Source of the DNA: Candidatus Saccharimonadota bacterium
GTDB lineage: Bacteria > Patescibacteriota > Gracilibacteria > UBA1369 > 2-02-FULL-48-14
Direction of reading: 5' to 3'
NCBI GenBank assembly: GCA_965230905.1
Contig: OZ246396.1
Coordinates: forward strand, 540,001 to 572,000
DNA: 32,000 nucleotides
Part shown: positions 1 to 32,000 of the stretch, in pieces
How positions within the stretch are numbered: the first letter of the stretch is position 1
Layout: each line of letters starts with the position of its first letter
Made by a program: the position numbers and the translations under genes
The notes under the pieces: generated by a model
Told to the model about the DNA's origin: nothing
Database searches by the model: none
What the model saw: only the letters and a program-made list of their open reading frames with translations

Positions 1-1886
1 CAGTTGTTGTTGGGTAGACCCGTGGTCTTCTCATTTGAAGTCCCGGTTTTAGCGGCATTGTCGATGGCGGGGAGGTAGATATTGGTTCCGAGCCCGGCAC
101 TCGGGTCAGACAAAATATCGTTCATAATGTAGGCCACTTGTGGGTCGAGCACCGTGGTTTTTTCTACTTCCGTTTCGTCCCATTGTTCCAAAATCTTTCC
201 GTCGGTGGTCACGATTTTTAGAATAGAGCTCGGCTCCACGTGGACTCCATTGGTGGCGAATACACTGTAGGCCTCCGCCATTTCTAGCGGGGTCACCACT
301 GCCGTTCCTAAGGCGATGCTTGCTCCATAGGCGTTGGATTCATCGTAGTTCAAACTTTCGAGGCCCAACTTTTTTCCAAAATCAACGATGTCATCTTCCT
401 CTCCCGCTAAGAAATAAGCTTTTACTGCAGGGATGTTTCGGGATTGTCCCAGCGCGTAACGCAGGGTCATAGGTCCCTTAAAACCTCCATCGTAGTTCTT
501 GGGAAAGTAAGTTCCAAAGTGGGTTGCTACATCATAGAAAACGGTGGCTGCGGTGTATTGATTGAGCAGGGCGAGTGAGTACACAAAAGGTTTGAAGGAA
601 GATCCCGGCTGGCGAACGCTGGTGATCATGTTCACCTGACCGTCGATCTCTTGATTGTTGAAGTCGGATGAACCCACCATGGCCAAAATTTGCCCCGTTT
701 GCGGCTGCATAGAGATGAGGGCCGCGTTGTTGGCGCCGTAGGTGTCGAGCAGAGTTTCTTTTCGTTCCTCAATGGCCTCTTCTGCTGCTTTTTGGAAGTC
801 AGGATCGAGCGTGGTGTAGACCTTGAGACCTCCCTGTTCCACAATGTCCGCTCCGTATTTTTCTTCGAGTTCTTGTTTTACCCACAGCACGAAGTGTTCG
901 GCGGTATCGAGTTCGTTGTAATTGGTGAAAGCCAGCGTTTGCATTTCGGCGAGGGCAGCGACGGCTTCTTCTTCAGAAATCATGCCCAGTTCCAGCATAC
1001 GATCCAGCACCAAATCGCTGCGGCCCTTGATATAAAAAGTGCTTGCGTCGGGCATGGTGAAGGTGGTTCCCAGGAGTCCACGCGTGTATTCGTCCCATTC
1101 CAAATCTTCTTCACCCGTGATGCTGCGGCCGTTCAAACTTTCCTCGGTGAGTTCAAAAGTGAGCACCGTGTTTTTATAGCTTCCGTAAGGGGAATAACGG
1201 GTGGGCTTGTTGGGGATCCCGGCCAGTATTGCAGATTCCGCTATCGTTAGGTCTTTTGCGTCTTTATCAAAGTAACGTTTGGCCGCGAGCTCGATTCCGT
1301 AGGCGTTGTTTCCGTAGGGAATTTCGTTGAGGTACATCAGCAAAATCTCGTCTTTGCTGAACTTCAGTTCCATCACCATTGCGATGATGATTTCACGGTA
1401 TTTACGAATGTAGCTTTGCTCCAAACTGAGCATGGCGTTACGCGCGAGCTGTTGCGTGATGGTGGATCCTCCGCGCGGCGTTCCGATGCCAAATTCGGAG
1501 AGCACGGCTTTGAAAAGCGCGGGAATGTCGATTCCCATGTGTTCGTAAAATTCATCGTCTTCAATGGCCAAGGTGGCGTCGATGAGGGCCGGGGAAATTT
1601 CGTCGAGTGATTTCAGGGATTCGCGGTTTTCTTCTCCATGAATGGTGTAGAGCAAGTTTCCTTCACGGTCCAAAATTTGAGTCGAGTCTTTTGCTTGGGC
1701 GTCGGTCGGGTTGAAGGTGAGCAGAATCCAAAAAGCGTAGAAAAAGGTGAATACAAAAGTCGCTCCGATTGCGCCAATGATTCCAATGATCACGTAACGC
1801 GCCGCACGCTGTTTTTTGTTCATTTCAGAGCGTGGCTTGAGCTTTTCCCAGCCTCGCTTAATATGGTGTTTTGTCCATTTTTTCAT
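1..1886 (-). CDS. Class A penicillin-binding protein (GT51 transglycosylase + transpeptidase); C-terminal part runs off the left window edge
   Basis: Not in the ORF track because the frame stays open to position 1. My translation of the minus strand from ATG 1886 gives MKKWTKHHIKRGWEKLKPRSEMNKKQRAARYVIIGIIGAIGATFVFTFF (TM anchor). This is followed by GT51 motifs AIEDDEFYEHMGID, RGGSTITQQLARN and RKYREIIIAMVMELKFSKDEILLMYLNEIPYG, and later by the transpeptidase SxxK motif QPGSSFKPFVY (about 590-620). Confidence 0.85.
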   Translation of the reverse strand, partial: MKKWTKHHIKRGWEKLKPRSEMNKKQRAARYVIIGIIGAIGATFVFTFFYAFWILLTFNPTDAQAKDSTQILDREGNLLYTIHGEENRESLKSLDEISPALIDATLAIEDDEFYEHMGIDIPALFKAVLSEFGIGTPRGGSTITQQLARNAMLSLEQSYIRKYREIIIAMVMELKFSKDEILLMYLNEIPYGNNAYGIELAAKRYFDKDAKDLTIAESAILAGIPNKPTRYSPYGSYKNTVLTFELTEESLNGRSITGEEDLEWDEYTRGLLGTTFTMPDASTFYIKGRSDLVLDRMLELGMISEEEAVAALAEMQTLAFTNYNELDTAEHFVLWVKQELEEKYGADIVEQGGLKVYTTLDPDFQKAAEEAIEERKETLLDTYGANNAALISMQPQTGQILAMVGSSDFNNQEIDGQVNMITSVRQPGSSFKPFVYSLALLNQYTAATVFYDVATHFGTYFPKNYDGGFKGPMTLRYALGQSRNIPAVKAYFLAGEEDDIVDFGKKLGLESLNYDESNAYGASIALGTAVVTPLEMAEAYSVFATNGVHVEPSSILKIVTTDGKILEQWDETEVEKTTVLDPQVAYIMNDILSDPSAGLGTNIYLPAIDNAAKTGTSNEKTTGLPNNN

Positions 1887-1901
1887 AAACCGATGGTTTT
1901 A

Positions 1902-4325
1902 TTAACGCCCGCGTATTGTACCACCAAACTTTTCTATGGCAAGGAAGGTGGCGTCCTGCAGGGTCTGATATTCTTTTTCGGTGAGCGTTCTTTCAGAATG
2001 ACGTATTTCAATGGAGTAAGAAAGAGACTTTTTATCGTCGGGGATATTCTTACCTTCGTAGATGTCAAAAAGGGTCACGCTTTCGATGAGTTTGTCGCTG
2101 TCGGCGGAGCGAATGGCTTTTTCGAGGTCAGCCACTTTGGATTTTTTAGAAACGAGCACCGAAACATCGAAACTCATGGAAGGGAACTTGGGCAGAGGGG
2201 TGAAACGTTTTTCCGCACGGCCATTTTGCACGAGCGGGCTGAAACGGAGTTCAAAGGCCGCAACGTTCTTGCGAATGTCGTAGGCGGCGAGGGTTCCGGG
2301 GTGCAGAGTGAAGACTTGTCCGATGGTTTTGCCGCGCACCACGATATCCATGCACTTTTTTGGATGCGCACAGGGAGCTGGGTACTTGGATTCGTGGACT
2401 TGGACGCTGTTCACGCCGAAGCTTTTTAAGTAAGACTCCAGGGCGCCTTTGATGGCGTAGAAAGGTTCACCGTCCATGGCCACCATGGCCGCGAGGTGCT
2501 TTTCTTCGCGCGGCATGTAGGCGCCGGGTTCGTCGTCGTAAGTGTGGCCGAGTTCAAAGATCTGGATTTTTTCAAAAGTTCGTTCGTTGGCGGCGATATT
2601 CGCAAGGAGGTTTGGCACGAGCGTTCGGCGCATGTGCGTTTGGTCTGCGGAAAGGTAGTTCAGGATTTTGACGTGACCTTGTTCGGTGAGTCCGCACTTT
2701 TCAAAACGGTCTTTACTATAGAAAGAATAGTTCACTACTTCCGTGAATCCGAGGCCCAGCGCAAAGATGCTGCGGGTGAGGTGCTTGTACAGGCGTTCCT
2801 CGTTTTCGACCGGCAGCTGCATGGGTTGGCTGGGCAAAACGGGCTCGATTTGGTCGTAGCCGTGGATGCGCGCCACCTCCTCCACAATGTCTTCTTCGAT
2901 GTTCACGTCACGGGTGGCGCGGTGGGAAGGCACGATGATTTTGAGATTTTTTCCAACCGTTTTCACATCGAATTCCAGCGCTTTTAAAATGCTCACCATT
3001 TCTTTAGTCGCGATCTTTTTTCCGATCTTGCTGTTGATGACGTCGGGGTTCGCGGTGATCTCGATTTTCTTCGGTTTCCAGGTTCCGACCGTGGTGATTT
3101 CGCTGACTAGCTTCGCCGTTGGGCAGAGTTCTTGGAGTAAATTGATGGCTCGTTTTATAGCGACTTCGGTCATGGCAGGGTCCAGGCTTTTTTCAAAACG
3201 TTGAGACGCGTCGGTGCGCAGAGCGTGACGAACGGAGCTTTTGCGGACGATGATGGGATCGAAGGCCGCGGATTCCAAAATGATCTCGGTGGTGTCGTTG
3301 CTGATTCCGGATTGGAGGCCTCCTTTAATGCCGGCGAGGCCGAGCGGGGAACCCGCGAGGCTGCACACCAGCGGATCTTCGTCGTGGAGTTTCTGTTCGG
3401 TTTCATCCAGCGTCACGAGCACTTCGCCCTTCTTGGCGGCGCGCACAATGAATCCATCTTTCCCAACCACTTGTCGGTCGTAGGCGTGCATCGGTTGGCC
3501 GAGTTCGAGCATCACATAATTCGTAACGTCTACCACGTTGTTGTGAGGGTTCATGCCGGCGGCTTGCAGACGTGCCTTCAGCCACTGAGGCGACTCTTCA
3601 ATTTTAATTCCGGTCAGAATGGCCGCCGAAAAACGTGGGCACATTTTGTTGTCCTCAATTTTAATGCTGAGGTTTTCTTTGCCGGCTACCGGTTTGATTT
3701 TGAGCAGCGGGTCGAGTTTCTTCAGCGGTTTTCCGAAAATTGCCGCCATCTCCCGGGCGAAGCCGTAATGGCTCCATAGATCTGGGCGGTGGGTGAGCGA
3801 CTTGTTGTCCACTTCCAAGAGAGTGTCGCTCAGGCCCAGGGCTTCTGCGAGGGGGACTCCTTCTTTAGCCTTCAAGTGCGAAAGATCCAAAATGGCGTGG
3901 TCGTCACTGCTTTGGGATTTTTGCATGTCGGTCAAACCAATTTCACTGCCGGCACAAATCATTCCATAACTTTCTTCGCCGCGGATTTTGGCGAGTTCCA
4001 AGGTGACGGTTTCGCCGCCATGCCATTGCACCACCGCGCCGGGAGTGGCCACGGCTACCTTCATTCCAACGGCTAAGTTGCTTCCGCCGCAGACCAATTT
4101 GCGAATTTTTTCACCCAGATCCACATCCACGAGGCGGAGCTTGTCTGCATTGGGGTGAGCGCTGATGCTCATGATTTTTCCCACGAAGATGTTTTCAAAT
4201 TTCTTTGCTTCATCAATCACGCCTTCCACCTCTGCGGTGTGCACGGTCACTTTCCAAGCAATGTCCGCGCTGGACAGTTTGGGCAAGTCTACAAAATCCC
4301 GAATCCAGTTGAGTGAAATGTTCAT
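1902..4325 (-). CDS. pheT: Phenylalanine--tRNA ligase beta subunit
   Basis: 807-aa ORF. It has the typical PheT N-terminus (MNISLNWIRDFVDL), tRNA-binding, B3/4 and B5 regions, and a C-terminal FDX-ACB-like tail. Its start codon directly abuts the pheS stop (4325/4326). Confidence 0.93.
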   Translation of the reverse strand: MNISLNWIRDFVDLPKLSSADIAWKVTVHTAEVEGVIDEAKKFENIFVGKIMSISAHPNADKLRLVDVDLGEKIRKLVCGGSNLAVGMKVAVATPGAVVQWHGGETVTLELAKIRGEESYGMICAGSEIGLTDMQKSQSSDDHAILDLSHLKAKEGVPLAEALGLSDTLLEVDNKSLTHRPDLWSHYGFAREMAAIFGKPLKKLDPLLKIKPVAGKENLSIKIEDNKMCPRFSAAILTGIKIEESPQWLKARLQAAGMNPHNNVVDVTNYVMLELGQPMHAYDRQVVGKDGFIVRAAKKGEVLVTLDETEQKLHDEDPLVCSLAGSPLGLAGIKGGLQSGISNDTTEIILESAAFDPIIVRKSSVRHALRTDASQRFEKSLDPAMTEVAIKRAINLLQELCPTAKLVSEITTVGTWKPKKIEITANPDVINSKIGKKIATKEMVSILKALEFDVKTVGKNLKIIVPSHRATRDVNIEEDIVEEVARIHGYDQIEPVLPSQPMQLPVENEERLYKHLTRSIFALGLGFTEVVNYSFYSKDRFEKCGLTEQGHVKILNYLSADQTHMRRTLVPNLLANIAANERTFEKIQIFELGHTYDDEPGAYMPREEKHLAAMVAMDGEPFYAIKGALESYLKSFGVNSVQVHESKYPAPCAHPKKCMDIVVRGKTIGQVFTLHPGTLAAYDIRKNVAAFELRFSPLVQNGRAEKRFTPLPKFPSMSFDVSVLVSKKSKVADLEKAIRSADSDKLIESVTLFDIYEGKNIPDDKKSLSYSIEIRHSERTLTEKEYQTLQDATFLAIEKFGGTIRGR

Positions 4326-5366
4326 TTAAAATTGTGAATTAAAACGCAGGTCGCCGCTTTGCAAATGGCGGATGTCGTCGATGCCGTATTTCATCATCAC
4401 CAGGCGAGTGAGGCCGAAACCAAAGGCCCAGCCTTGGTATTTTTTGCTGTCGATGCCTCCGGCTTTGAGCACGTTGGGATGGACCATTCCACAGCCCATG
4501 AACTCAATCCAACCGGTTCGTTTGCAGACCTTGCAACCTTTTCCGTCACAAAATACACAGGACATGTCGAGTTCAATTCCCGGTTCCACAAAAGGGAAGT
4601 AGCCGGGTCGGAAACGCACTTTCATTTCTTTTTTAAAGAGTCGGCTCAAAAAATCCTGCATCACGGCTTTTAAATTCGCGATGGAAATATCGGTGTCGAT
4701 GAGCAGGCCTTCCACTTGATCAAACGTGTGCTCGTGGGAGGCGTCGGTGGCTTCGTTGCGGAACACGCGGCCTGGCACAATAATACGCAGTGGCGCGCCG
4801 TACTTCCGCATCGCGCGGACTTGGTTGGGCGAGGTGTGGGTACGCAGCACGAGCTTGCCTTCTTCCGCGTCAGCGGCTTTGTCTATAAAGAAAGTGTCCT
4901 GCATGTCGCGTGCCGGGTGGTGAGACGGGATGTTGAGTCCTTCAAAATTATAAAATTCACTTTCAATTTCGGGCCCATCCACAATGCTGAAGCCCATTTG
5001 TTGGAAAATTCGTTCCACTTCCATTTGCGTTTGAGGAATGGGGTGGATGTGTCCAACGCCATAGGCAGTGCCCGGTGCGGTGAGGTCCAGCCATTCGCTT
5101 TCCAGCGCCTTGTCGATTTCTGCGCGTTCGAGTGCGCGGCCACGCGTTTCAAAAGCCGCTTCCAATTCCACTTTCAGTTCATTGATCGCCTTCCCCGTTT
5201 TTTGTTTATCTTCAATAGAGAGGTCTTTCACCCCTTTTAAAAGCTCGGTGAGCTGGCCACTTTTTCCTAAATATTTTCGCTCAGTTTCCTTGAGCTGATC
5301 TGTGCTTTTTGCTGACGCGAGGCCCTCTAAAGCTTCGGTACGAAGAGATTTAAGCTTTTCTAGCAT
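4326..5366 (-). CDS. pheS: Phenylalanine--tRNA ligase alpha subunit
   Basis: 346-aa ORF with a class II aaRS core typical of PheS (RTHTSPNQVR, FRNEATDASHEHTFDQVEG, GWAFGFGLTRLVM). Confidence 0.95.
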   Translation of the reverse strand: MLEKLKSLRTEALEGLASAKSTDQLKETERKYLGKSGQLTELLKGVKDLSIEDKQKTGKAINELKVELEAAFETRGRALERAEIDKALESEWLDLTAPGTAYGVGHIHPIPQTQMEVERIFQQMGFSIVDGPEIESEFYNFEGLNIPSHHPARDMQDTFFIDKAADAEEGKLVLRTHTSPNQVRAMRKYGAPLRIIVPGRVFRNEATDASHEHTFDQVEGLLIDTDISIANLKAVMQDFLSRLFKKEMKVRFRPGYFPFVEPGIELDMSCVFCDGKGCKVCKRTGWIEFMGCGMVHPNVLKAGGIDSKKYQGWAFGFGLTRLVMMKYGIDDIRHLQSGDLRFNSQF

Positions 5367-5431
5367 GCGCGTAGTTTAGCAAGGAGGTGGTGAGATGGCT
5401 AGAGGAGCGAATGGCGCTGAACACTCAAAAA

Positions 5432-5869
5432 TTATTTATAATCCCTGAGCAGTTTCATTCTACCGAACGATTTAGCCTTGTTGTAATATTTTTGATCTGC
5501 CGTTATAAAAATTCCGTTCAATTGTAGGGCTAGAGCGTGATAAGCAGAATCGTAAAAGGCTACCCCTGGGCATTTTTTCATTATTTTGTAGGCCAGAAAA
5601 CTTACTTCAAGGCCTAGTAGAGCTTCTCGAATCCGCAGATTCTTGAACGACGCAAAACTCATTAAGGCCTCTTGTTTTGAAAGGTTTCTTCCAAAATTGT
5701 TATTCAACTCCCATGACGTTAATGCGGGGATACAAGTTTCGAATTTTCTTTCCAAGAAGTTCTTTTTAAGAAGTTGAGCTTGTTCTAAGTCTTCCTCTTC
5801 TTTAATAAACCACTTCAATAGTACAGAGGTGTCAATAATGAATAGTGGTTTAATATCGGCGACCTTCAT
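5432..5869 (-). CDS. vapC: PIN-domain ribonuclease toxin (VapC-like)
   Basis: 145-aa ORF with a PIN-like N-terminus LFIIDTSVLLKWF and later acidic/hydrophobic blocks (FYDSAYHALA, IFITAD). It overlaps the upstream RHH gene by 20 nt. Visibly AT-richer than pheS. Confidence 0.72.
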   Translation of the reverse strand: MKVADIKPLFIIDTSVLLKWFIKEEEDLEQAQLLKKNFLERKFETCIPALTSWELNNNFGRNLSKQEALMSFASFKNLRIREALLGLEVSFLAYKIMKKCPGVAFYDSAYHALALQLNGIFITADQKYYNKAKSFGRMKLLRDYK

Positions 5870-6098
5870 GAATCATTTTTAAAATATCTTTGTTCTTATG
5901 AACCTTCTTTTGTTTTTTTAAAGACTTTTCCATCTGTGCAAAAGCTTTTGCACGACTGAAGTCGATGAGCTTCTCTTCCAGTGCTTCATTTACAAAATTA
6001 CTACGATCTCCTGCAGGCATAACTTGCTCCAACTCCTCAAGCAAAGTGAGGCTTATCATAAAATTTACACGTTTCCTGGGGCTAATAGTGGTAGTCAT
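5850..6098 (-). CDS. vapB: Ribbon-helix-helix antitoxin (VapB/CopG-like)
   Basis: 82-aa ORF. KRVNFMISLTLLEELEQ...RSNFVNEALEE fits a beta-strand plus two-helix RHH fold. Position and overlap with the PIN gene are typical of type II TA pairs. Confidence 0.65.
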   Translation of the reverse strand: MTTTISPRKRVNFMISLTLLEELEQVMPAGDRSNFVNEALEEKLIDFSRAKAFAQMEKSLKKQKKVHKNKDILKMIHEGRRY

Positions 6099-6191
6099 GG
6101 GTGAGTAACTTTATTACACACTAATTATACACACGCTAGGCAGGCGGCGCAAGACTCAAGCGCGTCAGCACGGAAAACTTGTGCAAAAAAT

Positions 6192-6219
6192 TTGACAAGT
6201 TACTTTAAGTCCGTAGAAT
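6192..6219 (+). promoter_or_regulatory. Sigma70-like promoter for the downstream RNA candidate
   Basis: TTGACA (6192-6197), 16-nt spacer, TAGAAT (6214-6219). Confidence 0.45.
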
Positions 6220-6234
6220 ACGCCTACTTTAAGA

Positions 6235-6492
6235 TTAACACCAAGTTATGTCAGAGCTTAAAAGAGAGGAGCCGCTAGAATCGCCGGAGCCAAGTCCGAC
6301 ACCAGAGCTGTCTGTGGCACCATCTCGTAAAGTGGCACCACGTGGTAGAGATGTGGACCGCTTTGGACAGGACCCGTGGAGGGTGAGTGGTGTAAACGTG
6401 CTGACGAGTGGTTTTGGAAAGGCGGCTCAACAGGCCGTGCACCCCAGCTACAACGACAATGAGTTTTAGGCTTTATGACTTTGGCTAGTTAA
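6235..6492 (+). ncRNA. Structured RNA candidate; best guess is a small RNase P RNA (unproven)
   Basis: 6235-6263 pairs with 6464-6492 as helices of 5+9+11 bp interrupted by bulges. The interior is GC-richer than its flanks. A promoter lies upstream and a terminator downstream. Motifs colinear with bacterial RNase P RNA: CCAAGTCCG (6290-6298), AAAGTGGCACCACG, GGAGGGTGA, GGTGTAAAC, GGCGGCTCA. I could not draw P3/P4 convincingly by hand. Confidence 0.45.
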
Positions 6493-6493
6493 G

Positions 6494-6525
6494 AAAAAGC
6501 CCCGCGTTTCTGCAGGGCTTTTTTG
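6494..6525. terminator. Bidirectional intrinsic terminator between the RNA candidate and hup
   Basis: Stem AGCCCCGC (6498-6505) / GCAGGGCT (6512-6519) with one mismatch and a 6-nt loop. An A-run precedes it (6494-6498) and a T-run follows it (6519-6524). Confidence 0.6.
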
Positions 6526-6563
6526 AATTTCAAACAGACAGGGGCGCTCGCCTTTGGCGAGTG

Positions 6564-6839
6564 TTATCGAACCGCGTCCTTGAGAGACTTTCCAGCCTTG
6601 AAAGCAGGAAGAACCATTGCTGGGATCTTGATCTTTTGGCTTGGGTTGCGAGGGTTAACTCCGGTACGAGACGCACGTTTTGAAACGCGGAAAGTTCCGA
6701 AACCGGTGAGGGTTACGCTCTGTCCTTTAGCGAGGCTCTTTGTTACAGCTTCAAGAACAGACTCAAGAGCTTGAGTAGCTGCCTTTTTTGTAATTCCTGC
6801 ACTCTGTGCAGCAATGTTGATAAGATCACCTTTTGTCAT
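6564..6839 (-). CDS. hup: DNA-binding protein HU
   Basis: 91-aa ORF, MTKGDLINIAAQSAGITKKAATQALESVLEAV...GFGTFRVSKRASRTGVNPRNPSQKIKIPAMVLPAFKAGKSLKDAV, a classic HU/IHF fold signature. Confidence 0.93.
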   Translation of the reverse strand: MTKGDLINIAAQSAGITKKAATQALESVLEAVTKSLAKGQSVTLTGFGTFRVSKRASRTGVNPRNPSQKIKIPAMVLPAFKAGKSLKDAVR

Positions 6840-6869
6840 GGCGGTGGAGTTAGAGATAAATCACGGCTT

Positions 6870-6897
6870 ATTATAAGGCCGCGATGCGTTTTCACAA
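6870..6897 (-). promoter_or_regulatory. Candidate hup promoter
   Basis: On the minus strand: TTGTGA (6892-6897), 16-nt spacer, TATAAT (6870-6875). This leaves a leader of about 30 nt before ATG 6839. Confidence 0.4.
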
Positions 6898-6918
6898 GCA
6901 AAAAAAGACCCCGTTGAT

Positions 6919-6948
6919 TTGACAAGGGGCCCCCTTCGTCCCTATGGT
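6919..6948 (+). promoter_or_regulatory. Candidate topA promoter
   Basis: TTGACA (6919-6924), 18-nt spacer, TATGGT (6943-6948). The ATG at 6957 is only 8 nt downstream of the -10. Confidence 0.4.
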
Positions 6949-6956
6949 ATGCCCGC

Positions 6957-9191
6957 ATGCCACCAAAAAATTTAGTCATTGTAGAGTCACCTGGAAAGAT
7001 CAAAACGATCTCCAAATATTTGGGGCCTGATTATACAGTTATGGCTTCTATGGGCCACGTTCGTGACTTGCCAAAGACGAAAATGGGAATCGATACGAAG
7101 AAAAATTTTGAACCAAAATACATTATCCCGAAAGAGAAGATAAAAGTGATCAGCGGACTGAAGGCTAAAATAAAGAAAGACACCGTTGTATACATCGCAA
7201 CGGACGAAGACCGTGAAGGAGAAGCCATTGGATGGCATTTGGTGGAGGCACTGGAACTCGCGGATCGCAAGGATTTGAAGCGAATTGTGTTTCACGAAAT
7301 CACCAAGCAGGCGATTTTGGATGCCGTTGCGAATCCACGTACTATTAATAAGGACCTGGTGGATGCGCAGCAGGCGCGACGAATTTTGGATCGGCTCGTG
7401 GGTTATGAACTTTCACCGCTACTGTGGAAAAAAATTAAATACGGACTCAGTGCCGGACGCGTGCAAAGCGTGGCCGTGCGACTCGTGGCGGATCGTGAAC
7501 GTGAAATTCAAGCGTTTAAGCCGGAAGAATACTGGAGTTTGATTGCTGAAATGACTCCCGAAAAAACCAAGGAGCAGTTTTTGGCTAAGCTCACCAAATT
7601 CAAAGGCGAGAATATAAAAGTGACCAATGAAGCGCAGTCCAAAGAAATTTTAAAAGCGCTGGAAGGGGCGGATTATGAAGTGACGAGTGTGGAGAAAAAA
7701 GAAGTGAACCGAAATCCCGCCGCACCATTTACGACGTCAACTTTGCAACAGGAGGCCGCGCGAAAACTGGGCTTCTCCGTAAAGAAAACCATGATGGTGG
7801 CGCAGCATTTGTACGAAGGTGTGGAACTCGACACCGGGCACGAAGGGCTTATCACTTACATGCGTACGGACTCTGTGAACATTTCACAAATAGCGCTGAA
7901 GCAAGCGCAGGAAGTTATTGCCGCGCAGTTTGGAAAAGAATACGGACTCAGCGAACCCCGCTTATATAAAGGGAAGAAGGGAGCGCAGGAGGCGCACGAA
8001 GCAATTCGTCCATCGGACCTTTCTCGCACACCGGATTCCATTAAAAAATATTTGGAGAAAGACGAGCTTCGTTTGTATGAACTTATTTGGAAACGAACGC
8101 TGGCGTGCCAAATGGCGCAGGCGATTTTGGATCAAGTGGGGGTGGACGTCACCGCCAATGACTACACCTTCCGCGCAACTGGGCAGACCATCCGCTTTTC
8201 TGGATTCATGCAGGTGTATATGGAAGGCCAGGACGATGAAGATGAGGAAGATGAAGAAGGAATTTTGCCTATACTCACCGAAGGCGAACACCCTAAACTG
8301 AAGAAACTTTTGCCGGAGCAGCATTTCACCAAACCGCCCGCCCGTTACACGGAAGCGAGCTTGGTGAAAAAATTGGAAGCCGAGGGGATTGGACGTCCAT
8401 CAACGTACGCGCCCACCATTTCAACCGTGCTCACTCGTGGATACATTGAAAAGGAAGCCAAGCAACTCAAGCCTACGGATATTGGATTTTTGGTGAACGA
8501 CTTTTTGGTGGAGCATTTCCCCAAAGTACTCGATTACCAGTTCACCGCTCGCATGGAAGAAATGCTCGATGAAGTGGAAGATGGAAAGGGGACGTGGCAA
8601 AGTGAAATCCGCGAGTTTTATGAGCCTTTCCACAAGCTCGTGGACGACAAAATGGAGAACATCAAAAAAGAAGACGTGATCACCGAAAAGACCGACGAAA
8701 TTTGTGACCTCTGTGGCAAGCCCATGATGATCAAATTTGGACGTTATGGAAAATTCCTTTCCTGTACAAATTTCCCGGAATGTAAAAACGCCAAACCGTT
8801 GGATGAAGCGACGGGGAAGGTGGATGAAGCCAAGGAAAAAGAAGTGGCCGATTTGCAAAAGAAACTCGGCGGCAAGCCTTGCCCTAAATGTGGTAAACCC
8901 ATGGAAGTGAAGACCGGACGCTTTGGTCAGTACCTGGCGTGCACGGATTATCCAAAATGCAAAACCAGCGAAACCATTTTGAAGACCATTGGAATCAAGT
9001 GTCCTGAGTGCGGCAAAGGCGAACTCGTGGAACGTCACACCAAGCGCGGCGGCAAGCCGTTCTATGGATGCAATAAATATCCAACGTGTAAGTTTGCGGT
9101 GTGGGAAAAGCCCAACTCCAGCGAGCACGCGGCTGAGCTGAAAGAAGCCCAGGGCAAGAAAAAGAAGAAAGGCGAAGAGGACGAGGAATAA
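6957..9191 (+). CDS. topA: DNA topoisomerase I with three C-terminal C4 zinc ribbons
   Basis: 744-aa ORF. Toprim N-terminus LVIVESPGKIKTISKYLG and ATDEDREGEAIGWH; active-site Tyr region GLITYMRTDS. Three CxxC...CxxC ribbons (CDLCGKP..CTNFPECK, CPKCGKP..CTDYPKCK, CPECGKG..CNKYPTCK). Acidic insertion DDEDEEDEE and a K/E-rich tail. Confidence 0.96.
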   Translation: MPPKNLVIVESPGKIKTISKYLGPDYTVMASMGHVRDLPKTKMGIDTKKNFEPKYIIPKEKIKVISGLKAKIKKDTVVYIATDEDREGEAIGWHLVEALELADRKDLKRIVFHEITKQAILDAVANPRTINKDLVDAQQARRILDRLVGYELSPLLWKKIKYGLSAGRVQSVAVRLVADREREIQAFKPEEYWSLIAEMTPEKTKEQFLAKLTKFKGENIKVTNEAQSKEILKALEGADYEVTSVEKKEVNRNPAAPFTTSTLQQEAARKLGFSVKKTMMVAQHLYEGVELDTGHEGLITYMRTDSVNISQIALKQAQEVIAAQFGKEYGLSEPRLYKGKKGAQEAHEAIRPSDLSRTPDSIKKYLEKDELRLYELIWKRTLACQMAQAILDQVGVDVTANDYTFRATGQTIRFSGFMQVYMEGQDDEDEEDEEGILPILTEGEHPKLKKLLPEQHFTKPPARYTEASLVKKLEAEGIGRPSTYAPTISTVLTRGYIEKEAKQLKPTDIGFLVNDFLVEHFPKVLDYQFTARMEEMLDEVEDGKGTWQSEIREFYEPFHKLVDDKMENIKKEDVITEKTDEICDLCGKPMMIKFGRYGKFLSCTNFPECKNAKPLDEATGKVDEAKEKEVADLQKKLGGKPCPKCGKPMEVKTGRFGQYLACTDYPKCKTSETILKTIGIKCPECGKGELVERHTKRGGKPFYGCNKYPTCKFAVWEKPNSSEHAAELKEAQGKKKKKGEEDEE

Positions 9192-9264
9192 GAAAAACCT
9201 TTCTGCTAGTTTGCTCAGCACGGGAGCCTTTATGTGCTTCACAAACCACCAGAAAGGTTTTTCT
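9191..9264. repeat. Conserved-core hairpin element, copy 1
   Basis: Perfect 15-bp stem 9191-9205 / 9250-9264. Inner helices are GTTTG/CAAAC and AGCAC/GTGCT, closing the 12-nt loop GGGAGCCTTTAT. The 26-nt core 9215-9240 is identical to 22544-22569. Confidence 0.8.
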
Positions 9265-9356
9265 ACGTATTTCCCTGAGAGGGGACTCTTAGGGAAACCC
9301 CTTGGAAAGAAATTTACAGTTTGCTAAACTGGGGCCACTCCTACTCCACGCTATTT

Positions 9357-12080
9357 ATGAAAAAATTGTTCTACGCCATTTTATTGGCCATGCTCATTGT
9401 GCCTATTTTTGTGCAAAAGCAAATGGTGGAAAAAGCGGATGCGGTCTGGCCTTTTACGGATGAACCCGGGCATGGTTTTGACAGTGGAGATGTCTGTGGA
9501 TTCGTTCATTCGGTTGCTGCTAGCTACCCGTCCATCGCGGCTTTGACTGCAACAGTGAACTTTGGTGTGGTGGCGGATGCGAATCAAGGTTGTGTGGATG
9601 AGAATGGATACTTTTTTTCCTCCAGCGCTCGTGAATCAGAGGCTATTTATAGCCGCACGGTGGGAGGGACCACCACTGCTTACACTCTAGACTTTGACTT
9701 CAACACCGCTTCCAATGTTTTTGTGGATCCTACAACCGGGGAGTGGAGTGGGGCTGCGCGAATCACCAGCTCAAGCACCCCTGCCATTCCGCCCGCTCAG
9801 CGTTGGGTGGATTTTGATTGGGACTGCAGCGATTCTTGTGGGCTCGACCCGGAGGATTACCATGTGTACACCGATATGACGACGGGAGCGGTGAATGGCT
9901 ATGCGTGGAGCGACTATTTTAATAGTTACATTAGCTTCAATGGACTCACCCAAGAACTTCCTGAACGGGGCATCACCACTCGTGTACAGATTTTGGCCAA
10001 CGACACCGACTACGGCCCTGATGATGTGGATGGTAGCACCGCGCCTTTGGCGGATGGAGCTGAATACTGGCGAGTGAAGGTTCAATTTATAGATTCGCTT
10101 ACGGGCATAGCGTTGGGTTCGGATGACCTCGATTCCTTGGCCATTACGGTTGAGGCTACCAGTGATTCTAATGTTTACCTCAACCAAGTGGAAAATAGCG
10201 GGGACGCTATTGAAGAGTCCTATGACAACACGCATTTGGGTTGCAGCTCGGGTAGCTATTGCGTGATCACGGAGGACGATGGTTCCGAAAGTTTTAATAC
10301 CTTTGTATATTCCGGTTCGCCCACCTCACAGTGGATCGGCGGGGACACGGATACGGATGCAAGCATAGAGAGTCCGGCCGACCGGGACGGGTGTATTTGG
10401 ATTTATGCCGATCAAGGTACGGGTTCTTGTGATGGAAGCAGCTCCACCAAAGAAGAGGTGTTTTTTGATCGCCAAAGTGATCGCAATAAATATGAAATTG
10501 ACTACATAAATATAGCGCCAAAGTTTGCCGGAGATCGGGACGTGAGCATGTACACATATGACACCGGCAGTGAGGCTTATGTAGAAGTGACGGGTGCCGC
10601 AGGGACTTGGTGGCAATATTATCCAGGTGAAGACGCGGCGGATCTTAGCTACCGGCCCCGTTTCCAAATCTCAAAATTTGTTTCTGTTTTTGATGGAGAG
10701 GATCACACGGCTATTTCAGAAAATGCCAGCACCATTCAATACTTGAGGACAGAGGGCAGGATGTCTACGACGTCCACTGCGTTTCTAAGTTATAGTGGGG
10801 CTGTCGCCAAGCCAAGCTACCGTGTGTATTACCAAATGGATGCGACGTCCAGTGCAAGCTCCGTTGCCACCAATGACCAGAAGCTTTTAATAGATACCGA
10901 TGTGATTCCGAGCGCGGCTATGTCCGCCGACGCAGAGGCCACTAAACGTACGGATTCTTTGACGGCTATGAATAGCTCTTACACCAACTATAAAAAGAGT
11001 TACGCCTTGGATTACGATCAAACGGAGACATACCTTTCCACCTGTGGAACTATTGGGTATGCGCCTTGTACTGCGGGGACCAATACGCTTGTGGATCCCA
11101 CCGCCGAACTGTGGATCTGTGATGACGCGCCCCTAACCACCATGTCCGCCGGTCAAGCGTCTTGTTACTACGCTGAATATTTGGAGCACATCGACCGCCA
11201 CGCGGCCCCAGAAAGCATGCTGGTGATTGGAGCCATCAACTCTGTGATCGATGCCGACGATGTGCTGGAAGAAGTTTCGGATACTGAGGGCACGGTGCTC
11301 TCCGTTTTGGGAACCACCGAGACCATCAACTTGCGCAATAAAATGTACGCTCAAGTGCTGCGTTACACCTTGGGCCAAAAGGCTAGTTCTGGGGAGTACA
11401 CCGACGATAGCGGTAGCTGTGCCCCTTCTTCCGATTTAGTGGAACTCATGGATGGATGGTTGGTGTTTGCGGAAGGAGACGTGACCATTGATTGTTTTGA
11501 CGGCAGCGATAAGACCTTGGTGGTGCTGGGCGGGGATGTCTACATCAACACCGATATCACGAATGGACGCATGGGAATCATTGCCTTTAAGCGCGATGGG
11601 CTGGGAGGAAATGTTTATGTGGATAATGAGGTTACCGACCTGTACGCCAATATGTTCTTGGATGGAAGCTTGTTCAGCTACGACGGAACCGCGCCTACGG
11701 GAACCGTTCCTGAATGGGGGAGTGATGAAGAGAGGCTGGAGGAGCTGATGCATCAGCTCTACCTCAAGGGGTCCTTGGTTTCCCGCAACACGGTGAATGG
11801 AGCGGGCACGGTGGACGGTAGCTATGACTTGGGAGATGGGACCACCACCACGGATTATGAGGTGGCCCGCGAGTATGACCTCAACATGATCCGTCAGTAC
11901 CGCCAGTGCCACCCAATTAAGGACGGTGCACCCGACACCACGACTAGGGAAGCGTGTAACGAAGGCGAAAAACTCTCCGAGTATGGCCAAGCCAACGGCA
12001 CCAACAACTCCTTCATTTTGGATTATGAACCGGCGGATGGACTGCCTGTGTTCCAAGTGGAATCTGGACTCTTCAACTAA
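9357..12080 (+). CDS. Large secreted/surface protein of unknown function
   Basis: The ORF track starts at TTG 9321. I prefer ATG 9357, which gives MKKLFYAILLAMLIVPIFV (signal/anchor). The protein is about 907 aa, rich in D/T/S/G with many Cys, and I recognise no catalytic motif. The C-terminal third has beta-helix-like stretches (TLVVLGGDVYINTDITNGRMGIIAFKRDGLGGNVYVDNEVTDLYANMFLDGSLF). Confidence 0.75.
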   Translation: MKKLFYAILLAMLIVPIFVQKQMVEKADAVWPFTDEPGHGFDSGDVCGFVHSVAASYPSIAALTATVNFGVVADANQGCVDENGYFFSSSARESEAIYSRTVGGTTTAYTLDFDFNTASNVFVDPTTGEWSGAARITSSSTPAIPPAQRWVDFDWDCSDSCGLDPEDYHVYTDMTTGAVNGYAWSDYFNSYISFNGLTQELPERGITTRVQILANDTDYGPDDVDGSTAPLADGAEYWRVKVQFIDSLTGIALGSDDLDSLAITVEATSDSNVYLNQVENSGDAIEESYDNTHLGCSSGSYCVITEDDGSESFNTFVYSGSPTSQWIGGDTDTDASIESPADRDGCIWIYADQGTGSCDGSSSTKEEVFFDRQSDRNKYEIDYINIAPKFAGDRDVSMYTYDTGSEAYVEVTGAAGTWWQYYPGEDAADLSYRPRFQISKFVSVFDGEDHTAISENASTIQYLRTEGRMSTTSTAFLSYSGAVAKPSYRVYYQMDATSSASSVATNDQKLLIDTDVIPSAAMSADAEATKRTDSLTAMNSSYTNYKKSYALDYDQTETYLSTCGTIGYAPCTAGTNTLVDPTAELWICDDAPLTTMSAGQASCYYAEYLEHIDRHAAPESMLVIGAINSVIDADDVLEEVSDTEGTVLSVLGTTETINLRNKMYAQVLRYTLGQKASSGEYTDDSGSCAPSSDLVELMDGWLVFAEGDVTIDCFDGSDKTLVVLGGDVYINTDITNGRMGIIAFKRDGLGGNVYVDNEVTDLYANMFLDGSLFSYDGTAPTGTVPEWGSDEERLEELMHQLYLKGSLVSRNTVNGAGTVDGSYDLGDGTTTTDYEVAREYDLNMIRQYRQCHPIKDGAPDTTTREACNEGEKLSEYGQANGTNNSFILDYEPADGLPVFQVESGLFN

Positions 12081-12086
12081 GAGCTC

Positions 12087-12284
12087 TTAGAAGAGCAGCA
12101 TAAGGTAGAGCATAAGCGCGAGTGTGATGAGCGCTCCGCTTAAACCTGTGAACACCACCGTGAGGTATACGGTGCGTTTGCTGAGGTAACGGAAACGGGC
12201 GGCGTGCTTAATGATGAGGCTGCTGTAAAAGGTGAAGCCGAGGAGGAAGAGAGCGAGGACGAGGCCGGTGATGAGTTGAAGCAT
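12087..12284 (-). CDS. Small two-TM membrane protein
   Basis: The track ORF (TTG start at 12335) overlaps the upstream gene. ATG at 12284 gives a 65-aa protein, MLQLITGLVLALFLLGFTFYSSLII...LTVVFTGLSGALITLALMLYLMLLF, with two hydrophobic helices. Confidence 0.5.
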   Translation of the reverse strand: MLQLITGLVLALFLLGFTFYSSLIIKHAARFRYLSKRTVYLTVVFTGLSGALITLALMLYLMLLF

Positions 12285-12294
12285 GGGGAAGAGT

Positions 12295-13710
12295 TTAAGT
12301 GCGCCCTGTGGCCGAGTAGAGTCGAGTGAGGTCAATTTCCGGATATTTCTCTAGCTCTTCTAGCATGAGTTTAACGATTTCTTGTAAACGCTCGGGGGTG
12401 GCGGCTTCAAAACGCAGCGTGAGATTGGGTGAGGTGTTGCTGCAGCGCACGGCGCCCCAAGAAGTGGCATCAAAATTTACGCGAATCCCGTCGATGGTTA
12501 TGGAGTCGTATTTAGCGCCCAGATTTTTGGCAATTTGTTCCACGATGGCGAATTTTTTATCGTCCGGGCAGGGGCATTTGAACTCGGGTGTGGACGAAGT
12601 TTGCGGCACGTCTTTGAATAGCGCTGTGAAAGGCTCTGCGCTGCGTGACAGGATTTCGAGCAGGCGCGCCGCGCCCAAAAAGGCGTCGTCGAAGCCGTAA
12701 TAATTTTCGCCAAAAAATAAATGTCCGCTTATTTCTCCGCCCAGCGGCGCGCCTTCTTCCAGCATGGTTTTTTCAATAAATGAATGCCCGGTTTTGGCCA
12801 TAATGGGCACCCCGCCATGCGCGCGAATATCGTCGATGAGCACTTGTGAAACTTTAACGTCAAAGACCACTTTGGAGCCCGGTTTTCGGGTGAGCAAATC
12901 GCGCGCCACTTGCAGGAGGAGCAGATCGGCTTGGTAGTGTTTTCCAGTTTCATCAATCACGCCCACGCGGTCTCCGTCGCCATCAAAACCCAGGCCCAAA
13001 TCGGCCTTGTGTTCCTTCACCGCCGCGATCAATTGCTGCATGTTTTCTACTTCTTCCGGGTTCGCTTCGTGGTTGGGGTAATTGCCGTCGGGTTCCGTAA
13101 AAAGCGGAATCACTTCGCAGCCCAGGGCTTCAAAAAATGGTTTCACGTAAGGCCCGGTGGCGCCGTTTCCGCTGTCCACCACAATTTTGAGAGGACGCTG
13201 AATGTGCACAATGGACAGCATTTTTTCCAAATACGCGGGGAAGGCGCTGAGTTCATGGCGCGTGCCTTGGCCGGTTTCAAAATCACCGGCTTGAATCAGC
13301 TTCAAAACATCCTGCAGTTCGTCTCCGCAAATGGAGTGCGCGTTCTTGGCCACGAGTTTCACCCCGTTGTACTGCTTGGGATTGTGGCTGGCCGTGATGC
13401 TGGCGCCGCCGTCGAATCCAAATCGGCAAACTGCAAAATACAGCAGAGGAGTGAAAACCATTCCCAGCACAGTCACATCACAACCGGTGGAAAGCACGCC
13501 GTCAATAAAAGCATTCGCGAGTTCAGGGTTGCTGAGCCGGCAGTCGTAACCCACGGCTAAATTCGTTCCAAAATGGCGTTTGAAATAGGTTCCGGAAGCT
13601 TTTCCAATCAGATTGATGGTTTCGGGTGTGAGGTCGGGCGCCCCTTCGCTAACAGGATTGTGCGCGATTCCGCGAATGTCGTAGGCTCTAAAAATGTGTG
13701 GATTGATCAT
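12295..13710 (-). CDS. Phosphohexomutase (phosphomannomutase/phosphoglucomutase family)
   Basis: 471-aa ORF. Active-site Ser loop SITASHNPKQYNGVKL, metal-binding loop GFDGDGDRVGVID, sugar-binding GGEISGH, and N-terminus MINPHIFRAYDIRG. Confidence 0.9.
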   Translation of the reverse strand: MINPHIFRAYDIRGIAHNPVSEGAPDLTPETINLIGKASGTYFKRHFGTNLAVGYDCRLSNPELANAFIDGVLSTGCDVTVLGMVFTPLLYFAVCRFGFDGGASITASHNPKQYNGVKLVAKNAHSICGDELQDVLKLIQAGDFETGQGTRHELSAFPAYLEKMLSIVHIQRPLKIVVDSGNGATGPYVKPFFEALGCEVIPLFTEPDGNYPNHEANPEEVENMQQLIAAVKEHKADLGLGFDGDGDRVGVIDETGKHYQADLLLLQVARDLLTRKPGSKVVFDVKVSQVLIDDIRAHGGVPIMAKTGHSFIEKTMLEEGAPLGGEISGHLFFGENYYGFDDAFLGAARLLEILSRSAEPFTALFKDVPQTSSTPEFKCPCPDDKKFAIVEQIAKNLGAKYDSITIDGIRVNFDATSWGAVRCSNTSPNLTLRFEAATPERLQEIVKLMLEELEKYPEIDLTRLYSATGRT

Positions 13711-13757
13711 GCGCTGAGTCTAACCTATAGATGCCCCTGGAAAAAAGAGCATAAAAA

Positions 13758-13766
13758 TGGTATAAT
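13758..13766 (+). promoter_or_regulatory. Extended -10 promoter element upstream of the hydrolase pair
   Basis: TGGTATAAT (13758-13766) lies 20 nt upstream of ATG 13787, with AAGG just before the start. The same 9-mer recurs at 16970-16978. Confidence 0.4.
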
Positions 13767-13786
13767 CATAAGATTAAATTAAGGTT

Positions 13787-14773
13787 ATGACTGAGATACT
13801 TTCATCTGCCGCCCCCGAAGGCCCTCCAGAGAACCCTCTTGAAGGAGAAATTCCTGCTGAAATCATTGGGGAGGGAAGTAAGCTTGAATCCAGAGTAAAA
13901 CTCGCGGAATTGGAGGGGGACGTTTCAGGGATGGAAGCGAGTATTGGAAGCCTGAACCTTCCAAAAACCCCTCAAACGGCCACGCCTTCTGCGGCTGAGC
14001 CCACTCTTTGGAAGAAGCTCAAGTCTAGCCTTGGAGCTGCGGCCAAATGGTTCACCGACCATACGGGGTCTTTGGGACGTTGGCTCACAAAAACTTTTGG
14101 AGCTGAAGAAGAATTGCCTCACTATCGCACCGATGATGAAAGCTACGATCCCGATGATCCTGAAACCAAAAAACTGGTGGGAAGTGCAGAAAAACAGCTC
14201 AACAGTGCTTTAGAAAAAAATCCTAGCTGGCTGGGCTTGGCCCAAGAAGCCGCAAAAAGATCCACTATTGCGGTGCCTATTCTATTCGCCTTTGCCCGTT
14301 TTGAATCGGCATTCAATCCCAATGCCGTGAATGGTACCGTGGCCGGTTTGGGGCAATTCTGGGGACCTACTTGGGACCGATTTATGGCGGAGAACCCAGA
14401 TTTTAAGGGCGCTTCTCGCACCGATCCCCGAGCTTCTTTTTGCGCCATGGCTTGGTACGCCCGTAAAAATGCTGAGGAATGTAAAATAGATACGTCTGCA
14501 CCCGATGCCGCCGCTCGACTCTATGAAGCCCATCATGAAGGAGCGGGTGGTTTCGCTCAGCTTCAAGCCTTTCGCCGCGGAGAAATCACGGGTAAACAAA
14601 GAATCCCCAAAACCTACGCCGGAAAATCTTTCCCTAAGTTTGGAGTTCCCATTGTGGATACCTATGAAAATTATGTAAAACTGGTTACGGCCATGTCCGC
14701 CAAAGTTCAGGCGGTGGCAGATCTATACAACACCGTGCTGCCCGCTTATTCCTCACAGCAAACCAATTCATGA
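13787..14773 (+). CDS. Lytic transglycosylase (SLT-domain) protein without a signal peptide
   Basis: 328-aa ORF. SLT catalytic region FAFARFESAFNPNAVNGTVAGLGQFWGPTWDRF followed by LYEAHHEGAGGF. The first ~130 aa are low-complexity/acidic with an amphipathic helix, and no hydrophobic N-terminal segment is present. Confidence 0.8.
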   Translation: MTEILSSAAPEGPPENPLEGEIPAEIIGEGSKLESRVKLAELEGDVSGMEASIGSLNLPKTPQTATPSAAEPTLWKKLKSSLGAAAKWFTDHTGSLGRWLTKTFGAEEELPHYRTDDESYDPDDPETKKLVGSAEKQLNSALEKNPSWLGLAQEAAKRSTIAVPILFAFARFESAFNPNAVNGTVAGLGQFWGPTWDRFMAENPDFKGASRTDPRASFCAMAWYARKNAEECKIDTSAPDAAARLYEAHHEGAGGFAQLQAFRRGEITGKQRIPKTYAGKSFPKFGVPIVDTYENYVKLVTAMSAKVQAVADLYNTVLPAYSSQQTNS

Positions 14774-15675
14774 GCACGCCCAATAAACTGCCGGAATCGC
14801 AGAATGTGCCCGTTTCCACTCCAAGTGAAGGAGGCGTGAGTGCGGCTAGTGCTGCAGAGGGTTCCCGACGGGAATCCATAGTCAGTCGTGGAGATTTGGA
14901 TGACCAAATTCGTGCCGGGCGAACGCCTGAAGAGGTGCTTGCCGCCGCAGCCGGAGTGGACTCAGGTGCCGATGTGGATGATTTAGTGAGTGAGGAAGGC
15001 AAAGAAAAAGTACGCGGAATGTTCAGCGGGGTCTCTGATTTTTTCAGCAGCATTTCCAGTAAGCTGGGAGACGTGACCAAGTCCTTAGGGAAATTACTGC
15101 ACGATCTTTTTGGAGTGAAAGACTCGGCCGGTGGAGTGGATCCGGACGAAGACAGTGATGAAGATGATGACAACGATTACGATACGGACATAGTGCGAGA
15201 CCCAAAAGATACGATTTACCGACTCATTGACCTGTTAAATCCTAAAGCTCCTTTCTTTACTTTTCTGAACGGCAAAGCTCCTCGCATCACGTCACGTTAT
15301 GGAAATCGTGATGATCCTATGAGTCATGGCCACACTCAAAATCACAAAGGTATAGATTTGAGTTTGGCGTCGGGGGATCAAGATGTTGGTGAACCCATTG
15401 TGGCTACACGTCCACTTAAAGTTGCTTATACTGCGGTTGATAAAAATGGGGGAAATATTGTTGCGGTGGAAGATCCTGATCATCCTGGATTGGTGGTTCC
15501 TTTGCTTCATTTGCAAAGTCTCAATAACCGAGTAGCTGGAGATGCTATTCAGCCGGGTGAAGTTATTGCCCATGTTGGGAAAAGTGGCGCTCGCGTTAAG
15601 GGAGCTCACCTTCATGTCGAAGCTAAGCAAAATGGCCAGCACATCGATCCGGCTCCTTACTTAGGTATTGCCTAG
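14770..15675 (+). CDS. M23 family metallopeptidase without a signal peptide
   Basis: 301-aa ORF overlapping the previous gene by ATGA. M23 motifs HKGIDL and GAHLHVEAKQNGQHIDP. The N-terminal ~150 aa are disordered/acidic (DPDEDSDEDDDNDYDTD). Confidence 0.85.
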   Translation: MSTPNKLPESQNVPVSTPSEGGVSAASAAEGSRRESIVSRGDLDDQIRAGRTPEEVLAAAAGVDSGADVDDLVSEEGKEKVRGMFSGVSDFFSSISSKLGDVTKSLGKLLHDLFGVKDSAGGVDPDEDSDEDDDNDYDTDIVRDPKDTIYRLIDLLNPKAPFFTFLNGKAPRITSRYGNRDDPMSHGHTQNHKGIDLSLASGDQDVGEPIVATRPLKVAYTAVDKNGGNIVAVEDPDHPGLVVPLLHLQSLNNRVAGDAIQPGEVIAHVGKSGARVKGAHLHVEAKQNGQHIDPAPYLGIA

Positions 15676-15691
15676 GTATTGCCTAGGTATT
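15662..15691. repeat. 11-bp tandem repeat (2.7 units) spanning the 3' end of the M23 gene
   Basis: TAGGTATTGCC at 15662-15672 and 15673-15683, then TAGGTATT at 15684-15691. The M23 stop TAG is the first triplet of unit 2. The nadE stop lies at 15690-15692 on the other strand. Confidence 0.9.
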
Positions 15692-16496
15692 AACTAATGC
15701 TTTCCGCTTCCGCCTTTTGGGCTTTTTTGATGGCGGCGGTGACGCGGCCCACGTGGATGACGGGAATGGTTTTTACCACGGCTTCGTTTTGTTGGGTGAG
15801 GCGCACCACTTTGTGGACCAGCAGCGCGTCCATGCCTTTTTCGATCATGGTGTCCGGGTCCACTTTATCTTCGAGTTGGCGGAGGATATCGTCGAGCTGG
15901 CCCCAAGTTCCGCCCATATCTTCTTCGTCGGTTTGTTTGGGCCAGAGGCCACGCGTGAATTCGCCGTCGGTGAGTTCGTGGGGCAGGCCCATGTGGCGGG
16001 CGAGGTCTATTACATCTGTTTTGTAGAGGTCGCCCAAAATCTGCAGTGCGCCGATGAATTCGCCGTCTTTAATGCCCAGGCCCAAATTCAAGTCGCTCTT
16101 GTTGGCGGTTCCAATAATCAAGCTGCCGGTGCAGGCGGCGTAATCGGTGAGCAGCATAGCCCGGATGCGCGCCTTCAAATGTTCAAAGGCAGCGGGCTCG
16201 CGTTCCCAGCTTACAAATTGGTAGTCCACTAAAAAGTTATTGATGGGTTCGTAGGCCACGGTGCAATCAAAATGTTCAGCAATTATTTTGGCGTGTTCGG
16301 CTTCCTCGTACGGTGAAACGCCCATTTCTGGCATGATGAGCGCGGTCACATTCTTGGCTCCAAAAGCGCGGATGGCCACGCAGAGCGCAACGGTGCTGTC
16401 GAGTCCGCCAGAAAGTCCCACCACGGCGCGGCTTGCCCCGTTGGTTTTAGCAAAACTGTGCAACTCTTGAATAAGTGTGGAAGCAATGGCGTGCAT
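15690..16496 (-). CDS. nadE: NH3-dependent NAD+ synthetase
   Basis: 268-aa ORF with the PP-loop VVGLSGGLDSTVAL in the context typical of NadE. Its size fits the single-domain form. Confidence 0.85.
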   Translation of the reverse strand: MHAIASTLIQELHSFAKTNGASRAVVGLSGGLDSTVALCVAIRAFGAKNVTALIMPEMGVSPYEEAEHAKIIAEHFDCTVAYEPINNFLVDYQFVSWEREPAAFEHLKARIRAMLLTDYAACTGSLIIGTANKSDLNLGLGIKDGEFIGALQILGDLYKTDVIDLARHMGLPHELTDGEFTRGLWPKQTDEEDMGGTWGQLDDILRQLEDKVDPDTMIEKGMDALLVHKVVRLTQQNEAVVKTIPVIHVGRVTAAIKKAQKAEAESIS

Positions 16497-16504
16497 AGGG
16501 GAGG

Positions 16505-16951
16505 TTAGTAATCTTTCAAGTTGCTTTGGAGGCGGCGGGAGGTTTCACGTTTTTTAATGGACTCGCGTTTGTCGTATTGTTTTTTACCACGCGCGATGCC
16601 GAAACTGATCTTCACTCTGCCGTTTTCCAGGCCGCACTCAAGCGGCACCACCGTAACACCGGCCGTGTGCAATTCACTAGCGATTTTTAGAATTTCGGCT
16701 TTACGCACCAGAAGTTTTCGTGGTCTTTCGGGTTCGTAGCCTTCGAGCGTGGTTTTCTTATAAAGGGGGATGTGGAAGTGCTCCAAAAAGAGTTCTCCGT
16801 TCCTTTCCGTGATATAAGAGCCTGTAAAATGCGCGCCGCCCATTTTGACGGATTTCACCTCGTGTCCCAAGAGTACAATACCTGCGGTAAACCGCTCCAG
16901 GATCTCGTAATCAAAGAATGCTCGCTTGTTCTTGGTTAATATTTTTTGCAT
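16505..16951 (-). CDS. smpB: SsrA-binding protein SmpB
   Basis: NKRAFFDYEILERFTAGIVLLGHEVKSVK and a basic C-terminal tail. I prefer ATG 16951 (MQKILTKNKRAFFDY) over the track start at 16987, because a full promoter sits inside the longer version. Confidence 0.9.
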   Translation of the reverse strand: MQKILTKNKRAFFDYEILERFTAGIVLLGHEVKSVKMGGAHFTGSYITERNGELFLEHFHIPLYKKTTLEGYEPERPRKLLVRKAEILKIASELHTAGVTVVPLECGLENGRVKISFGIARGKKQYDKRESIKKRETSRRLQSNLKDY

Positions 16952-16957
16952 GTGTAG

Positions 16958-16987
16958 AGCATAGAAGACTGGTATAATAGCCGTCAA
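16958..16987 (-). promoter_or_regulatory. Candidate smpB promoter (leaderless geometry)
   Basis: On the minus strand: TTGACG (16982-16987), 18-nt spacer, TATGCT (16958-16963), then 6 nt (CTACAC) and ATG 16951. Confidence 0.45.
16970..16978 (+). promoter_or_regulatory. Extended -10 element facing the small lipoprotein gene
   Basis: TGGTATAAT on the plus strand, interleaved with the divergent smpB promoter and about 100 nt upstream of ATG 17077. Confidence 0.35.
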
Positions 16988-17076
16988 TTTTAAGTTTTAG
17001 GCAACGTCAATCTATTTACAGGTTGATCGTCCCAGCATAAACTTTCTTTCAGATTTATTCTTTAACAAATTTGCCC

Positions 17077-17247
17077 ATGAAGAACTTCATGACAATGCTT
17101 CTCGCTAGCTTCGGAGTTATGACTCTTATGCTCGCTGGTTGCGAAACAACTGAAGAAGATGTAGCAGAAGAAGAGGAAGATGTAGTGGAAGAAGTAGAAG
17201 AAGTGGAAGAAGCAGTGGAAGAGATGGAAGAGGATGCTGCAGAGTAA
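17077..17247 (+). CDS. Small hyper-acidic lipoprotein (56 aa; below the ORF-track cutoff)
   Basis: My translation: MKNFMTMLLASFGVMTLMLAGCETTEEDVAEEEEDVVEEVEEVEEAVEEMEEDAAE*. It has a signal peptide with lipobox LAGC and is followed by a clean terminator. Confidence 0.6.
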   Translation: MKNFMTMLLASFGVMTLMLAGCETTEEDVAEEEEDVVEEVEEVEEAVEEMEEDAAE

Positions 17248-17282
17248 TCTTCTCTCGTAAGGCTTCGGTCTTAACTAAAAGG

Positions 17283-17304
17283 CTCCGCGAAAGCGGGGTT
17301 TTTT
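17283..17304. terminator. Intrinsic terminator shared by two convergent lipoprotein genes
   Basis: CTCCGC (17283-17288), GAAA loop, GCGGGG (17293-17298), then TTTTTT (17299-17304). An A-run sits upstream for the opposite strand. Confidence 0.7.
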
Positions 17305-17386
17305 AGTGTTTGGCGCTGAAATCTATGGGATAAATCTTCCCGTCGGAATTCACTTCTTGACCGTATACAATTTTATCAATATCCCT

Positions 17387-17710
17387 TTAGAGCGTTATAG
17401 TTATTCCCTTTCCTATGCCCTCTGTGTTCTTTGGGTCGATTGCTTTTTCGTAATCTGCGTCGTTTAGGAGTCCGTAGGTGTGAAGAACTTCGGCGCGTGC
17501 TCTTTCCCTGGCCAGGGCAGGGGCTTGTCGCATGGATCCAGTACTGAAATCTAATCCGCTATACGCCTGGCTCAATTCAACATAAGCTTGATTCCCAGCT
17601 TCATTTGCCATTTTTTGTATCTCGTCAGGGCTAAGTTGTTTGGGGCCTTCAGATACTTGTCCGTCACAAGCAGCGAGGCCTAGCATCAAAGGAATATCGG
17701 TGAGTTTCAT
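17387..17710 (-). CDS. Hypothetical lipoprotein
   Basis: 107-aa ORF. MKLTDIPLMLGLAACDGQ carries a lipobox (LAAC). No recognisable domain. Confidence 0.6.
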   Translation of the reverse strand: MKLTDIPLMLGLAACDGQVSEGPKQLSPDEIQKMANEAGNQAYVELSQAYSGLDFSTGSMRQAPALARERARAEVLHTYGLLNDADYEKAIDPKNTEGIGKGITITL

Positions 17711-17762
17711 AATTTATTTATAATAAAATCTAATTTTATGGCTAGAACTTTTGGTCGTCAAA

Positions 17763-18215
17763 TTATTTGATTAGTGCTCGGCTTTTCTCATAGAACTTGA
17801 TGCATTTCTCCACCGATGTGTTGGCGATGACGTCACCGATCGCATCCAAAGCTAAGTCGTCTGCCTTTTTGAAGCGGATGCAGCATTTGCCCATGTCCAG
17901 TTTCTTTCCGGTTTTCTCATACGCTTCTTTGAAGGACTTCCCTTCATCCGTGCCTGTGTACTCACACATCAAATACAGCGCCATATAGTTCTTCTGCGAG
18001 GCGAGGGCAACGATTCCAGTCGGCTGGCCATTGTAGGTATTTGGATAGCGCTTGAGGGGAATTTCATAGCAGATCATGCCCCAGTTCATGGTTTCTTCGT
18101 AACCCTTGGGTAGATTCTTTAAAATCATGGCACGGACTTGGCTGATTGCCTCCCGGCGGTCGGCAGGGAGTTCTTTTAGGTAAGCGGCTACGGTTTTAGC
18201 GGCGCTTTGTACCAT
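17763..18215 (-). CDS. DUF1801 (YdhG-like) domain protein
   Basis: 150-aa ORF. TVAAYLKELPADRREAISQVRAMILKNLPKGYEETMNWGMICYEIP matches the DUF1801 N-terminal pattern as I remember it. Confidence 0.7.
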   Translation of the reverse strand: MVQSAAKTVAAYLKELPADRREAISQVRAMILKNLPKGYEETMNWGMICYEIPLKRYPNTYNGQPTGIVALASQKNYMALYLMCEYTGTDEGKSFKEAYEKTGKKLDMGKCCIRFKKADDLALDAIGDVIANTSVEKCIKFYEKSRALIK

Positions 18216-18768
18216 GGAGGAGTGCTAAGATTATAGAAACATTTGCACAGACTAAATAGACCGGAAAGGCGAGGTTGGCAAAGTCGAAGGTTTGCATAAC
18301 AAGAAAAGCCGCTAGGGAGTTTACCAGTGCGCCAATGTAGTTCAGGGCACTTTCGGTTTCAGGGTGTTTCCAGGCTTTGATTAGGGTGGGGAGAGTGGCA
18401 AATAGGTCACTAAGCAGAGCGAAAAGAATCGCGACAGCGGCTTCTTGTGTGATTCCCCACAGAATCAACGCGAATACGGAACAAGCTCCACACAGGTAAT
18501 CCAGTGGGCCGAGTTTCCAGTAGGCTTTGGGGTTGAAGAAACTTGCGATGAGTACAATGGCGGGAGCCAGACCAGAGATGAGAATGGGAAAAGCTACCCA
18601 GCCTGCGCCTTTCGTGAAAGCAGCCGCTGCGGCGATGAGTGGAGCCACTGTCCATAGGATCCAGCTTACGCGATTGGGTTTATTTCTTCCTAAAAAAGTG
18701 TCACGCGTGTAGGAAACAGTGGCAAAAAGATTGAAGAGTCCGGCGGCAATGACTAAATAGGTGACCAT
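18196..18768 (-). CDS. Polytopic membrane protein of unknown function
   Basis: 190-aa ORF with about six hydrophobic segments. It overlaps the downstream DUF1801 gene by 20 nt and lies 3 nt after the upstream one. Confidence 0.65.
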   Translation of the reverse strand: MVTYLVIAAGLFNLFATVSYTRDTFLGRNKPNRVSWILWTVAPLIAAAAAFTKGAGWVAFPILISGLAPAIVLIASFFNPKAYWKLGPLDYLCGACSVFALILWGITQEAAVAILFALLSDLFATLPTLIKAWKHPETESALNYIGALVNSLAAFLVMQTFDFANLAFPVYLVCANVSIILALLHGTKRR

Positions 18769-18771
18769 AGT

Positions 18772-19125
18772 TTATTTTTTGCTGCTTTCTTTAACGCGAA
18801 AGTGAACCATTCTTTCTATTAAATCGTAGGGGATGGCTTCAGTTAGGGGAAATTGTACCGAGCCTTTTCCTTCTTTGTACTTGGAGAGGTCTTTTTTGAA
18901 AGCACTATGGCCGGAGGGGGTGGCGTAAAATCCTATGTGGTTTTTGTAAGCGGCAAAGTAAACCAGCGGTTTTTTGTTGAGCTTGAATGCTGGCATTTCG
19001 TAACTGATGGATTCCACGGCTTCGGGAGAGGCTTTTTGGATTATGCGGCGGAGTTTTCCAAGAATGGCCGCGGATTCTTTGGGGAGCGTTTTAAGGTAGG
19101 CGTCGACGGTTTTGAAGGTTTGCAT
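18772..19125 (-). CDS. DUF1801 (YdhG-like) domain protein
   Basis: 117-aa ORF, VDAYLKTLPKESAAILGKLRRIIQKASPEAVESISYEMPAFKLNKKPLVYFAAYKNHIGFY. Confidence 0.75.
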   Translation of the reverse strand: MQTFKTVDAYLKTLPKESAAILGKLRRIIQKASPEAVESISYEMPAFKLNKKPLVYFAAYKNHIGFYATPSGHSAFKKDLSKYKEGKGSVQFPLTEAIPYDLIERMVHFRVKESSKK

Positions 19126-19177
19126 GAGTTGGTTGACGTTTCTTTATTTTACACCATAATAAGCACTTATTATAATA

Positions 19178-19933
19178 ATGAGAAACTTTAAGCACGTTCC
19201 AGAAGAAGTTGAAGCACTCAAGCCCACGGGGATTTTTAATATTTCCTACACACATGCCACGTCCAGTACCTCGAGACCGGGAATAGAGAAACCGGGCAAA
19301 CTCATGGCGCCTCGAATCGCGTTGGCTAATGAGGCAGTTCCTTTTTCGGGGGAGCCTCAGTGGTACACCTATTTGTTTAGGGGGTACTACGTTTCGCTTT
19401 CTTCCTATCCTGATGCCTTAGACGACCACAAGTGGCAGACATATATAGCTCATGGAAGTTTATTGTGGACCCCTGAAGGGAGCGAGGGACTGATTCGCCT
19501 GCTTGAAGCGGAGAAAAGGCGAATTTTGGACGCACCTTACCGTAAGGCGGACTTCGATGATCCGCGCAGAAAGACTGATGCACGTATAAAAATCGATGGA
19601 TGTATTGAACTTGAACGAGCGAAGCAGGAAAAATATGCGACTCTGGATGATATAGAAAAGGCGAGGATTGCTGATCCAAAACCAGAAATTTATGTCTTTG
19701 ATGATCGTGTGAAAGAAATACTTTCTCCGGGCATTATCTTTGGGAAAAGCCTGCAGCAGCATTCGCACCCGTTTGTGCCGGCAGAAATAAACCTAGAGAG
19801 GTATTTGAGCGGCATGTTCACTTCGTTGGAAGTAGGGAAAACCAGGGAATGGATATCGGGAGTTTTAGAAAGGGACGTGCCGGTTGGCTCTTTGGATGCT
19901 TTAAATACTTGGGAAAAAAGTAAAGAGCGGTAA
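19178..19933 (+). CDS. Hypothetical protein (no recognised domain)
   Basis: 251-aa ORF. A candidate promoter lies upstream: TTGACG (19132-19137), 16-nt spacer, CATAAT (19154-19159). No signal peptide or TM segment. Confidence 0.6.
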   Translation: MRNFKHVPEEVEALKPTGIFNISYTHATSSTSRPGIEKPGKLMAPRIALANEAVPFSGEPQWYTYLFRGYYVSLSSYPDALDDHKWQTYIAHGSLLWTPEGSEGLIRLLEAEKRRILDAPYRKADFDDPRRKTDARIKIDGCIELERAKQEKYATLDDIEKARIADPKPEIYVFDDRVKEILSPGIIFGKSLQQHSHPFVPAEINLERYLSGMFTSLEVGKTREWISGVLERDVPVGSLDALNTWEKSKER

Positions 19934-19945
19934 ACTTAAGCCACT

Positions 19946-20479
19946 ATGAAATACGTCGCGCTCCTTCGTGGGATCAATGTTGGTGGCAACGCTAAGGTGG
20001 AAATGGCGCGGCTCCGGAAAGTTTTTGAATCGTTGGGTTTTAATGAGGTTCGCACGTACATCAACAGCGGAAACGTGATTTTTGAGAGTGAGGAAAAGGA
20101 TGTGAAAAAGCTGACGGTTCAGATAGAAAAGGCCATAGAGAAAACTTTTGGTTTTGCTGTCAGAACGGTGCTGCGGGAGAAAGAGAATATTTTGAAACTG
20201 GCTCAAGAAATTCCTGTGGAATGGACCAACGATACCGAGCAGAAAACGGATGTGCTCTTTTTGTGGGAGGATTTTGATAACAAAAAGTCGCTGGAGCTGA
20301 TTCAGGCGGCAAAAGGTGTGGACGTGCTGCTGTACTTTCCAGGTGCGATTGCGTGGAAGGTGGACCGGGCTCAGTACAACAAAAGTGGTATGCGGAAGTT
20401 TATTGGCTCGGTTTTGTATAAAAATATGACCGCCCGGAATGTGAATACGGTGAGGAAATTGGCGGAGATGATGAAATAA
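19946..20479 (+). CDS. DUF1697 domain protein
   Basis: 177-aa ORF. MKYVALLRGINVGGNAKVEMARLRKVFESLGF is the characteristic DUF1697 N-terminus. Confidence 0.8.
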   Translation: MKYVALLRGINVGGNAKVEMARLRKVFESLGFNEVRTYINSGNVIFESEEKDVKKLTVQIEKAIEKTFGFAVRTVLREKENILKLAQEIPVEWTNDTEQKTDVLFLWEDFDNKKSLELIQAAKGVDVLLYFPGAIAWKVDRAQYNKSGMRKFIGSVLYKNMTARNVNTVRKLAEMMK

Positions 20480-20565
20480 GTGGCGGAGAGTAGCAATTGC
20501 ATTGATAAATTTCATAAAAAGCCTTTTAATTTCCTCTTAGCTACAATCTATTCACCCATTACTCA

Positions 20566-21408
20566 ATGGATAATCCTCGCTCCGACGAAGACAGTACCCT
20601 CCCCGATGAGGCTTTGATGAATTACTTGGACCGCAATTTCCCTATAAGTACGGAAAGTAGAGACCGTGTCTTACAGGCAAGCTTGGCGGCTCTGGATGGT
20701 CTCGAGGGGAGAACTCGAGGTATAGTAGCTAAGGAGAGTGGCGTTGAGATGATTGCTTATGCCACCCGTGAGTTTAGAAAAATGATTGAAGTGGTGGGGG
20801 CTTCAGGCACTCTTCAAAATATTTATCCGCTGCGCGATGAAGCGTGGTATGAAAATTTTCCTCGGCCACATGGGCTTTCAAGTAACGACTTAACCATGCT
20901 CGACTCGCTAAAAGGACAATATGGGGATCTGCCAGAAGATTGTAGAAAATTTGGTGGTAAAGTTTACCCTTGGGAAGAGTTTCTAGATGTGAAGCCAGGT
21001 ATACAGTGTGATTTTTTGGTTGCCGGGAGTGGATTGAAGAAGGCGGCCCCCTTTTTTATAAATGAAAAAGGCTGCTTAGTATTCGGAGAGAATGGACGAA
21101 AGCCTGATGCAGACACTTTAAATACGAATTATATAGACAATAAAATCGATGCAATCTCAGCACCGGGGCGAAATTTGATTACTTTTCAGGAGTTTATGCG
21201 TCGTGTTCAAACAAAGCTTGAATGGGATCCGAACGTAAATACCTGGATGGAATCTGGACCCATAAGGCATCGCGTTTCAGTGGGGCATATTTACGAAGGG
21301 CAGGCAGGGCGTGATTTACGTGCACCAACACGGAAAGCCATGAATTTAGGAGCCTTAAGAGTGACGAGAGTGCCGCTCCATCTCCCCGCTGCTGCGCAGC
21401 CTGTTTAA
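20566..21408 (+). CDS. Hypothetical protein (no recognised domain)
   Basis: 280-aa ORF with an ATG start, no signal peptide and no motif I can name. Confidence 0.55.
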   Translation: MDNPRSDEDSTLPDEALMNYLDRNFPISTESRDRVLQASLAALDGLEGRTRGIVAKESGVEMIAYATREFRKMIEVVGASGTLQNIYPLRDEAWYENFPRPHGLSSNDLTMLDSLKGQYGDLPEDCRKFGGKVYPWEEFLDVKPGIQCDFLVAGSGLKKAAPFFINEKGCLVFGENGRKPDADTLNTNYIDNKIDAISAPGRNLITFQEFMRRVQTKLEWDPNVNTWMESGPIRHRVSVGHIYEGQAGRDLRAPTRKAMNLGALRVTRVPLHLPAAAQPV

Positions 21409-21452
21409 AAAACCGCTAGGCCACAAGGGCCCACCGCTTTTTTAAAACTTCC

Positions 21453-21542
21453 TGGCGGAAGGGGGGAGATTCGAACTCCCGAAACCCTTTCGAGCTTACC
21501 CGCTTTCCAAGCGAGCGCACTAGGCCACTATGCGACCCTTCC
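21453..21542 (-). tRNA. tRNA-Ser (anticodon GGA), CCA encoded
   Basis: The reverse complement folds as a cloverleaf. Acceptor GGAAGGG/CCCTTCC; anticodon stem CTCGC/GCGGG with loop TTGGAAA; long variable arm; T arm GGGAG-TTCGAAT-CTCCC; discriminator G plus CCA. Confidence 0.9.
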
Positions 21543-21581
21543 GTGGGCTCTATTTTTACTGGAGAGGGGAAGGAAAGGCAA

Positions 21582-22106
21582 CTAATTCTCCAGTTCGGCG
21601 CTTTCTATAAAGATTTCCAGGATCCTTGTGCTCAAATCCTTATTAAGGAATCCTCCCACGAGTTGGTAGGTGGGAACATCCATGTTTTGGCCAGGAATGT
21701 AGAGAGAGAAGGCGTCGCGAGTGGTGATTTTTAGCGCTCGGTGGCCATCTATGATTATGTTTTCAGATTGGTACTTGTGCGTTTTTCTGAGGTCTTTCAG
21801 ACTACTGCCCTCTTCCTCAAAGAGGTAGGGGTAACTGAAAGTTATGCCCGTGGTGGTGTAACTGTTGATCGTGTCATCCCAATAAAGGAATTCAATTTCG
21901 CGAAAATCTTGCCCTTCTGGATGCAATTTAAAATAGACTTCTACTTCTTCGGGGTAGTCAAAACTGAGGTATTCATCCTTATAATGTCTAGACTCTTCAA
22001 CGCTACCCAGGGTTACTAAAGTCTTAGCTTCGACGAGCTCCGCTTCTGATTGAGGAGTGCTGTCAGAGAGGAAACACAAAAAAACTACTATAAATAAGCT
22101 TTTCAT
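21582..22106 (-). CDS. Secreted hypothetical protein
   Basis: 174-aa ORF with signal-peptide-like N-terminus MKSLFIVVFLCFLSDS. AT-richer than its neighbours by eye. Confidence 0.6.
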   Translation of the reverse strand: MKSLFIVVFLCFLSDSTPQSEAELVEAKTLVTLGSVEESRHYKDEYLSFDYPEEVEVYFKLHPEGQDFREIEFLYWDDTINSYTTTGITFSYPYLFEEEGSSLKDLRKTHKYQSENIIIDGHRALKITTRDAFSLYIPGQNMDVPTYQLVGGFLNKDLSTRILEIFIESAELEN

Positions 22107-22144
22107 ATAAGGAGTGGTTAAAGGGGGCTAACCGTACTTGGTCC

Positions 22145-22177
22145 AAAAAAAGCCCCGAAGTTTTGGGAGCTTTTTTT
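22145..22177 (-). terminator. Intrinsic terminator after rpmB
   Basis: Stem AGCCCC (22151-22156) / GGGAGCT (22165-22171) with one bulge, flanked by A-run 22145-22151 and T-run 22171-22177. On the minus strand it follows the rpmB stop. Confidence 0.6.
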
Positions 22178-22209
22178 GGTGCTTATTCTGAACGCAACGA
22201 AACTATATT

Positions 22210-22473
22210 TTATTTTAGTTTTTTCTTCAAGCTTTTTTTCGCACTTTTCTTTGCGATAGCGTGAATTTGAGCTTCAAACTTCTTAGGGTTCTTAGCCATA
22301 GTGCGGAGCGCACGAGCGGTTATTTTCAGGAATACCTTGGCCCCGGTCTTAGCATCGATCACGGTTTTCTTCACCAAATTAGGCAAGAATCGTCGGTTAG
22401 ACTTCTTGTTGGAGTGAGACACCTTGTGTCCACTCTTGGGTCGCGCACCTGTTAATTGGCAAACTTTAGACAT
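22210..22473 (-). CDS. rpmB: 50S ribosomal protein L28 with a Lys-rich C-terminal extension
   Basis: [33 protein letters not shown]. The track start at 22479 is GTG; ATG 22473 gives the canonical MSKVCQ N-terminus. Confidence 0.92.
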
Positions 22474-22482
22474 AGCCACGGT

Positions 22483-22511
22483 ATCTTAAGCGACAAAAGG
22501 GCTTTTTGCAA
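22483..22511 (-). promoter_or_regulatory. Candidate rpmB promoter
   Basis: On the minus strand: TTGCAA (22506-22511), 17-nt spacer, TAAGAT (22483-22488). ATG 22473 lies 9 nt downstream. Confidence 0.45.
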
Positions 22512-22520
22512 GCCGATTTT

Positions 22521-22592
22521 AGAAAGGACTCTTGGCTGTCTGTTCAGCACGGGAGCCTTTATGTGCTTCTCAAACAGCCAAGAGTCCTTTCT
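22521..22592. repeat. Conserved-core hairpin element, copy 2
   Basis: Perfect 19-bp stem 22521-22539 / 22574-22592, plus 2 further bp after one mismatch. The core 22544-22569 is identical to 9215-9240, with the same AGCAC/GTGCT helix and 12-nt loop. Confidence 0.8.
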
Positions 22593-22642
22593 AGGTCAGT
22601 GAAAAAATATTCTAAAGGGATTTTTATTGCTATACTGCTCAC

Positions 22643-23260
22643 ATGTTTCTTTCTCCCTATTATCTGATTGCCTTGGTGCTGGTGCTCACCTTTCACGAAT
22701 GCAGCCACGCCTGGACGGCGCACCGCTTGGGAGACAATACGGCGAAAAGGGAGGGAAGGCTGACGCTGAACCCTTTGGCGCATCTGGATATTTTGGGCAC
22801 GCTGATGCTGTTTTTTGTGGGAATAGGGTGGGGGAAGCCGGTTCCAGTGAATCCACAGAATTTTGAAAAACCCGTGCGAGATCAAGCTTTAACGGCGCTC
22901 GCGGGGCCACTCGCTAACCTGGCGCTGGCCTTCATCGCAGCCATTCCTTACAGCTACCTAAGCCAAGTGACGCCGCTGTATGCGCTCAGCGAAGCGGTGC
23001 TGGATGTGAGTATTGTGCTCTTTCTGTTCAATATGCTGCCCATTCCGCCCCTCGACGGGTCTAAATTTATGGGCATTTTTGTGCCGCGCCGCTTTTATCC
23101 GCTGTATGAAAAGTTTCTGAGCAAGGGTTTGCCGTACTTTATTGTCCTGATGTTCGTAGATTTGTACTTCTTTGAGGAGCTGTTTGGCATGTCCTTTATT
23201 TGGACAGCGGTTTCGCAGCTCACCTTCTGGCTTAAGGCCGCCATCCTTCTGATTGTGTAA
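22643..23260 (+). CDS. M50 (site-2 protease family) membrane metalloprotease
   Basis: 205-aa polytopic ORF with the HExxH motif in a TM segment (FHECSHAWTAHRLGD) and the second M50 motif FNMLPIPPLDGSKF. Confidence 0.85.
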   Translation: MFLSPYYLIALVLVLTFHECSHAWTAHRLGDNTAKREGRLTLNPLAHLDILGTLMLFFVGIGWGKPVPVNPQNFEKPVRDQALTALAGPLANLALAFIAAIPYSYLSQVTPLYALSEAVLDVSIVLFLFNMLPIPPLDGSKFMGIFVPRRFYPLYEKFLSKGLPYFIVLMFVDLYFFEELFGMSFIWTAVSQLTFWLKAAILLIV

Positions 23261-23330
23261 ATTTCTTGTAAGGAATAGTGGAAAGACTTCGTCTTACTTC
23301 TTGTTCGGCTTAAAAATTAACTAACACAGT

Positions 23331-24635
23331 ATGAAAAAAATCCTTTCAAGCTTTTTAGTAGTTGCCTTTATAGTAAGTTCGGTGCCCAGTGCCCTTGCGG
23401 CAACGGTGACCGATTTGCGAAGTCCCAGCGAGGTTCTTTCTTACAATGCGAATCTTCTTACGGGGCTATTCAATGACCAAACCGATGAGGCGCTGAGCAC
23501 CGACGCCGAAGATGTGAACATTCCTGCTGCGGAGGACGATGCTTTTTACATCGCTTACGACGAGAAATTCAACGGCATTGAGATAGATATCGACGTTTCT
23601 TTGGAAGGGTATGCCCTGGCCGAGCTTTTCTCCCAAGGTACCTATGTTCTTGAATACTGGGATGGGAATTGGAAAACCCTTTCCAGCGACAAATCGAATA
23701 ATGATCTGAAAAATGAGTCTACGGGCGACAACTTTTCTTTAAGCTGGGACCGTCCTGAGGATTGGGAAACCGTGGTTGTGAATAGTTCGGACGCACTTTA
23801 TTACGTTCGTTTGCGCATCACTGATTCATATAAATCTGATGATGAACAAGATGCGGAAGCACTGGCTTCACAGGTTTGGGTGAAGGATAGCGAGATTGTG
23901 GTGGTTGACGATGGAGATGAAGACGACGATGGCGACGGACTCACGAAAGATGAAGAAGACGACTATGGAACCAGTGACAGCGACGTGGACAGTGATAATG
24001 ATGGCGTGGAAGATGGCACCGAGGTGGATATGGGGACGGATCCCGATGATTCCGCGGATTACTTGGCGAATTACCCTGATTATGAAGATGACTGTAACGA
24101 TCCTTTTGACGACACCAATAATCACTGGGCTGAAGAATCCATATGTGCGCTGTACTCTGCAGGAGTGGTGGAAGGGCGCAGCCATGATGAATATGAACCC
24201 AATATGTCGGTGACGCGTGCGGAATTCTTGAAAATTGCTCTGCTGAATGCCGAACTCACGGTTACGGAAAACGACAATTACGGATACACCGATGTGGACA
24301 GCGACGATTGGTTTTACTCTTACGTCACCTACGCAACGGGTGAGGGCTACACCGAAGGATACTATGATAATAGCTTTCGGCCCAATGATTCTATCAACCG
24401 CGCGGAGGCCATGACCATTTTGATGCGGATTGCAGGCGTTCCCGAAGATGAGGAGGTGGACAGTGACTTTGAGGACATGGACGGAGATGAATGGTTTGCG
24501 TGGGCAGTTATGGAAGCCGTGGACGAACACATTGTGGAAGGCTATGACGATGGCGAGTTTAAACCTGAAAACTACATCACCCGTGCAGAAACGGCGGTCA
24601 TCGCTCGGCGCGCTTGGTATGTCTACTACGAATAA
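23331..24635 (+). CDS. Acidic secreted protein with TSP3-like Ca-binding repeats and three C-terminal SLH repeats (S-layer/cell-wall-anchored candidate)
   Basis: Signal peptide MKKILSSFLVVAFIVSSVPSALA. DSDVDSDNDGVEDGTEVDMGTDPDD resembles DxDxDG TSP3 repeats. SLH repeats: FDDTNNHWAEESICALYSAGVVEG...VTRAEFLKIAL, YTDVDSDDWFYSYVTYA...INRAEAMTILMR, FEDMDGDEWFAWAVMEAVDEHIVEG...ITRAETAVIARR. Confidence 0.85.
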   Translation: MKKILSSFLVVAFIVSSVPSALAATVTDLRSPSEVLSYNANLLTGLFNDQTDEALSTDAEDVNIPAAEDDAFYIAYDEKFNGIEIDIDVSLEGYALAELFSQGTYVLEYWDGNWKTLSSDKSNNDLKNESTGDNFSLSWDRPEDWETVVVNSSDALYYVRLRITDSYKSDDEQDAEALASQVWVKDSEIVVVDDGDEDDDGDGLTKDEEDDYGTSDSDVDSDNDGVEDGTEVDMGTDPDDSADYLANYPDYEDDCNDPFDDTNNHWAEESICALYSAGVVEGRSHDEYEPNMSVTRAEFLKIALLNAELTVTENDNYGYTDVDSDDWFYSYVTYATGEGYTEGYYDNSFRPNDSINRAEAMTILMRIAGVPEDEEVDSDFEDMDGDEWFAWAVMEAVDEHIVEGYDDGEFKPENYITRAETAVIARRAWYVYYE

Positions 24636-24644
24636 CACTTTGTC

Positions 24645-24673
24645 TTGACGGGTGTCTATTCCTCAAGTATCGT
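24645..24673 (+). promoter_or_regulatory. Candidate promoter about 200 nt upstream of tRNA-Thr
   Basis: TTGACG (24645-24650), 17-nt spacer, TATCGT (24668-24673). The predicted start falls inside the tandem GACGACAAAA repeats. Confidence 0.35.
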
Positions 24674-24883
24674 GCTTGACGACAAAAGGACGACAAAACT
24701 TGTGAGATCCATCACGACGGACTTTGGGCGCCGCAAGGCGCACGGTGTGTCCCACCGCTCCAATTACGTCCGGATCCACGGTATATAGTCGCCCTTTGTT
24801 ATTTGTGGCGGAATTTTTGCCATCAGCTGTGGAAAAAAGACTGGCGCGAGCCGGGGGAATCTGCTTATATAGCCGCGCTGTTA

Positions 24884-24958
24884 GCCGCAGTAGCTCAGTG
24901 GTAGAGCGTTGCCATGGTAAGGCAGAGGTCTCGGGTTCAATCCCCGATTGCGGCTCCA
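24884..24958 (+). tRNA. tRNA-Thr (anticodon GGT), CCA encoded
   Basis: Acceptor GCCGCAG/TTGCGGC (one G-U pair); D arm GCTC-AGTGGTA-GAGC; anticodon stem TTGCC/GGCAG with loop ATGGTAA; T arm TCGGG-TTCAATC-CCCGA; discriminator T plus CCA. Confidence 0.92.
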
Positions 24959-25047
24959 TTTTTTGTTGTAAGCCCCCTATTTTTTGTAAGATTTCGTTGT
25001 CTCGTTACGTTGTAGCTAGTAGCCTAGTAATAATTTAACCACAACGT

Positions 25048-27243
25048 ATGAAAAAGCTAATCACACTCCTGGGGTTTGTGACGTATATTTTTGGCGCTAA
25101 CACGGCCTTTGCCATTGGGGTGGGGCTGGTGTCTGCTAATAATGAAGACGTCAACGTGTACCCGGATGGAGTCTTTTTAGATGGTATACTCGAGACCTCG
25201 TGGACCACGGATGCGTCTGATTTGGATGCAGATGATGTGCCGCTTCCCACTAAAGATAGCATGGTGACGGAAGTTCTTTATATTGGTTCCAACACGGTTT
25301 TCGATATCATTGATTTTGATATCACTACTGCGGGAGTTAGCAGCAGTACTTGTGTTGTTTGTCATCACTACACGGCCGAATACTACGATGGAGGGACCAG
25401 CGACTGGGAAACTTTAAGCTACACCGACAACACCAATAATTTTGAAACGGTAGGAGAGGGAACCTGGGAATTTGACGTACCTGCTGCGTGGGATTCTGCT
25501 GCGGGTAAGACTACGGTGGATGGCCAAACACTCTATTGGATGCGTTTAACCCCAAGGAGTACGACCACCATCACTTCTTCAGCGGATGCTGGGGAAATTG
25601 CTCTGCGTGCGTACAATGTGGAACTCACTCTTGAAGATGAACTTGGAGGGCCTATGGAAGGTTTCGTTTCTGAAGATTTCACTGTGAGCGCAGGAACGTC
25701 CAATGACGTGGCTGGATTCCGAGACATGGAAGATGGAGTTTACCAATTCGCTTTGGATACGGGACTTTCTGATAACAATTATCGTATTACTGCCAATGAA
25801 AATGGCTATGTAGATGAAGTCATTAACACCGGGGTGCTTGCTTCCATTAAAAAAACTTTGAGTGGGGAAATGCAATTTGCACACAAGATTACTATTATTG
25901 ATAACGACACCGTCGACCCTATAACGCCCGATACAGTCAGTATTGGATCGGTTAGCTGTACCATCTCTACAAGCACGGCCTACTGCCCTGCGAGCACCAC
26001 TCAAGATGGAACGTCTACGGATGTTGAGTCCGTTACCGTTACGAAATCCGGCTATGAATCCCGTACTACTGTGCTTAGTTCAGACCGTGATATAGATGCC
26101 GACTCTCAGGTGACCACGAGCGTGGCTCTTACGGAAACCGTAGCGACGGCTGATCCAACCGAAGCCAATCTCACCATTAATGTTACTGACGAAGATGGGG
26201 ATGCGATCACGAGCTTACTGGAAGGAGACTTCGATGTGTCTGGAGGAACTTCCAACGCTATTCACGCTTTCACCAACAGTGGAAGTGGGAACTATGTGCT
26301 CAGCCTTTCCATTGATAACAGCGACAACAGCTACGAGATTGAGGTTTCTGAAGATGGTTACGTGGCCGAAGACGTCACTACGGGTGAAATGACCGGGGAC
26401 GGCAGCAAGAGCGTTTCTTTGGACTTTGGATATAAATTGACGGTACTTGATGAGGACGGGGACACCGTTTCTGGCGCTTCGGTGAAAGCGGGAGACGACT
26501 ACGGCACGAGCTGTAGCTATTTGGGAGCTGGAGTTTATGGATGCGCGGTTCCGGTTGGGGATACGGACCTCGATTACAAAGTTACTTTGAGCGATTACGA
26601 AACGGAGTACGGCGAATTCAATTCAGCTCGTACCGACCACACGGATGCACAAGTGAGTGAAAGCGTGAGTTTGACCGTGGGGGAGAGCGATTGTGACACG
26701 GACTTCGATGACATTTACGGACACTGGGCGGAAGACTACATCACTGAACTTTACTGCCGTGGGGTGGTGAACGGACTGGATGACGACACCTTTGGACCCA
26801 GCAACTACGCAAGTCGTGCGGAGTTCCTAAAAATGGCTCTGCTCAACGCAGGTTACGATGTGGACGGGGCTTCTGGTGAAAGCTTCTCCGATGTTTCTTC
26901 TGGAGACTGGTTCTACGAATACGTTTCCTTTGGAGTGGAGGAAGACATCATCGAAGGATATAGCGACGATACTTTCCGTCCAAACAACCAAATCAACCGT
27001 GCGGAGGCGCTGGTGATTACCATGCGTATTGCTGGAATCGATGAATACGACGTGGACAGTGACTGGGATGAATTCGATGACGTAGATGACGATGATTGGT
27101 ATGCCTACGCCGTAGAAACCGCTGCCGATGAAGGCATTGTGGAAGGATACAGCGACGGGGACTTCAAGCCAGGCAACCCCATCACCCGTGCCGAAGTAGC
27201 TGCGATTTCTGTACGAACTTATGACGAATACTACGCGGACTAA
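25048..27243 (+). CDS. Acidic secreted protein with internal Ig/CarboxypepD_reg-like repeats and three C-terminal SLH repeats; paralog of 23331..24635
   Basis: Signal peptide MKKLITLLGFVTYIFGANTAFA. The N-terminal domain is shared with the paralog (EYYDGGTSDWETLSY / LYWMRLTP versus EYWDGNWKTLSS / LYYVRLRIT). Internal repeats include LTLEDELGGPMEGFVSEDFTVSAGTSND... and LTINVTDEDGDAITSLLEGDFDVSGGTSNA.... SLH repeats: FDDIYGHWAEDYITELYCRGVVNG...SRAEFLKMAL, FSDVSSGDWFYEYVSF...INRAEALVITMR, FDDVDDDDWYAYAVETAADEGIVEG...ITRAEVAAISVR. Confidence 0.85.
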   Translation: MKKLITLLGFVTYIFGANTAFAIGVGLVSANNEDVNVYPDGVFLDGILETSWTTDASDLDADDVPLPTKDSMVTEVLYIGSNTVFDIIDFDITTAGVSSSTCVVCHHYTAEYYDGGTSDWETLSYTDNTNNFETVGEGTWEFDVPAAWDSAAGKTTVDGQTLYWMRLTPRSTTTITSSADAGEIALRAYNVELTLEDELGGPMEGFVSEDFTVSAGTSNDVAGFRDMEDGVYQFALDTGLSDNNYRITANENGYVDEVINTGVLASIKKTLSGEMQFAHKITIIDNDTVDPITPDTVSIGSVSCTISTSTAYCPASTTQDGTSTDVESVTVTKSGYESRTTVLSSDRDIDADSQVTTSVALTETVATADPTEANLTINVTDEDGDAITSLLEGDFDVSGGTSNAIHAFTNSGSGNYVLSLSIDNSDNSYEIEVSEDGYVAEDVTTGEMTGDGSKSVSLDFGYKLTVLDEDGDTVSGASVKAGDDYGTSCSYLGAGVYGCAVPVGDTDLDYKVTLSDYETEYGEFNSARTDHTDAQVSESVSLTVGESDCDTDFDDIYGHWAEDYITELYCRGVVNGLDDDTFGPSNYASRAEFLKMALLNAGYDVDGASGESFSDVSSGDWFYEYVSFGVEEDIIEGYSDDTFRPNNQINRAEALVITMRIAGIDEYDVDSDWDEFDDVDDDDWYAYAVETAADEGIVEGYSDGDFKPGNPITRAEVAAISVRTYDEYYAD

Positions 27244-27268
27244 GTGAGAAGATGTGAAAAGTATAGAG

Positions 27269-27300
27269 AAAGGGCCCTGCTGAAGAGTGGGGCTCTTTTT
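27269..27300 (+). terminator. Intrinsic terminator after the second SLH gene
   Basis: GGGCCC (27272-27277) pairs with GGGCTC (27290-27295), including one G-U pair. The loop is 12 nt, the stem has an A/T extension, and a T-run follows at 27296-27300. Confidence 0.5.
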
Positions 27301-27336
27301 GTATCAAGAGGCTCATTTCTCTGGTTTAATGTTCCT

Positions 27337-29097
27337 ATGGAAAATGCCTACCTTCAACTGATTAAAACCGCATGGAAATTTGCGGAAGGGCGGAGGCCGC
27401 AGTACGCGCTGACGTATGCCATGTTTACAGTGGCAAATTTGATTATGATGTTGGAGCCACTGTTGCTTGGGCTATTCTTAAATGAAGTGCAGCTCAATGG
27501 TTTGGAGAATGAACGGAAGATACTTTTGTACTTGGCGGCCTATCCTGGTATTCAGCTGGCATTTTGGATTTTTCATGGAAATGCCCGCGTACTGGAACGA
27601 ATAAACGCCTATTATATTGTGGATAATTTTCGCCGAAAGCTCTTTGATTTGCTCGCATCTTTACCTTTGAAGTGGCACAAGAACAATCACTCGGGTGGGA
27701 CGATGAGTCGACTTGAAAAAGGCTCTAGTTCACTGAGAAACTTTGCTGAAGATGGATTTCAATACATTGAAACCGTGGTGCGGTTTTTTGCTTCTGCAAC
27801 GGCTTTGTTTTTTCTCTCACAGCTTTCTGGTTTTGTGGCGCTTGGCTTGGGACTCGTGTGTTTTCTTATCATTTTCCGTTTCGACAAACAGCTTATTAAG
27901 TACAACAAAGAAATGAATGAGGATTGGCATAAATACGATGCTACTTTTTATGATTATGTGGTCAATATGCGCACCGTGATCACGCTGCGTTTGGAGAAGT
28001 TGGCGAAGAACGAAACGGTGAAACGATTCTCTCGTTTGTTCCCTACATGGAAAAAGAATGCAAAAGTGAACGAACTCAAATGGTTTTTACTGAGCATGGT
28101 CTTGGCGGGTTTGGCCTCGTTGGTGATGCTGATTTATTTATACCAACAGTGGGAAAGTGGGGCCGTCATTTTGATCGGAACTACGGTGGCTTTGTATGAG
28201 TATGCGCACCGATTTACTGGTGTATTTTTTGATGTCGCCTGGAAATATGAGCAATTGGTTCAGTACAACACCAATATTCAATCGGTGAATCCTATTTGGG
28301 CGGCAGCGGAAATGCTGGATGGGAAGGTTGGGACGAAGCCTATCTCTAATAAGTGGAAACGAGTGGAAATTAAGGAGCTTTCCTTTCGTTATGAAGATGA
28401 GAAACATCGCTCGCACAACCTTAAAAATGTGCATTTGGTTTTGGAACGTGGGAAGAGAATTGCACTGATTGGAGAAAGTGGGAGTGGGAAAAGTACTTTG
28501 CTTACGCTACTTCGTGGTTTGGAGATGCCAGACTTTGTGAAGGTGAGTGTGGACGGTAAAGAGTCAGAACTCCATGCGCTTTCTAGTCATATGACGCTGA
28601 TCCCGCAGGATCCGGAGATTTTTGAAAATACCATTGAGTACAATGTGACGGCTGGAATTTCACATCGTGCTGCGGAGGTGCAGCAGGCCATTCGGCTGGC
28701 GCGTTTTGATGGAGTGGTGAAGCGTTTGCCGCGAGGCCTTGCGACAAATATTAAAGAAAAAGGTGTGAATCTTTCGGGAGGCGAGAAACAGCGACTTGCT
28801 TTGGCACGCGGCATTTTTGCAGCTAAAGACAGCAGCTTTATTTTGCTCGATGAACCCACGAGCAGTGTCGATGCAAAGAATGAGGTGAAGATCTACGAGT
28901 CGCTATTTAGATATTTTAAAGACCGTTGCATCGTTTCAACCATTCACCGTTTGCATCTGCTGCCCGAGTTCGACCACATCTATTTGTTTGAAGAAGGAAG
29001 GCTGGCGGCGGAAGGAACGTTTGATGAACTATTGAAAACGTATGAGCCTTTTCAGAAGATGTGGGAGGTGTACCAGAAAGCGGTAAATCGGGATTGA
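27337..29097 (+). CDS. ABC exporter, fused permease + ATPase (half transporter)
   Basis: The track start (GTG 27244) overlaps the terminator, so I prefer ATG 27337 (MENAYLQLIK). N-terminal six-TM exporter domain, then Walker A GESGSGKST, signature LSGGEKQRLALARG, Walker B FILLDEPTS and H-loop STIHRL. Confidence 0.88.
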   Translation: MENAYLQLIKTAWKFAEGRRPQYALTYAMFTVANLIMMLEPLLLGLFLNEVQLNGLENERKILLYLAAYPGIQLAFWIFHGNARVLERINAYYIVDNFRRKLFDLLASLPLKWHKNNHSGGTMSRLEKGSSSLRNFAEDGFQYIETVVRFFASATALFFLSQLSGFVALGLGLVCFLIIFRFDKQLIKYNKEMNEDWHKYDATFYDYVVNMRTVITLRLEKLAKNETVKRFSRLFPTWKKNAKVNELKWFLLSMVLAGLASLVMLIYLYQQWESGAVILIGTTVALYEYAHRFTGVFFDVAWKYEQLVQYNTNIQSVNPIWAAAEMLDGKVGTKPISNKWKRVEIKELSFRYEDEKHRSHNLKNVHLVLERGKRIALIGESGSGKSTLLTLLRGLEMPDFVKVSVDGKESELHALSSHMTLIPQDPEIFENTIEYNVTAGISHRAAEVQQAIRLARFDGVVKRLPRGLATNIKEKGVNLSGGEKQRLALARGIFAAKDSSFILLDEPTSSVDAKNEVKIYESLFRYFKDRCIVSTIHRLHLLPEFDHIYLFEEGRLAAEGTFDELLKTYEPFQKMWEVYQKAVNRD

Positions 29098-29105
29098 TCT
29101 GGTTT

Positions 29106-30098
29106 TTAGTCCTCGAAAGCTGTCGGTTTCAAAAATGTTTGCAAGTATTTGTCCAGAGAAGCAGCATCATCCAGTTTTTTAATGTAAGCCTGATAAGTCC
29201 GGACCATTTGTTCTGTCATAAAATCCAAATACTTCTCTATATGGCCCTCCATGGCTTTTTCAAATACATTCATGTGCTTTTCTCTTTGGCTATTCCAGAG
29301 AATTATAGGGTGATAACGATGGGACTTTAAAATACTGTTCATTAAGATCCTTCCTATACGGCCATTTCCGTCTACAAAGGGGTGTATTCGCTCAAACCGA
29401 TAGTAAAATCTAAAAGCTAATTCAGGTGGATATAGCTTCCCTTCGACTGAGTTATACCAATCTAATAGTTCTGATAATTTAGCAATTATTTCAGTGGCTT
29501 GAGCTGTATCTGAGTTTCCAACTACAATGGCTACTTCTCGTATGCCATGTTTGCTGGGTTCATGCGAAAGAAGGATCTTGTGAAGTTCTATGATTTTATT
29601 GATGCTCAATTTTTTTAAAACCTGAGGTGAGAAGCTGATCGCCTTTAAACTGTTCTCCACTTCAGCGTTTTTTTTAATGGATCCAGCAGATACGATTTTC
29701 TCAACCTCTTTTTTCGGCATTTTACTGCCCTCAATTTTGTTTGAGTTATAGATAAAATCGATCATAAAAGCCGTTTCCATGGCATGCTGCGCTACGTGCC
29801 CTAAGTCTTGTTTGTCTCTAAATAACTTTCCACGGAGCTGTTCCAGCTTTTGGATTACAGTCTCTTTAAAAGCTACTTTTGCCTGTGTTTTTCCTGTCCA
29901 ATACTTTGTTCTTACCTCACTTTCTTCTGTCTCCACCTTTCTTTTGAATTGCAGCTGTTTTTTTACCTTATTGATTGGATCATCCACTCTTCCCAGTGAG
30001 GTGTACTTAATTTTATTTTTGCCTTTTGCAACGTAAATTTTTTCTTTGGCATATAGGTATTGTTTCCCGCCGATCTTTTTAACTGAAAAGGTAGTCAT
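29106..30098 (-). CDS. Fic domain protein (putative AMPylase) with internal inhibitory motif
   Basis: 330-aa ORF with Fic motif HPFVDGNGRIGR. An [ST]xxxE[GN] motif (SNKIEG) lies N-terminal to the core, as in class II auto-inhibited Fic proteins. Confidence 0.85.
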   Translation of the reverse strand: MTTFSVKKIGGKQYLYAKEKIYVAKGKNKIKYTSLGRVDDPINKVKKQLQFKRKVETEESEVRTKYWTGKTQAKVAFKETVIQKLEQLRGKLFRDKQDLGHVAQHAMETAFMIDFIYNSNKIEGSKMPKKEVEKIVSAGSIKKNAEVENSLKAISFSPQVLKKLSINKIIELHKILLSHEPSKHGIREVAIVVGNSDTAQATEIIAKLSELLDWYNSVEGKLYPPELAFRFYYRFERIHPFVDGNGRIGRILMNSILKSHRYHPIILWNSQREKHMNVFEKAMEGHIEKYLDFMTEQMVRTYQAYIKKLDDAASLDKYLQTFLKPTAFED

Positions 30099-30181
30099 AA
30101 TGAAGTAGTTTTTAACCCCAATTAATCCAATTATATCAAAATACAGATTAAAAATAAAGCTTTTATTAACTTATTTTACTG

Positions 30182-31303
30182 CTATTCTCTGGTTAAAATT
30201 ACCCCTACTTCTAAAGACTCAGTTCCACTTTCGTAACGCTCTTGTTGAGCTTGGTCGATCTCTTCGAATCTTTGTTCTATGAGGCCTTGATTTTGGCTCA
30301 CCACGCTGCCCGCGATTCCGGTGGCGGCGAACCAAAGGACGGTGAAGAATATGATGGCGTTGGTACTCAAGATGCTGCGATTTTTTAGGAAACTGAGACC
30401 AATGAAGAAGAGAAGAAGTAGGGGCAAGAGGACGATGAGATAAACAGAAACGATGAAGACGATGTACATGAAATCGGTCGCCACGATGAAGTCTTTGAGG
30501 GTGTAAGTGGTGTCGGGAATCACGCCGCCGGAGAGCTGCCAAGTGAGAGCGAAGCTGAGTGCGCCGGCTCCTAAAATACCGCCGACGGCGAAGACAATAC
30601 CGAGCAAAATGCGGAGCACATTTAAGAGAGCATGGAAGATTTTGCCGAGCACTTGGAAGAACTGGGTGAGCAGCAGCTTTCCTTTAGCCCCGGCGTCTTT
30701 TACGCCACTTAGATCTTTTTTTTTTAAGTTCTCGACGCCTTTTTTCACGGATTTTTCGATCTCATGAAGGGTGAGGCGTTCGCCGCGCATCTCTGCTTTT
30801 TGAGCCGTGGTTTCGGCCACGGGCATAATGAGCCACAAGATGACGTAAATCACGATTCCAAAGCCGCCAAATAAAATAGTGATGAAGAAAATGAGGCGTA
30901 CGAGCACGGTTTCGATGCCAAAGTAGGCGCCGAGGCCGCTGCAGACTCCGGCAATGATTGCGTCGTCGGGGTCGCGATAGAGTTTTTTCTCGCCAGCTTC
31001 CTTGGGTTCGTCTGGAACTTCATCGTCATCCTCTTCCTCGCTCATTTTTTTGAAATCTTTCAAGGTGCCGATTTGTTCAATAATTCCGTCTACATCTTTT
31101 TCGGTCACGGCTCCGTCCTTGTTCTTCCGCTTGGAAAATTTCTCCGCAATGCTGGCTTCCAGATCTTCCACAATTTCGTCGCCGTCTTTGTCTTTGGAGA
31201 AATATTTCTTAATGGAGTCGAGGTAGGTTGAGAGTTTTTCGAAGGCATCGTCCTCCACATTGAAGACCATGCTGCCGATGGTGATGTTAATGACTTTTTT
31301 CAT
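30182..31303 (-). CDS. PspC-domain membrane protein
   Basis: 373-aa ORF. PspC domain LYRDPDDAIIAGVCSGLGAYFGIETVLVRLIFFITILFGGFGIVIYVILWLIMP, an acidic N-terminal cytoplasmic region, and several C-terminal TM helices. Confidence 0.85.
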   Translation of the reverse strand: MKKVINITIGSMVFNVEDDAFEKLSTYLDSIKKYFSKDKDGDEIVEDLEASIAEKFSKRKNKDGAVTEKDVDGIIEQIGTLKDFKKMSEEEDDDEVPDEPKEAGEKKLYRDPDDAIIAGVCSGLGAYFGIETVLVRLIFFITILFGGFGIVIYVILWLIMPVAETTAQKAEMRGERLTLHEIEKSVKKGVENLKKKDLSGVKDAGAKGKLLLTQFFQVLGKIFHALLNVLRILLGIVFAVGGILGAGALSFALTWQLSGGVIPDTTYTLKDFIVATDFMYIVFIVSVYLIVLLPLLLLFFIGLSFLKNRSILSTNAIIFFTVLWFAATGIAGSVVSQNQGLIEQRFEEIDQAQQERYESGTESLEVGVILTRE

Positions 31304-31626
31304 GAGTTGAGGGAATTAATAGAGGTGTATAGAGATTTCCAGGTGTCTTTGAGGCTTTCGAGTGCGCTGCGGCCTTTGTCCGTGAGCTTGTAGTATTTGC
31401 GGGGCGGACCGGACTTGGATTCTTTCCACGCGTACTCCACCAGTTCCTGCCGTTTTAGGCGGCTGAGTAGGGGGTAGAGCGTGCCTTCCACCACAATCAG
31501 TTCGGTGCCGCGCAGTTTTTTAAGAATGTCTGAAGCGTAGAGTTCCGCACCCTCAATCACCGCCAAAATCGCGAACTCCAAAATACCCTTCCGCATTTGG
31601 GCCTGAATATTTTCTAAGTAGTCCAT
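31300..31626 (-). CDS. PadR family transcriptional regulator
   Basis: 108-aa ORF with a winged-helix PadR signature: ILEFAILAVI...YASDILKKL...GTLYPLLSRLKRQELVEYAWKESKSGPPRKYYKLTDKG. It overlaps the PspC gene by 4 nt. Confidence 0.88.
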   Translation of the reverse strand: MDYLENIQAQMRKGILEFAILAVIEGAELYASDILKKLRGTELIVVEGTLYPLLSRLKRQELVEYAWKESKSGPPRKYYKLTDKGRSALESLKDTWKSLYTSINSLNS

Positions 31627-31632
31627 GGGTGC

Positions 31633-31661
31633 AGTGTATCACTCAGTACTATGCAATACAA
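31633..31661 (-). promoter_or_regulatory. Candidate padR promoter/operator (leaderless geometry)
   Basis: On the minus strand: TTGTAT (31656-31661), 17-nt spacer, TACACT (31633-31638), 6 nt, ATG 31626. The region contains the partial palindrome TGTAT-N5-AGTACT-N5-ATACA. Confidence 0.4.
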
Positions 31662-31691
31662 GGGCTAGTGGTGGGTGCGGAAGGCGGACTT

Positions 31692-32000
31692 TTAAAATAA
31701 AGCAAAGCGGACATCCCAGCCGGCGCGCAGCAGAGTGCTCATCACGGGGCTTTTTATTTCGCCGGGAACAAAGCGGTAGTCGTAGAGTTTGCCGAGGCTG
31801 AAATTTTCACGGATGCCCCAGGCTTTGCCGATGGAAAATTGCATCATGATTCCCCGGAAAAAAGTGAAACTTTGATGAAAGCCCTTTATGCCCAGGCTCC
31901 ATTCTATGCGAGTTTCCATATCGATGAGACGAGCTTCATGTTTTTCTGGACTGAAAATAATGTGGAGGCGATAGTTCCCGCTCATACCTGCCTTTTTGAA
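31692..32000 (-). CDS. Hypothetical beta-strand-rich protein; probably 5'-truncated by the right window edge
   Basis: The frame remains open upstream of the track's Met (31985) to the window end. Alternating hydrophobic pattern (RLHIIFS, TRIEWSLGI, FTFFRGIMMQFSIG) and a C-terminus of GWDVRFALF. Confidence 0.45.
   Translation of the reverse strand, partial: FKKAGMSGNYRLHIIFSPEKHEARLIDMETRIEWSLGIKGFHQSFTFFRGIMMQFSIGKAWGIRENFSLGKLYDYRFVPGEIKSPVMSTLLRAGWDVRFALF

Follow-up and report, generated by a model that had tools for sequence, protein, structure and literature searches.

What is a 74-nt hairpin doing directly behind the topA stop codon of a groundwater bacterium of the Candidatus Peribacteria (CPR), and why does its innermost part recur, letter for letter, inside a second hairpin whose arms have diverged from the first and have nonetheless stayed complementary? 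CPR bacteria have small, streamlined genomes in which repeats have been little recorded; the preliminary description of this locus read the hairpin as a structured RNA or a palindromic DNA site. Here we follow the hairpin through the window (the 32,000-nt stretch of a 1.3-Mb genome that was analysed), through the orthologous sites of relatives and into metagenomes, and ask which explanation best accounts for its structure and its distribution.

Two hairpins with a common apex

The window contains two 74-nt hairpins, copy 1 at 9191-9264 and copy 2 at 22520-22593, which are its longest two local inverted repeats and which stand as direct repeats 13.3 kb apart. Copy 1 has 31-nt arms with internal loops and a 12-nt loop, GGGAGCCTTTAT, at 9222-9233. 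The pairings first proposed for it are correct: 9191-9205 pairs perfectly with 9250-9264, GTTTG (9209-9213) with CAAAC (9242-9246), and AGCAC (9217-9221) with GTGCT (9234-9238). The base of its stem reads AGAAAAA...TTTTTCT. Copy 2 is enclosed by a perfect outer stem of 19 bp (22520-22538 with 22575-22593), and the reported recurrence of the apex within that stem is confirmed: the 26-mer TCAGCACGGGAGCCTTTATGTGCTTC has exactly two matches in the window, at 9215-9240 and 22544-22569, and no third match is found there with up to three mismatches, where shuffled sequence is expected to give 0.00. On the minus strand, the apex is composed of GA, AGCAC, the loop AUAAAGGCUCCC, GUGCU and a second GA.

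Both hairpins are far more stable than their composition would predict, with folding energies at z -5.5 to -9.7 and no equally stable sequence among 200 shuffles. Their arms are about 45% different (a manual count gives about 55-67% identity, depending on the alignment) and, judged from the sequence, appear to be homologous to one another. When the two copies are compared in register, 96.6% of the 29 pairs remain paired, with 11 changed on both sides and 1 on one side only, a result reached by none of 500 shuffles; the outer stems, in this two-copy comparison, contain Watson-Crick pairs only. The observation that the arms diverge and still pair, made when the locus was first described, thus holds on closer inspection. 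On the minus strand, covariance models give 96.7 and 86.8 bits to copy 1 and 99.8 and 91 bits to copy 2; the plus strand of copy 1 scores 46.7 and 31.8 bits. Copy 2 recurs unchanged in the other assemblies of the same population (L001, L002, L003 and L012).

Genes at the two sites

Copy 1 abuts topA (6957-9191, plus strand; Pfam Topoisom_bac at 4e-130, Toprim and Zn_ribbon_Top1), such that the first base of the hairpin is the last base of the stop codon. The following gene starts at 9357, and the context originally given for this copy is accurate on both counts. Copy 2 lies between rpmB, encoding ribosomal protein L28 (22210-22473, minus strand; identified by ORF translation), and a downstream Peptidase M50 gene (22643-23260, plus strand; Pfam PF02163). 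A promoter-like TTGCAA-N17-TAAGAT, with TTGCAA at 22504-22509, precedes rpmB and is conserved in three relatives (L006, L007 and L009), and a TGCTATACT box is found 6 nt before the ATG of the M50 gene, in a geometry that is likewise conserved in relatives. Both boxes are putative promoters, and on our reading of the sequence copy 2 would sit upstream of both of these divergent promoter-like sites, outside the predicted transcription units.

Filled and empty sites

Site 1, behind topA, is empty in five relatives, whose NadE proteins are 93% (L015), 83% (L006), 82% (L007), 77% (L016) and 68% (L009) identical to that of the window genome. The spacer between topA and the next gene is 47-63 nt long in these relatives and contains no hairpin; L015, the closest relative found, has the same gene order and a spacer of 63 nt. 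Site 2, the spacer between rpmB and the M50 gene, is empty in L006, L007 and L009. At each site the window has about 100 extra bases while the flanks align cleanly on both sides, making both hairpins lineage-specific insertions, and since none of the relatives examined has them at the orthologous position, they are recent ones.

The insert at site 1 measures 99 nt. Alignment with L015 puts it between GAGGAA-TA and TA-GGGAAACCCCTTGG, and it includes a 25-nt tail (9265-9289) beyond the hairpin. Where L015, unfilled here, has one TA (GAGGAG-TA-GGCAAAGACC), the window has a TA on either side of the insert, at 9189-9190 and 9290-9291. This arrangement is at most a possible 2-nt target duplication; the metagenomic copies described below have no consistent TA flanks, and the similarity between flanking direct repeats is not significant. 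At site 2 the window is about 104 nt longer than L006 and L009, between GCC(G/A)ATTT and TTTTnnTG. The tail of this second insertion (22594-22618) has an ambiguous right boundary, at the TA of 22613-22614 or at GATTTT(T), 22619-22625, and it bears no significant similarity to the first tail (local alignment, p about 0.49).

Overall, these alignments demonstrate, at the level of sequence, that a hairpin with a tail of 20-25 nt was inserted at two intergenic sites after the split from the nearest sampled relative, where the comparison with L015 (93% in NadE) covers site 1, and site 2 was compared with L006, L007 and L009. That the arms differ by about 45% although the insertions postdate the split from a 93%-identical relative means that diverged source copies must exist; none was seen in the loci read. 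We also considered whether the arms had been copied from the target site, and rejected it: the left flank or arm bears no significant similarity to the right junction, with p = 0.83 for copy 1 and p = 0.048, at a different spot, for copy 2.

Family members in other genomes

The exact core 20-mer has no match in GTDB genomes, JGI metagenomes or IMG/VR, and the phage collection and viral contigs likewise gave none. The sole search that recovered the apex was a degenerate scan of JGI metagenomes, with a pattern in which stem transitions were allowed; three JGI contigs proved to carry it, and models R1, R2 and R3 located nine further copies in the 24 kb that these contigs comprise, mostly as adjacent pairs. 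All of the JGI copies are intergenic, among housekeeping genes such as dnaE, aspS, a tRNA, murG and a HesB-like gene. The three short ones have a 12-nt loop and flanking GA dinucleotides identical to those of the window apex, and the middle pair of their 5-bp inner stem has changed from C-G to U-A. The JGI apex copies are embedded in longer hairpins of 107-115 nt, and the loop of a long variant is extended by an insertion of about 44 nt. Outer arms of the GGAAT(T/C)C type are common to the JGI copies; the window copies have no conserved termini.

The DnaE of one of these contigs (L019) is NCBI MFA5789274.1, and the NadE of L007, identical to P0126, is MFA5789119.1. The two lie 155 accession numbers apart, indicating the same MAG, which points to a sister species (NadE 82%) as the source of at least one JGI contig, with copies at loci unrelated to the window sites. 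Orientation relative to the neighbouring genes is mixed, three copies being co-oriented and three antisense. In the genome under study, two copies occur in about 45 kb (the window and about 13 kb beyond it), and a search with R1, R2 and R3 of 96 kb covering loci of seven relatives yielded none. SLH-domain paralogues, used as a probe of other parts of the genome, brought up nothing further from the 1.3-Mb contig among the best 120 matches.

Conservation of the fold

Across the five short copies, 15 of 24 pairs have changed on both sides while 93% of cells remain paired, which none of 500 shuffles matches, and the long form has eight covarying pairs. Hairpin energies over the copies range from -31 to -70 kcal/mol, with z between -4.8 and -10.7. 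The palindromes are layered, with outer arms, middle arms, a core stem and, in the long form, an additional apical hairpin; conservation rises toward the apex, where it peaks, and not toward the termini. Thus the copies share a fixed apex of GA, a 5-bp stem, the loop, the complementary 5-bp stem and GA, on arms that vary while staying paired. The original proposal of selection on structure and loop is therefore sound in so far as pairing and apex have been preserved (the 15 of 24 pairs and 0 of 500 shuffles above), but the host sRNA or cis-regulatory 5' element to which it led is unsupported. That the hairpin belongs to no named RNA family, also stated at the outset, agrees with Rfam, in which no family other than tRNAs passes its gathering threshold, and E-value mode returns only generic miRNA-precursor hairpins at 23-27 bits, against thresholds of 80-100.

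Discussion

We believe that the hairpin probably represents a small insertion element, non-coding and hairpin-forming, that belongs to a dispersed palindromic family of the MITE/REPIN/ERIC type in Candidatus Peribacteria. Two features of MITEs are found here, namely several dispersed non-coding copies and orthologous sites both filled and empty. At the same time, the empty orthologous sites, the unrelated sites in the sister species, the mixed orientation and the position of copy 2 upstream of both promoter-like sites argue against the sRNA, or cis-regulatory element of the downstream gene, of the preliminary description. That description had named a selfish repeat of the MITE/REP type as the outcome that would speak against it, and such a repeat is closer to the truth, although the conserved arms that it anticipated are not found and the target-site duplication is not established. 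Several observations count against a mobile element: the genome shows two copies in about 45 kb, no convincing target-site duplication was found, the diverged source copies were not seen, the apex is the most conserved part, the reverse of a classical MITE with its terminal inverted repeats, and the imbalance between G-U and A-C in the short copies would suit RNA too. No transposase, RAYT or other mobilising gene is present in any locus read (about 45 kb of this 1.3-Mb genome and the other loci).

The general pathway by which such an element might spread can still be outlined. Hairpin and apex are probably recognised in single-stranded, folded form, and the element would be spread or kept in the same state, as ssDNA or possibly RNA. 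A protein encoded elsewhere in the genome would read the apex, by analogy with the handling of REP hairpins by RAYT/IS200-type enzymes, and the need for the fold would keep the arms complementary; a switch of template from one arm to the other as the DNA is replicated, carrying changes across, may also contribute. Local effects would be by-products. At site 1, for example, the transcript may be terminated or stabilised by the strong hairpin, complete with A-tract and T-tract, that now directly follows the topA stop codon. A full-length parent, if one exists, would carry an ORF between ...GAAGCACATAAATCTA and GCTCCCGTGCTGA.... The plus strand of the window has a positive GC skew (+0.09), which does not settle the ssDNA model. 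A more elaborate possibility, to which we give little weight, is a structure-specific mobile hairpin of CPR bacteria in which the apex is the recognition module for a single-strand enzyme, or else a mobile non-coding RNA gene, with layers that arose by repeated insertion into hairpin tips. If true, this would be a mode of spread unlike that of terminal-repeat MITEs.

It is unlikely, in our judgement, that the hairpin is instead a functional structured RNA (an sRNA, or a hairpin that binds protein or serves in RNase processing) that is transcribed from the minus strand, was moved by duplication or a mobile element, and uses the apex as a module for binding protein or RNA, although several observations would suit it. 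The loop is the same from species to species, and the pairs covary strongly; among the five short copies one strand, the minus strand of the window, folds 3-10 kcal/mol better than the other, and on the fixed structure a manual count of the pair listing gives about 10 G-U pairs but not one A-C opposition. Moreover, the GA...GA beside the 5-bp stem could, by its inferred geometry, form tandem sheared G-A pairs in a structured internal loop, and the tails contain -10-like TAAGAG and TAGAAT on the minus strand, 15-21 nt from the hairpin. However, the long copies have no such strand bias and fold equally well or better on the other strand, and a strand assignment from G-U pairs, suggestive in the short copies, was rejected as contradicted by the long ones. 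The copies have no conserved promoter or terminator in common, Rfam offers no match, the hairpin is missing from the orthologous sites of all relatives examined, both window copies would be antisense to or upstream of known transcription units, and a host RNA is not readily reconciled with three co-oriented and three antisense copies. We regard as quite improbable a role as acquired intrinsic terminators or insulators, which might block topA read-through into the secreted-protein gene. Copy 1 does start at the topA stop codon with AGAAAAA...TTTTTCT at its stem base, relatives that lack the hairpin have 47-63 nt between topA and the next gene, and the lineage has terminators of the A-tract/stem/T-tract kind, such as 22143-22179. 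Nonetheless, copy 2 has a divergent promoter-like site on either side and is not downstream of a gene, leaving it nothing to terminate. An intrinsic terminator has a G+C-rich stem and a short loop with a T-run immediately behind; neither copy is called by a terminator scan, the T-runs are short and inside the stem, no T-tract flanks the JGI copies, and a terminator would have no need of an invariant 26-nt apex.

The remaining alternatives concern double-stranded DNA and protein. A palindromic dsDNA site, whether operator, recombination site or att site, would fit the purely Watson-Crick outer stems, which resemble a DNA palindrome, and the direct repeats with their identical 26-bp core, but we consider it very improbable: the shared core is palindromic over no more than 5 bp, and a sequence-specific dimer could not recognise both copies since their arms differ. 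Att sites bounding an island were rejected outright, because the intervening 13.3 kb consists of core genes in conserved synteny that is free of hairpins in relatives. A micro-ORF, in the plus-strand frame VCSAREPLCASQT or behind the look-alike of an RBS and start in the loop (GGGAG-N5-ATG), is a reading that we find hardly credible. By manual count, the 43-nt semi-conserved region has five differences, four of which are synonymous when read in one of the plus-strand frames, and the long variant has GGAGG-N7-ATG on the other strand; third codon positions pair with one another in the palindrome, however, and the differences are thus not independent (p estimated at about 0.1). The ORFs are 9-41 codons long and unconserved outside the apex, copy 1 lacks an ATG, GTG or TTG start in the VCSAREPLCASQT frame, and the core translated in five open frames found nothing among 5.8 billion proteins. 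These points led us to reject this reading.

Among known elements, REPINs are REP doublets that form hairpins and are mobilised by RAYT transposases, with two REP 16-mers conserved toward the ends and a variable spacer between them (Bertels & Rainey 2011, PMC3116915). Like REPINs, the Peribacteria repeats are non-coding, intergenic hairpins of about 100 nt that are multicopy, keep their pairing through compensatory changes, occur in or beside one another, and have a proposed active form that is single-stranded; unlike REPINs, they have an invariant apex and variable arms in place of two terminal REP units, and the loci read contain neither a RAYT (Y1 HUH transposase) gene nor a flanking motif of REP type. 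The ERIC/IRU elements of enterobacteria are imperfect palindromes of 127 bp whose central inverted repeat is conserved and which some related strains have and others lack. They share with the Peribacteria repeat a similar size, a most conserved centre, presence or absence among relatives, intergenic positions that are often right after stop codons, and longer variants with internal insertions, but they belong to another phylum and are unrelated in sequence, and the arms of the two-tier stem in the Peribacteria repeat differ entirely between copies. The Correia (Neisseria) and RUP (pneumococcus) MITEs measure 100-155 bp, duplicate TA, form a hairpin when transcribed, and have well-conserved terminal inverted repeats and a known partner transposase family. 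The Peribacteria repeat recalls these elements in its size, its capacity to form a hairpin, its intergenic insertions and the TA that may border it at site 1, whereas its termini are poorly conserved and its TA duplication is unconfirmed. Integron attC sites are single-stranded hairpin recombination sites recognised by their structure, with conserved R and L boxes at the base of the stem and a variable apex. Here, too, it is the structure and not the sequence that is conserved, the arms pair imperfectly and single-strand recognition would apply, but the pattern of conservation is reversed, and there is neither an integrase nor a cassette array. IS200/IS605-derived elements have short subterminal hairpins at both ends and, on inserting 3' of a defined tetra- or pentanucleotide, cause no duplication; we rejected this class for a repeat that has a single long hairpin per unit and differing left flanks (GAGGAATA vs GCCGATTT). 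CRISPR repeats form arrays in which they alternate with spacers of similar length. This class was rejected likewise, as each window copy stands alone, 13.3 kb from the other, and the JGI copies have not retained the GTTTG...CAAAC ends.

On our best reading, then, this is a new hairpin family of the MITE/REPIN/ERIC type; neither the Peribacteria complete-genome paper (PMC4736985) nor our literature searches yielded a comparable repeat. A dispersed hairpin active since the split of close species would mean that these CPR genomes still host non-autonomous mobile DNA, and the family would gain in interest if the apex proved to be the handle of a new single-strand enzyme. It also carries a warning for genome scans, in that perfect covariation around an invariant loop, which usually counts as proof that an RNA is functional, can result from a mobile palindromic repeat as well. 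The filled and empty sites are, in addition, usable as markers of strain and species history.

Two hairpins with a common apex

A scan of the window places the 26-mer TCAGCACGGGAGCCTTTATGTGCTTC at 9215-9240 and 22544-22569, and there is no third match in the window even with up to three mismatches allowed (shuffle expectation 0.00). The 26-mer forms the tip, or apex, of two 74-nt hairpins, copy 1 at 9191-9264 and copy 2 at 22520-22593, which are the top two local inverted repeats of the window by length and fold far more stably than shuffled sequence (z -5.5 to -9.7). Set in register, the copies have 29 pairs, of which 11 are altered on both sides and one on a single side alone; pairing is 96.6% in this register and drops to ~40-52% once the partners are offset by 1-3 columns. 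Everything the preliminary description reported of the sequence, from the pairing to the recurrence of the 26 nt and their positions, is present at these coordinates; the observation is highly non-random, and the selection on structure plus loop proposed there is borne out. The plus-strand loop (9222-9236 and 22551-22565) also displays GGGAG-N5-ATG, a look-alike ribosome-binding site and start codon, followed by unconserved open reading frames of 9-31 codons.

The genes flanking copy 1 are topA (6957-9191) and one (9357-12080) whose 907-aa product has no Pfam domains; copy 2 separates rpmB (22210-22473, minus strand; L28 was identified from the translation) from a divergent M50 peptidase gene (22643-23260). 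In alignment with relatives, a conserved minus-strand TTGCAA-N17-TAAGAT is the predicted rpmB promoter, and a TGnTAnACT box 6 nt 5' of the M50 ATG the predicted M50 promoter. If these readings are right, copy 2 would sit upstream of both promoters and outside either transcript. Identical to its own reverse complement and conserved in relatives, TTGCAA (22504-22509) might act as a common -35 box of the two divergent genes. The M50 gene is apparently leaderless, with TGCTATACT 6 nt before its ATG (window 22495-22645) and the same geometry in the relatives' loci L006, L007 and L009.

Sites filled in the window and empty in relatives

By exact protein matches, the window belongs to a groundwater genome from Hainich that forms a single 1.30-Mb contig (ENA ERZ1292638 NODE_1; NCBI GCA_038078855.1). 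The relatives retrieved with NadE are CPR bacteria labelled Candidatus Peribacteria, Peregrinibacteria or Gracilibacteria, and their loci rank by NadE identity as L015 (93%), L006 (83%), L007 (82%), L016 (77%) and L009 (68%). Window and relatives have in common the gene order HU, topA, large protein, PGM ... NadE, SmpB ... rpmB, M50, SLH protein. The spacer that follows topA, up to the large protein gene, is 9-63 nt and hairpin-free in these relatives, compared with 165 nt in the window; the junction reads GAGGAG-TA-GGCAAAGACCTTGGAAAG in the closest relative and GAGGAA-TA-[99 nt]-TA-GGGAAACCCCTTGGAAAG in the window. Similarly, the rpmB-M50 spacer is 60-79 nt in L006, L007 and L009, and ~104 nt longer in the window. 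Parsimony, with five relatives at site 1 (topA side) and three at site 2 (the rpmB-M50 spacer), favours the view that both copies are insertions in the window's lineage. Identical copies occur in other assemblies of the same population. Each insert consists of the 74-nt hairpin and a 20-25-nt tail, the tails of the two copies showing no significant similarity to each other, and no clear target duplication was found at the insertion sites, with TA possible at site 1. In L006, the spacer separating the DUF1697 gene from the 280-aa-protein gene homologue spans ~430 nt (7469-7904) and contains a strong hairpin (7777-7856, -37.6 kcal/mol), as against 86 nt in the window (20480-20565); the extra sequence may be a different insertion.

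A wider family with short and long forms

The exact 20-mer core has no match in 185,579 species-representative genomes, JGI metagenomes or IMG/VR, and no additional copies occur in the ~45 kb covered of the window genome or across the loci of seven relatives, 96 kb in all. A degenerate pattern, in which the loop and its closing pair were held exact and transitions were tolerated in the rest of the apex, retrieved three JGI contigs (L018, L019 and L020), all of them true members. Their copies have an identical loop and retain the flanking GA...GA, with the third inner-stem pair changed from C-G to U-A; the middle stems are different yet again well paired, and outer arms of the GGGAATTCGGAAAT type form a second tier that extends the hairpins to 107-115 nt (-48 to -69 kcal/mol).

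A search with models built from the copies found further members, including a long variant in which the loop AUAAAGGCUCCC is interrupted by ~44 nt forming a 9-bp hairpin of their own. In this variant (L019 8970-9043, L018 812-885, L020 3968-4041) the palindrome at the tip of the inner hairpin, GGATCATG(C/T)ATCC, is conserved. The variant also carries GGAGG-N7-ATG, another look-alike ribosome-binding site and start, which opens unconserved reading frames of 39-41 codons and could be a relic of a parent element's gene start.

Nine copies fall within 24 kb, all between housekeeping genes: four on L019, two on L018 and two on L020, grouped in adjacent pairs, and in addition the diverged copy at L019 4577-4647. 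The pairs are 793-904 (-) with 927-1000 (+) on L018, 3968-4041 (-) with 4084-4157 (+) on L020, and 4577-4647 (+) with 4689-4762 (+) and 8847-8916 (-) with 8949-9064 (+) on L019. Usually a long-type copy stands beside a short-type or another long-type one, and the members of all pairs but one have opposite orientations. Two copies have the same 11-mer, CGGATTTAAAA, ~30 nt beyond their outer arm (L018 ~1040-1055, L019 ~4795-4810), so the repeat unit is possibly longer. On L018 this 11-mer belongs to the 3' end of a HesB-like ORF, and the TGA stop of that ORF overlaps the outer arm, an arrangement reminiscent of copy 1 at the stop codon of topA.

Across the five short copies, pairing over 24 pairs is 93% and 15 of the pairs are altered on both sides, every control being far lower, and the long form adds eight covarying pairs (three copies). 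The copies grow more conserved towards the tip: their outer arms are the most divergent part, their middle stems are less so, and the apex is unchanged. Short copies are 3-10 kcal/mol more stable on the strand equivalent to the window's minus strand, where a hand count on the fixed structure gives about ten G-U pairs and zero A-C oppositions; for long copies the other strand folds equally well or better. Orientation to flanking genes is mixed, with three copies running in the direction of the genes (window copy 2 and the two on L019) and three antisense (window copy 1 and the short copies of L018 and L020).

The DnaE of L019 is NCBI MFA5789274.1, and the NadE of L007 is identical to protein P0126, MFA5789119.1; the same accession proximity recurs in a second pair (MFA4815541.1 and MFA4815309.1). 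This proximity assigns L019 to the sister species with 82% NadE identity to the window; on this assignment, that species has the family at other loci and both window sites empty.

Nature of the element

Overall, we believe that the hairpins probably represent a new family of dispersed palindromic insertion elements in Peribacteria, of a known kind, and not a conserved cis-regulatory RNA, which was one of the options raised in the preliminary description and which our data do not support. Four features favour a small non-autonomous insertion element over an inherited regulatory RNA. The insertions are lineage-specific and lie at intergenic sites that are unrelated to one another; a sister species has several copies per few kb; copies cluster side by side; and short and long forms exist, tied to neither gene class nor orientation. 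The folded single strand would be the form that matters, with the apex read by a protein encoded elsewhere in the genome; no transposase gene is present in any locus read. Complementarity could also persist without selection if replication switches templates between the two arms.

A host-functional RNA would account for the covariation, for the preference of short copies for one strand and for the tandem G-A motif, and we nonetheless regard it as unlikely, given that the context is inconsistent between copies, that no promoter or terminator common to them was found, and that Rfam searches matched no family to the hairpin, in keeping with the earlier failure to recognise a named RNA. The hairpin may act as a terminator at topA as a side effect, a role that accounts for neither copy 2 nor the invariant apex. 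Operator, att-site, CRISPR and micro-ORF readings each failed specific tests.

ERIC elements likewise have a conserved centre and longer variants with internal insertions, and the window family resembles them in both respects. It differs from textbook MITEs in that the apex is invariant rather than the termini, and in that the arms diverge completely yet remain paired. The closest described analogue is the REPIN, a mobile ~100-nt hairpin that commonly shows compensatory changes and whose insertions fall within or next to other copies (PMC3116915); the adjacent hairpin pairs on the JGI contigs resemble REP doublets or clusters. The importance of the family would rise if its apex were the handle of a new single-strand-acting enzyme, or if the element were a mobile RNA gene.

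Other features of the region

Downstream of rpmB, whose L28 product reaches 87 aa owing to a lysine-rich C-terminal extension, lies a perfect terminator-like hairpin (CCAAAAAAAGCCCCGAAGTTTTGGGAGCTTTTTTTGG; 22143-22179), bidirectional, flanked by A7 and T7, and conserved in all relatives read. SLH-domain proteins of 434 and 731 aa have acidic D-V-D-S-D-type repeats in common (23900-24500 and 27030-27080; direct-repeat families D3, D12 and D13), and a third SLH protein lies directly past the window's right end (1-635 of L012, a locus from another assembly of the same population). ENA and NCBI assemblies of this population differ near padR (31300-31626 and beyond; 98 versus 108 aa, with an adjoining gene of 189 versus 223 aa) and in the called start of topA (6957), giving 713 versus 744 aa.

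Follow-up and report, generated by a model that had tools for sequence, protein, structure and literature searches.

How can two enzymes that cut peptidoglycan reach the wall when neither carries a recognizable export signal? The question is raised by a pair of overlapping genes in a 32,000-nucleotide stretch of DNA (the window) from a tiny groundwater bacterium. CPR/Patescibacteria, which account for a large part of bacterial diversity, are believed to live attached to other cells. To our knowledge, little is understood of how they get through the wall of a partner, or even through their own.

The two open reading frames occupy positions 13787-14773 (328 aa) and 14770-15675 (301 aa) on the + strand, as do all cassette features given below. 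They share an ATGA start/stop overlap (14770-14773), which by its sequence points to translational coupling. The promoter and 5' leader form a block (13736-13794) of a -35-like TGGAAA, an extended -10 element, an AAGG ribosome-binding site and the ATG. A consensus scan placed a promoter-like site at 13738-13766, where TGGAAA (13738-13743), a 17 nt spacer and TATAAT together match 10 of 12 positions; the extended -10 TGgTATAAT lies at 13758-13766. A preliminary description of this DNA had reported both the overlap and an extended -10 promoter, and both were borne out, the promoter as TGnTATAAT. The block is near-invariant across the six related loci compared, with DNA identity of 88-93% versus 71-78% in the coding flanks. 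The intergenic gap upstream of the cassette measures 76 nt; the promoter sits directly upstream and no small partner genes precede it. No terminator was found around the cassette by a terminator scan, and Rfam returned two tRNAs alone in the window, with no riboswitch or other RNA upstream of the cassette.

Gene 1 encodes a leader joined to an SLT lytic transglycosylase (Pfam SLT_4 and SLT, orthologues P0002-P0005). Leader part A (aa 1-72, 13787-14002) is acidic and Pro/Ala/Ser/Thr/Gly-rich; residues 1-68 have a net charge of -8 and 50% PASTGQ, and AF2 predicts a low-confidence helix at aa 24-53. Part B (aa 73-105, 14003-14101) is a Trp/Phe-rich amphipathic helix-turn-helix (LWKKLKSSLGAAAKWFTDHTGSLGRWLTKTFG) that aligns with the family hairpin and ends in a conserved Gly, with AF2 helices at 74-93 and 95-104 and a hydrophobic moment of 0.53. 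An acidic linker follows (aa 106-124, AEEELPHYRTDDESYDPDDPE..., 14102-14158), as judged by charge and by AF2, which predicts no regular secondary structure there (pLDDT about 50-55); net charge across the 30 residues after the hairpin is -7. The SLT catalytic domain (aa 125-325, 14159-14761) is modeled at pLDDT >90 and is matched by both Pfam SLT_4 (E=2e-10, 41 bits, cutoff 27) and SLT (E=1.6e-6, 28.1 bits, cutoff 21.3). Its catalytic Glu173 (14303-14305), within FESAF, is invariant in 5 sequences. The best Foldseek matches were phiKZ gp144 (E=2.9e-4), MltF and MltE. The profile, the catalytic Glu in an E-S motif and a goose-lysozyme-like helical fold place the domain in SLT/GH23 family 1.

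Gene 2 joins a leader to an M23 metallopeptidase (Pfam M23, orthologues P0007-P0009). Its leader part A (aa 1-79, 14770-15006), delimited by conservation, AF2 and composition, begins with the motif MSTPNKLPE, of which M1, K6, L7, P8 and E9 are invariant among M23 orthologues, and continues into an acidic region with predicted AF2 helices at 25-48 and 53-60. Part B (aa 80-115, 15007-15114) is an amphipathic hairpin (KVRGMFSGVSDFFSSISSKLGDVTKSLGKLLHDLFG) supported by family alignments and an AF2 helix at 89-114, and is closed by Gly115, a residue kept in at least 90% of module members. The poly-acidic linker (aa 116-143, ...GVDPDEDSDEDDDNDYDTD, 15115-15198) has a net charge of -12; linkers of this DPDEDxDTDxD type also occur in P0003, P0013, P0014, P0017, P0019 and the M23 protein of locus L006. 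The catalytic domain (aa 150-300, 15217-15669; AF2 pLDDT >90) matches Pfam M23 (E=9e-14, 51.9 bits, cutoff 28.7) and, by Foldseek, NMB0315, StM23, EnpA and LytM, with TM-scores up to 0.79 (target-length normalized). The zinc and catalytic residues H192 (15343-15345), D196 (15355-15357), H280 (15607-15609) and H282 (15613-15615) were assigned by invariance, and H247 is likewise invariant across M23 orthologues. Profile, HxxxD and HxH zinc ligands and fold are those of an active M23 peptidase as opposed to a degenerate LytM domain. With invariant catalytic residues and confidently predicted folds, the catalytic domains of both enzymes look active; the SLT region and M23 motifs first noticed in the two genes were confirmed, with Pfam scores above gathering.

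Neither protein has a Sec, Tat or lipoprotein signal or a transmembrane (TM) segment, and both N-termini are acidic and polar. Maximum Kyte-Doolittle hydrophobicity over 19 residues was 1.05 for the SLT and 0.89 for the M23 protein, in neither case at the N-terminus, in agreement with the initial observation that hydrophobic N-termini and lipoboxes are lacking. The sole RR pair (SRRES, in the M23 protein) is not followed by a hydrophobic stretch. Because both ORFs open at the first start codon past an in-frame stop, a signal peptide hidden further upstream is excluded. Classical signals appear to be ordinary in this genome, since a neighboring 919-aa protein bears a classical signal peptide (Kyte-Doolittle 19-residue score 2.07). 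Other export signals were considered and rejected. A double-glycine leader with a PCAT exporter was set aside for a misfit in motif register and because the ABC exporter at 27244-29097 has no C39 domain; T7SS LXG export showed neither a domain match nor partner genes; and a prepilin signal is absent. The 32-kb window holds no VirB4, VirB6 or coupling-protein genes, and neither it nor the short related contigs contains a secretion, holin or pilus gene fit to handle both proteins.

The two proteins share a motif, GSLGRWLTKTFG in one and KSLGKLLHDLFG in the other; the Trp-bearing hairpin peptide reads KGGWAGLLSGLSAGWSSISKWLGDAGKKFGDWLKKLFG. Could this resemblance be a chance or compositional likeness between disordered, low-complexity tails without common function? 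Pairwise identity of the N-termini is only 22-23%, with modest BLASTP values (E=5e-4 at best, range 5e-4 to 6e-3), and AlphaFold confidence in the region is low (pLDDT about 40-69). Against this, a profile built with the window proteins excluded scored them at 60.7 and 36.6 bits, far above the best of 2000 shuffles (13.4 bits), so that the similarity survived a proper significance test. A model of M23-type leaders alone also matched 10 of 16 SLT, GH73 and Cys-peptidase leaders at E=1e-10 to 1e-39, and the remaining 6 only at E=1e-4 to 0.02. Family alignments conserve the Trp, Gly and N-terminal motif positions, and the module recurs, always N-terminally, in about 27 proteins that span four or more enzyme classes. 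On these alignments, the N-terminal region common to both proteins is real homology; a chance origin is refuted at the level of sequence comparison and retains a negligible probability.

Several features of the leader were redrawn by the wider alignment. The motif SLG[RK] of the preliminary description is indeed present in both proteins but is local to this genome, and the family-wide form is [WF][LIV]xx[LIV][FLM]G, whose last Gly is kept by 90% or more of the members. The first 70-80 residues, initially taken as low complexity, are acidic and biased but not plain: most members begin with MxxP[DE]KLPE, and a helix is predicted. The poly-acidic linker holds for both window proteins and is common among members but not universal, net charge ranging from +1 to -12 (0 to -12 in most). 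AlphaFold returned helices in the module, but only at low confidence, so the leader structure is suggestive only. Searches of Pfam, NCBIfam, PHROG and PDB gave no match to the module as a whole, consistent with the first impression that no export signal of this form had been described. Nothing in PDB or Pfam was significant, and a match to a designed repeat protein was compositional. The in-plane amphipathic anchor helix of HCV NS5A aligned at E=1.1, which is an analogy only.

The distribution of the module was defined by an exhaustive HMM search of 1.84 billion representative proteins, which gave 28 hits; the module occurs about 27 times. All strong matches cover residues 1 to about 145, and the partner is always a peptidoglycan hydrolase: SLT, GH73, one of two M23 subtypes, or a probable NlpC/P60-like Cys peptidase. 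Pfam identified the C-terminal domains as SLT, M23, Glucosaminidase (PF01832) and, weakly, NlpC/P60 (E=0.04-0.11). The Cys-peptidase domain of these relatives had no match among PDB sequences, and its NlpC/P60-like assignment from sequence is provisional. The module recurs on every orthologue and on hydrolases of three further classes, which answers the preliminary question of whether it is found beyond this pair. It is present in every complete cassette gene of the eight loci compared, and none of the 654 ORF segments searched carried it outside cassette genes. A GTDB genome scan with the SLT alignment gave one distant match, a 1250-aa multidomain SLT protein in a Peregrinibacteria MAG, without the module. 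Viral contigs searched with the M23 and SLT alignments gave catalytic-domain matches only, or none, and no module; the M23 matches sit in an 1864-aa jumbo-phage virion protein. A word-indexed module search returned P0012 only, its candidate list being saturated by low-complexity words.

Gene order is PGM, cassette, NadE in all eight loci. The cassette genes overlap or abut one another, and the last abuts NadE. The core-genome position and strong conserved promoter suit a housekeeping autolysin equally well. Among loci with readable cassette content (L004 and L009 being read together), 7 of 7 pair one or more glycan cutters (SLT or GH73) with one or more peptide cutters (M23 or Cys peptidase), which fits the two-enzyme wall-breaching cassette initially proposed. 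The contents of the slot vary sharply. In the sister locus L006, TopA, PGM and NadE are 96.6%, 95.4% and 92.5% identical to those of the window, and the cassette encodes a Cys peptidase, GH73 and M23b, versus SLT and M23a in the window. The M23 proteins of the two loci are 50% identical in their leaders and only 27% in their catalytic domains. The window SLT leader (aa 1-111, parts A and B) shares 41% identity (E=6e-22) with that of the L006 Cys peptidase P0028; the window SLT catalytic domain is 78% identical to the SLT of L003. DNA homology between loci breaks at the catalytic domains. As read from these comparisons, catalytic domains are swapped between close relatives behind recognizably the same leaders. 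That one leader heads four or more kinds of wall-cutting enzyme at one chromosomal spot suggests an unrecognized mode of delivery for such enzymes.

The core of the leader also has a likeness among phage proteins. Among the weak profile matches to the module, P0031, P0032 and P0034 are true tape-measure proteins (PHROG E=6e-82, 8e-149 and 3e-73), and the hairpin aligns with them repeat by repeat. Residues 68-288 of the window M23 protein match phrog_167, a tape-measure family. Phage tape measures pass the tail tube as an extended helix and engage membranes, and their repeats adjoin SLT or M23 domains. The aromatic columns of the hairpin are spaced about 11/6/11; tape-measure proteins contain Trp/Phe repeats of 11 or 18 residues (PMC5099701). 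By alignment, the core hairpin resembles one tape-measure repeat unit. The match is limited to about 35 residues of an amphipathic helix rich in aromatics, and it could reflect convergence.

The reading that we favor, at a probability of about 0.5, is that the module is a lineage-specific, Sec-independent targeting or export leader carried by interchangeable wall-breaching enzymes, in which slot and promoter are conserved and the payload varies. Each protein has three parts: an N-terminal leader (about 105-140 aa), a linker that is flexible and often acidic, and a wall-cutting domain whose catalytic apparatus is intact. The leader would act as a constant 'address', made up of the N-terminal motif, a helix within an acidic disordered stretch, and the Trp/Phe-rich amphipathic helix-turn-helix ending in Gly; the catalytic domain would be the exchangeable 'payload', recombined at the linker. 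In place of a Sec signal, the leader may engage the membrane and direct the enzymes to the outside. One candidate route is the type IV secretion or pilus machinery, which is common in CPR bacteria; self-insertion and a holin-like lesion are others. Once outside, the glycan cutter and the peptide cutter could jointly attack one patch of wall. Because payload turnover is fast between near-identical genomes, we incline to an attached host's or neighbor's wall, or a cell-cell interface, as the target rather than to routine self-growth.

A further and rather doubtful extension of this reading is that the leader is a domesticated tape-measure fragment. It would serve as a Sec-free membrane-crossing device, self-sufficient or machine-assisted, that brings peptidoglycan hydrolases, folded or unfolded, from inside a wall-bearing, ultra-small CPR cell to an attached host's envelope or through it, with payloads tracking host wall chemistry.

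The same locus might instead encode housekeeping autolysins that act on the cell's own wall during growth, daughter-cell separation or making room for pili, secretion machines or an S-layer. The leader would then be a localization or regulatory domain that tethers the enzymes to a membrane or machine, and export would still be unconventional. Such a role is in keeping with the PGM-NadE core slot in every relative found, the near-invariant strong promoter and the lack of immunity genes. The organism has a wall with SLH-domain proteins, and this wall needs remodeling. The pairing of glycan and peptide cutters is also seen in PrgK, TraG and CwlT (PMC12102498). What speaks against it is that catalytic class and subtype vary despite flanks that are 92-97% identical, which is unusual for a constant own-wall chemistry, and that export stays unexplained. 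We consider own-wall autolysins possible, if on the unlikely side.

In a phage-like lysis or release cassette, the enzymes would build up in the cytoplasm, kept at the membrane by the amphipathic hairpin, and would reach the wall only once the membrane is breached, whether a holin-like protein or the hairpin makes the breach; programmed lysis, vesicle release or abortive infection would follow. Canonical endolysins as a rule have no signal peptide, the nearest structural and profile relatives of both catalytic domains include phage enzymes, namely phiKZ gp144 and PHROG endolysin, virion-protein and tape-measure families, and the hairpin is itself tape-measure-like. Strain-level variability is likewise a trait of defense or lysis loci. 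A conserved small two-TM ORF lies nearby (12087-12284), but it is on the - strand within the PGM operon, matches no holin family and has no charged C-terminus of the holin type. No other phage genes surround the cassette, its flanks being housekeeping genes, and the module is absent from the viral contigs searched with the M23 and SLT alignments. A constitutive-looking promoter on a lethal cassette would moreover demand tight post-translational control. Taken together, these points make a lysis cassette improbable.

Whichever reading holds, the module merits family definition because Pfam has none at present. The locus offers a defined object: a leader of roughly 120 aa found only on wall-cutting enzymes, behind a conserved promoter and with naturally swapped payloads. 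Should the leader mediate membrane crossing or export independent of Sec, it would count as a new delivery signal, perhaps one taken over from phage tape-measure proteins, and as a useful tag for lysin delivery. Were the leader truly a domesticated phage fragment, it would represent a new class of delivery signal and give direct molecular access to the way in which episymbiotic CPR bacteria open up their hosts. If the enzymes are the cell's own autolysins, the locus would show that a reduced genome exports essential wall enzymes by an unconventional route.

The cassette shares individual traits with several known systems. Conjugation and type IV secretion hydrolases of monoderms (PrgK, TraG of pIP501, CwlT, TcpG) open a local hole by means of SLT or muramidase together with CHAP, NlpC/P60 or LytM domains. 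Three of these space-making enzymes, PrgK, TraG and CwlT, are reported to join glycan- and peptide-cutting activities (PMC12102498). They have an N-terminal TM anchor or signal and lie inside T4SS clusters, whereas the window proteins have no TM segment and no T4SS gene of the VirB4, VirB6 or coupling-protein kind lies in the 32-kb window. FlgJ likewise has a disordered N-terminal export and assembly region ahead of GH73 or M23 and exits without a Sec signal, but it contains a Rod-binding domain that the window proteins do not (Pfam, E up to 10), and no flagellar genes are nearby. Long-type leaders of SLT/GH73 orthologues recall SAR endolysins in a Gly/Ala/Ser-rich, weakly hydrophobic helix (e.g. 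WLSAGLSTLAFAVSSGG) that adjoins the amphipathic helix. SAR endolysins carry theirs, a TM domain, at the extreme N-terminus; here the helix is some 100 residues away from that end and reaches a KD value of only 1.0-1.1, and it is absent from both window proteins (none in the first 70 residues).

Phage tape-measure proteins and virion-associated lysins (T5 Pb2, TM4 TMP, TP901-1 TMP/Tal) likewise place Trp/Phe amphipathic repeats directly upstream of a peptidoglycan hydrolase, and tape-measure proteins share with the window proteins both the roughly 11-residue aromatic spacing and the lack of a signal peptide. The window proteins differ in having a single repeat unit, in size (301 and 328 aa versus >600), in their chromosomal housekeeping neighbors instead of a tail gene cluster, and in the extra conserved acidic N-terminal part of their leaders. 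Most antibacterial peptidoglycan-hydrolase effectors come with an immunity gene; none lies beside the enzymes here, and there are no small intervening ORFs in the window, L006 or L013. Polymorphic toxins keep a conserved domain for trafficking at the N-terminus, whereas their C-terminal toxin domains recombine (Zhang et al. 2012, PMC3482391). The cassette resembles polymorphic toxin and effector systems (T7SS LXG, T6SS peptidoglycan-hydrolase effectors) in its constant N-terminus, exchanged C-terminal enzymes and recombination at the linker, and polymorphic toxins in strong divergence between close relatives. It departs from polymorphic toxins in having no adjacent immunity gene and no recognized trafficking domain (LXG, PAAR, RHS, TPS, MuF) or small partner genes, and in that all of its payloads are peptidoglycan hydrolases, several of them co-expressed from one core-slot operon.

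Gene 1 (13787–14773, + strand) encodes a 328-aa SLT lytic transglycosylase protein and gene 2 (14770–15675, + strand) a 301-aa M23 peptidase protein. Both reading frames begin at the earliest start codon 3' of an in-frame stop, so a longer hidden N-terminus is not possible. The overlapping pair behind an extended -10 promoter, as given in the preliminary description, was borne out by the ATGA overlap, by Pfam matches above curated cut-offs (gene 1: SLT_4, E=2e-10, and SLT, E=1.6e-6; gene 2: Peptidase_M23, E=9e-14) and by a sigma-70-like site at 13738–13766 (TGGAAA, 17 nt, TATAAT) with TG ahead of the -10 hexamer. The ~60-nt block comprising promoter, 5' leader and start codon (13736–13794) was almost invariant over six loci. 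Its DNA identity (88–93%, core near-invariant) exceeds that of every neighbouring coding sequence (coding flanks, 71–88%), which suggests that expression is strongly selected or that the block holds a regulatory site not yet recognised. As family members, the SLT/GH23 and M23 catalytic domains are unremarkable. Glu173 of the SLT enzyme (in FESAF) and the zinc and catalytic residues of the M23 enzyme (H192, D196, H247, H280, H282) were invariant in orthologues. AlphaFold gave pLDDT >90 for SLT residues 125–325 and M23 residues 150–300, with Foldseek neighbours phiKZ gp144, MltF and MltE for the former and NMB0315, StM23, EnpA and LytM for the latter. Judged by these residues, folds and matches, both enzymes look active.

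As originally reported, neither protein has a hydrophobic N-terminus or lipobox, and a Tat motif was also absent from both. Kyte-Doolittle 19-residue maxima were 1.05 for SLT, located within its catalytic domain, and 0.89 for M23. The neighbouring 919-aa protein (9321–12080, + strand) has a textbook N-terminal signal peptide (2.07); classical signals thus look normal in this genome, and both enzymes lack them. This neighbour contains many Cys residues and matched no Pfam domain. Syntenic in three related loci (L001, L004, L006), it is only 74.5% identical to the L006 copy, versus 92–97% for flanking proteins, and looks like the fast-evolving surface proteins of Peribacteria (PMC4736985).

Pairwise BLASTP of the SLT and M23 N-termini gave E=5e-4. 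A profile of 24 related N-termini, from which the two window proteins and the relative nearest to them were left out, scored the M23 leader at 60.7 bits and the SLT leader at 36.6 bits, against 13.4 bits for the best of 2000 composition-preserving shuffles. Chance similarity is excluded, and the reported likeness of the two N-termini survives a significance test. A profile of M23-type leaders alone recovered 10/16 SLT, GH73 and Cys-peptidase leaders at E=1e-10 to 1e-39, the remaining six only at E=1e-4 to 0.02. The leader opens with MxxP[DE]KLPE in most members (MSTPNKLPE in the window M23), followed by an acidic, Pro/Ala/Ser/Thr/Gly-rich region (net charge -2 to -20) containing a predicted helix of consensus EGGVSAEAVxEGQxRAxDQxLAAL. 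Next comes a Trp/Phe-rich amphipathic helix-turn-helix (the hairpin; consensus KGGWAGLLSGLSAGWSSISKWLGDAGKKFGDWLKKLFG), whose aromatic columns are spaced by ~11, 6 and 11 residues and whose C-terminal Gly is shared by ≥90% of members. The poly-acidic linker noted earlier, often of DPDEDxDTDxD type, proved common without being universal (net charge +1 to -12, most 0 to -12). AlphaFold predicted helices at 25–48, 53–60 and 89–114 in the M23 leader and 24–53, 74–93 and 95–104 in the SLT leader, at low confidence (pLDDT 40–69) and with disorder elsewhere. With no match in Pfam, NCBIfam, PHROGs or PDB sequences, the leader is a member of no described family.

Searched exhaustively by HMM, 1.84 billion representative proteins yielded 28 matches at E≤1e-3, 22 of them <1e-10. 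In all strong matches the module occupies residues 1 to ~145 of 285–480-aa proteins, and its carriers are peptidoglycan hydrolases and nothing else; the module recurs in relatives, always N-terminally. Payloads comprise SLT, M23 of two subtypes, GH73 (Glucosaminidase PF01832, E=1e-27 to 1e-32; fused to M23 in one protein) and a Cys-His domain. The last occurs in two variants behind the same leader (NHCSGWCDSVFEKAGL...DHQDI and QHCWNWAEKVCQQVG), carried by P0012 (L003 3592–4449), P0019, P0022, P0028 and P0029. Since its NlpC/P60 similarity in Pfam is weak (E=0.04–0.11) and no PDB sequence matched, it may represent a papain-like family of peptidoglycan peptidases that is divergent or new.

The leader-bearing genes form a cassette lying between a PGM/PMM gene and NadE-SmpB in 8/8 loci from different samples. 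The window holds SLT and M23; L003 a Cys peptidase, SLT and a third, truncated gene; L004 and L009, read together, SLT and a Cys peptidase; L006 a Cys peptidase, GH73 and M23; L007 the GH73-M23 fusion; and L008 and L013 GH73 and M23. Every readable cassette combines one or more glycan cutters with one or more peptide cutters. Across 654 ORF segments from the window and fetched loci, the module profile matched all complete cassette genes and no others. L006 is a very close relative (TopA 96.6%, PGM 95.4% and NadE 92.5% identical to the window proteins). Its first gene has a leader with 41% identity (E=6e-22) to that of the window SLT but a Cys peptidase in place of SLT as payload. The window SLT domain shares 78% identity with its counterpart in L003, a more distant locus. 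The leaders of the window and L006 M23 proteins are 50% identical, their catalytic domains only 27%. DNA homology between the two loci ends at 13920, returns only over the M23 leader (14767–14841 and 14935–15182) and is absent through the M23 catalytic domain up to NadE. These contrasts and breaks show that catalytic domains are swapped at or near the linker while leaders remain in place.

Many tape-measure proteins contain SLT or M23 domains. Three weaker profile matches (P0031, P0032, P0034), aligned over the hairpin alone, are genuine phage tail tape-measure proteins (PHROG E=6e-82, 8e-149 and 3e-73), whose repeats, for example RGALDQASAAWRSISDWFSRLPGDVGRWFTDT, match the hairpin at Trp, Gly and hydrophobic positions. 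Window M23 residues 68–288 (hairpin plus M23 domain) gave E=4.7e-4 against phrog_167, a tape-measure family. Tape-measure proteins have 11- or 18-residue Trp/Phe repeats and a role in wall and membrane crossing (PMC5099701). The window proteins look like one such repeat unit plus a hydrolase behind a lineage-specific acidic N-terminus; the likeness, spanning only ~35 residues, may reflect common descent or convergence. P0035 (622 aa, from an AT-rich organism), likewise returned by the profile search, has a signal peptide, two hairpin-like units (GILGALSNLVKSIGKWFSDLTKSIGNFFSDLL), a C-terminal hydrophobic region and weak tape-measure matches in PHROG, so the unit is also found outside canonical tape-measure proteins. 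The closest viral relative found is a leaderless 1864-aa jumbo-phage protein (L012 2007–7601; 353-kb IMG/VR contig UViG_3300031992_000005), in which a lysozyme-like region accompanies an M23 domain with 34% identity to the catalytic domain of the window M23.

The window sequence lies on a 1.3-Mb contig and is present in a Hainich groundwater 0.2-um sample. A scan of GTDB species representatives with the SLT alignment gave a single match, in a Candidatus Peregrinibacteria MAG. Amid housekeeping genes (PheST, TopA, PGM, NadE, SmpB) lie genes for PIN-domain (5432–5869), Fic/DOC-domain (29106–30098) and PspC-domain membrane (30182–31303) proteins, all on the - strand. Two + strand SLH-domain proteins (23331–24635 and 25048–27243; three C-terminal SLH each, E=2e-36 and 1.5e-42), with tRNA-Thr between their genes, are followed with stop/start overlap by an ABC exporter lacking a C39 peptidase domain (27244–29097, + strand). 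Use of the standard genetic code, the large secreted neighbour rich in Cys and the presence of S-layer-type proteins are consistent with published Peribacteria biology (PMC4736985). GC content is unlike that of Peribacter riflensis. Placement within CPR, close to Peregrinibacteria, is probable. ORFs of 251 aa (19178–19933, +), 280 aa (20566–21408, +) and 174 aa (21582–22106, -; signal-peptide-like N-terminus) had no Pfam match. Immediately downstream of PGM, a small two-TM ORF (12087–12284, - strand; MLQLITGLVLALFLLGF...KHAARFRYLSKR...LMLYLMLLF; called at ~65 aa in related loci) is kept at 65–68 aa in L001, L003, L004 and L006. It matched nothing in Pfam or PHROG. A holin-like role was considered and gained no support. 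L005 (7086–10838; Candidatus Peregrinibacteria MAG JABJMC010000019.1) encodes a 1250-aa protein with neither signal peptide nor leader; it has a central SLT_4-like domain and regions that by eye resemble SGNH hydrolases and phosphatases.

We propose that the module serves for targeting or export in place of a signal peptide. Its Trp-rich, amphipathic hairpin would interact with the membrane, and the co-expressed glycan and peptide cutters would breach the wall locally. The original observation is confirmed as a whole and its interpretation supported in part: glycan and peptide cutters are paired behind an undescribed N-terminal module unique to peptidoglycan hydrolases, and the export role stays a proposal. 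Payload turnover between near-identical genomes favours another cell's wall as the target. The lack of immunity genes in the cassette, its place in the core genome and its strong, conserved promoter keep a role as autolysins of the cell's own wall a live, though less likely, alternative. Service as a phage-like lysis or release cassette appears decidedly improbable.

New here is an undescribed N-terminal module confined to peptidoglycan hydrolases, with a conserved slot and promoter and modular payload exchange. Lacking an immunity gene and a known trafficking domain, the cassette falls outside polymorphic toxin systems, and its proteins belong to neither tape-measure proteins, SAR endolysins, T4SS VirB1-like hydrolases nor FlgJ. 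In its manner of working, the system would resemble a set of polymorphic effectors or a virion lysin split in two.
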